A stretch of DNA of 64,000 nt from Hyalangium minutum (GCF_000737315.1 NZ_JMCB01000015.1:186001-250000), one strand, 5' to 3'. Positions 1 through 64,000 are shown, counted from the stretch's first letter. A program made the numbers and translations. Notes: generated by a model from the sequence alone, not told the origin.

Positions 1-475
1 GCGGGCCGAGGTGCTGGCCACCCTGGACTTCACCGGCGCCCTGGGCGAGACGAATGTCAGCTCGTTAGGAGTAGAGCAGGTGTTCTTCGTGCTCCGGGAC
101 GGGGATTGGGTGCCCGAGACGCTGGCGGCACCTCGGCTGGCGGCGGTGGTGAGGGCGCTGGAGGCCCGCCGGAGGGCCTTGGATCAAGGGGATGCGGCGG
201 CGCTGGCCCAGCTCTGGGGGCCAGGGGAAGAAGACGGCGGGGGTGGGTCGGTGGGAGTAGGAGAGCCCGAGCTGGACACGGTGCTGGCCCTCAAGCAGCG
301 GCGCTACAGGGCTGAAGCATGGTTCCTCCGCCTGGAGCGGGAGGACGCCGTGGCCACCGAGCACTGGCGCCTCCAGGGGGATCTCCCCTCCCGGCCCGTG
401 GACCAGCAGGGGGAGCGCCACTTGAATCTCCTGCGCCGTGGAGAGGAATTCTTGTTTTCGGCGGCAGTCAGGTAG
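1..475 (+). CDS. Hypothetical protein, 5'-truncated by the window edge
   Basis: Frame is open from base 2 (RAEVLATLDF...) to the stop at 475, and the next gene follows 39 bp later. No family recognised. Confidence 0.6.
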   Translation, partial: RAEVLATLDFTGALGETNVSSLGVEQVFFVLRDGDWVPETLAAPRLAAVVRALEARRRALDQGDAAALAQLWGPGEEDGGGGSVGVGEPELDTVLALKQRRYRAEAWFLRLEREDAVATEHWRLQGDLPSRPVDQQGERHLNLLRRGEEFLFSAAVR

Positions 476-513
476 GCTAACGGTCTGATCGCCAGCTTTG
501 GCGAGGTTGGGAC

Positions 514-1239
514 ATGGACGAGGCCCTCAAGCAGATCCTCACCCTCGGGCGGGGGTATTTCGACAAGAAGCAGTACGCGCAGGCCGAGCAGTATCTGGCC
601 CAGGTGGTCGAGCGTCACCAGACGTTCGCCGACGTGTACAACATGCTCGGCGTCATCTACCACGACCAGGGGCAGTTCGCCCGGGCACAGCGGGCGTTCG
701 AATCCGCGCTCCGCATCAACCCGGCCTATACCGAGGCGGCCCTGAACCTGGCCGTCATCTACAACGACATGGGCAAGTATGCCGAGGCGAAGGAGGTCTA
801 CCAGAACGCCCTCGCCCGGCAGAAGAACGGCCCCGGGGACATGGACCCCTTCGTCAAGGGGAAGATCGCCAACATGTACGCCGACATCGGCAACGTGTTC
901 GCCTCCAACTCCGCCTGGGAGCAGGCCATTGGCGAGTACCAGCGCGCCCTGGGCCTGTGCCCTCAGTTCGTGGACATTCGCGTCAAGCTGGGGGATGCCC
1001 TGCGGGATGCGGGCCGCCACGCCGAGGCCATCAAGGAGTTTGAGCAGGCCATCGAGCAGAACCCGGGCTTCATGCCGGGTCGCATCCATTATGGAATCGC
1101 GCTTTACTCCGCGGGCCAGCGGGCGGAGGCGGTGAAGGTGTGGGAGGACGTGCTGGCGCGCGATCCGGACAACAAGAGCGCGCGGATGTACCTCAATCTG
1201 GTGAAGGAACCGGCGGGGAAGGCCGAGCAGGCGGGCTGA
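514..1239 (+). CDS. Tetratricopeptide repeat protein
   Basis: Several TPR-like helical repeats (YNMLGVIY, ALNLAVIY, KLGDALRD, HYGIALYS) and strong GC3 bias. Confidence 0.9.
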   Translation: MDEALKQILTLGRGYFDKKQYAQAEQYLAQVVERHQTFADVYNMLGVIYHDQGQFARAQRAFESALRINPAYTEAALNLAVIYNDMGKYAEAKEVYQNALARQKNGPGDMDPFVKGKIANMYADIGNVFASNSAWEQAIGEYQRALGLCPQFVDIRVKLGDALRDAGRHAEAIKEFEQAIEQNPGFMPGRIHYGIALYSAGQRAEAVKVWEDVLARDPDNKSARMYLNLVKEPAGKAEQAG

Positions 1240-1276
1240 TATTCATGGAAACCCTCTTCATCGAGGTCCCGGTACC

Positions 1277-2218
1277 GTGAGCACACCGAGCGGGTCGAAG
1301 GCGTACGCCCTGAAGTTCATCTCTGGGAAGTACCAGGGTGGCGAGTTCCCCCTGAAGCAGGACAAGCAGATCGTCATCGGCCGGTCCAGCGAACTGGACA
1401 TGGTGCTGGTGGAGGACATGGTCTCGCGCAAGCACGCGAAGATCATGATCGCCAGCGGCGCCATCACCATCGAAGACCTGGGCTCCACCAACGGCACCTT
1501 CGTCAACGGTGAGAAGGTGAAGCAGGCCCGGCTCAAGGAGGGCGATCGCATCCTGATCGGCACCTCCATCCTCAAGCTCATCCAGCAGGGCGCCGACTCG
1601 GTCAACGTGGACGAGAACGTCGTCAAGCAGAAGCTCGAGGAGGCCGCGGCGGCCCAGGCGGCCCGCTCCACGAAGACGTCGTCCATGACGGGGAAGATCG
1701 AGGAGATCCCCCTGCCGGACCTGCTGCAGCTCTTCCACACGTCGAAGAAGAACGGCGTGCTCGTCATCACCAACGAGCGCGAGGGGAAGATCTACCTGCG
1801 CCAGGGTCGCGTGTACTACGCGGTCATCGACGAGAACCACAACCTGGGGCCGCAGAAGAGCTTCAACCGCATCATCACCTGGGAAGTGGGCGACTTCGAG
1901 CTGCGCCCGGCGGACAACCAGGAGTTCATGGTGGAGCTGGACTCGTCCACCGAGGCGCTGCTGATGGACGCGCTTCGCCAGCTGGACGAGTTCAAGCGCA
2001 TCCAGGGGCAGCTGCCGGACATCAACATGGCCATGCGCCTGTCCCAGCCGCTGACGGCTCCGCTCAAGGAACTGACGCCCGAGCTGCTGGATGTGCTGCA
2101 GCTGGTGCACAACTACGGCAGCCTCGCGGGCGTGCTGGACCATGCGGACCAGGACGACGTGCTCACCGCCGAGGCGGTGGTGCAGCTGCTCAAGCGCGAA
2201 TACATCACCGCGGGGTAA
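1277..2218 (+). CDS. FHA domain / DUF4388 (PATAN-like) protein
   Basis: FHA motifs IGRSSELD, VSRKHAKI and DLGSTNGTFVNG; C-terminal GKIEEIPLPDLLQLFHTSKKNGVL is typical of DUF4388. Confidence 0.9.
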   Translation: MSTPSGSKAYALKFISGKYQGGEFPLKQDKQIVIGRSSELDMVLVEDMVSRKHAKIMIASGAITIEDLGSTNGTFVNGEKVKQARLKEGDRILIGTSILKLIQQGADSVNVDENVVKQKLEEAAAAQAARSTKTSSMTGKIEEIPLPDLLQLFHTSKKNGVLVITNEREGKIYLRQGRVYYAVIDENHNLGPQKSFNRIITWEVGDFELRPADNQEFMVELDSSTEALLMDALRQLDEFKRIQGQLPDINMAMRLSQPLTAPLKELTPELLDVLQLVHNYGSLAGVLDHADQDDVLTAEAVVQLLKREYITAG

Positions 2219-2222
2219 GGCC

Positions 2223-3278
2223 ATGGCGGACGAACTGCAGAAGCCCAAGCGGCTCACCGAATTGAGTCACTGTGCGGGCTGAGCGGCAAAGCTCCGGCCC
2301 GCGGATCTGGCGCAGGTCTTGCGTCACTTGAAGAGAGCGAAGGGTCCTCAGGCGTTGGTGGGGTTCGCCACCAACGATGACGCGGCCGTGTACCGTGTGG
2401 CGCCCGGCCTGGCCGTGGTGGAGACGGTGGACTTCTTCCCGCCCGTGGTGGACGACCCGTTCCAGTTCGGGGCCATCGCCGCGGCGAACGCGCTCTCGGA
2501 CATCTATGCGATGGGGGCGCGGCCTATCTTCGCGCTCAACCTGGTGGGCTTCCCCAAGGAGCTGCCGCTCTCCATCCTCTCGAAGATCCTGGCGGGTGGG
2601 CAGTCGAAGGCGGACGAGGCGGGCATCCCCATCCTCGGCGGCCACAGCGTGCAGGACCCCGAGCCCAAGTACGGCATGGCCGTCACCGGCGTGGTGCACC
2701 CGAAGAAGGTGCTCACCAATGCGGGGGCGAAGCCGGGGGACGTGCTCATTCTCACCAAGCCGCTGGGCTCGGGGATCGCCACCACGGCTATCAAGCGGGG
2801 CGTGGCCTCCAAGGCGCTGATGAAGCGCGTGGTGGGCGTCATGTCTCAGCTCAACCGCGCCGCCGGAGAGACGTTCGCCTCGGGCAAGTTCAAGGTGAAC
2901 GCGCTCACGGATGTGACGGGCTTCGGCCTGCTGGGGCACCTGCTGGAGATGATGACGGGCGCCAAGACTCGGGCCCTGCTGTCGCTGGAGCGCATCCCCA
3001 TCATCCAGGACGTGCCGGCGCTGGCCTCCCAGGGCGTGGTGCCGGGCGGGACGAAGGCCAACCTCGCCCATGTGAGCAAGCGCGTGCGCTTCCCCGAGGG
3101 ACTGCCCGAGGAGATTCAGTGGGTGCTCGCGGACGCGCAGACCAATGGAGGGCTGCTGGCCTCCGTGCCGGCCCGCGACGCGCGCAAGGCGTTCCTCGCC
3201 CTGGACAAGGCGGGGGTGGATGCCGCCCTCATTGGCGAGGTGGCTCGCGGCCGCCCGGGGATTGATGTCGTGGGCTGA
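2223..3278 (+). CDS. selD: Selenide, water dikinase (selenophosphate synthetase), predicted selenoprotein with UGA at 2280-2282
   Basis: ATG at 2223 gives MADELQKPKRLTELSHCAG-UGA-AAKLRPADL in frame with SelD motifs (DDAAVY, TVDFF, GAIAAANALSDIYAMG, TDVTGFGLLGHL, DAQTNGGLL). The UGA is at the catalytic Cys/Sec position. Confidence 0.92.
2300..2323 (+). promoter_or_regulatory. Candidate bacterial SECIS hairpin in selD
   Basis: CGCG-GATCT[GGCGC]AGGTC-TTGCG forms a stem with a bulged U and a G-containing apical loop starting 26 nt after the UGA. Confidence 0.65.
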
Positions 3279-3332
3279 AGGCCTGGGTGGGATTCACCCC
3301 AGGGCTCCGGCTTCGATAGCATTCCGAGCGCC

Positions 3333-4157
3333 ATGACGCTCCGCACCATCGTCCCGCTCCTGTTGCTGCTCCTGGCCCCGTCTGCTCGCGCTGAGCGCGG
3401 CCTTCGCATCGTCATTGATCCGGGCCACGGTGGCTCCCAAGAGGGGGCCAAGGGGCCGGGCACCCTGCAAGAGAAGGACGTGGTGCTCCAGCTGGCGAAG
3501 CGGCTGCGGGAGCGGCTGGAGAAGGAGGTGGGGGCGCAGGTGTTCCTCACCCGCGAGAAGGACGGGACGCTGCCCCTGCCGGACCGCGTGCACTTCGCCA
3601 ACGGCAAGCGGCCGGATGTGTTCCTCTCCATCCACGCCAACTCCATGCCCACCAAGAAGCTGCGCGAGCGCATCGAGGGCATCGAGACGTACTTCCTGTC
3701 GGCGACAGCCTCGGGAGCGGGGGCGCGCTCGGTGGCGGACCGCGAGAACGCGGATGGGCCCTCGGGGCAGGCGGCCCAGAATGACTCGGCGCTGAACTTC
3801 ATCCTGCATGACCTGGTGCGGATGGAGGCCCACGTGGGCTCGTCGCGGCTGGCCTACTCCATCCACGAGAAGCTCATCGCCGCCACGGGGGCCGAGGACC
3901 GGGGCGTGCTGCAGGCGCCCTTCTTCGTGCTCACGGGCGTGGAGGCCCCGGCGGTGCTCATCGAGGTGGGTTACATCTCGCACCCCCAGGAGGGCGTGCA
4001 GCTGGGGCGCGCCGAGTACCAGGACAAGCTGGTGGGAGCCATCACCGAGGGGGTGAAGGGCTTCCTGCGCGAGCTGAACAAGCGGGACCACAAGGGAGGG
4101 GAGCCTTCCGGCGAGCCGGCGGAAGGTGCGCCAGTGGCCAGTCCCGCATCTCCTTGA
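3333..4157 (+). CDS. N-acetylmuramoyl-L-alanine amidase (Amidase_3)
   Basis: IDPGHGG, SIHANS and AVLIEVGYISH motifs; N-terminal signal peptide. Confidence 0.93.
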   Translation: MTLRTIVPLLLLLLAPSARAERGLRIVIDPGHGGSQEGAKGPGTLQEKDVVLQLAKRLRERLEKEVGAQVFLTREKDGTLPLPDRVHFANGKRPDVFLSIHANSMPTKKLRERIEGIETYFLSATASGAGARSVADRENADGPSGQAAQNDSALNFILHDLVRMEAHVGSSRLAYSIHEKLIAATGAEDRGVLQAPFFVLTGVEAPAVLIEVGYISHPQEGVQLGRAEYQDKLVGAITEGVKGFLRELNKRDHKGGEPSGEPAEGAPVASPASP

Positions 4158-4215
4158 GCCGGAAGGGGCGGGCTCTGGTAGAGAGCGGACCTCTCTCTAG
4201 CCCGAGGAGCTGCCC

Positions 4216-4929
4216 GTGCGGTCCTTTCAACGCGGAGCGCTGGATCTTCGCCCCGTCACCCTGACGCCTGGTGTGAACCGTCACGCCGAGGGCTCCACCC
4301 AGGTGGAGTTCGGCCACACCCGCGTCATCGTCACCTGCTCGATAGAGGAGCGCGTGCCGCCGCACCTGATGGGGAAGGGGACCGGCTGGGTGACGGCCGA
4401 GTACGGCATGCTCCCGCGCTCCACGCATACCCGCACCCAGCGCGAGGCCGCCAAGGGCAAGCAGACCGGCCGGACCATGGAGATTCAGCGCCTCATCGGC
4501 CGCTCCATGCGCGCGGCGATCGATCTCGCGGCGCTGGGGCCTCGCACCCTGACGCTGGACTGCGATGTCATCCAGGCGGACGGTGGCACGCGCACCGCGT
4601 CTATTACGGGCGCGTACGTGGCGCTGGTGATGGCGCTGCGCAACCTGCAGAGCCGGGGCGTCATGTCGAAGATTCCGAGCCTCACGCCGCTGGCCGCGGT
4701 CTCCGTGGGCGTGGTGAACGGCGAGGTGCGGGTGGACCTCGACTATGAGGAGGACTCGAGCGCGGACGTGGACCTGAACCTGGTGGCCACAGGGGACGGG
4801 CGCATCGTCGAGGTGCAGGGCACGGCTGAGCACAAGCTCTTCGACCGGAAGCTGCTGGACGGGATGCTCGATGGTGGTCTCGCGGCCATCCAGCAGCTCA
4901 CGGCGGCGCAGGCGAAGGTGCTGGGATGA
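4216..4929 (+). CDS. rph: Ribonuclease PH
   Basis: [27 protein letters not shown] and [18 protein letters not shown] motifs. Confidence 0.97.
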
Positions 4930-5522
4930 AGCCCCGGCTGCTGTTTGCCACCACCAACCCCGGCAAGCTGAAGGAGCTGCGCCTGCTGGTGGGGGACGCG
5001 GTGGAGCTGGTGTCCTTGAAGGACCTGCCACCCATCCCCGAGCCGGTGGAGGACGGGACGACCTTCGAGGCCAATGCGGAGAAGAAGGCCCGGGAGTACG
5101 CGGCGGCCTCGGGGCTGCCCACCCTGGCGGACGACTCGGGGCTCTGCGTGGACACCCTGGGCGGGCGGCCAGGCGTCCACTCGGCGCGCTATGCCCCCGG
5201 AGATGACCGGGCGAGGTACCTGAAGCTCCTCGGGGAGCTCGAGGGGATGCCGGAGGAGCGCCGGACGGCTGCGTTCCAGTGCGCCCTGTGCCTGGCGATT
5301 CCTGGCAAGGGGGCGAAGGTGGAGGTGGGGCGCTGCGAGGGACGCATCCTCACGGCTCCTCGGGGCACCCACGGCTTCGGGTACGACCCGGTGTTCTTCG
5401 TGCCGTCGCTGGGGAAGACGGTGGCGGAGCTGGCGCCGGAGGAGAAGGCGGCGGTGTCGCATCGCGGACAGGCCTTCCGGAAGATGTTACCGGCGCTGCT
5501 GGCGCTCCAAGCAGGCGGGTAG
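4926..5522 (+). CDS. rdgB: Non-canonical purine NTP pyrophosphatase (RdgB/HAM1)
   Basis: [32 protein letters not shown] and SHRG motifs; 4-bp overlap with rph. Confidence 0.96.
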
Positions 5523-5587
5523 CAAACACGTCAGTCAGGTTCACCTTGCACGTCCGTGCGCAATGTCACAAGAATGGCCGTCTTCAT

Positions 5588-5665
<78 letters not shown>

Positions 5666-5686
5666 GAAGAAGTAGGGACGGTAGAA

Positions 5687-5763
5687 GCTCCAGTAGCTCA
5701 GCTGGATAGAGCATCGGCCTTCTAAGCCGGGGGTCGCAGGTTCGAGTCCTGCCTGGGGCGCCA
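5687..5763 (+). tRNA. tRNA-Arg(TCT)
   Basis: Acceptor GCTCCAG/CTGGGGC, anticodon loop CTTCTAA, GTTCGAGTC T-loop, encoded CCA. Confidence 0.96.
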
Positions 5764-5855
5764 ACCTTCCTGGAGCAAAATTGGGCCTTGTCAGGCTCCC
5801 GGCTTCCGCGATAGGGAAGCCGCCCGTTTCACCTTGTGGTACGTAGCAGCAGCAC

Positions 5856-5930
5856 GGCGGCCATAGCTCAACTGGTTAGAGCGCTGGACTGTGACTCCAG
5901 AGGTTACCGGTTCGACCCCGGTTGGCCGCC
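5856..5930 (+). tRNA. tRNA-His(GTG)
   Basis: G-1 plus GCGGCCA/TGGCCGC acceptor with C73; anticodon arm CTGGA-CTGTGAC-TCCAG. Confidence 0.95.
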
Positions 5931-5946
5931 CACCTTTTCTCCCCAA

Positions 5947-6020
5947 GCGCCTATAGCTCAACTGGATAGAGCATTGGCCTTCGAAGCCAAGGGTTGGGGG
6001 TTCAAGTCCCTCTGGGCGCG
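5947..6020 (+). tRNA. tRNA-Arg(TCG)
   Basis: Acceptor GCGCCTA/TGGGCGC, anticodon arm TTGGC-CTTCGAA-GCCAA, GTTCAAGTC T-loop. Confidence 0.93.
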
Positions 6021-6108
6021 CTCCTGATGGACCAAGAGGCTGGAATCCCTGGGAACCTTCCCTCGGACTCCAGCCTCTTCGCTTTGGGGGCCGCTCTGTA
6101 CTTCTCAC

Positions 6109-7629
6109 TCAGTGAGAAGCGGACGCTCGCCAGTCCTCGCGGCGCTGCGCCTGAGCCGCTTTCCGCGGCAGAACGATGAGCTGCGTGGGCTCCCGGGCGA
6201 CCACCCGCAGAGCGTGAGCGGCCTCCATCAGCACGGAGCTTCGCGTCGTCACCCACATCCCCGCGCGCTCGAACTCCACCCGCCCCGAGAGTACGAACAA
6301 GGAGCAGCCTTCCTCCACGGAGAGTGACTCCTGGAGGGCCAGCTCGCGGTGCTGGCCCTGCCGCAGCCATGCCAACCGTCCCTTGCGGCCGAGCGGGCTG
6401 AAGCGGGTGTTGTCCCGCACCAGATCATCGAAGCGGCGGCCGGCGAAGGTCTGCCAGACCCCCTGCCGCAGGTGGGCATGGGCCGCGAGCAGCGGCAGCA
6501 GCACCGAGCGCGGGATGCGCACGAGCGTCGAGGCCGTGGCGGTGCGGATGGCTGCGGAGCGGCGCTCGCCCGCGAGCATGGCCATCTCTCCGAACACCGC
6601 ACCCGTGCCCAGCTCGTCCACCACCTTCTCCTCGCCTCCGTCCTCCGCGAGCACATAGGCGGCGCCGCGCACCAGCAGGTACAGCTCATCGCTGGCGTCT
6701 CCCTTGCGGAAGACGTGCTGGCCCGCGGGCAGCGTGAGGAACTCCGCGCGGCGGACCAGCGCCTCCAGGGTGGGCGTGTCGAAGTGGGCGAAGAGCGGTG
6801 ACTGACGCACCTGCTTCATCCCGTGGGAGCGCAGCAGGCGGGCGGCCCCCGGCAGCTTCCGCGCCAGCGCCTTCACCGTCTCCACGGGTTGGCGCAGCTT
6901 GCGCCCGCACACCGTCCGAACGAGGTGCGCCATGTTGCTCACGGTCAACGGCACCAGCGTCATCAGCCCGTGCCCCTCGCCGTAGCTGGGATTGGCTTCC
7001 GTGAAGAAGCGGGCCGCCGGCTTGTCACAGTGCTGCCAGTACTCCCGCTCCACCTCCGTCTCGCGCGTCTTCCAGCCCACCTGCCGCACGAGGGGCCGCT
7101 CTGGCGTCACCTGCTTGAGCCCGAATCCGCTGGCCAGCTCCCCGATGAAGGACTGCAGCTCGGGGGGAACCGCCCCCTCGCGCTGGGGCCACACCTGGCC
7201 AAAGTACCGGGCCAGCAGCGTGTAGCTGGAGGGGTGCACCAGCGCCCCGAGGTAGTAGGCCCGGCGTCCGGGATTCCGCAGCAGGTAGCTCAGCGCCAGC
7301 GGCATGCCGAAGCGCATGGTGACGTTGCCACCCCGGTAGGCGCGCAGGGAGCCCGCCTCGGCCCGGAACACCGCCGTGGGCACTCCGCCCAGCGTCCGCT
7401 CGAAGATGTGCAGGCCGCAGTAGCCCACGATGTCGCCGGCCTCGTTCCGGTGGATCTGGATCCACGTGTGCTCGGCCTTGGACTCAACGACGTACTGAGT
7501 GAATGCCTCGAACTCCACGCCATCGAAGATCTGCTCGTGGACCGCATAGAGCGCGCGGGCAAGCTGCTGGCGCTCCTCGGCGGACAGGGACTTGGGGACG
7601 ACAACATCGGTGCTGGAGATACGGGACAT
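6109..7629 (-). CDS. GNAT-like acyltransferase domain fused to cyclic nucleotide-binding domain(s)
   Basis: Likely start MSRISST at 7629. The cNMP signature (LYLLVRG...GAVFGEMAMLAGERRSAAIR) is clear and a second degenerate cNMP domain follows. The GNAT-like N-terminus is inferred (IVGYCGLH, FRAEAGSLRAYRGGN). Confidence 0.75.
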   Translation of the reverse strand: MSRISSTDVVVPKSLSAEERQQLARALYAVHEQIFDGVEFEAFTQYVVESKAEHTWIQIHRNEAGDIVGYCGLHIFERTLGGVPTAVFRAEAGSLRAYRGGNVTMRFGMPLALSYLLRNPGRRAYYLGALVHPSSYTLLARYFGQVWPQREGAVPPELQSFIGELASGFGLKQVTPERPLVRQVGWKTRETEVEREYWQHCDKPAARFFTEANPSYGEGHGLMTLVPLTVSNMAHLVRTVCGRKLRQPVETVKALARKLPGAARLLRSHGMKQVRQSPLFAHFDTPTLEALVRRAEFLTLPAGQHVFRKGDASDELYLLVRGAAYVLAEDGGEEKVVDELGTGAVFGEMAMLAGERRSAAIRTATASTLVRIPRSVLLPLLAAHAHLRQGVWQTFAGRRFDDLVRDNTRFSPLGRKGRLAWLRQGQHRELALQESLSVEEGCSLFVLSGRVEFERAGMWVTTRSSVLMEAAHALRVVAREPTQLIVLPRKAAQAQRREDWRASASH

Positions 7630-7859
7630 GGTGGCGTGCTTGGGAAGGGGAGAAGTAAGGGCCTTCCGATGAACGCCACACTGCCGGACGCACCGCCCTG
7701 GCACTGTGAGGCAGCCGACAGCAGGGATGTGAGCGCCTTCACCCGAAAGTCGTTCGGGGCGCTCCTGATGGCCAAAAGGGCAGGTCACCCCAGGGCCGCT
7801 CCACCCTGGCCTATACTCCGGACGCGGTTCCTTGATGAAGGTTCAGGGGGGGCTCTGGG

Positions 7860-8840
7860 ATGGGAGACAACGCTTCGGACACATCGGCGGCCACGCCCTC
7901 CGAGACGCCGTGGGCGCTCGCGCAGCGCCTCGCCGAGCAGGGACTGCCGCTGCTTGCCGTGCGAGAGCGGTTGCTGCAGGCAGGCCTTCCGTCCGATGAC
8001 GTGGCGACGCTGCTTCGTGCGCTCAGCCTGAAGTCCGTGGCGGCCCCGAGTGAGCGCGAACCGGCTCAAGAGCCCAACACCATGGGCGTCCTGGTCGGGG
8101 TGGCCAAGGCGGGGCTGAGCGCACATGTCTTGATCACCCAGGGGAGCTGGGACGCAGGGAAGGTCATGCTCTCCGACATGCTGCAGGTGACCACCGGCTT
8201 CATGGGCGGAGGGCCCGGCGACGCATCCGTGGCACCCGCGCAGCCCAAGACCGCTTCCTCGGAGCAGGTTCCCGTGGAAGTGGCTCCCTTCGAGGTGGCG
8301 GACGGCTCGCCGCGGTGCCGGGTACATCCTCGGCTGCCCGCGGTAGACCTCTGCCCGCGCTGCGGCGCCTCCACGTGTTACACCTGCGCTCGGAAGAAGG
8401 GCTTCGGTGGCAGCGAGTTCTGCACCACTTGCGAGCAGCATCCCTCGGTGCGAGCAGCCCGGGTGAAGAAGGCCTCGCGCTGGCTTGCTGCGGCCATTCT
8501 CCTGGAGACAGGAGTGCTGCTGGGGCTCGGGTTTGTTGCACCGCTGCTCGGCACTCTCGAGGAGGCTGGGTTCTCCATTCCTTCCGAGGTGGTGTTGAGC
8601 CTTCCCTTCGGCTTACTGGGCCTCGTGCAGGGGTTCGTGCGTCACCCGTGGCCCGGCGTGGTAGGGGCCGTCGGCTCGGGAGGGGTGATGCTCGCGATCC
8701 TCTTTGGTGCTCGGGATGAGGTGCCTCCCGAGCTCCTCGTGGCGCTGGTGGCGCCACTGGCCGTCATGCTCTTCGTTCTCGAACGGCTGGCCGCGCGTCG
8801 CAAGGCGCAGCGCGTCCCGCGAGGCGCGAAGGCGGGATGA
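7860..8840 (+). CDS. Membrane protein with a B-box-like Cys/His zinc finger
   Basis: CRVHP...CPRCGASTCYTC...FCTTC cluster followed by about four hydrophobic helices. Confidence 0.7.
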   Translation: MGDNASDTSAATPSETPWALAQRLAEQGLPLLAVRERLLQAGLPSDDVATLLRALSLKSVAAPSEREPAQEPNTMGVLVGVAKAGLSAHVLITQGSWDAGKVMLSDMLQVTTGFMGGGPGDASVAPAQPKTASSEQVPVEVAPFEVADGSPRCRVHPRLPAVDLCPRCGASTCYTCARKKGFGGSEFCTTCEQHPSVRAARVKKASRWLAAAILLETGVLLGLGFVAPLLGTLEEAGFSIPSEVVLSLPFGLLGLVQGFVRHPWPGVVGAVGSGGVMLAILFGARDEVPPELLVALVAPLAVMLFVLERLAARRKAQRVPRGAKAG

Positions 8841-8886
8841 CGCACCTCAAAGTCATCCCGCGCGAGTGAGGCAGGGACCGCGCGGC

Positions 8887-10332
8887 TCACATCGTCGAGG
8901 TGGGCGCGATGGGCTCGGGGATGCCGCGCATCCGGTAGCCGAAGCGGGTGCGGATGATGGCGCCGAAGGCGACCAGCGTGGCCAGCGTCAGCACCACCGG
9001 GCCAATCCCCGGGATGGCGCCCACCGTCAGCAGCGCGAGCAGCCCCATCGCCAGCACCGCCGCCTGCGTCTTCCGGCCGCGCAGCACCGGCACCTTCACG
9101 CCGATCTCGCTGGCCAGCACAGCCAAGCCCATGGCCGCCACCACCGGTAGCACCAGCCACATCACCAGCGCCACCGGGATGCCGATGATGGTGATGGCCA
9201 GCACCGCCGTGAGCGGGACAAGCGCGATGAGCCCCAGCAGCCCTGTCACGCCGCTCTTGAGGGGCTGGCTCTTGATCTCCGCCGACAGCTCCTTCATGCG
9301 CGCCGGGAAGAGCAGCTGCCCCAGGAAGCCCAGTCCGAACAGCGCGGCGAACCGGAGGATGAACCCGATGAACCCTCCACCCGAGTGCCGCTCGGAGCGC
9401 TCGGATGTGTTGCTGGCCGTGGTCACCTCTTCGGCAGACTCCTCCTCGGGAGCCTGCTGCTTGAGGCTGTCCTTGACCTCGCTGGCCACCAGGGCGCCGA
9501 TGCCTCCGCCGCCGAAGGACTCGGTGCTGCCCTCCACGGCCGAGCCGTCCTCGCGGATGACCGAGCCGCCAATCGCCGACACATCCCCCCCCACCGAGGC
9601 CCCGTCGTGCAGGATGACGTTGCCGCCGAAGGCGTTGGCATCCCCCTCCACCCGGCCGTAGACGTCCAGGTTGCCGCCGAACGCGTTGGCGTCTTCCTCC
9701 ACCATCCCCTTCACCACCAGGTTGCCGCCGTAGACGACGGCGTTGTCCACCGTGTCGTGCTCCTTCACCTCGAGCGTCTGGCCACGGGCCACCACGTCGT
9801 GCTCCCCCGTGCCCCGGCGCTGCGCCCGACGCACCTCCTGGCGGATCCGCTGCTGGATCTCCTTCGTCGAGTCGAGGTCATCCGCCGAGAGCACCGGCAT
9901 GGCCGGCATGGAGGGCATCGCCGGCATGGAGGGCATCGCCGACATGGAGGGCAGGGCGGCCGCGGGAGGCGTCACGCTCGCGGTCTTCTCCGCGGCCGTC
10001 ATGGGGCGCAGCGTGAAGATGGAGCCATCCTGCTCCAGGCGCAGCGAGTAGGTGCGCGCTACGGTGCGCAGGGCCTGCTCGGCGGTGATGCCCTGCAGGT
10101 GCACCTCCACGGCGGTGTCTAGCTCGCCCGTGGCCACCAGGTTGAGGCCCCCTTCCTCGGAGATGCGCTTGAGCGCGTCCTTGAGCGTGCCGCGGAAGCT
10201 CACGTCGATGGTCTTCACGGCGGGCGAGGCGGCGGGGGCCTCGGCGGAAGAAGGAGCAGAGGTCTCCTGGGCGAGGGCGACCGGAGCGCCGAGCAGGAGG
10301 GTGGGCAACAGGAGTCGAGGAGCGATCTTCAT
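8887..10332 (-). CDS. Membrane protein: signal peptide, STN-like domain, polymer-forming (bactofilin-like) beta-helix repeats, C-terminal TM helices
   Basis: Start MKIAPR at 10332; GGNLVVKG..EGDANAFGGNV repeats; hydrophobic C-terminus. Confidence 0.75.
   Translation of the reverse strand: MKIAPRLLLPTLLLGAPVALAQETSAPSSAEAPAASPAVKTIDVSFRGTLKDALKRISEEGGLNLVATGELDTAVEVHLQGITAEQALRTVARTYSLRLEQDGSIFTLRPMTAAEKTASVTPPAAALPSMSAMPSMPAMPSMPAMPVLSADDLDSTKEIQQRIRQEVRRAQRRGTGEHDVVARGQTLEVKEHDTVDNAVVYGGNLVVKGMVEEDANAFGGNLDVYGRVEGDANAFGGNVILHDGASVGGDVSAIGGSVIREDGSAVEGSTESFGGGGIGALVASEVKDSLKQQAPEEESAEEVTTASNTSERSERHSGGGFIGFILRFAALFGLGFLGQLLFPARMKELSAEIKSQPLKSGVTGLLGLIALVPLTAVLAITIIGIPVALVMWLVLPVVAAMGLAVLASEIGVKVPVLRGRKTQAAVLAMGLLALLTVGAIPGIGPVVLTLATLVAFGAIIRTRFGYRMRGIPEPIAPTSTM
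9903..9956. repeat. 18-bp tandem repeat x3 encoding a PSMPAM-like linker
   Basis: CCGGCATGGAGGGCATCG occurs twice exactly, then as a third degenerate copy. Confidence 0.85.
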
Positions 10333-10586
10333 GGGGCACCTGGGCGAGGTTGCCTGGCCCGCGACGCCCCGGTGAGCCGGGGACTGCGGACCAGGCGAGG
10401 AGAGCGACAGCGTTCGCATCCAGGTCTACGGGGCAGGCTTCCCCCCATTGCACCCTGATCATCGTTCCCAAGGGAGAGCGCGGACGCCCGCCTGCCGCTC
10501 TGGCCTCAGCGAGGGGAGGTGGGCTTTTCACCCAGGCTGTACGGCCGGGGGACTCCGCTGGAGGGGATCCGCGCTAATCTGTAGGC

Positions 10587-11456
10587 ATGCTCCACCACCT
10601 GCGCTTCTTCGCTGAACGCAACCCGGCGGCTCACCGGGTGCACCAAGAGAGCTTCTGCGGCGTATGCCAGGGGCAGGGGCGCTTCTCCGGTGCCATGAGC
10701 TCCCTGGCCATCAACTACCTGCAGGCGTACTTCAACCTGATCGCCTGTGGCCTCGAGGGGGTCCCCGCGCAGAAGAAGGCTTGCCTCACCGAGCCGTGGT
10801 CGCGCGTGGGTGTCCGTCGGGCCTCGCCCCGGGCGGAGAGCTTCCTGGCGGCGGTAAACCTGTTGCTCCTCGGCTCGTGGCTTCGCCTCCAGAAGGAGCG
10901 GGGGGATCGCCGGGCCTCGGTCGGTCTGTTCATGCTGCGCTCGGGGTTGCGCAAGTCCGAGGAGGAGGTGCGTGGCGCCGGCCTGGAGCCCGAGCGCTTC
11001 CAGGGGCTGCCGCTGGCGGATCCGCTCTCCGACGGTCTGCCGGAGGTGTTCGCGGAGGTCATGGTCCGGCTCGCGGAGCTGTGCGGCCGGCCCGAGCAGG
11101 CGGAGCAGATGGCCGGGATGGGACGCGCGTTGGCTCGGGGCCTGGTGCTCTGGCACGTGTCGGTGCCTCCCAGCCCGGACAATCCCGACTGGTTTCCCGA
11201 GCTGCGTCAGCAACTGGCCCAGGATCCCGAGGGCCTGCGCCAGAGGCTGGAGAGCCAGCTGGCCGAGCTGCGCACGCACCTGGAGGCCCTGCCCCTGGGC
11301 GACTCGCAGGAGGCTGCGCTGGCGGTGGTGGACTCCATGAAGGAGGGAGAGCGGGTCCAGCAGCCGTTGAGAGGCGATCCGTTCGAGGCCTACAAGCGGC
11401 GCTGGGTGCAGTCTGGGGACCCCTGCGAGCTCCCCGGTGGCATCATTCGCCGCTGA
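10587..11456 (+). CDS. Hypothetical protein, DUF5685-like
   Basis: SFCGVCQGQGRFSGAMSSLAINYLQAYF resembles the YCGLC..LG..YG...RL.LNYD..F N-terminus of DUF5685 proteins. Assignment is from recalled consensus only. Confidence 0.5.
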   Translation: MLHHLRFFAERNPAAHRVHQESFCGVCQGQGRFSGAMSSLAINYLQAYFNLIACGLEGVPAQKKACLTEPWSRVGVRRASPRAESFLAAVNLLLLGSWLRLQKERGDRRASVGLFMLRSGLRKSEEEVRGAGLEPERFQGLPLADPLSDGLPEVFAEVMVRLAELCGRPEQAEQMAGMGRALARGLVLWHVSVPPSPDNPDWFPELRQQLAQDPEGLRQRLESQLAELRTHLEALPLGDSQEAALAVVDSMKEGERVQQPLRGDPFEAYKRRWVQSGDPCELPGGIIRR

Positions 11457-13770
11457 CATCCTGGGGGGCCGGGCCCAGCCGAGGCTTGAACGTCATCAGC
11501 AGCACCGGGCTCAGGAACGCATCCGCGAGGCCCGCGGCCCACAGGGTGAGCCCCGTGAGCAGCCCCAGGTTGGCGAGGCCCTCGAAGCGGGAGAACTGCA
11601 GCAGCAGGAAGCCTCCCGCCACCGCCGCCGACGTGACGATCATCGCCCGGCCGCACTCGTGGAGCGTCTCCAGCGCGGCCTTTCGGTGGGGCTCGGAGGC
11701 GCCCTCGGCTCGCAGCGCCAGGAAGCGCCGCTTGTAGCGGACGAGGTACTGCAGCGTGTCGTCATCGGCGATCACCAGGGCCATGCTCGCGATGAGCACC
11801 GTGGAGGGCTTGAGGTGGATCCCCAGCACGGCCATGGCTCCGAAGAGCACGCCCACCGGCAGCACGTTGGGCACCAGCCCGATCAGCGCCAGCTTCGCGC
11901 TGCGCAGCACCAGGAAGAACGCGAGGAAGCTCACCCCCAGCGCCGCCGCGAAGCTCTGCAGCAGCCCCCGCGTCAGCATGCCCGTCACGTGTGCCGTCAT
12001 CGCCACGTTGCCCGTGACGCTCGCGCGGTAGCCTGGCGGCACCTCCTTCGTCACGAAGGCCTGGGCGGACTCCACCACCTCCTGCATCCGCGCCGCGCCG
12101 AGGTTGGGCAGCAGCGCCACCACGCCCGCGGCCCGCCGGTTCTCCGCCAGCACCGTGTCCAGCGGCTGGTAGCGCGCCAGCTTGCCCACGGCGGTCGCGT
12201 TGGCCTCCTCGGTCTCCACCAGCAGGCCGTCGCCCCAGAGCGCCGCGTTCACCGGCGCCAGCATGCGCGGCAGGCTCACCACGGGCGGATGCTCGGGGAT
12301 GGCCGCCAGGAAGGCGTCCACCTTGCTCTGGAAGGCCATCGCTTCGGGCTCCAGCACCGAGTGTGACGCGCTGCCCTCCGGCTCCAGGAAGATGGCCAGC
12401 GGCACCAGTCCGCCCAGCGCCTCCTGCGCGTAGGTCAGCTCCGCCGCCAGCGGCGAGTCCGCGCGCAGGTCATCGAACACCCGGAACTCCCGCTGCAGCC
12501 GCGTGAGCGACAGCACGCTCAGCAAGGCCACGGCTCCGGCCACGGCCAGCACACGGCGCGGGTGTGTCACGGTCTGCCGCTCCACCCACCGCAGCATCGC
12601 GTCCAGAGGCCTCGTGCGCGCCTCGGAGGACTGCGGTCGGGCGCTCACCGTGGCCTTGTTCGGGCGCAGCAGCAGCATCCACGGCAGCATCAGCATGTTC
12701 GCCACCCATGCGAGCACCACCCCCAGCGCCGTAGCGAGCCCGAACTCGTAGACCGCCGTGAGGCCGATGAGCCCCATCGACACGAAGCCCGCGGCGATGA
12801 CCAGCTCGGTGGCCAGGCACGGTCCCGCTGCCGAGGCCATCGTCTCGATGAGTGCCTGCCGGTACTCCGTCCCCGAGCGGCGGCGCTCCTCCAGATCCGA
12901 CAGCACGTGCACGGTGTCCGTCAGCGACACCACCAGCACCACGATGGGCGAGAACGAGGTGAGGATGCCCAGCGGCACCTGCAGCCACCCCATGGCGCCC
13001 ACCATCCACACCCACGAGGCCACCAGCGTGCCCGCCGAGGCCACCACCGCCCAGGCATCCCGGTACGCGAAGGCCACCAGCCCGAGGATGACCAGCAGCG
13101 CCAGGGGCAGCAGCCGGCCCATGTCCTCCTCGATCATCCGCGCCAGCGTGGCCCGCACCGCCGGAGCCCCTGTCAGCGTCAGGTGTAGCTCAGGGCTCGC
13201 ATGCCGCTCGAGCACAGCCTGGGCCGCGGAGGTGAAGTCGCGCTCGGAGATGAGGCGCTCGGCGCCGCTGCCGGGAACGAGTGCCACCTGCACCACGGCC
13301 AGCTCGCGTGTGGGGTGCACGAGCATCCGCATGAGCGGATCCTGGCGCGCCTCCTCCAGCGCCTTCTTCAGGAGGTCGGGGCTGGCCCGGGACTCCACGG
13401 GAAAGAGCAGATCATCGGTCTTCCGTACGGAAGCCGGTCCCACCACGTGCCGGACGCGCGGCAGGGCGCGCAGGGCGTCCTCCAACTGGGCCAGGGTGGA
13501 CAGGCCCTCCGGAGTGAAGACACGCGGGCCCTCGGCGATGACGAACGCCTGCGTGTCCTCGCCCGGGAAGGTGCTCCGGTAGCGATCGAAGTCCGCCTTG
13601 GCTGCGTCCCCGAACGGGTGCATCCGCTCGATGGAAGGATCCATCGGCACACGGGCCCCGCCCACGAGGGCCAGCGCCCACAGTCCCATGAGTCCCAGTA
13701 CCAGGGGCCATCGGCGCGTCAGCAGGCGCTCGAAGACCGCCCGCCAGCTCACTGCCGCTGCCCTCTCCAC
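11443..13770 (-). CDS. MMPL/RND family transporter
   Basis: Two periplasmic loops and two TM bundles; LTDTVH and ADDDTLQY motifs typical of MMPL/HpnN-like proteins. Confidence 0.9.
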   Translation of the reverse strand: MERAAAVSWRAVFERLLTRRWPLVLGLMGLWALALVGGARVPMDPSIERMHPFGDAAKADFDRYRSTFPGEDTQAFVIAEGPRVFTPEGLSTLAQLEDALRALPRVRHVVGPASVRKTDDLLFPVESRASPDLLKKALEEARQDPLMRMLVHPTRELAVVQVALVPGSGAERLISERDFTSAAQAVLERHASPELHLTLTGAPAVRATLARMIEEDMGRLLPLALLVILGLVAFAYRDAWAVVASAGTLVASWVWMVGAMGWLQVPLGILTSFSPIVVLVVSLTDTVHVLSDLEERRRSGTEYRQALIETMASAAGPCLATELVIAAGFVSMGLIGLTAVYEFGLATALGVVLAWVANMLMLPWMLLLRPNKATVSARPQSSEARTRPLDAMLRWVERQTVTHPRRVLAVAGAVALLSVLSLTRLQREFRVFDDLRADSPLAAELTYAQEALGGLVPLAIFLEPEGSASHSVLEPEAMAFQSKVDAFLAAIPEHPPVVSLPRMLAPVNAALWGDGLLVETEEANATAVGKLARYQPLDTVLAENRRAAGVVALLPNLGAARMQEVVESAQAFVTKEVPPGYRASVTGNVAMTAHVTGMLTRGLLQSFAAALGVSFLAFFLVLRSAKLALIGLVPNVLPVGVLFGAMAVLGIHLKPSTVLIASMALVIADDDTLQYLVRYKRRFLALRAEGASEPHRKAALETLHECGRAMIVTSAAVAGGFLLLQFSRFEGLANLGLLTGLTLWAAGLADAFLSPVLLMTFKPRLGPAPQDVSGE

Positions 13771-14528
13771 CGGCTGAGGAAGTGCAGCATCTCCGCGCGG
13801 AAGCCGAACGGCTCCGTGGAGCCAGGAGGCAGGCCCAGCGCAGCAGGGGAGTCATCGGGCCGAGGCCAGGAGGCCGTGCCGAAGAGGACGTCGAACACCG
13901 TCAGCATGGAGCCATAGTTGCCTCGGCCCTGCGAGTGGTGGTGGAGCCGATGGTACGCAGGGCTCACCACAATCCAGTCCAGCCACCCCAGCGAGTACCC
14001 CATGTCCGAGTGGTGGTACGTGAGGAGCACCGCGTACAGCGCGAAGTACAGCTGCATGGACAGCGGCGAGAATCCCAACACCGTCAAGAGCGCGGTCAGC
14101 AGGGTCCCCGAGATGGCGACCTCCAGCCCGTGCGTGTGCGAGACCATCCACACGCTGAAGTGCTCCTCGCGGTGGTGCTGGAAGTGGAACACCCAGAGGG
14201 AGGCGAAGCGGTGCTTCACATAGTGGCTGATCCAGCTCACCAGCTCGGCCACCAGCGTGCAGGCCAGGAAGTCCACGGCGAACGGCAGCGTGTCAGGGAC
14301 TATCAGCGTGGGCAGGTGGGCGCGGGACCACACACCCGCGGACTGCAGGAAGTACATCGGCACGAGGCTCGCCACGAAGAACGTCCAGTTTCGCCGGCGG
14401 CGGGGGCCCGGTCCAAAGGTGTCCGCGCGGAACCGCGGATTGCGGAGCTCCAGCAGCACCAGGCCCACCAAGGCCAGGGCCGTGGCGACATGAAACATTG
14501 CGGCATCCATCGGGATGCAGCCTCTCAC
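13749..14528 (-). CDS. Sterol desaturase / fatty acid hydroxylase family protein
   Basis: His boxes HYVKH, HFQHH and HRLHH plus GNYG..LTVFDVLFGT. The start may be at 14507. Confidence 0.9.
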   Translation of the reverse strand: MRGCIPMDAAMFHVATALALVGLVLLELRNPRFRADTFGPGPRRRRNWTFFVASLVPMYFLQSAGVWSRAHLPTLIVPDTLPFAVDFLACTLVAELVSWISHYVKHRFASLWVFHFQHHREEHFSVWMVSHTHGLEVAISGTLLTALLTVLGFSPLSMQLYFALYAVLLTYHHSDMGYSLGWLDWIVVSPAYHRLHHHSQGRGNYGSMLTVFDVLFGTASWPRPDDSPAALGLPPGSTEPFGFRAEMLHFLSRWRGQRQ

Positions 14529-14561
14529 GACCCAGGGCTCTTCTCCCAGCCCCCCTCCTAC

Positions 14562-17500
14562 CTATGCCCGGCTGGCAGTGCTCGGGCGGAGGCCCGCCCT
14601 GGCAGGACCGCCAGGAAGGGGCTTGGAAGAACCGTGGCGACCCTTGGGCGGAACCTCGTCAGGGCAGCCGTCTTCGTCCTTGAAGCCGTTGCGGGTCTCC
14701 GGCTCGGTCGGGCACCTGTCCACTGCGTCCCGCACGCCGTCATTGTCGTTGTCCGGGTCGGGGCAGCCGTCCTCATCCTGGAAGCCGTCCTTGTCCTCGG
14801 GGAACTGCGGGCAGCGGTCCTGGTCGTCCGTGATCCCATCGCCGTCTAGGTCTACCCGCCGCGGGCGGGGCAGCTCGTCCGGGCAGCCATCCGTGTCTTC
14901 GAACTCGTTCAGCGTCTCCGGCTGGTTCGGGCAGTGATCGGTGGCATCCAGGATGCCGTCACCGTCGGTGTCGGCGTTCGGATCGACAGGACGGGCGCCG
15001 CTCTGGAAGCCCCAGTCTTTCAGGAAGCCGCCCCTGTCCTCGGGCTCCTGCGGATACTCTTCCGAGGACGGCCGGGACTTGCTGCGAGCAGAGGCCGCCT
15101 CCGCCTTCTCGGTCCACATGATTGCCGCCAGCAGGCGGAAGCCCGGCGTGCCATAGCCCCGGGTGAGGCCCATGCCGCTGCCCAGGTGCGCCGCCAGCGA
15201 GTCCGTGAAGCGGTACTTCAAGGCCGCCAGGAGCTCCAGCGGGCGTTCCTCGAGGTCCCACTCATTCAGGCCTCGGGCGCCCACCAGCGTGGCCTCGGCG
15301 GCCAGCCGGTGCGGGCCCACGAGGAAGGGCACCTCGGTACCGAGGCCGTAGGCGAACTCGTTGCTGACATTCAAGTTGTAGAACTGCGCCCGGGGCTGGA
15401 CGTTGATGCCCAGGTGGACCAGCACGCGCGCGCCGTTGACATGGGTCCACTCTCCGAGCAGCCGCGGGAAGAACGCCACGCCGCGGCGGCCCATGAACCC
15501 CTTGCCGCCCGAGGTGGGCAGCAGCACCGGCACCGTCACTCCGAGCTGCAGCCCGTTGTCGAAGGAGCGAAGGTGCGCCTTCGGCACGAGGCGCAGGTCC
15601 CCCATGCCTTCGGCATGGATTCCGTCGCCGAGCACAGGCGCCACGGAGAATGCGGGCGCGGAGTTCTGGGTGGTGAAGGGCACCACCATGCCGAGCTCGA
15701 ACTGGTCGTACAGCGACACGGCGCCCATTAGGTCGACGGTGGTCTGGTGCTTGACGATCTCGTAGATGAACTCGCCCGTCAGGGGCTGGCGGAAGTTGAA
15801 CGGGTCCCTCGCGTAGCTGAAGGACAGTCCCAGGTTCCAGTCGAGGTGCCGGCCCACTTGTGGGCTCTGCACCCCGAGCACATCCTTCCCACCCGGGCCG
15901 GGCTTGAACTGCTGCACGTCGATGCCCTGCGACGCCTGATCCGCGTTCTGCGCGCGGGCGGGCGCCGAGACCAGCAGGGCGGCGAGCAGACCCAGCACGC
16001 TCCAGTGCTTCTCCGAGCCGCGGAGGGCCTGACGGCGGCGCAAGAGCGTCAGGGCGAGCAACAGCGCCAGGGGCAACAGCGTGCTGGTGCCCGTGGAGGC
16101 GCAGCCACGGCCTCCCGTGGCCAAATCGTCCGCGTAGTTGAGCGGGTTGCGCCCGGCGTTGACCTCGTCCCCGTCGCTCATGCCTCCGCCGTCCGTGTCC
16201 CATTTGCCCGGGTCTGTTCCGCGCCGCAGTTCCTCGTCATCGGTCAGACCGTCGCCGTCGGAGTCCCCTGGGCCCACCGTCACCGTTACCGTGACGGGCG
16301 TGGAGTCCTCGGTGCCATCGGAGACCGTGTACGTGAACGTCACGGTGCCCTCGAAGTCCGGAGCCGGGGTGAACACGACGTGGGTGCGGTCGGTGCTGAT
16401 GGAGACGGTGCCGCTGGTGGGCTGGGTCACCTTGGAGACGGTGAGCGTCTCGCCGCTGTCCGGTTCACTGGAGTCATTGGTCAGCACACGCAGCAGGGAC
16501 GCCCTGTTGCCAGGGACCGTGAACGTGTCATCCCTGCCCGTGGGCGGGTCGTTCACCGGAGTGACCTTCACGGTGACCACGGCCTCGGCGGTCTCGCCGT
16601 CCTTGTCCTTCACCCGGTACTTATAGGTGGTCGTCCCGTTGAAGTTGGGAGAGGGCGTGAAAATGACCGCGTGGTCCGCGTTCACCGCCGCCGCGCCGTT
16701 GGGGGACGGCGTGACGATGTCGATGGTCAGCGGCGTGTCCCGGAGCCCCTGGTCATTGATCAGCACCTCCATCCTGACCGCCGTGTCCTCTGGGGTTGTT
16801 GCGGTGTCGGGAGAGGCGCTGGGGGTGCCCGCGAGGTCCAGCCGACTCGCCTCCGGGGCGGCATCGGCCAGGTTGCTGGGAATGCCCGCGGAGCAGCCGA
16901 AGTCCGCGTTGAGCGAGTAGTTCCGAGCGTTGGTGCCGCCCCAGACGACGATGTTGGCGGCGGTGCTGATCTGCGCGACCTTCAGCGCCGTCTTCGGGAG
17001 GACCAGGGTCACCCAGTAGTCCGCATTGCCGTTGAAGTTGCTGCCGTCGGTGGTGATCTTGACGTTGTAGTAGTCCGAGGCGGGCGTGAAGTCCTGGAGC
17101 ATGTCGGCCGCCTCTTCGCCCGCCGGATCACTGGGGTTGCCGGGCTCCTTGCGGCTGTTGCGCACCCAGCGGACCTTGGTGCCGCCCAGGTTGCCGTCGG
17201 CCGTGAGCATGTACTCGTAGGCCTGCGGATTGTTGTCCTGGTCCACCAGCACGTCCCAGCTCGAGGGCAGGAGGTCCACGCCGTTCTGCGCCCGCGGGTC
17301 GCCGTCGATGCGCAGCCGGAAGAACACGTGGTCCGTATCGGCGGCCCGGAAGAAGGCGGGGTAGGTGGTGTCTCCCACCAGGTCTCGCTCCGGGGTGCTC
17401 GGGACGGCATCGCCGGGGACATCGAACGCGTTGACGCCCCCGCAGCGATACGGGGAGAAGGCCGAGTCAGGGGGGATGGAGATCACCGCCTGCCGCGCGA

Positions 17501-17639
17501 TTCCCAGGGCCGAGGCGCTCTCGATGGAGGGACCCTCCGAGCATGCGGCCACTATCGCTACCAGCAACCCCACCCCGGCACGGGAGAGACGTCTCCGTGC
17601 GGAGCAGGCCGAGGGACTCGCGCTTCGGGAGGGGCTCAT
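14562..17639 (-). CDS. Large surface protein: lipoprotein signal, cadherin-like/Ig repeats, internal MYXO-CTERM-like segment, outer-membrane beta-barrel, TSP3 repeats
   Basis: Lipobox VAAC; two DTATTPED/VNDPPTGRDDTF Ig-like repeats; GGRGCASTG-hydrophobic-RRR segment; barrel region (GIDVQQFKP...GDLRLVPK); DxDGDGI.D..D.CP repeats. Confidence 0.8.
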   Translation of the reverse strand: MSPSRSASPSACSARRRLSRAGVGLLVAIVAACSEGPSIESASALGIARQAVISIPPDSAFSPYRCGGVNAFDVPGDAVPSTPERDLVGDTTYPAFFRAADTDHVFFRLRIDGDPRAQNGVDLLPSSWDVLVDQDNNPQAYEYMLTADGNLGGTKVRWVRNSRKEPGNPSDPAGEEAADMLQDFTPASDYYNVKITTDGSNFNGNADYWVTLVLPKTALKVAQISTAANIVVWGGTNARNYSLNADFGCSAGIPSNLADAAPEASRLDLAGTPSASPDTATTPEDTAVRMEVLINDQGLRDTPLTIDIVTPSPNGAAAVNADHAVIFTPSPNFNGTTTYKYRVKDKDGETAEAVVTVKVTPVNDPPTGRDDTFTVPGNRASLLRVLTNDSSEPDSGETLTVSKVTQPTSGTVSISTDRTHVVFTPAPDFEGTVTFTYTVSDGTEDSTPVTVTVTVGPGDSDGDGLTDDEELRRGTDPGKWDTDGGGMSDGDEVNAGRNPLNYADDLATGGRGCASTGTSTLLPLALLLALTLLRRRQALRGSEKHWSVLGLLAALLVSAPARAQNADQASQGIDVQQFKPGPGGKDVLGVQSPQVGRHLDWNLGLSFSYARDPFNFRQPLTGEFIYEIVKHQTTVDLMGAVSLYDQFELGMVVPFTTQNSAPAFSVAPVLGDGIHAEGMGDLRLVPKAHLRSFDNGLQLGVTVPVLLPTSGGKGFMGRRGVAFFPRLLGEWTHVNGARVLVHLGINVQPRAQFYNLNVSNEFAYGLGTEVPFLVGPHRLAAEATLVGARGLNEWDLEERPLELLAALKYRFTDSLAAHLGSGMGLTRGYGTPGFRLLAAIMWTEKAEAASARSKSRPSSEEYPQEPEDRGGFLKDWGFQSGARPVDPNADTDGDGILDATDHCPNQPETLNEFEDTDGCPDELPRPRRVDLDGDGITDDQDRCPQFPEDKDGFQDEDGCPDPDNDNDGVRDAVDRCPTEPETRNGFKDEDGCPDEVPPKGRHGSSKPLPGGPARAGLRPSTASRA

Positions 17640-17766
17640 GGGTGGAGTGAGGACGAAGTGGTGGGGTGTGCTTGCAGGTGGGTGCAGCCCGTGAGTGCTC
17701 GAACGGAGAGTTCAGCAGCAATGCCGCGGCTGCACCAGCAGGGAGCCGTCCGGTTCCCGCAAGAAA

Positions 17767-17799
17767 AACGCCGTGCCAGGGGAGACCCGGCACGGCGTT
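17767..17799 (-). terminator. Rho-independent terminator downstream of bet
   Basis: AACGCCGTGCC/GGCACGGCGTT inverted repeat followed on the minus strand by TTTTTCTT. Confidence 0.75.
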
Positions 17800-17832
17800 C
17801 GTGTTCTCAGCGTTCCTTCAGAAGCCCTGGGA

Positions 17833-18921
17833 TCAGGCCTCGACGGACGCCTCCTTCTTGGCGGAGGCGGACGGCACCCGGCAGCGCAGCTCCGTCTCGG
17901 CCTCGAGCGCCGCGAGGTTCTCTCGCATCGCCTTGGCCCACTTCGCCTTGGGCTGCTCCATCAGCTTCTCGTGCGCCATGTCGATGGTCTCGCTCAGCTC
18001 GTCGTCGCTGAGCTCGGAGGCCGTCTTCCCCTTGTAGGGGCCGAAGGCCACCACCGTGGCGGAGCTCTTTGGCCGCGCGGGTGGCGTCTCCGGCTTCGTC
18101 TCCGCCGGGCTGGCCGCCTGGGTGTCCAGGGTGAGCTGCGCCGAGCCGTTATCGGCCTTCTCCTCGGCCTTCTCCTCCTTCACCGCGGACGGCAGGGGAG
18201 GGAAGGACGCCTTCATGGGGCCCGGCTTCACGCCGAGCACCTCGTAGGCGCCGCTGCCGCTCGCGGGCGCGAGCTCCTCCAGGTGCGCCTGCGCCGGAGC
18301 CGTCTCGTACTCCTCGGCAGGCATCTCCTCGCGCACGTACAGGCCGCCGAAGGCCTCCGGGTACGCCTTGCGCAACGCCGCCACGCGCGCGCACTTCTCG
18401 ATCATCGTCGTGGGAATCTTCGCCCACAGCGGCGTCTGCTGGACGTAGCCCGCGAAGTCCAGCCACACCACCACGGGCAGCTTGCCTTCGCGCACCACGC
18501 GCGCCCAGGCGCCTACCAGCGCACCCTTGCGCTTGGCCGGGTTGAAGCGGTGCACCACCTCGCCCTTGCCCTGGTCCACGATGATCTCGTCCTCGGCGTA
18601 CACCGCGCTGGCCTGGATGCCCTTGAAGTCCGGGAAGCGCTCGGCGCGCGCCAGCATCCCCGCCTCGGAAGGCTGGAACTCGTAGCGCGTCACCCAGGTG
18701 GGCCGCTCCCGGTTACCCACGTTCTGCCGGCGTCCCACGCAGAACGCCTCCTTCAAGAGCGGATCCAACCCCGAGCGCTTGCACTGCTCGATGAAGAGCG
18801 CGAACTCGTCCTCACCGATGCCCTTGGGGCAGATCGTCCTGCGGATGAGCTCCACGCGCTCGCGGCTCCAGGCCGACTGGGCCGCCGCGGCTTCCACCTT
18901 GCTCTGCTGTCCTTCACTCAC
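17833..18921 (-). CDS. bet: Phage recombination protein Bet (RecT/Red-beta family single-strand annealing protein)
   Basis: LIRRTICPKG...EFALFIEQCKRSGLDPLLKEAF, LVGAWARVVR, WAKIPTTMIEKCARVAALRKAYPEAFGGLY motifs. Confidence 0.88.
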   Translation of the reverse strand: MSEGQQSKVEAAAAQSAWSRERVELIRRTICPKGIGEDEFALFIEQCKRSGLDPLLKEAFCVGRRQNVGNRERPTWVTRYEFQPSEAGMLARAERFPDFKGIQASAVYAEDEIIVDQGKGEVVHRFNPAKRKGALVGAWARVVREGKLPVVVWLDFAGYVQQTPLWAKIPTTMIEKCARVAALRKAYPEAFGGLYVREEMPAEEYETAPAQAHLEELAPASGSGAYEVLGVKPGPMKASFPPLPSAVKEEKAEEKADNGSAQLTLDTQAASPAETKPETPPARPKSSATVVAFGPYKGKTASELSDDELSETIDMAHEKLMEQPKAKWAKAMRENLAALEAETELRCRVPSASAKKEASVEA

Positions 18922-19172
18922 TGTGCTTCTCCGTTCGAAAAGGCGGACACCTCGTCCGCCTGCCTGGCGTGCTGCGGGACGGCCAATTTTGAGGGTGCTC
19001 CCCGGCCGCTCCCGGGGACGGGAACGATCCGAGACCGCAGCCTTGTTGGAACCACGATGCGATCAGCCCCCTTTCCGCCACAGGGGGGTGATCCGGAGTG
19101 TGATCCTGGGACGGCCGGACAGCGGCCGGACAGCCACGGATCTGCCGATTTGAGGGGGCGTGGGAAAAACGT

Positions 19173-19201
19173 TTGACAGCGCGGGCGGCGTTCAGTACTT
19201 A
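19173..19201 (+). promoter_or_regulatory. Possible sigma70-type promoter for tRNA-Lys
   Basis: Perfect TTGACA at 19173-19178; only a weak -10 (TACTTA) at 17-bp spacing. Confidence 0.4.
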
Positions 19202-19246
19202 GCGCGCCCACTCGACAGCGCGTCACACCGCGTCGAGCGCCAAGCC

Positions 19247-19319
19247 GGGAGCGTAGCTCAATTGGCAGAGCAATGGACTCTTAATCCATAGGTTGTGGGT
19301 TCGATTCCCTCCGCTCTCA
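19247..19319 (+). tRNA. tRNA-Lys(CTT)
   Basis: Acceptor GGGAGCG/CGCTCTC, anticodon arm ATGGA-CTCTTAA-TCCAT, GTTCGATTC T-loop. Confidence 0.93.
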
Positions 19320-19321
19320 CT

Positions 19322-19363
19322 CATCGGGGCCCCTTCAGGAATGAAGGGGCCCCGATGTCTTTT
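19322..19363 (+). terminator. Rho-independent terminator after tRNA-Lys
   Basis: Perfect 16-bp stem CATCGGGGCCCCTTCA / TGAAGGGGCCCCGATG with a GGAA loop, followed by TCTTTT. Confidence 0.85.
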
Positions 19364-19444
19364 CAGCCTCTGGAGGCTGGGAGTTCTCCCGTCGAGGGAT
19401 GAACACCCGGATTGTTTCGGAGTAGAAGGTCGCGCAGCGCCGCT

Positions 19445-19526
19445 GGGCGGGTGGCGAAACTGGTAGACGCGCCAGACTTAGGATCTGGTACCGCAAGGTG
19501 TGAGGGTTCGAGTCCCTCCTCGCCCA
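19445..19526 (+). tRNA. tRNA-Leu(TAG)
   Basis: Acceptor GGGCGGG/CTCGCCC, anticodon arm CCAGA-CTTAGGA-TCTGG, long variable arm. Confidence 0.95.
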
Positions 19527-19629
19527 TTTCGCGTTGACCCTGCCGAACGTATCCCCTAAAGCCCCACCCCCTACACTCTTTCCCCATCCGGCGTCGGCGC
19601 GGGACTCCCGCCCGGCGAGCGAGGCGTAC

Positions 19630-20904
19630 ATGAAGGTCCAGGTCGAGGAGCTGTCTCCGATCGAGAAGAAGCTCTCCATCGAAGTCGACAGCCAGCGCGT
19701 GGCGGACGAGCTGACGCGTGCCTACACGTCCATTGGCAAGCAGGTGAAGCTGCCCGGCTTCCGCCAGGGCAAGGTGCCCCGCCGCATCCTCGAGCAGCGG
19801 TTCAAGGAGCAGGTGGAGGACGACGTCATCCAGCGCGTGGTGCAGTCCGCCTACGTGCAGGCCATCACCGAGCACAAGGTGGAGCCCGTCAGCCAGCCGC
19901 AGGTGACGAACTCCGGCCTGAAGCCCGGCGCCTCGTTCTCCTTCGAGGCCCGCGTCGAGGTGAAGCCCAAGGTCGAGGCCAAGGACTACAAGGAGCTGCC
20001 GCTCAAGAAGCAGGAGACGGCCGTCGCCGACGCTCAAATCCACGAGCAGATCGAGAAGATGCGCGAGTCGAACTCCACCCTGGAGCCCGTGGAGGGCCGG
20101 GACGTGGCGCAGGCAGGTGACTTCGCCCAGGTGGACTACGAGGCCACCATCGACGGCCAGCCCTTCGTGGGCAGCAAGGCCGAGGGCGTCACCGCGGAGA
20201 TTGCTCCCGGCGAGCTGGTGGACTCCAACATCGCCGCGCTCGAGGGCGTGAAGGTGGGGGACACCAAGGAGATCGACTACGCCTTCCCGCCGGACTACCG
20301 GGTGGAGGAGATCAAGGGCAAGACGGCCCACTTCAAGATCCACCTCAAGGGCATCAAGGCCAAGAAGGTCCCCGAGCTCAACGACGAGCTGGCCAAGGAG
20401 CTGGGCGCGGCCTCGGTGGACGAGCTGCGCACCAAGATCCGCACCAACCTGGAGACCACGGCCAAGTCCAAGGCCGCCCAGGAGGACCGCGACGCCCTCA
20501 TGAAGGCCTTGATCGAGCGCAACCCCTTCGAGGTGCCCAAGGCCATGGTGGAGCGCGCCATCGACTCCATGCTGGAGGGCGCGCTGCGCCAGATGCAGCG
20601 CTCCGGTCTGGACATCCGCAACCTGGGCCTGGACTTCATGCGCCTGCGCGACGAGATGCGCGAGCGCGCCGTCTCCGAGGTGAAGGGCACGCTGCTGTTC
20701 GAGGCCATCGCCCTCAAGGAAGGCATCCAGGCAACCGACGCGGACCTGGAGAAGAAGATCGAGGAGCTGGCGACCGAGGCCGGACAGCCGGTGGCCAACG
20801 TTCGGAAGTACTTCCAGAGCCAGGACGACCGCCTGGGGTTGAGCCTCCGACTGCGGGAAGAAAAGACGATTGAATTCCTGAAGGCTCAGGCGAAGTATTC
20901 TTAG
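19630..20904 (+). CDS. tig: Trigger factor
   Basis: Start MKVQVEE at 19630; ribosome-binding signature PGFRQGKVP; FKBP domain; upstream of clpP. Confidence 0.97.
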
Positions 20905-20939
20905 GACCTTTCGCCCAGCCTTCCCGAGGACTCGACTTC

Positions 20940-21560
20940 ATGCCCTTCATGCCCATTCCCTACGTCATCGAGCAGACTCACCGGGGTGAGCGCTCGTACG
21001 ACATCTACAGCCGGCTCCTGAAGGATCGCATCGTCATGCTGGGGACGGAGATCGACGACGACGTGTCCAACGCCATCGTCGCGCAGCTCCTCTTCCTGGA
21101 ATCCGAGGACCCGGACAAGGACATCAACCTCTACGTCAACTCGCCCGGCGGCTCCGTCACGGCGGGCCTGGCCATCTATGACACGATGCAGTACGTGAAG
21201 TGTCCGGTGTCCACCATCTGTGTGGGGCAGGCGGCGTCCATGGGCGCCGTCCTCCTGCTGGCCGGGGCCAAGGGCAAGCGCTACGCCCTGCCGAGCGCTC
21301 GCATCATGATTCACCAGCCGCTCGGCGGCGTGCGTGGTCAGGCGACGGACATCGAGATCCAGGCCAAGGAAATCCTGCGGATGCGGGCCAAGCTGAACGA
21401 TCTCATCGTCAAGCACACCGGCCAGCCGCTCGAGCGAGTCGAGAAGGACACCGACCGCGACTACTTCATGGGCGCGGCCGAGGCGAAGGCGTACGGCATC
21501 CTCGACGAGATCCAGGTGGCCCGGAAGCCGGGCTCGCTGGGCAAGGACGAGAAGAAGTAG
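20940..21560 (+). CDS. clpP: ATP-dependent Clp protease proteolytic subunit
   Basis: [25 protein letters not shown] and IMIHQP motifs. Confidence 0.98.
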
Positions 21561-21585
21561 CCGCGCGCACTGTCGTGCAGCAACC

Positions 21586-21628
21586 AGCCGGAGCCGCGGG
21601 AAGAGCTGCCCGCGCCTCCGGCTTTCTG
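21586..21628 (+). terminator. Putative hairpin/terminator between clpP and clpX
   Basis: AGCCGGAG..CGCGGG / CCCGCG..CTCCGGCT stem followed by TTCTGCTT. Confidence 0.5.
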
Positions 21629-21770
21629 CTTCCTGCGGTACGGTGGAAAGGCTGTTAACTACCCCGCAGGCACGTGGACGGCCCGGTGGAGGGCTGACTA
21701 GATTGAGCCGGGTTCAGGGGTACGGACGGTTTTTGGAAGGTTTCTTCCAGAGAGGCGCAGCGAGGGCATC

Positions 21771-23045
<1,275 letters not shown>

Positions 23046-23209
23046 CTCCGCGCTGTTCACTGGAGCGCAGTCGACGGGGCGCGTCAGGGCCGTGAGAGCG
23101 GCTCGGCGCGCCCTTGCCGCGCCTGGGGGCTTTCCGGGCGTACGGGCGCTCGGCGTGGGCCGCACTTTTTGTGGGCCGGACCGGGACCTTCCTGTATCTG
23201 GTGGCAGTC

Positions 23210-25390
23210 ATGACGAGACTGCTGCTGCCCGCATGGATGCTGCTCGCCGCGTGCGCGGGCCCCGCTGCCTCCACCTCCGCCGTGGCCACGGCGGTCCCGT
23301 CCCAGGAGGGAACTCACCGTATGAAGTACCCCGCGACGCGCGCGGAGCCCATCGTGGACACGCTGCATGGCGTTCAGGTGGCCGACCCGTACCGCTGGCT
23401 GGAGGATGAGAAGGCCTCCGATGTTCAGGGATGGATGAAGGCCCAGGATCAGCTCACGCGCGAGTGGCTTGCGAAGGTGCCCGTCCGGGATGCGCTCGCG
23501 AAGCGCTTCCGCGAGCTGTTCTACCAGGAGTCCATCTTCCCCCCCGTGCGCTGCGGCAACCGCTACTTCTACTTCCGCACGCACAAGGACAAGGAGAAGG
23601 CCATCCTCTACTGGCGCGAGGGCGAAGCCGGCGCCGAGAAGGTGCTGCTGGACCCGAACGGCTGGAGCCAGGACGGCTCGGTGTCCCTGGGCTTCGCGGT
23701 GCCCTCGTGGGATGGGCGCAAGCTGGCCTTCGCGCAGAAGCCCAACGCCGCCGACGAGTCCATTCTCCACGTGCTGGATGTGGACTCCGGGCAGTGGTCC
23801 CAGGTCGACGTCATCCCGGGCACCAAGTACGCCGAGCCCAAGTGGATGCCGGACGGCAAGGGCTTCTATTACGAGTGGCTGCCGGTGGATGACAGCATCC
23901 CGGTGGATCAGCGGCCCGGCTACACGGAGATCCGCTTCCACGTGCTGGGCACGGACCCGAAGAAGGACGCGCTGGTGCACCCGCGCACGGGCGACCCGTC
24001 CACGTTCCTCTCCAAGGACCTCAGCCGGGATGGGAAGTACCTCTTCCTCATCGTCAGCCGGGGCTGGAGCGAGAACGACATCTACTGGAAGCGGGTGGGG
24101 GAGAAGGACTTCCGCCTGCTGGTGAAGGGCACCGGCGCCAAGTACGGCGTGCAGGCGTGGAAGGATCAGTTCTACATCACCACGGACGAGGGGGCGCCGC
24201 GGCAGCGCGTCTTCCGCGTGTCCCCCGAGAAGACCGAGCGGGCGGCCTGGCAGGAGATCATCCCCGAGGATCCGGTGGCTTCGCTGGAGAGCGCGGCCAT
24301 TGTGGGCGGGCACTTCGCGCTGGGGTACCTGAGGGACGCGACCAGCGAGCTCCGCATCGCCACGCTCGACGGCAAGCCGGTGCGCACCGTGGCGCTGCCC
24401 ACCGTGGGCGCGGCCACCAACCTGGTGGGCCTGGAGGATCAGGACGAGGCCTTCTTCCTCTTCAGCTCCTTCACCACGCCCCGGCAGGTCTACAAGACGT
24501 CCATCGCCTCCGGGAAGGTGGAGCTGTGGGCCCGGGTGGAGGTGCCCGTCGACACGGAGCAGTACACGGTGCGGCAGACCTTCTTCCCGTCCAAGGACGG
24601 CACGAAGATCCCCATGTTCCTCGTGCACCGGAAGGATCTGAAGCCGGACGGGCAGCGGCCCACGCTGCTGTACGGGTACGGCGGCTTCAACGTGAGCATG
24701 CAGCCGAGCTTCCGCTCCAGCATCTTCCCGTGGCTGGACGCGGGCGGGGTGTACGCCGTAGTCAACCTCCGCGGCGGCGGCGAGTACGGCAAGGCCTGGC
24801 ACGAGGCTGGCCGCCTGGAGCGCAAGCAGAACGTCTTCGACGACTTCCACGCCGCGGCGGAGTACCTCGTGCGCGAGCACTACACGCGCCCGGACCGCCT
24901 GGCCATCTACGGCGGCAGCAACGGCGGCCTGTTGGTGGGTGCGGCGATGACTCAGCGGCCGGAGCTCTACGGTGCGGTGGTCTGCGCGGTGCCGCTGTTG
25001 GACATGGTGCGATACCACCAGTTCGGCAGCGGCCGGACGTGGATCCCCGAGTACGGCACGGCGGATAAGCCCTCGGACTTCCAGGTACTTTACGCCTACT
25101 CGCCCTACCACCACCTCAAGACGGGGGTGCGCTACCCACCGCTGCTGATGATGTCGGCGGACCATGATGACCGGGTGGACCCGATGCATGCGCGCAAGTT
25201 CGTGGCGGCGTTACAGAACCTGGAGGGGGTGGGCGCTCCGGCGCTGCTGCGCATCGAGGCGAACGCGGGCCACAGCGGCGCAGACCAGGTGGCCAAGACC
25301 ATCGAGTCCAATGCGGATCTGTACGCGTTCCTCTTCGAGACCTTTGGCATGACGGGACCAGCCGGTGGAGCGACGGCTCAGGCCCGCTGA
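23210..25390 (+). CDS. Prolyl oligopeptidase (S9A), lipoprotein
   Basis: Start MTRLLL at 23210 with lipobox LAAC; ADPYRWLE, GGSNGG (catalytic Ser), DDRV (Asp), GHSG (His). Confidence 0.95.
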   Translation: MTRLLLPAWMLLAACAGPAASTSAVATAVPSQEGTHRMKYPATRAEPIVDTLHGVQVADPYRWLEDEKASDVQGWMKAQDQLTREWLAKVPVRDALAKRFRELFYQESIFPPVRCGNRYFYFRTHKDKEKAILYWREGEAGAEKVLLDPNGWSQDGSVSLGFAVPSWDGRKLAFAQKPNAADESILHVLDVDSGQWSQVDVIPGTKYAEPKWMPDGKGFYYEWLPVDDSIPVDQRPGYTEIRFHVLGTDPKKDALVHPRTGDPSTFLSKDLSRDGKYLFLIVSRGWSENDIYWKRVGEKDFRLLVKGTGAKYGVQAWKDQFYITTDEGAPRQRVFRVSPEKTERAAWQEIIPEDPVASLESAAIVGGHFALGYLRDATSELRIATLDGKPVRTVALPTVGAATNLVGLEDQDEAFFLFSSFTTPRQVYKTSIASGKVELWARVEVPVDTEQYTVRQTFFPSKDGTKIPMFLVHRKDLKPDGQRPTLLYGYGGFNVSMQPSFRSSIFPWLDAGGVYAVVNLRGGGEYGKAWHEAGRLERKQNVFDDFHAAAEYLVREHYTRPDRLAIYGGSNGGLLVGAAMTQRPELYGAVVCAVPLLDMVRYHQFGSGRTWIPEYGTADKPSDFQVLYAYSPYHHLKTGVRYPPLLMMSADHDDRVDPMHARKFVAALQNLEGVGAPALLRIEANAGHSGADQVAKTIESNADLYAFLFETFGMTGPAGGATAQAR

Positions 25391-25443
25391 AGTAGCAGGC
25401 GGACACTCGGCGGCGGTACGGGTGTTCCCTTGAAGGCAGGGGA

Positions 25444-25472
25444 CCGTTCCCCAACCTTTAGCCGGGGAACGG
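25444..25472. terminator. Inverted repeat after the oligopeptidase gene
   Basis: CCGTTCCCC / GGGGAACGG with an 11-nt loop; no U-tract. Confidence 0.4.
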
Positions 25473-25596
25473 CGGGCGCATTCACCGTGTTATAGAACCG
25501 TCTTTGTATCCTGCACGTCTGCCGGGCTGGCAGGCGGGCTGCGTCAATCACTAGGGACTTGCGACTCCGGTCAGCAAGCAGGCAGGTGGCGAGCAA

Positions 25597-28053
<2,457 letters not shown>

Positions 28054-28077
28054 GTGCCGAGGCCGTAGGTTCGAAGT

Positions 28078-28120
28078 GAAGGGCTCGGGACCGCGAGACG
28101 GTTCCGGGCCCTTCGCCTTT
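28078..28120. terminator. Terminator between convergent lon and esterase genes
   Basis: GAAGGGCTCGGGACC / GGTTCCGGGCCCTTC stem followed by GCCTTT. Confidence 0.7.
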
Positions 28121-28127
28121 CAGGGCC

Positions 28128-29189
28128 TCAGCGCGGCGTGGAGGTGCTCTGCCAGGGGAAGAGGAAGCGCAGTGGCTTGTGGACGCGCTTGGCCCAAGAG
28201 GCCTCGGTGTGGCGGCCGCCCTTGTCCTCGTAGTGGTACAGGTTCTCGCCCTGCACGTAGCCCTTGGACAGCAGGGCCTCCTTCATGCGCTGGGTGGGGA
28301 TCCACGGGTCCCGGTTCGTGCCGGCGTCGATGTAGAACTTCACCGGCGGGGGCTCTCCCCACGAGTACACCTCGCTGACGAGGTCCAGCCCGTTCCACCC
28401 GAACGCACTGGAGAGGCAGGCCACCTTGGAGAAGACGTGCGGGTAGCGCGTCCCCAGGTAGAAGGAGATGAGGCCGCCGAGCGAGGAGCCCATCAAGGCC
28501 GTGTCCTCGCGGCCGGGCAGGGTGCGGTACTGGCGGTCCACCCAGGGCTTCACCGTCTCCACGAGGAAGGCGCCGTACAGGTCCCCGCCGCCGAAGCGCT
28601 CGTTGCGCTGCCCGCCGGTGTATTCGAACGCGCGCTGGGGGCCTATGTTGGTGATGCCCACGATGATGACCTCATCCATGCGCCCCTGTGACACGAGCGC
28701 ATCGCGGGTGCGATCCACGCCCCAGGACACGCCAGTGAAAGAGGAGGAGTCCTCGAAGCAGTTCTGCCCGTCGTGCATGTAGAGCACGGGGTAGCGCTTG
28801 AGCGGGTTCTCCACGTAGCTCGGTGGCAGCGAGACGATGAGCGTGCGCGAGTTGTTGAGCTGGGGTGAGAAGAAGTCGTACTTCTTCTCCAGCGTGGCCG
28901 CGCCTGGGGCGAACGAGGGGTAGATGTCCACGGGGGCGCCGCCGTGGAGCTCGTAGTTGCCACCGATGGACCAGCTCCGGTCATTGAGCAGCGGCTTGAA
29001 CTCGAGCTTGCCGGAGTCCTTGGGCCACACGTAGGTCCACACGTGGCCGTCGGACCAGGTGGCCTCTTGTCCCACGCTCCAGGCCAGCGGCGGCTTGTTG
29101 CCGCGCAGGGTGATGCGGTTGCCCCAGCCCGCGTCGTAGTGGACGCGGATGAGGGTGCCTTCCACGGGTTTCTTGGAACGGGGTGCCAT
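28128..29189 (-). CDS. Alpha/beta hydrolase (esterase family) with N-terminal CBM20-like domain
   Basis: YPVLYMHDGQN and GSSLGG nucleophile elbow, HTEASW; the N-terminal beta-sandwich is inferred. Confidence 0.85.
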   Translation of the reverse strand: MAPRSKKPVEGTLIRVHYDAGWGNRITLRGNKPPLAWSVGQEATWSDGHVWTYVWPKDSGKLEFKPLLNDRSWSIGGNYELHGGAPVDIYPSFAPGAATLEKKYDFFSPQLNNSRTLIVSLPPSYVENPLKRYPVLYMHDGQNCFEDSSSFTGVSWGVDRTRDALVSQGRMDEVIIVGITNIGPQRAFEYTGGQRNERFGGGDLYGAFLVETVKPWVDRQYRTLPGREDTALMGSSLGGLISFYLGTRYPHVFSKVACLSSAFGWNGLDLVSEVYSWGEPPPVKFYIDAGTNRDPWIPTQRMKEALLSKGYVQGENLYHYEDKGGRHTEASWAKRVHKPLRFLFPWQSTSTPR

Positions 29190-29421
29190 GGCCCGCTCCT
29201 CTAACAGCCGGGTAGGGGGGCGTGCACGGGATCAGTCCGTGGTGAGGTCCCCCACGTGGCAGTAGGGCTCGCCCGCTTCGATGCGCTCGCCTTCAATCGT
29301 CCGGGCGTGGCTGGAGACGGTCCACACGCCCGGCGCATCGTGCCCTGGGCTTGCGCGCGGCTGCGCTCCTCCAGCGGCCCTGTCCCCAGGAAGTAGCTAT
29401 TCAAGGTGCCAAGGCGGCTGC

Positions 29422-31176
29422 ATGGTACACCCGAGGCGGACCTTGCAGCCGCCGCAGGGAGCGATAGAACCCGGCACGGTGGCTTCTCGTTCTCGACTCG
29501 TGCTGGCGCTCATGGGGCTGTGGCTCACCACGGCCTGTGGGCCGTGCGGCTTCCAGCCCGATCCCGGCACCAAGATCATCGTCCCCGCGATGCCCACCAC
29601 CCTGGACTGGAGCTACTCGGACCCCGCGAGCTGGTCGAACTACCCGGTCATGCTCGCCACCCAGAAGGGGCTCACCACCCTGGGCCCCGACAACTCCGTG
29701 CAGCCGGGCTTGGCTGAGCGATGGGAGCGCGAGCGCGATGCTCAGGGACACGATGTCTACACCTTCCACCTGCGTCAGGACGTGAAGTGGTCGGACGGCA
29801 CCACCCCGCTCACGGCGCAGGACTTCGTCTTCGGGTGGCGGCGCGCGATGCTCGGCCGAGAGCGTGGGGAGATGGCCGAGATTGCTGGAGCCCGGCAGGC
29901 CGTCGAGTTGCAGGAGCGCGGCGCTCCCGCAGAGCAGGTTCAAGCGGCTCTGGAGCGCACTGGTGTGGAGGCGCTGGACCCGCACACGTTGCGCGTCACG
30001 CTGGAGCGGCCTCGCAGCTACTTCCTGTCGCGTCTGGCCAACGTGTACCTCTTCTTTCCCGCGCCCTCCGCGGATCTCGCCGGCAAGTCCGACGAGGAGA
30101 TCCGCGACTACTTCGATCGGCCTCGCGAGGGGCGGCCCCTGGCGCTCGGGCCCTACCGCGTGGAGCGGTGGGATCGAGCGGGGGAGCGTGTGAGGCTGGT
30201 CTACAACCCGGCCTCTGCCTTCCCGCCGCCACTCGGGCCCGGTGAGCGCCCAGCTCCCGTCGTCACACTGATGAAGTCGGAGATTGGCCCGGCCCTCTAT
30301 GAGCGAGGCCGGGTGGACTTCGTCTTCATCGACAGTGCGCTCGCGCTGCGAGGAGAGCGCCCCGATGACCTCCACTACGAGCCGCTGCTCTCCACGTACT
30401 TTATCGCGCTCAACACCGAGCGCCCTCCGCTCAACCGTCCCGAGGTGCGGCGGGCCATCGCCCACGCGCTGGATCGGGACGCGCTCCTGGCCGGGCTGTT
30501 GCCCTCCGTGCGGCCCTCGAACGTGCTGTTGCCACCGGACCTGCCCGGCGCCGCCACTCCCGAGGAGGCTGCCCGCCTGCCGCACTTCGACCGCGAGCGT
30601 GCCCGGGAGGAACTGCGCGGTGTCCCGGGGCTGGATCGTCCGCTGCGCCTCGTCTTCCGGGCCGGAGACTCCTTTGTCCCCGAGGTGGCCATCGCCGAGC
30701 GCATCGCCGCGCAGCTCGCCACCGTGGGCATCACGGTGACGCTCGATGCGCGGTCGGACTTCTCCTCGGAGGTGGCGCGGCGCACGCCCGAAGGCCCGCG
30801 CGCCTACGACATGTACATGCGCCGGCTGGGCGCCGACTACGCCCACCCGAACACCTTCTTCACCCTCTTCGAGCGCGAGGGGAACCATCAGACCGGCTGG
30901 GAGACCCAGGGCGGCGGCGAGCCCATGGCCCGCTTCGAGCGGCTCCTCGAGGAGGCCGATGCCGAGGCGGATGCCTCCCGCGCCCGGACGCTGTACGCCC
31001 AGGCCCAGGCTCTGCTCCTGGACGAGCAGGCCGTCATCGTCCCGCTGTACCACCCGGATCGCTACTACCGCTCTCGGCCCAAGCTGCGCGGGCTGGATGT
31101 GGATCCGTTCAACTTCCTCGCCCTCAAGTCCCTGCGCCTCGCTCCCGAGGCCGCGGAGGAGGGCGCCAGGCCATGA
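29422..31176 (+). CDS. Peptide ABC transporter substrate-binding lipoprotein (OppA family)
   Basis: YTFHLRQDVKWSDG..LTAQDFVFGW family-5 signature; lipobox LTTAC. Start uncertain (29422 or 29479). Confidence 0.9.
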   Translation: MVHPRRTLQPPQGAIEPGTVASRSRLVLALMGLWLTTACGPCGFQPDPGTKIIVPAMPTTLDWSYSDPASWSNYPVMLATQKGLTTLGPDNSVQPGLAERWERERDAQGHDVYTFHLRQDVKWSDGTTPLTAQDFVFGWRRAMLGRERGEMAEIAGARQAVELQERGAPAEQVQAALERTGVEALDPHTLRVTLERPRSYFLSRLANVYLFFPAPSADLAGKSDEEIRDYFDRPREGRPLALGPYRVERWDRAGERVRLVYNPASAFPPPLGPGERPAPVVTLMKSEIGPALYERGRVDFVFIDSALALRGERPDDLHYEPLLSTYFIALNTERPPLNRPEVRRAIAHALDRDALLAGLLPSVRPSNVLLPPDLPGAATPEEAARLPHFDRERAREELRGVPGLDRPLRLVFRAGDSFVPEVAIAERIAAQLATVGITVTLDARSDFSSEVARRTPEGPRAYDMYMRRLGADYAHPNTFFTLFEREGNHQTGWETQGGGEPMARFERLLEEADAEADASRARTLYAQAQALLLDEQAVIVPLYHPDRYYRSRPKLRGLDVDPFNFLALKSLRLAPEAAEEGARP

Positions 31177-32057
31177 GGCAGCTCCTGATCCGGCTCGGCC
31201 GGCAGCTCGCGCTCATCCCCATCGTCGCGCTGGCCTCGTACTTCCTCATGGCCAGTCTTCCGCTCACCACCGAGGACGACAGCAAGCGCCAGGTGTCTCC
31301 GGAGCTGGCGGCCTCGTACCGGAGGGATCTCGGCGTCGGCGAACCCCTGGGCTTTCTGCGCCCGTGGCAGAAGCTCTTCCGGGGCGAGCGCCTCGGCACC
31401 AGCGCTCAAGGTGTCACCGGCGACGAGCTGCTCCTCAAGCTCTCCGGCAGCGTCGGGGTAGGGCTGGTGGCCCTGGTGTTCGCGCTTGTCTGGGCGCTGG
31501 CTTTTGCTCTCCTGAAGAACCGGTGGAGGAGGGGGCGCCTCGCCGTGCTCGGAGATGCCATTCCGGCGGTGGCCTTTGGCACGCCTGTCTTCATCCCCGC
31601 GCTCCTGTTCGCCCCCGCCGTCGTGGAGCGGGGCCACTTTCTCCCCGAGTTGACCGCCGCGCTCGTCATCTCCCTCTGGCCGGGTGTCTTTCTCGGCACC
31701 CTGGTGGGTGATGCGCTGGAGACCGAGCTCGCCCGGGACTACGTGCGCACCGCCGCCAGCAAGGGCCTGCCTCCGGGCGTCGTGCTGCGCCGCCATGTGT
31801 TGCCCAATGTGCTCCCCGCGCTGCTGGACGCCATCGGCCCCGTGGCCACCGCGCTGCTCGCGGGTTCGTTCGCCGCCGAGCGCGTCTTCGGCTTGCCGTA
31901 CTTTGGCCAGCTCTACGTCCTCGCCGTCCTCCAGAAGCAGGTGGCCGTCGTCGTTGTGGCCACCACCGTCTTTGCCTCAGTGCTCGCCGCAGTGGGGCTC
32001 GTCGTCGAGATCGTCCGGCTCCTCGTGGATCCCCGCGCCCGGGAGGACCGGACATGA
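31173..32057 (+). CDS. ABC transporter permease (OppB-like)
   Basis: DYVRTAASKGL...VLRRHVLPN EAA loop; 4-bp overlap with the SBP gene. Confidence 0.9.
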   Translation: MRQLLIRLGRQLALIPIVALASYFLMASLPLTTEDDSKRQVSPELAASYRRDLGVGEPLGFLRPWQKLFRGERLGTSAQGVTGDELLLKLSGSVGVGLVALVFALVWALAFALLKNRWRRGRLAVLGDAIPAVAFGTPVFIPALLFAPAVVERGHFLPELTAALVISLWPGVFLGTLVGDALETELARDYVRTAASKGLPPGVVLRRHVLPNVLPALLDAIGPVATALLAGSFAAERVFGLPYFGQLYVLAVLQKQVAVVVVATTVFASVLAAVGLVVEIVRLLVDPRAREDRT

Positions 32058-32863
32058 GCCGAATGCCCGTCCGCGCCTGGGTAGGGCTGACCCTCTTGAT
32101 CGGGCTCGGTGCGCTGAGCCTGCTCGCGGGCCGCGTCTTCCCCGAGGTCCTGGCGAGCACTTGCCCGCTCGGTCATGACCCGACACACCCGGATCGCACC
32201 GTTTGTGAGCTGGCCTTTGGAGGCCTCTGGGTCTCGCTCGCCATCGGGCTCGCGGCAGGGGCACTGTCCACCGGCATGGGCCTGTTCGTGGCCGCCGTGG
32301 CCCGGTTGTCTGGCGGAGCTCTGGAGCGCTGGGTGATGCGCCTGGCCGATGCCTTCTTCGCGCTCCCGGACGTGCTCGTGGTGATGGTGCTCCAGCTCGC
32401 GGGCCAATCGCTCGTGGATGCCGGGGCTGGCGCGGGACTGGGCCCCTTCGGCCTCATGGTGGTGTCGCTGGCGCTCGTGGGTTGGGCCGGGCCCGCGCGC
32501 ATGTTCCGCAACCGCTTGGACACCCTCGAAGGCCAGGAGTTCATCGCCGCCTCCCGGGCGCTCGGAGGCACCGGGCCGCACGTGCTCCGCGTCCACCTGT
32601 GGCCCTCGCTGCGCCCCTTCGTCCTCGCAGTCTTCCTCAGTCGGCTTCCCGCGGCCATTCTCGCGGAGTCCACCGTGAGCTTCTTCGGTATCGCCCGCAT
32701 GGAGCCCATGTCCCTGGGCCGCTACCTGGGCACCAGCTACGCCGCGCTCATCTACGAGGGTGGCTCTCGCGTCGTCATCCCCGCGTGGCTCCTGCTGGTG
32801 CTGCTCGTGCTGGGCGCCTCGCTGGCCTCCCAGGCGCTGGCGGCTCGCACGCGGCGGGCTTGA
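32054..32863 (+). CDS. ABC transporter permease (OppC-like)
   Basis: EFIAASRALGG...VLRVHLWP EAA loop; ILAESTVSF. Confidence 0.9.
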   Translation: MSRMPVRAWVGLTLLIGLGALSLLAGRVFPEVLASTCPLGHDPTHPDRTVCELAFGGLWVSLAIGLAAGALSTGMGLFVAAVARLSGGALERWVMRLADAFFALPDVLVVMVLQLAGQSLVDAGAGAGLGPFGLMVVSLALVGWAGPARMFRNRLDTLEGQEFIAASRALGGTGPHVLRVHLWPSLRPFVLAVFLSRLPAAILAESTVSFFGIARMEPMSLGRYLGTSYAALIYEGGSRVVIPAWLLLVLLVLGASLASQALAARTRRA

Positions 32864-32890
32864 ACCCTTCGAGCCACGCCCTGGGAGACT

Positions 32891-33100
32891 TCAGTCCTCT
32901 TCCTGGCTCACGCCCCATTCCCTCAGCTTCTTGAAGAGGGTGGAGCGGCCGAGCCCCAGCTCCTTGGCGGCGCGGTCCTTGTGGTAGTGGCAGCGGCGCA
33001 GGGTGCTCTCGACGAGCTGGCGCTCCAACTGGTGCAGCATCTGCTCCAGGGTAACGCCCTTCGGCAGCTCGAGCGGCGGGGTGTCCGGAACAGGCGTCAT
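32891..33100 (-). CDS. Small Fis-type helix-turn-helix protein
   Basis: LERQLVESTLRRC...KDRAAKELGLGRSTLFKKLREWG (HTH_8 pattern); ATG at 33100. Confidence 0.7.
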   Translation of the reverse strand: MTPVPDTPPLELPKGVTLEQMLHQLERQLVESTLRRCHYHKDRAAKELGLGRSTLFKKLREWGVSQEED

Positions 33101-33455
33101 GGACAGGGGGCAGAAGGGCCCCACATCGTTCTCCGGGATTGATACGCCCGGCGTCCGCTACGACAACTTGGCGAGCTTTGCGAGTTCACTTGCACGAAGC
33201 TGCTCTTGTTCCAGTTCCAGTCTGAGCAGCGCCTGCTGACGCACGGGCTGTGCGCCGGGCCGGAGCAGAGTCCTCGCAATGCTCGCCGCCCCGCGGCCCG
33301 ACGGCCCAACCGTGTTGATCGGCAGAGTGGTCGACTTTCGAGCAAAAGCGTCCCGCCGCGCCGATCCAAGCGTGCCTCGGCGATACGACGACGACTGCGA
33401 CGGCGAGATCCACGAGACGACTGACTGCCCCTGCACGCTCGACGGCATTGTCCCG

Positions 33456-36089
33456 CTAGAAATCGCCGAGCAACCTGTCGCCATCTCGCACGAGACGGTC
33501 GAAGAAGATGCCTATTCCGGCCGAGCCGGTGCCCAAATCCGTGGAGATTCGTACCAGCTCCTCACCGGGGAAGACGATGCCGTGCTCCTTTTCGATGGCA
33601 AAGAGCATGATGCGCTCTGCAAAGCGATGCGCCTCCTCGCGGTAGTGCACTTCGCCTGTGTGCTGGTGCATGTCGATAAAGAAGTCCCCAAGCCCCGCCA
33701 TGCCGGCAAACCTTCCCGGGAAGGCGCTGTATTTCCCGTACAGGTGGCGCGCGATCTTCCTCGCTGCCGCCAGGTCGCGGGGCTCGCCTAGGACCCTGTG
33801 GAAGTCCAGCAAGACGCAGCCGATTCCTGCGCTCCCGATGTGCGAGTAAGGTGAGACGACGTTCTCGTCGCGCGAGCGCTGCCAGATGAGAGAGTCATCC
33901 GCACCCCGGGCGTGCGCCATCTCGAAATCAAGCAAGCCCCTGGCAAGCTCGAGGTGCTCCGGCTCCCCCGTGCACTGGTAGAGCTTCAAGAAAAACTGGG
34001 CGATGCCTGCCGCCCCGTGCGCATAGCCATGATACGTGATCCCGTCGGAACTGGGGTAGCAATAGCCATCTCCTGTCTTCTGCAGCCCCGCCTTGAGGCG
34101 AGAGGACAGCGCTGCCGCCTGGTCCAGGTACTCCTCACGCTTCGTCACATGAAAGAACCACAGGTTGGCCAGTCCAACGCCTGCGGTGCCATAAAACACA
34201 TCCAGGTTATCGTGGAGGATCGGCGAGGCGTTGGCCATCGCCATCAAGGCCTTCGCCCTCTCCTTGAGACCGATCTCGTGAAATGCCAGGGCGATCCCGG
34301 CCAGCCCTATATGGAGCCCCGGTGGATAATCGCGAATGCCGGCCGTCTCGGAGAGTTCGAGGAGTCCGCCGCGCACGGAGGGTGGCAGATCTCCTTTTAC
34401 GCGGTGTAGGAACAACGCGATGCCGGCGACGCCATAAGAGATATTCAAGTCGTTCGTGATGAACCGACGGTAATCAGTCGGAGGGTCGAGCCGCCGCGGC
34501 TTCTCCAGCGCCCATACCGCATATTCTGCAATCTTCTCGACCGCCGCCGACAACTCATGCGCTTTGGCCGCGGGCGGGAGCGGCTCCGGCGGCCTCACAG
34601 CGGCGATGCTCCGTCGGGCGCTCTCGAGCAGCGCGTCGGCGCTCGACGGGCTTTCGCCGATATCCAGCGCCAGCGCGAGGACCTCGCCAGGAATGCCCTT
34701 CTCCCGTGCAATGCGAGAGTACAGGCGCCGTCGCGACTGCGGGTTGATCGTGAAAAACGACGTGACGGGGAAGATGAGGTCGCACAAGACGCCGCTCAGC
34801 GCTTGGTAGTCCTCTTCCACGGTGGGTTTTTCGCCCCGGAGCGCCGACGGCCCGCCGAAACCCGGCGTCTGAAGCGGAACGATCAGGCCGTCCTGACCTC
34901 CGGCGGTGCAGTGAGCGCTCTCGAAGTCGACGAAAGAAACGGTCCGCGTCGTCGGGTCGAGGAGGATGTTTTGCGGCGCGAGGTCGTGAACGACGACGCC
35001 GAGGTCATGTATCTTTCGGAGTGCATCCGTGAGGTTTCTGGCAATGTCGACGAACCGGGTGCAATAGTCGATGACATCCTGCCACGAGGGGTTGCTTATC
35101 AGCGCCAGGGGGGAGTCGCTGGACGCTCGGTAGGAAATCAGGGACCTCTTCCCCTGGATCCTCTCCATGACAATGAAGCTGTGCTCCCACTCCTCGAAGA
35201 AGTCGTATGGCCTGGGGGTCAGGCCGGTGTCCTCCAGGATCTTTAGGACGCGATACTCGTTCGCCAGGCAGGCCACGGCGTCGTGGGGGCTAGCGGCGGT
35301 CCGGTTGATGAAGCGCCTCCCTTCCTTGACGACTAGCTCCGCCCCGGTTTCGAGATCGACCGCCAGATAGACTCCGCCCTTGCTGGACTGCGCGAGGACA
35401 CCGGTGATCCGATATCGTCCCTTCAGGACGACCTCGCTTGGCTCGGGCTCTGGATCGTCGGGGAACGGATCGGCCACGCCATTCGGAAGGAAGAAGAATG
35501 GTTGGCGCTGGTCCGATACACAGGAGCCATCGGCCCCCTGGATATGGTAAACCCGCTCGCCGAAGATATCGACCCTCCCCTGGGCCTTGAAGGCCCCGTA
35601 TCGATAGAAGAGAACCTTGCTGCCCCGGTACCGTTTGTCGGAGAGGATATAGGGCCCTGCGAATCCCGCCGTGACGGCGTGCAGGCGCTCCATCATGCGC
35701 ACGAAGTGCCGGACGTCGGACGGGTAGATCGTGATGAATTTTCCACAAGAGCTCCCGGGGCAGTCGCTGGAACTCATGTAACCCAGCATTTGCTCGTCCA
35801 CGAGAAACTTGAAGGGAACTCTCTCCTCCGTCAGGATCGGAAGGATGGTCCGCAGGATCGTCGGCGCGTGCTCATGGATTGCGGAGATGTGGATCTTGAA
35901 CCCTTGCGCCGGAATGACACCGCCTTCGGGGGCCGCGCCGCACCATACCCCCGGCTCGTCGCTGAGCGTCCAGCCCGTCGGCAAGAGCAGACTCACGAGA
36001 CCCCGATAATCGCTCTGCGTCGAACGGTACCGGTCGAGGCTCTCGTAGCGTTCCGGGTCAACGATGATGAAGCCGGTGAACTCACGCAT
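33456..36089 (-). CDS. lanKC: Class III lanthionine synthetase LanKC
   Basis: Start MREFTGF at 36089. Lyase motifs QGFKIHISA, GKFITIYP, GPYILSDKRY, YRYGAF; kinase motifs GGVYLA, VVKEGR, HDLAPQNIL, DFE; LanC-like domain GYAHGAAG, PYSHIGSAG, PGRFAGMAG with no Zn-ligand Cys motifs. Confidence 0.92.
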   Translation of the reverse strand: MREFTGFIIVDPERYESLDRYRSTQSDYRGLVSLLLPTGWTLSDEPGVWCGAAPEGGVIPAQGFKIHISAIHEHAPTILRTILPILTEERVPFKFLVDEQMLGYMSSSDCPGSSCGKFITIYPSDVRHFVRMMERLHAVTAGFAGPYILSDKRYRGSKVLFYRYGAFKAQGRVDIFGERVYHIQGADGSCVSDQRQPFFFLPNGVADPFPDDPEPEPSEVVLKGRYRITGVLAQSSKGGVYLAVDLETGAELVVKEGRRFINRTAASPHDAVACLANEYRVLKILEDTGLTPRPYDFFEEWEHSFIVMERIQGKRSLISYRASSDSPLALISNPSWQDVIDYCTRFVDIARNLTDALRKIHDLGVVVHDLAPQNILLDPTTRTVSFVDFESAHCTAGGQDGLIVPLQTPGFGGPSALRGEKPTVEEDYQALSGVLCDLIFPVTSFFTINPQSRRRLYSRIAREKGIPGEVLALALDIGESPSSADALLESARRSIAAVRPPEPLPPAAKAHELSAAVEKIAEYAVWALEKPRRLDPPTDYRRFITNDLNISYGVAGIALFLHRVKGDLPPSVRGGLLELSETAGIRDYPPGLHIGLAGIALAFHEIGLKERAKALMAMANASPILHDNLDVFYGTAGVGLANLWFFHVTKREEYLDQAAALSSRLKAGLQKTGDGYCYPSSDGITYHGYAHGAAGIAQFFLKLYQCTGEPEHLELARGLLDFEMAHARGADDSLIWQRSRDENVVSPYSHIGSAGIGCVLLDFHRVLGEPRDLAAARKIARHLYGKYSAFPGRFAGMAGLGDFFIDMHQHTGEVHYREEAHRFAERIMLFAIEKEHGIVFPGEELVRISTDLGTGSAGIGIFFDRLVRDGDRLLGDF

Positions 36090-36235
36090 TGCGCGTCTTT
36101 CGATACCCTGCACGTTGCCTCGCTTCTCCCTCGCTGTCACGAGCGTCGTAAAAATGGTTAATGCGAGGATGGAGGACGCAGTCGTCCTTTCCTGTCCGGG
36201 CGACGGTCCTCTGGCCTCAGTGAAGCGTTGGAGCG

Positions 36236-36346
36236 CTATCCCTGCCAGATGCAGCTGCGAAAGATGCTGACCCACGATGCGGTAGGACAGGTCCAGTCGG
36301 GCTTTGGTTTAAGGGCCAGCTTCTGGAGCGCGAGTACATTTTTCAT
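36236..36346 (-). CDS. Class III lanthipeptide precursor, 36 aa (MKNVLALQKLALKPKPDWTCPTASWVSIFRSCIWQG)
   Basis: GGAGGT RBS 4 nt before the ATG; VLALQKL leader motif; S-x2-S-x4-C core; stop 147 bp upstream of the lanKC start on the same strand. Below the ORF-track length cut-off. Confidence 0.88.
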   Translation of the reverse strand: MKNVLALQKLALKPKPDWTCPTASWVSIFRSCIWQG

Positions 36347-36793
36347 TATGACCTCCCATTTAGGCGATTGCAGAGTTGCTTGCAGGAGCTCCGCGCGAGG
36401 TCAGCTCGTCGCTGAACCTTCGCGTCTCAATATACGCATACGCAGCGTCCCACCCACCACATCGTCGTGGGACAATCGTATGTTTTATGTCGTCTCACCT
36501 CCTTGCTGGACAATGTAATACGGTTGACTCAAGGCGCCATCCCCAGCTCGCTGCCTGCTCGGTTGACCCCAACGCAGTGGCCACCCCAGAGCGCATGGTG
36601 TTGAGCCCCAAGCATCCATAGTGACCTGGAAGCCCACCCCTGCGGCCTGGCGCCTGGCTGGGCCGCTTGGGCCTGCGTGTGGTCCCCCTTGGGGACGATC
36701 TGGTGAACCGTTTCGCCACAGAAAAGTTAGCCTGCCCTGCGGCAATCTAAGAGGTTGTGCGTCTGCTTTCCGTCCTGCGAGGTTGCGTGCGTG

Positions 36794-37713
36794 ATGCGTG
36801 CCTTCCTGCCCTGCCGGTCTGCTCTGCCCCTCGTCCTTGTGGCTTCCGTGGCCCTGGCAAAGGAGCCTGATGTAGTCGAGAGGATCATCAATCTGTCAGA
36901 GCACCCAGCAACGACCGCGAATAAGATCTATGCCGCTGGTCGCGTGGCGACAGTGCTGCGCTTTGAGAAGGAAGTCGATCCAGAGCAGACACGAATGCTC
37001 GGCTCGGAAGGGTGGTTTGAGCCCCTTTGGTAGGGGGTAGGAAGGTCGTCCTTGAACCGCTCCGGGACATCGAGCCTGGGGACCGCTTCATGCTTCTCGT
37101 CACTCTCAGGGACGGCATGGAGATCCCCTTCGTCGTCACGTCGGAACAGCAACCGCGCGACGGCAGGCGGGTGGCGGATCAACAGGTCACCGTGATTCGC
37201 AATCTTGAGTCGGCGAGCGCTGCTCAGGCTTCGCTTTACGAATCGCTCAAGAGAGAGCGGGAGCTTCGGGAGAAGGTCGAGCGCTACGAGCAAGAGGATT
37301 CCGTTGATCATGCACTCGCGGCGCTCCTCGCGAAAGACGTTACCCAGCAGACGCCTTTCCGTGAGCGTCGCAAGTGGCGCCTACAGGAAGGGGATGTTGA
37401 GTTCGTCGTCCGGCTCTTCTCAGGCAACGGGAAGGCAGCGGTCGTCTTCAAGATTACGAACCGCGAGGATGTGCCCTGGAAGATGCAGATGGCACGTCTC
37501 TACACAGCATCCGGCTGGAAGGACAGACCGTTTGCTTTGCGCACGGATCATGAAGCAATCATCCCAGGTACAGCCGGTTACGTCGCCGTCGTTGTTGATC
37601 AGAGCGCCTTTGAAGAGGGCACAGCGCTAAAGAATCTCCTTCTTGAGATCTACCGAGACGACGGGTACCGGCAGTTGTTCGTTCTGCTGGATCCGAGCCT
37701 TATCCGTCAGTAA
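36794..37713 (+). pseudogene. DUF2381 family gene with a frameshift near 37027-37030
   Basis: N-terminal part (signal peptide, VATVLRFEKEVDP, WFEPL) stops at TAG 37031-37033, while VGGRKVVLEPL continues in another frame. One missing T in CTTTGG would restore the frame. Confidence 0.75.
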
Positions 37714-37724
37714 GAGCGCCGGTC

Positions 37725-38225
37725 ATGTCCTCGCCTAAGGCGTTCCTGCTTCTCTGTCCCGCCCTAGTCAGCGCGTCCGTCGGATGCGCGACCACGACAA
37801 CCCCTGGTAACGTGCCGCTGCGATCGGACGGGAGCCCGGGACCGGAGGACTGCTCGGAGAAAGCGCTCGAGACGATGCGGATTCTGCGGATGCGCGTCGG
37901 TGACTCTGCGGACGTGGAACTCGACGCGAACCAGATCGACGCGAGGCCGATCACGCTCTATGACGGCCCTGTCGAGAGCTATTGGGATGGCGCACTCGGT
38001 ACTCTGCAAGCGGGTACCCGTCTTTACGGTCGAGTGTGGACAGGCGGTCCGCAGGTTGTCGTCCGGTGGTATCAGGCTCACCCGGTAGATGGGGAACCAG
38101 TTCCCATCTGTGCCGTCGCTCGCTTTGGAGGTAACGAGCTTAGAAAGAGGCCGGACTCGAAGCCCGGAACCGCCGTCCTCGGCTACTCCGGTGCCTCTGC
38201 CTTCGTCGTCAATTCGTTTCGCTGA
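37725..38225 (+). CDS. Myxobacterial lipoprotein of the type that accompanies DUF2381 genes
   Basis: Lipobox SVGC; GTRLYGRVWTGG.QVVVRWYQA...PVPICAVAR motif typical of DUF2381-linked ORFs. Confidence 0.7.
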   Translation: MSSPKAFLLLCPALVSASVGCATTTTPGNVPLRSDGSPGPEDCSEKALETMRILRMRVGDSADVELDANQIDARPITLYDGPVESYWDGALGTLQAGTRLYGRVWTGGPQVVVRWYQAHPVDGEPVPICAVARFGGNELRKRPDSKPGTAVLGYSGASAFVVNSFR

Positions 38226-38250
38226 GCCCCTCCTACGAATAACCAGGGAA

Positions 38251-38385
38251 CTCCGCCGAACAGCCACCGTACCCCGGTGAGGAGCGGCGTGAGTCCGGAG
38301 CTAACCAGTTAGCTCCGCCGAACAGCCACCGTGCCCCGGTGAGGAGCGGCGTGAGTCCGGAGCTAACCAGTTAGCTCCGCCGAAC
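38251..38385. repeat. 62-bp tandem repeat (about 2.2 copies) with an internal palindrome
   Basis: CTCCGCCGAAC starts at 38251, 38313 and 38375; the two full units differ at one base. GGAGCTAA-CCAG-TTAGCTCC hairpins at 38297-38316 and 38359-38378. Confidence 0.9.
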
Positions 38386-38842
38386 GGGGGGGAGGGGAGC
38401 GGCGCGACCTGCACAGCCCACGAACGTGGACTGGCGGAGGCGTGTGCGGTGAGAGCCTACGCCTGTTAATTCAGTGGGTTGGCGCGCTGCTGCTGTCCTC
38501 CCCTTGGCGCCTCTGCTTTGTAAGCCAGCGGTGCTCCAACACTTTTGGCGGAGGCGGTGGACGTGGAGCTGAACCACAAGGTGCTGGTGCGCAACGAGGA
38601 GGACAAGGCGGTGCTGGACTTCAAGGGCATCCCGCTGGAGCAGGTGCGAAGGGGGGCGCGGGGCCCTCGCGCCTGGCGCCTCGCTCGCCTTCCAGGCGCT
38701 TGCGGCCCACACGGGGCGTGCGTGAAAGCTTCGGTTCAAGCCCCCGGGATACCAAGGTTTTTCAAGCACCCTGCGAGGAATTCCCCCCGTGCGTGGGTGG
38801 GTTCCCTCAACGCACACCATTCTTGTCCTCGAGAGCCCAGCC

Positions 38843-39286
38843 ATGTCCCTCCCGACCGAAGAACTCTCCACGCAGGTCAGCCCCGAGCGGCGCAGCGATG
38901 ACTTGAAGGTCGAGCCGGTTCGCGGCGCGGTCCTCGTCGTCGAGGACGATCCTTCCAGCCGTGAGCTGCTGGTGGAACTGCTCACCCAGTGGGGCTACGA
39001 GCCGCTCCCCGTAGGCAGCGCCGAGGAGGCCGAGTTCGCCGTGCGCAACAAGCGCATGGACGCCGCCGTCGTGGATGTCTTTCTGCCCGGCCGCAGCGGC
39101 GCCACGCTCATGTCCCGCCTGCGCGAGCGCTTCCCTCAGGCCGTCCTCATCGGAGTGAGCGCCATGAGCGACGCGGCCATGGCCCGCAAGTGCAAGGGGC
39201 TCGGGGCGGACCTGTTCATCGGCAAGCCGGTGATGCCGGAGAAGCTGGCCAAGGCGCTCCAGTCCAAGCACACCAGCTGGCACTGA
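38843..39286 (+). CDS. Single-domain response regulator (receiver)
   Basis: [18 protein letters not shown] (phospho-Asp), FIGKP; ATG at 38843. Confidence 0.9.
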
Positions 39287-39389
39287 GCCCGCCCTCCGCC
39301 TGGCCTGCCGGGCGAGTGAAGTTCCGGCCAGGCAACGGGAGCTGAGAAGACCGGTTGCACGCTCCCTCGGGACGTTCGATGCTGCCCAG

Positions 39390-39935
39390 GTGAAGACGCT
39401 CGCTCCTGGGTTGCTCTTGGCCATGCCCCAGCTCGGGGATCCCAACTTCCACCGCTCGGTCGTCCTGATGATCGAGCACGGGGAGGGAGGCTCCATGGGG
39501 CTTGTCGTCAACCGAGGGGCCCCCCTCACGCTCGGAGAGCTGGCGAGGGGCCAATCCCTGAAGATTGCCTCCGAGCGCACCCAGGACCCCGTCTTCATTG
39601 GCGGGCCCGTGGAGTCCCACCGGGGCTTCATCCTCCACGACGATGACTCGGTGGCCGAGAAGCACCCCGTGATGCCAGGCCTGTACCTGAGCGTCACGCT
39701 GGACGCCCTGGGCCCGCTGCTGGAGTCCTCCACGCCCCACCTGCGCTTCTGCCTGGGCTATGCGGGGTGGGGGCCCAAGCAACTGGAGTCGGAGATGGCG
39801 GCGGGCTCCTGGCTCTTCTCCGAGGCGACACCCAAGGCCATTCTCGAGGGCAACCCCGCCCAGTTGTGGGAGGAGACCCTGAGGGCGATGGGCGTCGAGC
39901 CGGCCATGCTCATGATGGGAAAGGGACTGAACTGA
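39390..39935 (+). CDS. YqgE/AlgH family protein
   Basis: [22 protein letters not shown] and CLGYAGWG motifs. Confidence 0.92.
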
Positions 39936-40192
39936 TGTTGGACCCAGAAGCCATTCGCGCTCGCATCCTCGGGGCCCTGCCGGGCTCCGAAGTGAACGTG
40001 CAGGACACCACGGGAACCGGAGACCACTTCGAGGCCTCTGTCGTGAGCCCAGCGTTCGCTGGCAAGTCCATGGTGCAGCAGCACAAGCTCGTCTATGCCT
40101 CCGTCCAGGACTGGCTGGGGACGGGCGAACTGCACGCCCTGGCGCTAAAAACCTATACGCCCGAGCAATGGAAGAAGCTCGGGCCTCGCTGA
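39935..40192 (+). CDS. BolA family protein
   Basis: GDHF...VSPAFAGKSMVQQHKLVY...HALALKT; ATG overlaps the yqgE stop. Confidence 0.92.
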   Translation: MLDPEAIRARILGALPGSEVNVQDTTGTGDHFEASVVSPAFAGKSMVQQHKLVYASVQDWLGTGELHALALKTYTPEQWKKLGPR

Positions 40193-40206
40193 GAGGAACC
40201 TGAACC

Positions 40207-40530
40207 ATGTCTCCTGAACTCAAGGCCCGCTTCGACGAGGAGATCCGCTCCCACAAGATCGTCCTGTTCATGAAGGGCAACGCCCTGTTCCCGCAGTGCG
40301 GCTTCTCCGCCCGGGCGCTGCAGCTGCTGCAGCCCTATGGCGAGGTGCACACGGTGGACGTGCTGGCCGACCCCAACATCCGCCAGGGCATCAAGGAATA
40401 CTCGAACTGGCCCACCATTCCCCAGGTCTACATCAACGGGGAGTTCGTCGGCGGCTCGGACATCCTCATGGAGCTGGCCGAGCGCGGTGAGCTGGAGGCT
40501 CTCGTCTCCGGCAAGAAGGCCGAGGGCTAA
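40207..40530 (+). CDS. grxD: Monothiol glutaredoxin Grx4
   Basis: LFMKG...PQCGFS, WPTIPQVYI.GEFVGGSDI; adjacent to bolA. Confidence 0.95.
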   Translation: MSPELKARFDEEIRSHKIVLFMKGNALFPQCGFSARALQLLQPYGEVHTVDVLADPNIRQGIKEYSNWPTIPQVYINGEFVGGSDILMELAERGELEALVSGKKAEG

Positions 40531-40654
40531 GGCCCGCTTACAGTTCACCACAGCCGAGGCGTGTGCCCGGGGGGCTCCAGGCCCTGGGCAGGGCCCTCAC
40601 GACGCGCCGCGCGTTCGCACATAGAATGCGCGGTCGTTAGCTGAGAGGACTGCC

Positions 40655-42043
40655 GTGGCTACCGCGACACCGCCGAACCCTGGAGAGACGAACCCCACCC
40701 CCGAGCTGACGCCGGCCCCCGCGCCGAGCGGCTCCGTCAACGCGCTGACGGGCAACGTCCCCGCGCCGGAGGCGAAGCTCGCGGATCCGGAGGACTCCAC
40801 GCCCACGGCGAAGACGCCGTCGACGATGGAGCGCGTCCAGGCGTGGCGCCAGAAGAACGAGCTGGTGGAGATCGCTGCGTTCTTCTTCATCGGCTTCGTC
40901 TACGACGTGCTCACGCTGAGCCGCATCGACGACACGCTGACGATGGTGCAGCAGTTCGTGTACCTGGGCGTGCTGGCCACGCTGCTGCTGCTGGAGCAGA
41001 AGCACCCGGAGGGCGCCGAGCCGCCCAAGGCGCTGGCCAAGGTGTGGAAGTGGCGCGAAGACGCCATCCACTTCTTCTACGGAAGCCTGCTGAGCTCCTA
41101 CACGCTGTTCTTCTTCAAGAGCGCCTCGGGGCTCACGGCGTTCCTGTTCCTGGTGCTCATGTTCGGCTTGATGGTGGCCAATGAGCTGCCTTTCTTCCGC
41201 AAGCTGGGGCCCGTGGTGCGGGTGGCGCTCTTCAGCCTGTGCGTCAGCATGTACCTGTCCTACGTGCTGCCCGTCGTCATCGGCAAGGCGAACCTGTGGA
41301 TCTTCCTGCTCGCGCAGGTGCTGGCCGGCGGCGCCGTGTTCGGGGTGATCCGGCTGCTGCTGAACTGGAACGTCCTGGACCGGGTGCAGGTCATCAAGCA
41401 GATCGCCATCCCCGGCTTCGGCGTGCTGGTGGTGGCGCTGTTCCTGTACGTGGTGCGCGTGCTGCCGCCGGTGCCGCTGGCGGTGACGTTCAGCGGCGTC
41501 TTCCACGACGTGAAGCCCGTGAACGTGGGCAAGGGCCGCGAGTACCACCTCTACCACGAGCCCAAGTGGTGGAAGTTCTGGGTGAAGGACGACCGGGACT
41601 TCCAGATGCGGCAGGGGGACGTGGCCTACTACTTCTTCAGCATCTTCGCGCCCAAGGGCTTCGACCAGTACAAGGTGACGGTGCGCTGGTTCTACGACGA
41701 CCCGGACAAGGGTTGGAGGGAGATGAGCAAGTTCGCTCCCACGCTGAGGAGCTCCGGCTCCGAGCGCGGCCTGCGCTACTACGCGCTCACGCGGAACCTC
41801 AAGCCGGGCGACTGGTACGTCGTGCTCGAGACCGAGGACGGGCACGAGATCAACCGCAAGTCCTTCTCGGTGGAGAAGGACGAGCGCACCGAGCCCCGGC
41901 AGTTCAAGGTGACCGTGCACGACGGCTCGGGTCAGGTCTCGGTGCGAGAGAGCTCCAAGCCGGAGTCCGCGCCGTCGGCGGTGCCGCCGGCCGAGCCGCC
42001 CGCCGTACAGCAGGACATGCCTCAGGCGAAGGGTGTGCCGTAG
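40655..42043 (+). CDS. DUF2914 domain membrane protein
   Basis: Multiple TM helices, then a C-terminal beta domain (SIFAP...VRW...GLRYY...PGDWYV). Confidence 0.75.
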   Translation: MATATPPNPGETNPTPELTPAPAPSGSVNALTGNVPAPEAKLADPEDSTPTAKTPSTMERVQAWRQKNELVEIAAFFFIGFVYDVLTLSRIDDTLTMVQQFVYLGVLATLLLLEQKHPEGAEPPKALAKVWKWREDAIHFFYGSLLSSYTLFFFKSASGLTAFLFLVLMFGLMVANELPFFRKLGPVVRVALFSLCVSMYLSYVLPVVIGKANLWIFLLAQVLAGGAVFGVIRLLLNWNVLDRVQVIKQIAIPGFGVLVVALFLYVVRVLPPVPLAVTFSGVFHDVKPVNVGKGREYHLYHEPKWWKFWVKDDRDFQMRQGDVAYYFFSIFAPKGFDQYKVTVRWFYDDPDKGWREMSKFAPTLRSSGSERGLRYYALTRNLKPGDWYVVLETEDGHEINRKSFSVEKDERTEPRQFKVTVHDGSGQVSVRESSKPESAPSAVPPAEPPAVQQDMPQAKGVP

Positions 42044-42076
42044 CGGCCCGGAGCCGTCGCGAGAGGGGGCGGCGGC

Positions 42077-43357
42077 TCAGGCGGCGGTGCTGGCCGGGGA
42101 CTTCATCGCGGCCTTCTCCGACACTGTCTGAGGCTCGTCCGACCAGAAGCGCTCCCACTGGGAGCGCAGGGCGCGCGCGTCCCTTCGGCCCAGGTCTATG
42201 AGGATGTCCGCGAAGCCCCCATCGAACAGGAGGTACGAGGCCATGTCCGCCTCACGTGGGGCCTCGCGCTCCACCAGCCGGAGGATGGTGCGGTGGGCGA
42301 GCCCGCTGCTGCGGCGGCGGAACTCGGGCGTCTTCACGTACTCGGCGGCCAGCTCGCCCAGGTCTCTCGAGGGCCGCACCAGCAGCTCGCGGATGTAGCG
42401 CACAGGCTGACTGCGGTGCGGGTGCAGCGCCGCGCTGAGTGTCTGCGCGAAGCCCGGCCCATAGGCCGTCGTTCCCGCCTCGAGGATGTCGTTGAGCCGC
42501 CGCAGCCGGCCCAGGTCCTGATCCGTGCGGTCCGTCATCAGCATGTTGAGCAGCTTGCCCACGAGGAAGGGGGCACTCGCGACGGCCAGCTCGCGCTCGT
42601 GCTCCTCGGCGGCCGTGGCCGGCTGGACTCCCACCGTGGGCCTCAGCGAGACGACGATGACGCGCTGGGCACCCAGCCGCAGCGCGGGGCTCAGGGGGAC
42701 ATTGAGCTTGAAGCCCCCGTCGATGTGCAGGTGCCCCCGGACGCGGACGGCGGGGAAGACGACAGGGATGGCGGCCGAGGCCAGCGCGTGGTTGGGACCG
42801 ATGCGGGTGGCCACCGCGCGGTAGTCCGGATCATCGCTCCAGCGGGGAATGGTTCCATCCGCGCGCTGGATGAAGACCGTGGCGGCGCCGGTGCCCACGT
42901 GGGTAGCGCTGATCGCCAGCGCCTCCAGGTGGCCCTTGCGCAGGTTCCGCCCGATCTGCAGCCAGGGGATTCCGCGGCCGACCAGTGCGCGCAGTCCGCG
43001 TGGATCCACCAGCCCGCCATACTGGATGTCCCGGGTGGAGTGCTCGGTGGGCTTGCTGAGGGCCTCGCGGATGATCCGGAAGACGTCCCCGAAGCTGCAC
43101 CGGAGCACTTCCTCCACCTTCATCGCGTGCCAGTGGGAGATGAGGCCGCGCGCCTGTTCCCGATGCTGGTGGCTGGACGCCGCCAGGTAGCACGCATGGA
43201 TGGCACCCACGGAGGTGCCCGCGAGGATGTCCAGCTTCAGCTCGCGGCCGAAGTGGGGCTCGAACTCTTCACGGAGATAGGAGAGGACGCCCACTTCGTA
43301 GGCGCCGCGTGCCGCACCCCCTGCCAGCACCAGCCCCGTCTTCAACCCTGTCGTCAT
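42077..43357 (-). CDS. Patatin-like phospholipase
   Basis: Start MTTGLK at 43357; GGAARG, GTSVG (nucleophile), DGG and LASAAIP motifs. Confidence 0.92.
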   Translation of the reverse strand: MTTGLKTGLVLAGGAARGAYEVGVLSYLREEFEPHFGRELKLDILAGTSVGAIHACYLAASSHQHREQARGLISHWHAMKVEEVLRCSFGDVFRIIREALSKPTEHSTRDIQYGGLVDPRGLRALVGRGIPWLQIGRNLRKGHLEALAISATHVGTGAATVFIQRADGTIPRWSDDPDYRAVATRIGPNHALASAAIPVVFPAVRVRGHLHIDGGFKLNVPLSPALRLGAQRVIVVSLRPTVGVQPATAAEEHERELAVASAPFLVGKLLNMLMTDRTDQDLGRLRRLNDILEAGTTAYGPGFAQTLSAALHPHRSQPVRYIRELLVRPSRDLGELAAEYVKTPEFRRRSSGLAHRTILRLVEREAPREADMASYLLFDGGFADILIDLGRRDARALRSQWERFWSDEPQTVSEKAAMKSPASTAA

Positions 43358-43458
43358 TGCCACCGCCCTGAGGGTCCCAAGTGTACGGCGGGTTTCGGCG
43401 GAGGGGCTACTGGCAGAGTGCCGACGGCGCCGACGGATCCGCCTGCTCGGAGGGCTGG

Positions 43459-44103
43459 CTAGGGTGCCGGAGCCGTGGCGGTGCTGGCCGGCGGTGCCTC
43501 GGGGAGGGCAGGGGGCGCGACTGCGGCGTCCGTTGCCACCTTCTCCGCCAGGGCCTTCTCCTCGGCGCGCTTCTTCGCCTCGGTCTCCGCCGCCGCCTTC
43601 AGGTTCGCCAGCCCCGCCTCGAAGTCCTTCCCGATCGCCTGATCCATGTTCACGAACAGCGAGAAGGCTTTGACGATGAACCCGTTGCGGCCCTCCATCC
43701 GCCACGACACGGTGACGCCGCTGCCCTCGGGCGTGAAGGTGAACGTGGTGGTGTTCTGAGCCTCGAAGGGCCGGAGGAACTCGAGCCGGATGCGAATCTG
43801 CTCCGCGGGCTTGCTCTCCAGAATGGTCATCCGGCCCGCCCCCACCTCTTTGCCGTCCCACTCATACATCGCGTCCAGGCCCGTATCCGCGCCAGTGAAG
43901 GTGCGCGTCATGGCCGGATCCAACTTCTCCCACGGAGACCAGACGGCCCAGCGGTGGAAGTCGTTCACCATCGCGAAGGGGATGGCCGCCGGGGCCTGGA
44001 TCGTGGCCGAGCGCTGCACGCTGAACGCAGCCGGGCGGGTGGAGATGAAGCCGGCCAGCGCCACGACGGCGACGGCCAGACCGAGGAGGATCTTCTGGAT
44101 CAT
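43459..44103 (-). CDS. SRPBCC / polyketide cyclase family protein
   Basis: Start MIQKILL at 44103; FHRWAVWSPW and IGKDFEAGLANLK motifs. Confidence 0.85.
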   Translation of the reverse strand: MIQKILLGLAVAVVALAGFISTRPAAFSVQRSATIQAPAAIPFAMVNDFHRWAVWSPWEKLDPAMTRTFTGADTGLDAMYEWDGKEVGAGRMTILESKPAEQIRIRLEFLRPFEAQNTTTFTFTPEGSGVTVSWRMEGRNGFIVKAFSLFVNMDQAIGKDFEAGLANLKAAAETEAKKRAEEKALAEKVATDAAVAPPALPEAPPASTATAPAP

Positions 44104-44529
44104 GGTGAGCCCCTGTTTTGTCGAGCGGCTCCTACCTATGGAGCCGGGTGCGTCATACGGGAAGTAGTAGGTAGGGCTCAAGCCCGTGCGAGCGGAGCCT
44201 GGCTGCTCGGCGGAGGATGGACGGACTCGGATCAGGGAGGGGCGCTTGGGCGCGCTGGGGCTTCGCTGCGGTGCGGCAAGGCAAGGGTGATCACGGGCAG
44301 GTTTCTCGTTCCGGACGCTGGCTTGCGGTAGCGTTCACGAACCGGCTATGTTCGTCGGCCAAAAGATCAACCCCGGAGTTACGTGTAGCGATGCATGAGC
44401 AGTGCGTTGGGGGGCCACGCCACCTCGCTCGCAGGGCTGCTCATCCACTGCGCTATCACGCGGCACTCCTTCACGTGCGCGAAGTCCAATAAGCCCCTTG
44501 CCCCTTAGCGTGCCATTGGTTCTGCCCCC

Positions 44530-46479
44530 ATGATGACCCGGTCGACAGTTCTGCCAGGTGCACTCAGTGCACTCCTCCTGATGCCCTTGTTGTCGTCGTG
44601 CAACCTCATTGACGTCACGGGGGACGAGAACTCCAACTCGGGCCGTGGCGCCAAGGTGTTTGATCCGTACCAGGCCGCCGCCTCGGGGGCGATCAAGCTC
44701 AGCCTGCAGATGCTCAACGGCTGCGCCTTCACGCCCAACGCGGGGTTCGTCGCGAAGAACTCGCTGAACATCCCCTACCCGGACCTCTGCCCGAACATGG
44801 ACCGTGCGGCGCTCTTCGCCGACTCCACAGGGCCGCTGGATCCCGCCTACGTTCCGGCCAAGGGCAAGCTGGAGCTGCTGGCGAACACCACCTACTTCCT
44901 CAACCAGTTCTCCATCACGGACGTCATCACCGACCGGCACAAGAACCCGTCGGACCTCTCGGAGTTCGTGAAGTGGCTGAAGACGGAGACCCACTTCGCG
45001 AAGCTGGACTGGCGCAACCTGGGCCAGGTGTCCAACGAGTGGGAGTACGCGGAGGCCTTCCCGGGCCTGTTCGATGACGACGCGTGGAACCGGGAGGTGC
45101 TCTTCGACAACGCCAACTGGCAGCGCGTCACGGACGACACCTTCAAGATCGAGGTGCTCGACTCGGGCGGCGTCGTGCGCTCCGAGCAGACGTACTCCCG
45201 CTCCGAGTTCCTGGTGGAGTCGCCGTACCCGGGCCACTCGCGCGTCGCGTGGAAGATGGAGAACGTGGCGCCGCCGCTGTCGCCGCAGGATGTGACGCCG
45301 CGTCCGGTGCAGGGCCTGCCGGGCAATCTGCCGCTGACGCCCACGTTCCGCTCCTTCATGCGCATGGAGATGGTGGGCAGCACCAACCCGTTCAAGACGC
45401 TCTCCATCGGCAACCTGCAGGGCGACGGTGCGATCCGCGTGACGTGGAGCCAGCTGCCGGAGGATCCGTTCTACTTCCCGGTGAGCTTCGTGCAGCAGAC
45501 GGACGTGCAGGCCACGTGCACCGACGATCAGGGCACCCCCAAGCAGTGCGGCTTCGGCCTGGCGCCGGGCCTGTCCATGGTCGCTCCCCCCAACGGCACC
45601 TTCTACAAGCCGGGCGAGACGGTGAACATGTTCGTCGAGTACCGCGACGAGGAGGGCAACCGGCTGCACGGGCCGGATCTGCTGCCGAGCTCCGAGGAGA
45701 CCTTTACCGGAAAGGCCAATGGCCTGCTCAGCGTGAACCCCGGCCTGGTCCAGGCGACGCGCGAGGCGGATGCCGGCCCCGTGGTTCTTGTCGCCGGTCC
45801 GCTGCAGGACATGCGCGTCCACAGCGATGTGATCGGTGAGCGGCCGTTCTTCCCGCAGGAGTCTCCCAAGGCGCTCATCTCCGAGCTCGCCTCGTTCCAC
45901 CTGTACCCCACCCTGTATCAGTCCCATACGCCCACGCGCGTGAGCGTCAAGCTGCCGGTGGACGCCAAGCCGGGCACGTACGTGGCCTACGTCAAGGGCT
46001 CGCGCTACTTCCTGGGTGAGCGCGTCTCACGCCTCAAGGCGTTCTTCTTCCAGGTGGGCCAGGATCAGCTGACGTCGTACCCGGGCCGGGTGGGCAACTG
46101 CCAGATCTGCCACCGCGGCGTGCTCTCGCTGGACAACCTGCGTCACGGTCTGTCGGTGGATCACATCGAAGGTTGCAAGGCGTGCCACGGCTTCGCCAAC
46201 GACATCATCTACCGGCCGCAGGAGACCATTCACAAGATCCACATGCGCTCGAAGAAGTACCCGGCGAACAAGAACGAGTGCAACATCTGCCACTTGACCA
46301 AGGAGAGCGCGACGCGGCCGAGCATTGTGCTGTGTAAGTCGTGCCACCCGTCGACGCACGACAACGAGTACTTCGCCACCCAGTTCAACGCGCGCACCGA
46401 GCCCAACCGCCACTCCAACTGCGCTCAGGCCTGCCACGGTGCGCAGACGCCCAAGAGCCACATCCTCCCTGAGAACTGA
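44530..46479 (+). CDS. Multiheme c-type cytochrome lipoprotein (four CxxCH plus one CX3CH at the C-terminus)
   Basis: Lipobox LSSC; CQICH, CKACH, CNICH, CKSCH and CAQACH; large heme-free N-terminal region. Confidence 0.85.
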   Translation: MMTRSTVLPGALSALLLMPLLSSCNLIDVTGDENSNSGRGAKVFDPYQAAASGAIKLSLQMLNGCAFTPNAGFVAKNSLNIPYPDLCPNMDRAALFADSTGPLDPAYVPAKGKLELLANTTYFLNQFSITDVITDRHKNPSDLSEFVKWLKTETHFAKLDWRNLGQVSNEWEYAEAFPGLFDDDAWNREVLFDNANWQRVTDDTFKIEVLDSGGVVRSEQTYSRSEFLVESPYPGHSRVAWKMENVAPPLSPQDVTPRPVQGLPGNLPLTPTFRSFMRMEMVGSTNPFKTLSIGNLQGDGAIRVTWSQLPEDPFYFPVSFVQQTDVQATCTDDQGTPKQCGFGLAPGLSMVAPPNGTFYKPGETVNMFVEYRDEEGNRLHGPDLLPSSEETFTGKANGLLSVNPGLVQATREADAGPVVLVAGPLQDMRVHSDVIGERPFFPQESPKALISELASFHLYPTLYQSHTPTRVSVKLPVDAKPGTYVAYVKGSRYFLGERVSRLKAFFFQVGQDQLTSYPGRVGNCQICHRGVLSLDNLRHGLSVDHIEGCKACHGFANDIIYRPQETIHKIHMRSKKYPANKNECNICHLTKESATRPSIVLCKSCHPSTHDNEYFATQFNARTEPNRHSNCAQACHGAQTPKSHILPEN

Positions 46480-46492
46480 GAGCCGGCCAGCC

Positions 46493-47575
46493 ATGTACAG
46501 AGCCATCCGTTACGGAACCCTCTTTGGAGCCCTCCTGCTCGGCGCCGGCTGTGGGAACAATTCCAGCGCGCCGGCTGAGTCCAGCTTCATCCCCCGGCCG
46601 AAGATTGTGGCAGCCGAGGCGATGTCCGACTCGCTCAACTCGGTGCGGTTGACGGGGTACACGTGGGACCCCGAGGCCTTCTTCACGAGCTTCGTGGAGT
46701 GCACCCAGAAGTGCCTCCCGCCGATCCCCGCCTTGCCGCCCATGTTGCTGGACAACAACCCGTTGTTCCTGCGCTCGGTGGTGCAGGGGTCGAAGGTGAC
46801 CCTGCTGGATCGCTCGGGAAGCGCGAGCCCGCTGCCCACGGTGGACTCGGATCCATTGGGGAGCTGGGTGCTGCCCAAGGTCCCGATCCGGGACGAGCTC
46901 TACTATCCCTCCACCACGGGCGAGGGGGAGCTGCCCACGTTCAACTATTTCCCCCCGCTGACGCCGTTGCCGCCGGCCGACTACGCCCCGACGGTGTCGC
47001 TGCGTCCCGTCTCGACGGCGGACGCGGATGGGTGCTGGGGCATCGAGGCCAGCCAGCTGAGCACCACGGGTATCCTGCAGGCGATCGCCAAGTACCTGTC
47101 GTCCAAGGGGACCGCCACCACCGTCGCGAACCTGTACGGCAATGGCAATCGGTACGAGGGGGTGACGGTGTTCTGGCTGTACAACCCGGGCTTCTCCTCG
47201 CTGCGAGGGCCTGGGGCGGGCACCACGGTGGAGGCCTCGAGGGGCCAGGTGCTCAACGTGGAGTGGGCGCCTCCGGGCGTGCTGCCTCCTCCTCTGTCGG
47301 ATCTGCAGTCGCAGCGTGGCTTCTTCGTGGCGGAGGGCGCTCCGGTCAGCAGCCTGGGCATCGTTGCGGTGCTGGTTCCGAAGGGCTCGACGGACCCGGT
47401 GACGTACAAGTTCAAGGATCCGACGACGGACGCGGCCTCGGGCCGGCCGTGGAAGTACCCGGATATGACCGTGGCGCCGACGTCTGAGGCCGTCACCTTT
47501 GGCGGAATCCAGCTCCGGTTCGCCACGGGCACGGCCTCTCCGCCCGAGCGGGTGGCCTGCCGTCCCAAGCAGTGA
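46493..47575 (+). CDS. Uncharacterised lipoprotein
   Basis: Start MYRAIR at 46493; lipobox GAGC; 13 bp downstream of the multiheme gene. Confidence 0.8.
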   Translation: MYRAIRYGTLFGALLLGAGCGNNSSAPAESSFIPRPKIVAAEAMSDSLNSVRLTGYTWDPEAFFTSFVECTQKCLPPIPALPPMLLDNNPLFLRSVVQGSKVTLLDRSGSASPLPTVDSDPLGSWVLPKVPIRDELYYPSTTGEGELPTFNYFPPLTPLPPADYAPTVSLRPVSTADADGCWGIEASQLSTTGILQAIAKYLSSKGTATTVANLYGNGNRYEGVTVFWLYNPGFSSLRGPGAGTTVEASRGQVLNVEWAPPGVLPPPLSDLQSQRGFFVAEGAPVSSLGIVAVLVPKGSTDPVTYKFKDPTTDAASGRPWKYPDMTVAPTSEAVTFGGIQLRFATGTASPPERVACRPKQ

Positions 47576-47620
47576 GTGCCGTGTCGTCCCTCGTCCTGTC
47601 TCGCGTGAGAGCCGAATCGA

Positions 47621-48844
47621 ATGCTACGAAAGATCTTGAAGGGCCTGGGTGCGCTGGTAGGGCTGATCATCCTGGGTGTCGTAGGCTTGGTGGGCTACGT
47701 GAACCACAAGGTGGGCAAGACCTACGACGTCCCGCTGCCCAACATTCAGCGCGCCACCTCGCCGGAGGCGCTGGCCCGCGGTGAGATGATTTATCACTCG
47801 ATCTGCGCGGAGTGCCACGCGCCGGCGGGTGAGACCCAGGCCATGGGCGCCCCGCTGCTGGACTATCCGCCCGAGCTGGGCACGTTCCACTCGGCGAACA
47901 TCACCTCGGATCCTGTGGCCGGTGTCGGCAACATGAAGGACGAGGAGATCGCCCGGATGATCATCTACTCGATCAACCGCGAGGGGAAGGCGCGGCTGAT
48001 GCCGGCCTTCTACGGGATGTCGGACGAGGATGTGGCGGCGGTGATCGGCTACATGCGCTCGGATCGCCCCGAGTTCGCGCCCTCGCCCAAGAAGGCGCCG
48101 CCGTCGGAGCCCGCGTTCGGGGGCAAGGCCGTCATGGCGCTCGTCGCTGGCATCCGGTCGGAGCCGAGGGCGTCCGTGAAGGCGCCGCCCAAGGGGCCCT
48201 CGGTGGAGTATGGCAAGTACCTGGCGGTGGGCGTCTATGACTGCGTCATGTGCCACACGGTCGGTTTCGGCTCGTCGGACACGAAGCTGAAGGATCCGGG
48301 CCTGTTCGCCGGCGGCTTCGAGTTCGACCTGAAGGCGTATGGCGGCCAGGGCTTCATGTACTCGCCGAACATCACCCCGCATGAGACGCAGGGCATTGGC
48401 AAGTGGAACCTGGAGCAGTTCAAGCTGTCGCTCACCCAGGGCGTCACCCCGGATGGCTACATCCTGCGCAAGCCGATGCCGCGCTACCGCTACCTCGATG
48501 ATGTGGAGATCGCGGCCATGTTCGCGTACCTGAAGGGCGTCCCCGCGGTCGCGACGCCGAAGGTGGCGCACGAGGCGGTGCCCCGTCCCAAGGCGGACAA
48601 GGCGGCCGACCCCGAGAAGCTCTTCAGCAGCCTGGGCTGCTCGTACTGCCACGGGCCGAACGGGCAGTTCCGCGATCGGCTGAAGCAGGCCATGGGGAAG
48701 CAGCCCGAGGATGTGGCGAAGTGGATCCGCAACCCGGAGAGCTTCAAGCCGGGCACGCAGATGCCGACCTTCGCGACGCTGCTCGACGAGACCCAGGCGC
48801 TCGATCTGGCGAAGTGGGTGCAGGCCAAGAACGGCACCCCGTAG
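47621..48844 (+). CDS. Membrane-anchored triheme cytochrome c
   Basis: N-terminal TM helix; CAECH, CVMCH and CSYCH; SANIT/SPNITP motifs as in dehydrogenase cytochrome c subunits. Confidence 0.88.
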   Translation: MLRKILKGLGALVGLIILGVVGLVGYVNHKVGKTYDVPLPNIQRATSPEALARGEMIYHSICAECHAPAGETQAMGAPLLDYPPELGTFHSANITSDPVAGVGNMKDEEIARMIIYSINREGKARLMPAFYGMSDEDVAAVIGYMRSDRPEFAPSPKKAPPSEPAFGGKAVMALVAGIRSEPRASVKAPPKGPSVEYGKYLAVGVYDCVMCHTVGFGSSDTKLKDPGLFAGGFEFDLKAYGGQGFMYSPNITPHETQGIGKWNLEQFKLSLTQGVTPDGYILRKPMPRYRYLDDVEIAAMFAYLKGVPAVATPKVAHEAVPRPKADKAADPEKLFSSLGCSYCHGPNGQFRDRLKQAMGKQPEDVAKWIRNPESFKPGTQMPTFATLLDETQALDLAKWVQAKNGTP

Positions 48845-48851
48845 GACTGGC

Positions 48852-48901
48852 GGCCTCCCAGGGAGGGCCCGGAGCGAACCTCTGGGCCGCCTCCGGGAGG
48901 C
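48852..48901. terminator. Hairpin between convergent genes
   Basis: GCCTCCC..GGAG.GGCCC / GGGCC..CTCC.GGGAGGC extended inverted repeat. Confidence 0.5.
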
Positions 48902-50008
48902 TCAGCCCGTGACGAAGTTGACGAGCCTCTCGAAGACGGCCGGGGCCCGGGCCAGCCCGCGGATGACGCGGGCGCGCAGCGAAGGATGGCGGGCCAGGGC
49001 CAGTATCAGCTTCACGGAGAGCGCGTAGCGGCGGTAGTGCCCCGCGATGGCGTGCTCGTACGGCAGGAGCGAGGCCTGTGAGGCGCCCCGGGCGAGCACC
49101 TCGGGGAGCAGGTGGCCCAGGGCGCTCGCGCCGCGCAGTGCCAGGGTGAGTCCCTCCCCGGTGATGGCGTCCACGTAGCCCGCGGCATCTCCCACCAGCA
49201 CGAAGCGATCGAGGATCCGTCCGCGCACCTGGCGCAGGAAGGGGCCGGCTCCGCGTGGGTGAGAGTCCGGCTCCGCGCCCTCCAGCTGCTTCTGCAGCGC
49301 GGGGAAGCGGCTCAGCAGGGAGGGGAAGGAGATGGGCCCGTCGACCTTGCCGTGCTCCCAGAGGAAGGCCACACCCACGCGCTCCGAGCCCGAGGGCGTC
49401 ACGTAGGCCTCCAGGCCTGGGGCGAGGTGGATGTCCACGAACTGGGACCAGGGCGCGAGCCGGAAGTGCTGGCGCAGGCCGAAGCGCCGGGCCGCTTGGG
49501 GCTTCACGGGCTGATCGAGCCCCTGGGCGTGCCGCAGCGGCGAGGCCAGTCCATCCGCGGCCACCAGGAGCCGGGCCTCCACCGTGTCTCCAGCGGCGGT
49601 GGTGAGCTGGACGTGCTTGGGCGTGCGGAGCACCTGGGCCACGCCGCAGCGATCCCGAAGCTCGACGCCGGCCTCCCGCGCGGTGCGAGTGAGGGCTGCC
49701 GCGAGGGCCGTGCGGCGGATGGCGAGCCCGGGGGCGGGGGTGAAGCGGCCGGAGACCTCGCTCCCATCCTCCTGGATGTAGCGGATGCCCAGCATGGGGG
49801 TGCAGTCCGCGGGGGTGAGGTACTGGCGGGCGCCGAGAGCCTCCAGCTCGCGCAGGCCCGGGGGCGTGAGGCCCTCGCCGCAGGCCTTGTCGGCGGGCAG
49901 GGCCTGGCGATCGAAGACGATGGTGGAGAAGCCACGGCGGGCGGCGTGGATGGCCACGGCGAGCCCGGCGGGCCCTCCGCCCACGATGGCGACGTCCACG
50001 GGGCTCAC
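48902..50008 (-). CDS. FAD-dependent oxidoreductase/monooxygenase (geranylgeranyl reductase-like)
   Basis: GTG at 50008 overlaps the ICMT stop (GTGA); DVAIVGGGPAG, DKACGEG, LVAADG, VGDAAGYVDAITGEG motifs. Confidence 0.88.
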   Translation of the reverse strand: MSPVDVAIVGGGPAGLAVAIHAARRGFSTIVFDRQALPADKACGEGLTPPGLRELEALGARQYLTPADCTPMLGIRYIQEDGSEVSGRFTPAPGLAIRRTALAAALTRTAREAGVELRDRCGVAQVLRTPKHVQLTTAAGDTVEARLLVAADGLASPLRHAQGLDQPVKPQAARRFGLRQHFRLAPWSQFVDIHLAPGLEAYVTPSGSERVGVAFLWEHGKVDGPISFPSLLSRFPALQKQLEGAEPDSHPRGAGPFLRQVRGRILDRFVLVGDAAGYVDAITGEGLTLALRGASALGHLLPEVLARGASQASLLPYEHAIAGHYRRYALSVKLILALARHPSLRARVIRGLARAPAVFERLVNFVTG

Positions 50009-50604
50009 GGAGGGGGAGACGCCGTGTCCGGGCGGGAGGCGGTGGGCAGGAAGCGCGGCCGCTGGGAGAACGCCTGCTGGTACTCGGCACCGAGCGCCTG
50101 CTCCTCGGCGCGGATTCGCACGGAGAGCAGCGCCGCGTTGCCCAGGGAGAAGAGGAGGGCGGTGAGGTAGCCGCCGTGGATGAGCGGCAGGCAGAGGAAC
50201 TCGAGGATGACGGCCACGTAGTTGGGGTGACGGATGAAGCGGTAGGGGCCGCTCGTCACCGGCGTGTCGCCCGGGACGAAGATGATGCGGGTGTTCCACC
50301 GCTCGCCCAGCGTGGAGATGGCCCAGTAGCGCAAGAGCTGCGAGGCGAGGGCCCCGGCGAACGCGGCATACCCCAGCGCGCCGGGGAAGGGCCGCTGCAG
50401 CGCGAGCGGCTCCACGACACAGGCCACGAGGAAGGCCGTGTGGAACAGGACCATGACGCGGAAGTGGCCCTGGCCTACCTCGCGGCCTCCCCGCTCGAGC
50501 GCCCTCCGCGCATTGCGGCGCGAGAGGACGAGCTCGTACAGGCGCTCGGCGCCGACCAGCCCCAGGAAGACGTAGTAGGCGGCGAGCGTAGGCGCCTCAC
50601 TCAT
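50005..50604 (-). CDS. Isoprenylcysteine carboxyl methyltransferase family protein (SrsB/BpsB-like)
   Basis: LRYWAISTLGERWNTRI, GPYRFIRHPNY and RIRAEE motifs; ATG overlaps the pepP stop (ATGA). Confidence 0.88.
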   Translation of the reverse strand: MSEAPTLAAYYVFLGLVGAERLYELVLSRRNARRALERGGREVGQGHFRVMVLFHTAFLVACVVEPLALQRPFPGALGYAAFAGALASQLLRYWAISTLGERWNTRIIFVPGDTPVTSGPYRFIRHPNYVAVILEFLCLPLIHGGYLTALLFSLGNAALLSVRIRAEEQALGAEYQQAFSQRPRFLPTASRPDTASPPP

Positions 50605-52145
50605 TTCCGGGCCTTGGCCCACACGCGCTTCATCCAGGCCTCGACGTCCTTCGCCGTGCGGGGGATGGCGCCGGAGAGCACCTTGCAGCCGCGGGCGGTG
50701 ACGACGATGTCATCCTCGATGCGCACGCCAATGCCTCGGTAGCGCGCGGGCACCGTCAGGTCATCCGTCTGGAAGTAGAGGCCGGGCTCCACCGTGAGCA
50801 CCATGCCGGCCTGGAGCTTGCCGTACTTGTAGACCTCCTGGCGCGCCTGGGCGCAGTCGTGCACGTCCAGGCCCAGCATGTGGCTGACGTTGTGCAGCGA
50901 GTAGCGCTTGTAGAACTGGTGCTCGTCCTTCAGCGCCTCCTCGGCGTTGGGGAGGATGCCCAGCTTCTGCAGGCCGTGGGCGAGCACGCGCATGGCCACG
51001 CGGTTGGGCTCCATGAAGTCGTTGCCCGGCTTCACGGCCTTGATGGCCTGCTCCTGGGCCTCGAGCACCAGCTCGTAGATCTCCCGCTGCTCTTTGGAGA
51101 ACTTGCCGGAGACGGGGAGGGTGCGGGTGATGTCGGCGGTGTAGAGACTGTGGGCCTCGACACCGGCGTCCAGCAGGAGCAGCTCGCCCTTTTTCACCGG
51201 GCCGTCGTTGCGCGTCCAGTGGAGCACGCACGCGTGCGAGCCAGCGGCGGCGATGGTGCCGTAGCCCACGTCATTGCCCTCCACGCGGGCGCGCAGGTTG
51301 AAGACGCCCTCCACCTCGCGCTCGCTCTTGGCGGACTTGAGGTTGCGGATGACGTCCTCGAAGCCGCGCTGGGTGGAGTCGATGGCGGCCTGCAGCTCGC
51401 GCAGCTCCTGGGCGTCCTTGAGCAGGCGCATCTCCGAGAGGAACTGGGCCAGCTCCTTGTCCCGCTCGGCCTGGGCCAGCTCCTTGTCCCGCTCGGCCTG
51501 GGCAGGCAGCACGTCGTCCACCTTGGCGGAGAAGCTGCGCAGCACGCGGGAGGGCCGGGACACGGCGCCGTGGAGCCCGCTGAGGTAGCTGGGCAGCTCG
51601 GGAAGGCCGCGCGCCTCGTCCACGCCGTAGCGGGTCTGGCTCTCCTTCACTCCGAGCCGGGGGCCTACCCACAGCTCGCCCTTGTTGCGATCGGTGAAGA
51701 AGGTGGCGTCGCTGCGGCCCGGGTTGGGCTCGACGAAGAGGATGTCCGTGTGGCCGCCGCCCTCCTTGGGCTGGAGCACGAGGACGCAGTCCGGTTCGGT
51801 GTTGCCGGTGAGGTAGTAGAAGTCCGTGCCCGGGCGGAAGCGGTAGTAGGTGTCGTTGGCGCGCACCTTCTCGTGGCCGGTGGGGATGACGAGCGTCTCA
51901 CCGGGGAAGCGCTGGGAGAGGGCCTTGCGACGGGCGCGGAAGGAGTCCGCGTGCTTGAGCTTGGGAGGAAGCTTCCGGTGGGCGGGCTTCCAGCGCTTCA
52001 TCATGAAGTCGAGCAGCGCGGGAGGCGGCACGGTGTCGTGGCCGGCGGGCTTGGCAGCCTGGGGCTCGGAGGTGACGGGCTGGGCAGGCTGGGCAGCAGC
52101 CTCGGCGGCGGCGTTCTGGGCGGCGGCTTCGGACTGGGTCGTCAT
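50601..52145 (-). CDS. pepP: Xaa-Pro aminopeptidase (aminopeptidase P)
   Basis: FYYLTG.TEPD, LLDAG, ADITRT, HMLGLDVHD, TVEPG and GVRIEDD metal-binding motifs; start MTTQSE at 52145. Confidence 0.93.
   Translation of the reverse strand: MTTQSEAAAQNAAAEAAAQPAQPVTSEPQAAKPAGHDTVPPPALLDFMMKRWKPAHRKLPPKLKHADSFRARRKALSQRFPGETLVIPTGHEKVRANDTYYRFRPGTDFYYLTGNTEPDCVLVLQPKEGGGHTDILFVEPNPGRSDATFFTDRNKGELWVGPRLGVKESQTRYGVDEARGLPELPSYLSGLHGAVSRPSRVLRSFSAKVDDVLPAQAERDKELAQAERDKELAQFLSEMRLLKDAQELRELQAAIDSTQRGFEDVIRNLKSAKSEREVEGVFNLRARVEGNDVGYGTIAAAGSHACVLHWTRNDGPVKKGELLLLDAGVEAHSLYTADITRTLPVSGKFSKEQREIYELVLEAQEQAIKAVKPGNDFMEPNRVAMRVLAHGLQKLGILPNAEEALKDEHQFYKRYSLHNVSHMLGLDVHDCAQARQEVYKYGKLQAGMVLTVEPGLYFQTDDLTVPARYRGIGVRIEDDIVVTARGCKVLSGAIPRTAKDVEAWMKRVWAKARK
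51444..51497. repeat. Perfect 27-bp tandem duplication inside pepP
   Basis: CTGGGCCAGCTCCTTGTCCCGCTCGGC occurs twice, giving QAERDKELA-QAERDKELA. Confidence 0.95.
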
Positions 52146-52188
52146 AGGTGGGCAACTCTTCATCAACCGCGAGTGTGGCTTCAAGCCC

Positions 52189-52944
52189 TCAACGGCCAGA
52201 AGGGGGTGAGATGTTCTCTCGGAGAAGTGCCACTTGCCCCAGGAGCACGGGAACGGCTGTTTCTACCCGGAGGATGCGTGGGCCGAGAGTGAAGGGGTGG
52301 AAGCCGTGGGCTTCGAGCAGCTCGGCCTCGAAGGGGACCCAGCCGCCGTCCGGGCCGATGGCCAGCACCACCCGGGGGGCGGAGGACACGCCGAGGGTGG
52401 CCAGCGGCTGGCGGGCCGGAGGGTGGGGGAGCAGCCGGAGGGCTTCCCGGCCGAAGAGGGAGCCCAGCTCGTCCTCGACAAAGGGGCGGAAGCGCTCGCG
52501 GACGAGCACTTCGGGGAGGTGGGTGTCCCGGGCCTGTTCGAGCCCCTGGAGGAGGAGTTCCTGGAGGAAGGCGGGGGCGAGGACCTTGGAGTCGAAGTAG
52601 CTCTTCTCGACGCGGGCGGCGTTGACAAGCACCACGCGATCCACGCCCAGCGAAGCCACCGCGGGCAGCACCTTCTTGAGGGCCTTGGGGCGGGGGATGG
52701 CGAGCAGCAGGTCCACACCGGCGCGGGCCGGTGGCGGATCGGCGAGGGCGACGCGGAGGTGGAGGAGGCCCTCGGTGTTCTCCAGGACTTCGCCCGTTCC
52801 GGTGAGGCCCCCGAGCCGGCCCACGCGCAGCGTTTCGCCGGGTTCGGCGCGGAGCACCTCGCGGGCGTGTTGGGCTCGGCGCCCGGTGAGGCGGGCGCTG
52901 CCGTCAGGCTGGAAGTCCTCGTCGAGGAGCAGGAGCAGGTTCAC
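52189..52944 (-). CDS. rsmE: 16S rRNA (uracil-1498-N3)-methyltransferase
   Basis: IGPDGGW and LGPRILRVETA SPOUT motifs. Confidence 0.9.
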   Translation of the reverse strand: MNLLLLLDEDFQPDGSARLTGRRAQHAREVLRAEPGETLRVGRLGGLTGTGEVLENTEGLLHLRVALADPPPARAGVDLLLAIPRPKALKKVLPAVASLGVDRVVLVNAARVEKSYFDSKVLAPAFLQELLLQGLEQARDTHLPEVLVRERFRPFVEDELGSLFGREALRLLPHPPARQPLATLGVSSAPRVVLAIGPDGGWVPFEAELLEAHGFHPFTLGPRILRVETAVPVLLGQVALLRENISPPSGR

Positions 52945-52962
52945 GCCAGATCCTTGGGATGG

Positions 52963-53934
52963 TCAGTGGAGTTTGCGCAGTGCGGCCACGGCGTCATCAA
53001 AGACCTTGGCGAAGACCGGATCATCTGCGGGACGGCGCTTTTCGAGGAGCGGGATGTCCTCGGGGCGTCCTACCAGCCCGAGCACGACTGCCGCAGGTAA
53101 GGCGCTGCCCATGGAAGGGAGAGCGACGAGGCGCTGTGCCACGACCCTCAGCCTGGCGCGTGCATGCTCCGGTAAGGCAGGGATAAATCGTTTTCGGTCT
53201 CCCAACAACAGGCTGAACAGGCGCTCACAGTAATACGCGGTGTCACCATCCTGGCTTTGCGCCTGCTCGCTCACGGAGTCAGCCGTGGCAACGAACGCGG
53301 GCAAGAGGAGCAGTAGCGAAGCGGGAACATCCTCCTCAAGCACGACGAGGACTTGCGTTTTATTGTCGATGGGAATCGATGCATCGCGAGCCCATGTATC
53401 CAAAGCTTCCGGAGACTTCTCCAACAAGACCAACAACCCATGGAGGTCATTGGGTTCTGGTAGGGTGCGTGTCTCCAGGCTCCGCCGCAGGATGGGGATC
53501 AGATCTGGGTGGCGCTGTCGCCAGAGCGCACGTGCCAGCTCATTCACGTCCGGAATCTCGGGCTTGCTGGACGCCAGTCGCTCCAGCTTTCGAACGAGCG
53601 ACGCTCGCGCGCGAGTGCCTTTGATACGTCCCAGCGCCCGGACAATGTCCTCCACGACGGCCCCACTGCCATGATCCCCTCGGGCTTCTTCAACGGCGAG
53701 CTGTTGTTCCAACCGACTAGCGCTGGCGGGGCCACCGAGCTCACCCAGCCCAAACGCAGCCGCTTGTCGTACGAGCGACTCCGAGTCGCCTAGCATGGTT
53801 TCTAGAACGGTCCGTATCTGCCGAGGTCCTGCTCCCAGTTGGGCCACCAGTTCTCGCACGCGGGCCTCGTTACCCCACCTGAACTCCTGGACCAGCTCTT
53901 CCTGGATGCGTGCCAAGTCGATCTTGGTGGACAT
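52963..53934 (-). CDS. HEAT-repeat protein, candidate immunity protein
   Basis: VRQAAAFGLGELG HEAT-like repeat; 19 bp downstream of the toxin-like gene; less GC3-biased codons. Confidence 0.65.
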   Translation of the reverse strand: MSTKIDLARIQEELVQEFRWGNEARVRELVAQLGAGPRQIRTVLETMLGDSESLVRQAAAFGLGELGGPASASRLEQQLAVEEARGDHGSGAVVEDIVRALGRIKGTRARASLVRKLERLASSKPEIPDVNELARALWRQRHPDLIPILRRSLETRTLPEPNDLHGLLVLLEKSPEALDTWARDASIPIDNKTQVLVVLEEDVPASLLLLLPAFVATADSVSEQAQSQDGDTAYYCERLFSLLLGDRKRFIPALPEHARARLRVVAQRLVALPSMGSALPAAVVLGLVGRPEDIPLLEKRRPADDPVFAKVFDDAVAALRKLH

Positions 53935-53953
53935 GTCGATTTCACATCTCTTC

Positions 53954-55318
53954 CTAGGGGAACTTCACCCCGGCGGGCACGTACCTTCTCACCAAGGTCC
54001 CGTCGAGCAGGTACAGCTCATGGATGGCCTTCGGATCCGCCCGTTGCATGGCTTCGAAAGCTGCCAACTCTCGTTTCAGATCACGTACGTTGGAGACATA
54101 GTTGGTGTTGTGCCGCACGCCATCAGGCCTCAGGGAGGACGCGTCGGGCCTCCGGAAGCGGGGACCATCGGCTGATTCTGAATCAAAGCGGGGCCTGTTC
54201 TTGGCATCCACTTGCGCCTTGTTCTTCCGAAGCTGGGAGTGCCCTGCTGCCTCTCGGGCCGCCAACTCTTCTTCGATGGTCTCGTTGTGAGGGGGATTCG
54301 ACCGGGTGTGAGGAGGCCCATAGCGGGTGGACAGCTCCGTCGCGCACAGGGCCAGCCCACCGCACATCCGCGCCGCGGCCTCGCCCGCCGCTACGCCGCC
54401 GAGGATGAGGCTGCCATCCGCTACCACCCTGGCTGTGGCTGCGGCTTCGACGGCCAAGCCTCCTTCCACGGCGTATGAAGGTGGGCCTAGCAGGGCACCC
54501 AGTCCTCCCGGAGGCACTGTCGGGGCAGTCTTGGCCACTCCCATGCTGGCCACCATCACCAGTACTCGCAGCATTGTCCCTCCCACCGACTTGCCGAAGT
54601 GCTCCGAGGCTGTTTCCAGCTCCTTCTCGGAGCGGGCGGCCTCGGACTCGCGGTAGAGCCGCAGGCACGCCAGCGCCAGGTTCGCCACCTCGATCATCCC
54701 CACCGTAAGGGCCAGGGCCGCTGTCAGCGTCACCGCGAAGGCCTTGGAGAAGAACGGCTCGGGGTTCAGCCACGCCCCCAGGTACACGGCCACTGACAGG
54801 CACACGCTGGTCAGGAACACGGGTGAGCTGAACAACTCCCGAGCGGCCGCACGGACCCCAGGGCCCATGTAGTGGGGGGACCGCTTCAACGCCTCGTAGA
54901 GGCGGCTGTGTGCCCACGTCTCTGGCAGAGGCAATAGGGCACTTCCGAAGCGCGACAGGAACCGCTCGCGCAGGTGTCGCTCCCAGCCCTGGCCGTCCGC
55001 CTCGTTCAGCAGCCTGAGTCCTGATGATGGGAGGACTCGGATCTCTGGCCGCTCAGCCAGCACGGCCGCGTGGAAGACCGTGAGTACCGATTGGGCCTCC
55101 TCCACGCTCAGCGTTTCGAGCGCCGGGTCGAAGGCTATCGGCTCGAAGGAGAGCCGGACCCTGCCCCCAGAGAGTGGGCTGGGCTTCACGAGCCTGGGCG
55201 CTGCCGCTCGAAGGGTGTCCGTATGGGACGTGGCACATGCCGCCGGGAGGACGAGGAAGCAGAGGAGGGCGAGCCGCGTCGGCAAGGGAAGTCCGCTCAC
55301 ACGCCCAGCATGCCTCAA
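53954..55318 (-). CDS. SitA5-like polymorphic lipoprotein toxin with a putative nuclease C-terminal domain
   Basis: Lipobox PAAC; PEPFFSKAFAVTLT and ELETASEHFGKSVGGTMLRVLV resemble the SitA5-type escort region; charged C-terminus with RRPD. Start is TTG 55318 or GTG 55300. Confidence 0.7.
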   Translation of the reverse strand: MRHAGRVSGLPLPTRLALLCFLVLPAACATSHTDTLRAAAPRLVKPSPLSGGRVRLSFEPIAFDPALETLSVEEAQSVLTVFHAAVLAERPEIRVLPSSGLRLLNEADGQGWERHLRERFLSRFGSALLPLPETWAHSRLYEALKRSPHYMGPGVRAAARELFSSPVFLTSVCLSVAVYLGAWLNPEPFFSKAFAVTLTAALALTVGMIEVANLALACLRLYRESEAARSEKELETASEHFGKSVGGTMLRVLVMVASMGVAKTAPTVPPGGLGALLGPPSYAVEGGLAVEAAATARVVADGSLILGGVAAGEAAARMCGGLALCATELSTRYGPPHTRSNPPHNETIEEELAAREAAGHSQLRKNKAQVDAKNRPRFDSESADGPRFRRPDASSLRPDGVRHNTNYVSNVRDLKRELAAFEAMQRADPKAIHELYLLDGTLVRRYVPAGVKFP

Positions 55319-55446
55319 CTCCTCGAAGACGTGCCGTATGCAGGCCTCCAGGCGCCTTCCTCGCTCGAAGCAGCCGAGCGAGGGAGCAGGGTGGTCCGCT
55401 CGTGTGTCTGCTTGCCGCTCGGGTCCACCTGCCGTAAAGCGGGGGC

Positions 55447-56622
55447 GTGCGTCCCGTCTGCCTGCGCTGCCGCCGTCCCGAGGCTACGTGCTACTGCGCG
55501 CGTCTGCCGCGCCTGGAGACCCGTACGCGCGTCGTCTTCCTCCAGCACCCCCGCGAGCGCCGCGTAGCCATCGGCACTGCCCGCATGGCCCACCTCTCGC
55601 TCCCCAACTCCGAGCTCCACATCGGCGTGGACTTCACCGGCCACCGCCGCCTGGAAGAGCTCGCGGCCCACTCCGAGCGCGTCGCCGTGCTCTTCCCCGG
55701 CCCCGGCGCCATGACGCTCGAGGAGGCCCGCGCCCATCCGCCCGAGTCGCTCATCGTCGTGGACGGCACCTGGCCCCTGGCCAAGAAGGTCGTGAAGACC
55801 AACCCGCTCCTGGCCAGCCTGCCGCGCATCGGCTTCACCCCGCGCCGCCCCAGCAACTACCGCATCCGCGCCGAGCCCGCAGACCACTGCGTCTCCACTA
55901 TCGAGGCCGTCGTCGAGGTGCTCGGCGCCCTGGAGGGCGGAGACACCTCGCGCTTCGATGCCATGCTCCAGCCCTTCGAGTTCATGGTGGACACCCAGCT
56001 CGAGAGCCAGTCCCATCGCGACGATCCACCCCGCCGCCGCATCTTCAAGGCGCCCTGGCGTCCACCCTTGGAGCTGCGCTCGCTGGCCGACGAGCTCCCC
56101 CAGCTCGTGCTCCTGTACGCCGAGGCCAACGCCCACCCCGCCGAGGAGGGCATCCCTCCCGAATTGGTCCACCTCGTGGCCTGCCGCGTCGCCACGAATG
56201 AGCGCTTCGAGGCCCTGCTCGCCCCCCGTCAGCCGCTGGCCCGCAGCACGCCGCTGCACACGGAACTCCCTGAGGAGTCCCTCCGCGCGGGCGAGGACCG
56301 GGACCAGGCCCTGGCCCGCTTCGAGGCGTTCCTGCGCCCCGATGACGTGCTCGCCGTCTGGACCACCTACGCCCTGGATCTGCTCTGGCGCGATGGCGTC
56401 TCCCGCCGCGACGCCACGAACATCCGCCTCGCCACCGCTCGCGCGCTGAAGGGCAAGGCCGGAGGCGTGGAGCAGGCCGTGTCCGCCCTCAACGCCCAGC
56501 TCCCCGAGCGCTGGGCTCCCGGACGCGCGGGCCGCCGCATCCAGGCCCTGGAGGCCGTGGTTCGCGAGCTCATCCATCGCGGACAGGCCTTGCAGCCGCC
56601 TCTCAAGAAGAGCGGCTCCTGA
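55447..56622 (+). CDS. DTW domain protein (tRNA-uridine aminocarboxypropyltransferase family) with C-terminal extension
   Basis: CLRCRRP..TCYC, FLQHPRE, VDGTW, SNYRIR.EP and CVSTIEA motifs. Confidence 0.88.
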   Translation: MRPVCLRCRRPEATCYCARLPRLETRTRVVFLQHPRERRVAIGTARMAHLSLPNSELHIGVDFTGHRRLEELAAHSERVAVLFPGPGAMTLEEARAHPPESLIVVDGTWPLAKKVVKTNPLLASLPRIGFTPRRPSNYRIRAEPADHCVSTIEAVVEVLGALEGGDTSRFDAMLQPFEFMVDTQLESQSHRDDPPRRRIFKAPWRPPLELRSLADELPQLVLLYAEANAHPAEEGIPPELVHLVACRVATNERFEALLAPRQPLARSTPLHTELPEESLRAGEDRDQALARFEAFLRPDDVLAVWTTYALDLLWRDGVSRRDATNIRLATARALKGKAGGVEQAVSALNAQLPERWAPGRAGRRIQALEAVVRELIHRGQALQPPLKKSGS

Positions 56623-56634
56623 CCGGAGTCCTCC

Positions 56635-57753
56635 TCAGACGCGCTGGCTGCGGCCGAACGAAGTCCCCACAGTCGTCGCCGCGGGCCGCCACGGGAACGT
56701 GAGCCTGCGCAGCCGCCGCAGCAAGCGCGCCACCGCGTAGCAGGCCGCGAGCAGCCCCAGCCCGGCGAGCAGCGCGGGAACCAGCTCGAGCGTAGGGCCC
56801 ACCCGGTCGGACAGGCCCGGCGTCCCCGCCCAGCCGTACACCACGGGCAGGTGGAGCAGGTACACCCAGAGCGACAGCAGGCCCAAGGGCGCCAGCAGCC
56901 GGGTGAGCCGCACCGGCGCGAAGTTCGCCACGGCCAGCACGATCAGCCCCTGTCCCACGCGGAAGGCCACGAGCCATGCGCTCGTGGGAGCCCAATCCGC
57001 GGGGAGCTTCAGCGTGGCCCCCAGCATCCCCGCGCCCAGCGCCGCGAGCACCACGCCCTGAGGCCACCCCGGCCGCAGCATGCGCAGCAGCCAGGCCAAC
57101 AGCGAGCCCACGAAGAAGTAGCTGGCCCACGGGAAGAGCGTGAACTGGCTCCCGTCCATCCCCGTGGCTTGCCGCAGGGCGATGGGCAGGTTCGGCCCGA
57201 ATTGCCACACCGCCGGGCTCGCCAGCACGATGCCCACCGCCAGCACCCCGAGCACCAGCGTCCGGATCCGGCTCCCCCGCGCGAGCGAGAGCACGGTGGC
57301 CCCCACCAGCAAACTCGCGCCAATGCACTGGAGCGCATCGAACGCGAAGAGCTGGGCCATGAGCGCCTCGCTCCAGCCCAGCGCCTGGACGGCCTCCCAG
57401 CCTGGCCAGCGCAGCAGGTAGCCCAGGAAGATCAACAGGAGCGCTCGCCGCACGAGCCGCCCATAGATGCCCCGCGAGCCCTCCGTGCGGCGATCCATCG
57501 CGGCCACCACCGCCCAGCCGCTCACCAGCAGGAAGAGGGGCGCGGTGAGGCCACGCAGCGACCAGTAGTGCTGCACCCACTCGTTCTCGCGAGCGCTCGG
57601 AGACAGCAGGGCATGCAGCGTGTGGCCTATCACCATCGCCAGCACGGCGAAGCCGCGCGCCGCATCCAGCGCGGGATGGCGAGGAGGAGGCCGCAAGCTG
57701 AAGGAGCCCGAGAGAGGCACGCACGGATCAGCATAAGGGCGGCCCCCGCTCAA
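56635..57753 (-). CDS. DUF1624 / HGSNAT-like membrane acyltransferase
   Basis: LDAARGFAVLAMVIGH, APLFLLVSG, FDALQCIG, FPWASY and SLWVYLLH motifs. Start may be slightly downstream. Confidence 0.8.
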   Translation of the reverse strand: MSGGRPYADPCVPLSGSFSLRPPPRHPALDAARGFAVLAMVIGHTLHALLSPSARENEWVQHYWSLRGLTAPLFLLVSGWAVVAAMDRRTEGSRGIYGRLVRRALLLIFLGYLLRWPGWEAVQALGWSEALMAQLFAFDALQCIGASLLVGATVLSLARGSRIRTLVLGVLAVGIVLASPAVWQFGPNLPIALRQATGMDGSQFTLFPWASYFFVGSLLAWLLRMLRPGWPQGVVLAALGAGMLGATLKLPADWAPTSAWLVAFRVGQGLIVLAVANFAPVRLTRLLAPLGLLSLWVYLLHLPVVYGWAGTPGLSDRVGPTLELVPALLAGLGLLAACYAVARLLRRLRRLTFPWRPAATTVGTSFGRSQRV

Positions 57754-57849
57754 GCCCAGAATCCGGCCTGACAGGCGTACAGGGACTGTCAGTGTGGGTT
57801 CTCTCTACAGGCTTGTGGTGGGACGCGAAGGTGGGGGGCCGCTGGTAAG

Positions 57850-58956
57850 GTGCACGCCATGAAGGCGCCCTCTCGCCTCCAGCACTGCCTTGGACGCGCC
57901 ATCGCCCTCTGGGGGGTGCTCGGGGCGTTGGCGCTGCGGGCGATGGCCTCGTCACCCGAGCCCGTGAAGGCCCCCCCGCCACAACCGGAGCCTCTGCCCT
58001 ACGAGAAGCTGGTGGCGCCCTTCCAGCCGCCCCCCGCCGTGAGCAGCGCGCCCGCCCCCGAGGACACCGAGGCCCGCATTGCCCTGGGGCGGCTGCTCTT
58101 CTTCGACGCGCGGCTCTCCAAGAACCACGACGTCTCCTGCAACACCTGCCACGATCTGGCCACCAACGGGGCGGATCACCAGCCACTCTCCCAGGGGCAT
58201 CAGAAGCGGAAGGGCCGGCGCAACTCGCCCACCGTCTACAATGTCGGCGGCTACATCGCCCAGTTCTGGGACGGCCGAGCGCCCACCCTGGAGGTCCAGG
58301 CGGAGGGGCCCCTCTTCGATGAAGACGAGATGGCCATGCCGGACGACCGGCGCGTCCTGGCGACGCTCACCTCCATGCCGGAGTACGTGAAGCGCTTCCA
58401 GGCGGCCTTCCCGGGCGAGAAGAAGCCCGTCACGCTGAGCAACCTCACGCGGTCCCTCGCGGCCTTCCAGCGCCAGCTCACCACCCGCTCCCGCTTCGAT
58501 CGATTCCTCGCGGGCCAGCGGGAGGCGCTCACCGAGCAAGAGCGCCGCGGGCTGGAGCTCTTCGTCACCGCTGGCTGCGTCACCTGCCATAACGGGCCCG
58601 CGGTGGGCGGCACCTCTCTCCAGAAGCTGGGGCTCGTGGAGGCGTTCCCAAAGATTGCGGACCTCGGCCGGTACGAGGTGACGCGGGAGGAGGAGGACCG
58701 GATGAAGTTTCGCGTCCCCACGCTGCGCAACGTGGAGAAGACGGCGCCCTACCTTCATGACGGCTCCGTGGCGCAGCTGGACGAGATGGTTCGCGTCATG
58801 GCCCGGTACCAGCTCGGCAAGACGCTGAGCCCGGAGCAGGTGGAGTCGCTGGTGGCCTTCCTGCGCAGCCTCACCGGCGAGCTGCCCGCGCGCTACGCCG
58901 CCCCGCCCGAGCTCCCCAAGAGCACGCGCAAGACGCCCAAGCCCGACCCCACGTGA
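57850..58956 (+). CDS. Di-heme cytochrome c peroxidase (CCP/MauG family)
   Basis: LGRLLFFD.RLS, SCNTCH, RNSPTV, QFWDGRA, GCVTCHNG, FRVPTLRNV and APYLHDG motifs. Confidence 0.93.
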   Translation: MHAMKAPSRLQHCLGRAIALWGVLGALALRAMASSPEPVKAPPPQPEPLPYEKLVAPFQPPPAVSSAPAPEDTEARIALGRLLFFDARLSKNHDVSCNTCHDLATNGADHQPLSQGHQKRKGRRNSPTVYNVGGYIAQFWDGRAPTLEVQAEGPLFDEDEMAMPDDRRVLATLTSMPEYVKRFQAAFPGEKKPVTLSNLTRSLAAFQRQLTTRSRFDRFLAGQREALTEQERRGLELFVTAGCVTCHNGPAVGGTSLQKLGLVEAFPKIADLGRYEVTREEEDRMKFRVPTLRNVEKTAPYLHDGSVAQLDEMVRVMARYQLGKTLSPEQVESLVAFLRSLTGELPARYAAPPELPKSTRKTPKPDPT

Positions 58957-58997
58957 AGGGCAGTGCACGCTGCGCCCGCCGGTAGTAAGAGCGGGGC

Positions 58998-59399
58998 ATG
59001 AACTTCCTGTTCCAGGCCCACTCCGGCCTCCGCTACCTGGTCCTGCTCACGGGTGTCGTCTCCCTGGCCTACTTCGTGTCCGGCCTCGCCACGAAGCGCC
59101 CGGTGGACAAGGGCGTTCGCATCCTCGGCGCCGCCTTCACCGGCCTGCTCGATCTGCAGATCCTCCTCGGCATCGGCATGGTTGCCTTGGGGCGCTTCTA
59201 TCCGCAGCTCATCGGCCACATCGTGATGATGCTGCTGGCCGCCACGGTCACCCACGTGCTGCTCGTGGTGAACCGCAAGCGCCCCAACCCCGGCTACGTG
59301 CTCCCGGCGGTGGCCGTCGCGGTGGCCTTGGCGCTCATCTTCGGCGGCATCATGGCCATTGGCCGGGGCGTGCTCACCCACACCACCCCCGTGAGCTGA
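58998..59399 (+). CDS. Small four-helix membrane protein
   Basis: AHSGLRYLVL, DLQILLG and GHIVMMLLA; hydrophobic with strong GC3 bias. Confidence 0.75.
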   Translation: MNFLFQAHSGLRYLVLLTGVVSLAYFVSGLATKRPVDKGVRILGAAFTGLLDLQILLGIGMVALGRFYPQLIGHIVMMLLAATVTHVLLVVNRKRPNPGYVLPAVAVAVALALIFGGIMAIGRGVLTHTTPVS

Positions 59400-59415
59400 G
59401 GCGCGAGTCCGGACG

Positions 59416-60000
59416 TCAGTTCAGCAGATCCCGGCCGCGGAGCACCTCCGTGGCCAGCTCCTCGAGCGCCTCCGGCGGGAGGCACGTGCGCACCAGGGGG
59501 AACAGGTACTGCTCCTCCAGGTGGAGGTGGACCTCCATCAGGAGCATCAGCTGTTGGCTGCCCCGGGCCAGGGACTCGGCCAGCTCGCCGTAGCGCTCCG
59601 GCGAGTCCCGCAGCGTCAGCCACAGGGGCACCAGCTTGCTCAGGGCCTGCTCGATGGCCTCGTGCTGCAGCTTCATCCCCCACAGGTGCCGCATCATCTC
59701 CGTGGAGATCGTCGTGGTGAACAGGCGGGGCAGGAGGGCGAAGTCCTCGGCCTCGAAGTGCTGCGGCAGCCGCTGGGTGAAGTAGCGGGCCACGCGCGCC
59801 GCGGTCCCCGAGAGCTCCGCCGGAGTGGCTCCCTGCGCATGGCCCAGCCGGAGGGCCAGCGCGGTGAAGTGCCGGATGCGCTGCTGGCTCGCGAGCAGGA
59901 GCTGGAGCACATCCCTCTGCTCGGTCCGGGACTTGTCAGCGGAAGGGGGCAGGGGTGGGGAAAAGTGCATGGCTCGTGGGGCTGATCCAGACGTAATCAC
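59416..60000 (-). CDS. Hemerythrin domain protein
   Basis: QHFEAED, QHEAIE and HLHLEEQYLFP metal-ligand motifs. Start uncertain (59970 possible). Confidence 0.8.
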   Translation of the reverse strand: MITSGSAPRAMHFSPPLPPSADKSRTEQRDVLQLLLASQQRIRHFTALALRLGHAQGATPAELSGTAARVARYFTQRLPQHFEAEDFALLPRLFTTTISTEMMRHLWGMKLQHEAIEQALSKLVPLWLTLRDSPERYGELAESLARGSQQLMLLMEVHLHLEEQYLFPLVRTCLPPEALEELATEVLRGRDLLN

Positions 60001-60119
60001 GCCTTCTCAGAACCGCTACTGTAAGCCATGACTCCCAGTGGCTTCTATGTCCGGAAGGCCACCCGGAGTGTCCAGCCGGCGGCAGGCTCGTGTGGGCGGG
60101 GTTGCTATCGTCTCCGAGC

Positions 60120-60419
60120 ATGAGTGAGGACTCGGAACTGCCCCTGGCCAACGCGGGCCGCGAGAAGCATGCACGGGAGTTGTTTCCCTACCGTGAGCAG
60201 ACTCCCGAGGAGTATGCCGCTCGCCACTTCCACGAGTGGATGACATTCTCCTTCGACGATTTCCGCTACTCGGACCCGGAGCTGGATGCCTGGATCGCAC
60301 GGCTGGGGCAGATCTTCTTCAAGCGCCCGGGAGCGCCGTCGATCGAAGAGCTCCGCGCGCGGTTCCTGACGCCTCAGGAGCTCGAGGCCATCCACGAGCG
60401 GGAGCAAGAGGCGTTCTGA
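60120..60419 (+). CDS. Small hypothetical protein (99 aa)
   Basis: ATG at 60120 and typical codon bias; no family recognised. Confidence 0.6.
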   Translation: MSEDSELPLANAGREKHARELFPYREQTPEEYAARHFHEWMTFSFDDFRYSDPELDAWIARLGQIFFKRPGAPSIEELRARFLTPQELEAIHEREQEAF

Positions 60420-60712
60420 TCAGGGACTCGGGTGGTGGGCCAGCCACGCTCCGGCCCCCGTTCCCTTGAGCCTGCGCACATCGGCGCAGGATGCAGTACC
60501 TCTCGGAGAGGGACCCCTCGTCTGGATCCACTTCACACGGTAGGGACACCTGGCGTCCTGATCCGTAGGCCTCCGCGAGGCTGGGTGACGACGCACCCGG
60601 TCATCCCGGCACCCCGCCTCACTGGGAAGTGTTGGAGTCTCTCGCACTCGTGGCAAGCTGAGGAGTGGCCCCGCCCCTCCAGGGCCTGCTCCCAGCGTAG
60701 GAAGACGACGAC

Positions 60713-62620
60713 ATGACCGAAGCCACACCGCTCGCCAGCCCGTCGGCCGCAGCGCCCCGATGCGCGCGCCCCCGGTGCTCCCCGTTCGCGCTGGCGCGTC
60801 CCCTGGTGATCGCCTCGTTGCTGATCAGTGTCAGCGCGCTCGCGCAGCCTCAGACGCTGCCCAAGCTCGAGCTGGAGCGACTCACGCTCAACCCCAATGG
60901 GGCCGGCTCGCTGCTGGTGGGCACCGGTGAGGTGCTGAACGCGGGCGGCTACCGCTTCTCCTTCACCGGGCACTACCAGCATGATCCGCTCGCCCTCTAC
61001 CGCGATGGCGAGAAGCAGGGCTCGCTGGTGAAGGGCCGCGTCACCGGCCACCTGTCGGCCGCCTACGCCCTCTTCAACTGGCTGGAGCTCTCCGCCCAGG
61101 TGCCCGTGCTGCTGACGCAGAGCGGGGATGATCTCACGCAGTTCATCCCCGAGCAGCCCTCCACGGGGCCGGGGCTCGGCACTCCCTACCTGGGCGTGCG
61201 CTTCGGCCTGCTGTCCCAGGAGGATGAGCAGCCCGTGGATCTCTCGCTGGGGGCTCAGGTGGGCCTGCCGGTGGGCAGCGCCTCAGCGCTGGCGAAGGAT
61301 GGCTCTCCGCGCATCATCCCGAGCGTGATGGTGGGCCGGCGGTTCGGCTCACTGCGGGCCGGCCTGGACGCGGGCATCGTGGTGCGCTCCGTCTCCACGC
61401 TCGTGGAGGACTTCAACATTCAGGACGAGGTGGGGAGCGAGCTGCGCCTCGGCGGCGTGCTGGCCACCACGGGCGAGGGGATCCGCGGCGAGCTGAACCT
61501 CATTGGCTCCGTGCCCTTCTCCCGCTCGGGCGGAACCCTGGAGGCGCTGGCGGGCGCGCGGCTGCCGATGAGCTCGAAGATCGAGGCCTACGGACTGGCG
61601 GGCGTGGCCGTGGGCGAGGCTCCCGGCACTCCCACCTTCCGCGCGCTGCTGGGCGTGGCTTATGGGCACACGCCGCCCCGGTGCGTGGCCGGCGGCAAGC
61701 ACACGGCCGAGGAGTGCCCGGATCTGGATGACGACAACGACGGGGTGAAGAACGCCCTCGACACGTGCCAGGGCCAGAGCGGCCGGGTGGATGCGCAGGG
61801 CTGCCCGGTGAAGGACGTGGATGGCGACGGCGTGGTGGATCCGGACGACAAGTGCGTGACGGTGCCGGGCCTGGCGCAGTTCCAGGGCTGCCCGGACACG
61901 GACAAGGATGGCATCGAGGACACGGCGGACAAGTGCCCGCAGGTGCCCGGTGTGGCGCAGTTCCAGGGCTGCCCGGACACGGACAAGGACGGCATCGAGG
62001 ACGCGGCGGACAAGTGCCCGCAGGTGCCCGGCGTGGCGCAGTTCCAGGGCTGCCCGGACACGGACAAGGACGGCATCGAGGACGCGGCGGACGCCTGCCC
62101 GACGGAGCCCGGTATCGCCGAGCTGAAGGGCTGCCCGGCCAAGGACACGGATGGTGACACGCTGGCGGATCACCGCGACAACTGCCCGACGGAGCCCGGC
62201 CCGGTGGACAACCAGGGCTGCCCGGTGAAGGAGAAGCAGATCGTCGCCATCCAGAAGGATCGCCTGGAGATCAAGGACAAGGTCTACTTCGACACCGACA
62301 AGGCGACGATCCAGCGCCGCAGCTTCAAGCTGCTGGATCAGATCGCCAAGGTCATCATCGAGCACCCGGAGCTGGAGAAGGTCTGGATCGAGGGCCACTC
62401 GGACGAGCGAGGCAGCAACATGTACAACACCGAGCTGTCTCAGCGCCGCGCAGAGGCGGTGCGTGAGTACCTCATCAAGAAGGGTGTGGCGCCGGGGCGC
62501 CTGGATGCGAAGGGCATGGGCCGTTCGAGGCCTGTCGCGCCGAACACCACGGAAGCGGGCCGGGCGGCCAACCGCCGGGTCGAATTCCTCACCACACCGC
62601 GCGAGGGCGCGCAGCCGTAG
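60713..62620 (+). CDS. OmpA family protein: beta-barrel, TSP3 repeats, OmpA C-terminal domain
   Basis: KVYFDTDKATI, IEGHSD, NTELSQRRAEAV, GRAANRRVEF; CPDTDKDGIED repeats. Confidence 0.93.
   Translation: MTEATPLASPSAAAPRCARPRCSPFALARPLVIASLLISVSALAQPQTLPKLELERLTLNPNGAGSLLVGTGEVLNAGGYRFSFTGHYQHDPLALYRDGEKQGSLVKGRVTGHLSAAYALFNWLELSAQVPVLLTQSGDDLTQFIPEQPSTGPGLGTPYLGVRFGLLSQEDEQPVDLSLGAQVGLPVGSASALAKDGSPRIIPSVMVGRRFGSLRAGLDAGIVVRSVSTLVEDFNIQDEVGSELRLGGVLATTGEGIRGELNLIGSVPFSRSGGTLEALAGARLPMSSKIEAYGLAGVAVGEAPGTPTFRALLGVAYGHTPPRCVAGGKHTAEECPDLDDDNDGVKNALDTCQGQSGRVDAQGCPVKDVDGDGVVDPDDKCVTVPGLAQFQGCPDTDKDGIEDTADKCPQVPGVAQFQGCPDTDKDGIEDAADKCPQVPGVAQFQGCPDTDKDGIEDAADACPTEPGIAELKGCPAKDTDGDTLADHRDNCPTEPGPVDNQGCPVKEKQIVAIQKDRLEIKDKVYFDTDKATIQRRSFKLLDQIAKVIIEHPELEKVWIEGHSDERGSNMYNTELSQRRAEAVREYLIKKGVAPGRLDAKGMGRSRPVAPNTTEAGRAANRRVEFLTTPREGAQP
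61874..62097. repeat. 81-bp tandem repeat (about 2.8 copies) encoding TSP3 units
   Basis: AQFQGCPDTDKDGIED.ADKCPQVPGV units start at 61874, 61955 and 62036. Confidence 0.9.
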
Positions 62621-62638
62621 GCGCGGGGGACTTCACAC

Positions 62639-64000
62639 ATGAAGAACGCATCTTCGAGGAACTTCATCCGCACCGCGCTGCTCGCGGTGGTCCTGTGCGC
62701 GCTGCCCGCGCTCGCGGGCGAGGACATCTACGGCGTCGGCCTGGGGACGGACGGTGCGTTCTCCGTGGGCGCGGGCAACGTCGTCATCAACCGGCATGCC
62801 ATCCTCCGGACGTCGGTGTCCGCAGGCGCCATGTTCATCGACGTCACCCCGATCACCGCCCCCCCCGCTCCGGCCTGGTCCATCGCCCAGAATGATCTGG
62901 TGATGATCCTCCAGAGTACGGGGATTCAGCCGGAGCCCATCTCTGGCACTGCGGGACCTACCGATATCTCCACGAATGTCGTGGGGCGTTGGGAGCTGGC
63001 GAAGGTGGGCACGATCGCCGGTAACAGGCTGAACCTGACGCAGCCGCTGCTCAACGGCTACACGGCCAACCACACCCAGATCGTCCGCGTGCCGCAGTAC
63101 ACCAATGTCACGGCGAGCGGGACCGGCGTCATCGTGGCCCGCCCGTGGGATGGACAGACCGGTGGCGTCATCGCCTTCCTGGCGACGGGGACGGTGACCG
63201 TCAACACCTCCATCGATGCCACGAGCCTCGGCTTCCGGGGAGGGCAGTTCACGCAGGACACCTCCAGCGCGACGTCCTGCTCGGGCTTGGATCAGCTTCC
63301 CAACGCGGGGGCGCAGAAGGGCGAGGGCGTCGTCTACTCGCGGTACGCCTCGAGCTGGGCCACGGGGTATGGCCGCCTGGCCAACGGTGGCGGCGGCGGT
63401 ATCTGCACGAGGTCCGGTGGTGGCGGCGGCGGCAACGCGGGCGCCGGCGGCAATGGCGGCAACAGCCAGGAGGGCAATCCCGTGGGCGGCCAGGGTGGCA
63501 CGGCGATGATCTACTCGTCGCTCACGCGCCTGATCCCGGGCGGTGGCGGCGGACCGGGCCACATCAAGGGGTCCACGACCGCAGCAGGAGGGCAGGGCGG
63601 AGGCATCATTTTCATCCGCGCGAACCGGCTCGCCGGCTCGGGTACCATTCTGGCGGACGGCTTCTTCTCCGAGGACGTCACCACGGGAGATGGAGCGGGC
63701 GGTGGCGGCGCGGGCGGCAACATCCACATGCGCTTCACGGGGACGGCGGACTGCAACCCCTCGCGCGTTCACGCCTGGGGCGGCAAGGGCGGGAGCACGA
63801 CGGCGACCAACGCGGGGCCGGGTGGTGGTGGTGGTGGTGGCCGGATCCTCTTCCAGGCCTGCAACGGCGGCAATTGCGTGTTGAACAACTCCTCCGTCAA
63901 CGGAGGCACTGGGGGCCTCACGGGCTTTGGGTTGGCCAACGGTGCGACCGCGGGTGCGCCCGGTGCCCTCACCGTGCTGCCCGACTGCTACTCGCCGCTG
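62639..64000 (+). CDS. AgmC-like secreted glycine-rich adhesin, 3'-truncated by the window edge
   Basis: ATG at 62639: MKNASSRNFIRTALLAVVLCALPALAGEDIYGVGLGTDG; later GRWELA, GGVIAFLA and GGGGG motifs; no stop before 64000, so absent from the ORF track. Confidence 0.75.
   Translation, partial: MKNASSRNFIRTALLAVVLCALPALAGEDIYGVGLGTDGAFSVGAGNVVINRHAILRTSVSAGAMFIDVTPITAPPAPAWSIAQNDLVMILQSTGIQPEPISGTAGPTDISTNVVGRWELAKVGTIAGNRLNLTQPLLNGYTANHTQIVRVPQYTNVTASGTGVIVARPWDGQTGGVIAFLATGTVTVNTSIDATSLGFRGGQFTQDTSSATSCSGLDQLPNAGAQKGEGVVYSRYASSWATGYGRLANGGGGGICTRSGGGGGGNAGAGGNGGNSQEGNPVGGQGGTAMIYSSLTRLIPGGGGGPGHIKGSTTAAGGQGGGIIFIRANRLAGSGTILADGFFSEDVTTGDGAGGGGAGGNIHMRFTGTADCNPSRVHAWGGKGGSTTATNAGPGGGGGGGRILFQACNGGNCVLNNSSVNGGTGGLTGFGLANGATAGAPGALTVLPDCYSPL

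Follow-up and report, generated by a model that had tools for sequence, protein, structure and literature searches.

A stretch of 64,000 nt from Hyalangium minutum (hereafter the window) appears to carry a class III lanthipeptide cluster that is minimal, consisting of two genes, and probably functional: a precursor gene, lanA, is followed on the minus strand by a synthetase gene, lanKC. Judged from sequence, this reading of the Myxococcaceae locus has a probability of about 0.85. An initial annotation had proposed a class III system of precursor and LanKC here, and the proposal is supported by curated models, the domains of the enzyme, the leader and core of the peptide and homologous loci elsewhere. 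The gene pair is genuine but ordinary, having the standard architecture of a well-known RiPP class. The features of the locus are collected in Table 1.

Table 1. Features of the lanA-lanKC locus (window coordinates)
Feature	Coordinates	Strand	Evidence
lanA, 36-aa class III lanthipeptide precursor	36236..36346	-	sequence, ORF, leader HMM, homologous upstream small ORFs, sub-cut-off NF038154 leader match
GGAGGT, Shine-Dalgarno-like, 4 nt before lanA ATG	36351..36356	-	read directly
lanA-lanKC spacer, 122 nt; GC-rich hairpin ~36172-36211, T-run further on	36114..36235	-	centroid fold
lanKC, class III lanthionine synthetase of 885 aa if started at GTG 36113 (877 aa if at ATG 36089)	33456..36113	-	Pfam, NCBIfam, homologues, structures, conserved columns
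Phospho-Ser/Thr lyase domain at the LanKC N-terminus (Pfam RamC_N; residues 43-225, 885-aa numbering)	35439..35987	-	E=1.5e-56, conserved columns
Ser/Thr kinase domain in the middle of LanKC (Pfam Pkinase; residues 242-459)	34737..35390	-	E=4.8e-11, conserved columns
LanC-like cyclase domain at the LanKC C-terminus (residues 617-877), no Zn-ligand Cys	33483..34265	-	LANC_like E=1.2e-24, Cys columns, 8car/8sao alignment
Lower-GC islet, ~5.9 kb, with lanKC, lanA and unrelated cargo	32882..38665	.	GC, synteny break, repeats
Left copy of 78-nt imperfect direct repeat, covering 3' end and stop codon of Opp-like permease gene	32804..32881	+	
Right copy of 78-nt direct repeat, 78% identical to left, followed by native intergenic region and response-regulator gene	38666..38743	+	
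Fis-type HTH ORF (HTH_8), islet cargo	32891-33124	-	
DUF2381 gene, frameshifted, islet cargo	36755-37713	+	
Putative lipoprotein ORF, islet cargo	37725-38225	+	
62-nt tandem repeat, islet	38240-38385		

The precursor gene and its synthetase

The ATG of lanA is the first start after an in-frame stop, and the ORF translates as MKNVLALQKLALKPKPDWTCPTASWVSIFRSCIWQG, followed by a stop codon. Around the start the minus strand reads ...aaatGGGAGGTcataATGAAA..., with GGAGGT at 36356-36351 and the ATG at 36346-36344; direct reading and translation thus confirm the unannotated 36-aa ORF with its RBS upstream of lanKC. A count of residues likewise bears out the composition described earlier, namely a VLALQKL leader (V4-L5-A6-L7-Q8-K9-L10), a cluster of T19, C20 and T22, the motif S24-x2-S27-x4-C32 and three Trp, at 18, 25 and 34, with a further Ser at position 31. 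The leader spans approximately residues 1-17 (V4/L7/L10 plus L7-Q8), and the core begins at residue 17 or 18 and runs to residue 36. The peptide contains only two Cys in total and a single canonical Ser/Ser/Cys motif, S24-W-V-S27-I-F-R-S-C32, whose spacing (n=4) recurs in 19 of 127 comparator peptides; the distance from the leader Gln to the first Ser of the motif is 16 residues, against a median of 15 in the same 127.

These properties accord with what has been described for class III precursors. An LxLQ leader and a Sx2Sx3C motif giving lanthionine or labionin have been put forward as rules for the class (PMC7268733), and a leader helix of the form hydrophobic-x2-hydrophobic-x2-hydrophobic has been described (PMC11330476); residues V4 to L10 of lanA follow both patterns. 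The core motif falls within the Sx2Sx2-5C rule, which, along with a Zn-free cyclase, is typical of class III (PMC8341899). A leader HMM was built from a 12-residue block of 124 distinct precursors found beside other LanKC genes, the window being excluded, and was searched against every stop-to-stop segment of 20 aa or longer in the six frames of the window, 1262 in total. The sole match was segment 36239-36400(-), at E=6.3e-5 and 18.7 bits (next best E=3.8), and the pattern M..[IV]L.LQ also occurs once in the window, at lanA. The leader match is well above chance.

The open frame of lanKC spans 33456-36275(-). Translation most probably begins with the GTG at 36113, since the resulting MQGIERRA... 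matches the homologue N-termini MQGIDRRA and MLGIDRRA. The enzyme scores 696.6 bits with the NCBIfam LanKC model NF038151 (cut-off 575) and 535.5 bits with the class IV LanL model NF038150, below its cut-off of 650, which upholds the class III assignment. Conserved residues were found in the lyase domain (K65, H67, K94, K117, Y122, D151 and R163 in the 877-aa numbering) and in the kinase domain (K255/E256, H361, D369, N374 and D388-F-E390), while the cyclase domain carries the motifs G-Y-A-H691-G, P-Y-S-H750-I-G and F794-A795-G-M-A-G. Among 119 homologues, 93 columns are conserved at 95% or more, and 91 of these are retained, including K65, H67, K94, K117, Y122, R163, K255, D369, N374 and D388. 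The two near-universal columns that have changed are P259R and R762D, and the cyclase motif P-Y-W-R-x-G of relatives reads P-Y-S-H-I-G. By this conservation LanKC is an intact trifunctional enzyme.

The absence of Zn-ligand cysteines was assessed by conservation analysis and by alignment with PDB chain 8car, which we take to be the class IV enzyme CuvL. No Cys column is invariant in an alignment of 17 sequences and no cyclase-domain column has Cys in 30% or more of the 119 homologues, so that the claim of a synthetase without Zn ligands holds; the SFCQG and QCCG of 8car align with YSHIG and RFAG of the window enzyme. Searched alone against LanCL1 and LanCL2, the cyclase domain gave short matches only, probably from out-of-register repeats. 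The top PDB sequence matches of the whole enzyme are the solved LanKCs ThurKC (8sao/8sam), PneKC (8wgo) and SalKC (9ugq), with phmmer scores of 209 bits for ThurKC, over the full length, and 152 for PneKC and SalKC; the unnamed chains 9wop/9wj0 score 175 and the CurKC kinase domain (7wj6) 69. The closest relatives, at 49-51% identity, are enzymes of Sorangium, Stigmatella and Polyangium, and identity to any relative is at most 51%.

A gap of 122 nt separates the end of lanA from the start of lanKC, which has the same orientation. The hairpin is present in the centroid fold of the spacer, the fold energy of which is no better than that of shuffled sequences (whole-region z = -0.20), and no terminator was called there. 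Similar spacers of ~140-160 nt are found at the loci designated L004 (Polyangium sp. 15x6) and L103 (soil metagenome Ga0247823_10022149), and the predicted hairpin might serve as a read-through attenuator that sets the ratio of lanA to lanKC. A scan for sigma-70-type promoters, which covers myxobacterial promoters poorly, found none upstream of lanA, and an Rfam search of 30-41 kb returned no match.

Relatives, gene calls and known class III systems

Of 80 other genomes, 69 have small ORFs with the leader pattern M-x-x-[IV]-L-x-L-Q directly upstream of LanKC homologues and on the same strand; all 13 myxobacterial LanKC loci belong to this set. This conservation, together with the leader HMM, substantiates the LxLQ-type class III leader that had been recognized in lanA. 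Further precursors of the same leader type adjoin LanKC genes in metagenomes. A degenerate-DNA metagenome scan for MKNVLALQK gave 36 stretches, only ~8 of which are class III-like precursors; most of the stretches were rejected as chance matches or as a 12-codon ORF, MKNVLALQKMNV, in low-GC gut contigs.

lanA is a truly uncalled gene. As the initial annotation had claimed, the precursor is unannotated: the exact peptide is absent from a collection of 15 billion proteins that does contain the LanKC of the same contig. It also lies below the whole-peptide cut-off of every curated class III model (NCBIfam lanthi_III_a/b/c and SapB_AmfS_lanti), scoring 16.6 bits with NF038154 (cut-off 22; the match spans leader residues 1-14 only) and 12.7 bits with NF038159 (cut-off 30), with no match to NF038160 or NF033212. 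Approximately 55% of class III precursors have been reported to be unannotated (PMC7268733). When lanA, padded to 40 aa, was used in a word-index search, no candidate shared three 5-residue words with it, but this negative is uninformative because a 40-aa protein of the collection, P0121 (MKNVLALQKLTSTT...), which has six 5-mers in common with lanA, was not returned either; evidently the word index does not reach such short proteins. A phmmer search against 1.84 billion representatives gave one match, P0247 (E=9e-4), a 347-aa repeat protein whose DGTCSTVSW repeats accumulate score and which was dismissed as an artefact. The same search yielded no significant full-length relative, and none close enough to reveal purifying selection.

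It might be argued from these results that the 36-codon ORF is a chance frame and that the real LanKC substrate is encoded elsewhere, since the ORF is short, was missed by gene finders, scores under the NCBIfam precursor cut-offs and is without a significant full-length relative. Against this, it holds the unique leader-HMM match of the window at the position that precursors occupy in 69 of 80 other loci, its RBS is correctly placed, its Ser/Ser/Cys motif lies at a typical distance from the leader, and there is no other leader-like ORF in the 64 kb. The chance-frame reading is close to refuted.

The SapB/AmfS type (RamC/AmfT), including the 'SapB/AmfS family lanthipeptide' precursors of Sorangium, has the same lyase-kinase-cyclase LanKC architecture as the window, with a precursor directly upstream that bears the same M-x-x-[IV]L-x-LQ leader. 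SapB and Sorangium cores contain two Ser/Ser/Cys motifs, and those of Sorangium also have a poly-Gly linker and pass NF033212 (37.7 bits), whereas the window peptide contains a single motif without a linker, has three Trp and an additional N-terminal Cys, and is not matched by that model. Labyrinthopeptins (LabA1/A2, with LabKC), the founding labionin peptides, resemble it in their hydrophobic, Trp-containing core. They also have in common with it the Sx2Sx3-5C motif and the Zn-free cyclase (PMC8341899), but they are actinobacterial and form two labionins and a disulfide, which the window peptide, with two Cys, does not parallel. In curvopeptin (CurKC) and in erythreapeptin and stackepeptin, the same Sx2Sx3C-type motif gives lanthionine or mixtures of lanthionine and labionin (PMC8341899, PMC7268733). 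The enzymes of these three are actinobacterial; CurKC belongs to III-d (PMC13504147) and only its kinase domain has been solved.

Subclasses III-a to III-d correspond to the ThurKC, PneKC, TherKC and CurKC clusters, and in III-a and III-c the cyclase carries Asp in GLIDG and F-D motifs (PMC13504147). The lyase pocket described for TherKC, Lys65, Lys94, Lys117, Tyr122 and Arg163 (PMC13504147), is identical in number and kind in ThurKC (III-a), TherKC (III-c) and the window enzyme, although the ThurKC and TherKC substrates have STxSNxC cores unlike the window peptide. The two cyclase Asp of these subclasses align, in the pairwise alignment, with His691 and with Ala795 of F794-Ala795; therefore the cyclase active site differs in the window enzyme.

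By analogy with established class III biochemistry, the leader would fold into an amphipathic helix (V4-x2-L7-x2-L10 with L7-Q8) and through it bind to LanKC. The kinase domain would then phosphorylate up to five core residues (T19, T22, S24, S27 and S31) with an NTP, and the lyase domain would remove the phosphate to give Dha or Dhb. Addition of the C32 thiol to Dha27 by the Zn-independent cyclase domain would leave an enolate that either attacks Dha24, forming labionin, or is protonated, forming lanthionine. The sequence prerequisite for labionin (S24, S27 and C32) is present, but the motif alone does not predict labionin, as the same Ser/Ser/Cys motif yields lanthionine in curvopeptin (PMC8341899). 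C20 may form a second thioether ring with a leftover dehydro residue. Leader removal would fall to peptidases encoded outside the cluster, the situation in most class III clusters of actinobacteria. Precedents for the role of the product are SapB-like peptides with surface-active or developmental functions and antimicrobial peptides.

Cys20 and ring topology

In three other precursors, too, a Cys precedes the Ser-x-x-Ser pair; none of the three is called as a gene, and all are below the NCBIfam cut-offs. That of Polyangium sp. 15x6 (MNNVLALQKISVDRHDNPEMCFSVISSIIACVRPS) and that of L103 (MNNVLALQKLSVRQGTTVCISWFSLFMRNAHPPVNTGK), which adjoins the LanKC P0039, have in common with the window a leader M-[KN]-N-V-L-A-L-Q-K, while that of Rubrivirga sp. 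IMCC45206 (L072; ...GCSPSFLSIIVTIRC...) has the variant M-Q-N-V-L-D-L-Q-A. All four cores follow the pattern Cys-x(1-3)-Ser-hydrophobic-hydrophobic-Ser-[ILS]-[IF] but cannot be aligned beyond it; the Rubrivirga spacing is x6, and in L103 the C-terminal Cys is missing altogether. Identity between the window enzyme and the LanKCs of the other three is 33-50%. Other 'orphan' first Cys (CWSTC, CGQSNVSC, CSNSSVSC) are found in several phyla. The N-terminal Cys of the three related precursors lends some support to the suggestion of a second ring through C20.

A more radical reading is that the system is active but builds a non-canonical topology in place of one C-terminal labionin. Cys20 would attack a dehydro residue on its C-terminal side, with reversed polarity, to give two lanthionines or an interlocked pair; in a 'retro-labionin' variant it would attack Dha24, and the enolate would then attack Dha27. 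The placement of Cys 1-3 residues before the S-hydrophobic-hydrophobic-S pair in the three other precursors, of which L103 has no C-terminal Cys, points this way. So does the His that the window LanKC clade has where class I, II and IV cyclases carry a proton-donating His (8car alignment); the absence of that His has been speculated to permit labionin formation (PMC8341899). However, in every class III ring characterized so far the Cys lies C-terminal to the Ser pair (PMC8341899), the window peptide has the canonical S24-x2-S27-x4-C32, and four peptides are too few to speak of conservation. Moreover, a sequencing error or a dead gene could account for the L103 peptide, and the LanKCs of the window and Rubrivirga peptides are not close to the other enzymes. 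A non-canonical topology for the window peptide is therefore considered unlikely. Somewhat more doubtful is the broader proposal that the four peptides form a precursor type in which the N-terminal Cys is the ring nucleophile, giving a reversed-polarity lanthionine or 'retro-labionin', and that their partners are a LanKC clade with neither Zn ligands nor the ThurKC/TherKC Asp and with a conserved His. If it were true, the L103 precursor, in which the N-terminal Cys is the only one, would be the cleanest test case.

Genomic islet and wider meaning

The GC content of the islet is 0.60-0.62, against 0.68-0.71 in its surroundings, and synteny with related Myxococcaceae, in which the islet is absent, is broken from 32841 to 38775. 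The lanA-lanKC pair was probably acquired horizontally on this islet. The Lon encoded nearby shares 94-95% identity with Lon of Myxococcaceae, in agreement with the myxobacterial setting assumed earlier. The DUF2381 gene is split between two frames by a frameshift near 37030, and an in-frame stop lies ahead of the HTH_8 ORF; since both look degraded, the islet may be decaying. ORFs 33158-33484(-) and 38371-38985(-), which are Ser/Arg-rich and have no family matches or relatives, were set aside as probable wrong-frame artefacts.

No exporter, protease or immunity gene was found within the islet. The Opp-like ABC genes adjoining lanKC were rejected as the cluster transporter, being of importer type, conserved in relatives and outside the islet. 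The K-P-K-P-D junction of lanA resembles the Pro-rich leader-core junction of flavipeptin, where FlaP cleaves after a leader Pro (PMC8341899), and would suit a prolyl oligopeptidase followed by an aminopeptidase. A prolyl oligopeptidase gene is present at 23114-25390, but unlike that of the flavipeptin cluster it lies 8 kb away, outside the islet; it was rejected as a cluster protease because it keeps its place beside Lon in relatives that have no lan genes, although its product could act on the leader in trans.

It is conceivable that lanA-lanKC is itself an inactive relic on a decaying, horizontally acquired islet, with open reading frames from which no peptide is made or modified. The broken neighbouring genes, the lack of exporter, protease and immunity genes, the unusual LanKC substitutions at P259, R762 and the W-R motif, and the failure to detect a promoter upstream would all fit. 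Nevertheless, a 2.66-kb lanKC free of stops in a 62%-GC region, with 91 of 93 highly conserved positions kept, argues for selection, and lanA retains its start codon, RBS, leader motif and ring motif. Minimal lanA-lanKC clusters without protease or transporter are, moreover, the norm both among myxobacterial relatives and in actinobacteria (PMC7268733). A relic is thus highly improbable, and a functional class III pair remains the preferred reading.

Lanthipeptides of myxobacteria have been described as barely explored (PMC11876861), and no characterized myxobacterial class III product was found in the literature searched, in keeping with the earlier remark that these peptides are little studied. 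The islet offers a small, clean example of horizontal RiPP cluster transfer into a conserved housekeeping block. For annotation, the lesson of lanA is that divergent cores escape curated precursor models although the leader stays recognizable. How labionin or lanthionine is chosen, and how a Zn-free cyclase activates Cys, are open questions in the field (PMC8341899); the window pair, with its different putative cyclase residues and two competing Cys in the core, bears on both. At ~2.9 kb the two-gene cluster is compact and its precursor short, so that heterologous expression should be easy, and its product would give a first look at the output of the large, mostly Gram-negative LanKC clade.

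The lanA precursor and its leader

The precursor gene lanA combines a class III leader with a Ser/Ser/Cys core and stands beside an intact LanKC gene. Read directly, the minus strand at 36360-36340 is aatGGGAGGTcataATGAAA, and an ORF finder places lanA there as a 36-aa ORF whose ATG is the first start codon to follow a stop, with the translation MKNVLALQKLALKPKPDWTCPTASWVSIFRSCIWQG. The residues singled out in the initial annotation (VLALQKL, T19/C20/T22, S24-x2-S27-x4-C32 and Trp 18, 25 and 34) all match this translation. The large ORF downstream, on the same strand, was listed by the ORF finder as 33456-36275; because the N-termini of LanKC homologues read MQGIDRRA... or MLGIDRRA..., the true start of lanKC is placed at the GTG at 36113 (MQGIERRAMREF..., 885 aa), which gives a spacer of 122 nt. 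A hairpin in this spacer may attenuate read-through into lanKC; its fold is no better than those of shuffled controls. About 100 nt before lanA starts there is a perfect inverted repeat with 7-bp arms, GTCCCAC-N13-GTGGGAC, which could be an operator or a product of chance.

Flanks were searched at 80 loci of LanKC relatives, drawn from bacterial assemblies with one genome per species. At 69 of the 80, including all 13 myxobacterial loci, LanKC is immediately preceded, on its own strand, by one or more small ORFs that start M-x-x-[IV]-L-x-L-Q and have Ser/Ser/Cys motifs in their C-terminal halves; further precursors were found beside LanKC on metagenome contigs. A leader HMM, based on 124 distinct precursors from outside the window and covering their 12-residue leader block, was run against all stop-to-stop segments of at least 20 aa in the six frames of the window (n=1262). 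Its sole match is the segment that contains lanA (E=6.3e-5; runner-up E=3.8). The distance from the leader Gln to the Ser of the first motif is 16 residues in lanA; the median among comparators is 15. Given the upstream ORFs, the HMM match and this spacing, the concern in the initial annotation that such an ORF might not be conserved beside LanKC homologues is removed.

The exact lanA peptide is missing from a collection of 15 billion proteins that does include the LanKC of the same 251-kb contig; thus lanA was never called as a gene, and its description as unannotated stands. This is typical of class III precursors, 55% of which were unannotated in RefSeq (PMC7268733). A phmmer search of 1.84 billion representatives gave no true relative of the peptide, and curated class III precursor models match it through leader residues 1-14 only, under every cut-off. 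Its core belongs to none of the curated families. The precursors of Sorangium, which are long and have two motifs as well as a poly-Gly linker, pass the SapB/AmfS model, and NCBI annotates them under that name.

The closest cores belong to three uncalled peptides sharing Cys-x(1-3)-Ser-hydrophobic-hydrophobic-Ser-[ILS]-[IF], from Polyangium sp. 15x6 (locus L004; ...EMCFSVISSIIACVRPS), Rubrivirga sp. IMCC45206 (L072; ...GCSPSFLSIIVTIRC...) and a soil-metagenome contig (L103; ...TTVCISWFSLFMRNAHPPVNTGK), the last without a C-terminal Cys and 158 nt upstream of an intact LanKC, P0039. Three Trp put the lanA peptide at the upper end of the range (one of 127 comparators has three). Its x4 Ser-Cys spacing is a normal minority variant (19/127). 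A first core Cys before the first Ser-x2-Ser is also seen in the precursors of L028, L036, L062, L064, L073, L076 and L092 (for example MCWSTCSSSNC, CGQSNVSC and ACSNSSVSC), which are mostly non-myxobacterial; this 'orphan' Cys is a recurring feature that has apparently not drawn study. The leader-pattern scan also returned a 12-codon ORF, MKNVLALQKMNV, recurring in many low-GC contigs, some labelled human gut metagenome (metagenome loci L081, L085-L087, L090, L091, L099, L102, L105-L107, L111 and L113-L116); as far as checked, it has no tie to LanKC.

The synthetase and its cyclase domain

LanKC has the Pfam domain order RamC_N (lyase), Pkinase and LANC_like. It scores 696.6 bits against the NCBIfam class III LanKC model (cut-off 575) and 535.5 bits against the class IV LanL model, under the cut-off of 650. 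The nearest proteins in a collection of 5.8 billion clusters, from Sorangium, Polyangium, Stigmatella and Cystobacter, are only 49-51% identical, and in a neighbour-joining tree the enzyme branches alone at the base of the myxobacterial clade. By sequence, the top matches in the PDB are full-length enzymes of the LanKC/LanL type: 8car, which we take to be the class IV enzyme CuvL, ThurKC (8sao/8sam), 9wop, PneKC (8wgo) and SalKC (9ugq). Among 119 homologues, 93 alignment columns are conserved at 95% or more, and 91 of these are retained, among them K65, H67, K94, K117, Y122 and R163 in the lyase (877-aa numbering) and K255, D369, N374 and D388 in the kinase. The same lyase residues, at the same numbers, are named for the phosphate pocket of TherKC (PMC13504147).

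Cys is invariant at no position of the LanKC alignment, and in the cyclase domain it does not reach 30% of the 119 homologues in any column. The Cys-Cys-His zinc site by which cyclases of classes I, II and IV are defined (PMC8341899) is therefore absent, and the conservation analysis bears out the earlier remark that the zinc-ligand cysteines are missing. In pairwise alignment, SFCQG and QCCG of 8car stand opposite YSHIG and RFAG of the window enzyme.

The LanKC clade, which is large and mostly Gram-negative, has G-x-A-H-G in common (His in 111/119 homologues) and also keeps P-Y-W-R-x-G in the cyclase domain (alignment of proteins P0001-P0120). The former sits at the catalytic Asp of ThurKC/TherKC (GLIDG), and the latter at the first ligand Cys of Zn-dependent cyclases. 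Opposite the clade His, ThurKC has the Asp of GVIDG; the F-D motif of ThurKC/TherKC aligns with F794-A795 of the window enzyme, which also has P-Y-S-H-I-G, with S-H for the W-R of most relatives. Its putative cyclase site is therefore unlike those of the enzymes studied structurally, ThurKC (III-a) and TherKC (III-c). The alignment suggests that the active site of the clade differs from those studied structurally.

A lower-GC islet in a conserved neighbourhood

Features of the lanA-lanKC locus and its surroundings
Feature	Position	Strand	Remarks
Four tRNA genes	5588-6021		Pro, Arg, His, Arg
Second insertion	6023-17764		~11.7 kb relative to related genome L122
Prolyl oligopeptidase (S9) gene	23114-25390	+	
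Direct repeat of Opp-like permease 3' end	32804-32881 and 38666-38743		78 nt, imperfect, 78% identity; bounds islet
Islet	32882-38665		~5.9 kb
Fis-type HTH_8 ORF	32891-33124	-	77 aa; just downstream of lanKC
Featureless ORF	33158-33484		108 codons
Cyclase domain of LanKC	33456-34265	-	
lanKC	33456-36113	-	
Spacer hairpin	about 36172-36211		
lanA	36236-36346	-	
Leader HMM match	36239-36400	-	
Inverted repeat	36447-36473	-	
DUF2381 gene	36755-37033 and 37027-37713	+	Myxococcus paralogous family TIGR02268; split, with profile positions 1-68 in one frame and 70-283 in another that overlaps it
Putative lipoprotein ORF	37725-38225	+	signal peptide ...LVSASVGC; after DUF2381 gene
Tandem repeat	38240-38385		62-nt unit x about 2.4, 94% identity

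The pair lies on an islet within a conserved stretch of chromosome, where Lon is 94-95% identical to that of other Myxococcaceae such as Stigmatella hybrida and Corallococcus, which marks the host as a myxobacterium. Two relatives share the order trigger factor-ClpP-ClpX-prolyl oligopeptidase-Lon-(...)-solute-binding protein-permease-permease-response regulator-DUF179-BolA-glutaredoxin-DUF2914-patatin, with 70-130 bp between the last permease and the response regulator, compared with 5.9 kb in the window. Synteny by blastn stops at 32841 and picks up again at 38775, and neither Stigmatella hybrida nor a related metagenome genome has the islet. Its GC content is 0.60-0.62, against 0.68-0.71 outside, and the GC3 of lanKC is 0.78, against ~0.9 for its neighbours. 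No integrase, transposase, exporter, protease or immunity gene was found in the islet.

The HTH_8 ORF, preceded by a same-frame stop and the featureless ORF, could be a small regulator, or what is left of a larger activator, and the split DUF2381 gene is either a frameshift pseudogene or a sequencing error. Each junction of the tandem repeat forms a palindrome, CGGAGCTAACCAGTTAGCTCCG, that has no other occurrence in the window (chance expectation 0). None of these, nor the lipoprotein ORF, accompanies LanKC at other loci. The Opp-like genes were rejected as cluster genes, being conserved chromosomal neighbours in relatives, as was the prolyl oligopeptidase, which holds the same place by Lon in relatives without lan genes. 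The latter is worth noting because the precursor has K-P-K-P-D at its presumed leader-core junction. Elsewhere in the window, a second insertion directly follows four tRNA genes and so has the look of a tRNA-adjacent genomic island; its genes are for a cNMP-binding protein, an MMPL transporter, a fatty-acid hydroxylase and a cadherin/Big_9 adhesin-like protein of 1025 aa.

Proposed maturation and alternatives

Going by what is established for class III systems (PMC8341899, PMC11330476, PMC13504147), the leader helix (V4, L7, L10 and Q8) would bind LanKC, the kinase would phosphorylate up to five Ser/Thr of the core, and the lyase would eliminate the phosphate. The Zn-free cyclase would then add C32 to Dha27, and the resulting enolate would either attack Dha24, giving labionin, or be protonated, giving lanthionine. 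As identical motifs yield either product in known systems (PMC8341899), the outcome is not predictable from the motif. C20 is a candidate for closing a second ring; the idea is more than idle, since an N-terminal Cys recurs in relatives, one of which has no other Cys. Removal of the leader would fall to unlinked peptidases; by analogy with flavipeptin, and speculatively, a prolyl oligopeptidase would fit the K-P-K-P-D junction.

A ring topology outside the canonical ones is unlikely, though the least improbable of the alternatives, and would be a variant of this scheme, with no contradiction of it. That the pair is instead an inactive relic on a decaying islet is less probable still, as the 885-codon lanKC ORF is intact and the catalytic residues of the enzyme are retained. 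The reading of lanA as a chance ORF and not a precursor is the most remote, and is essentially excluded.

The locus has all the sequence-level defining features of a class III lanthipeptide system, lanA falls outside the curated class III precursor subfamilies, and a literature search found no characterised myxobacterial class III lanthipeptide; lanthipeptides are described as barely explored in these bacteria (PMC11876861). Thus the type of system is already known, and what is new is a divergent enzyme lineage whose peptide core is uncatalogued, carried on a small islet that looks mobile. The lanA-lanKC pair would be no surprise to a specialist and is a reasonable target for expression.
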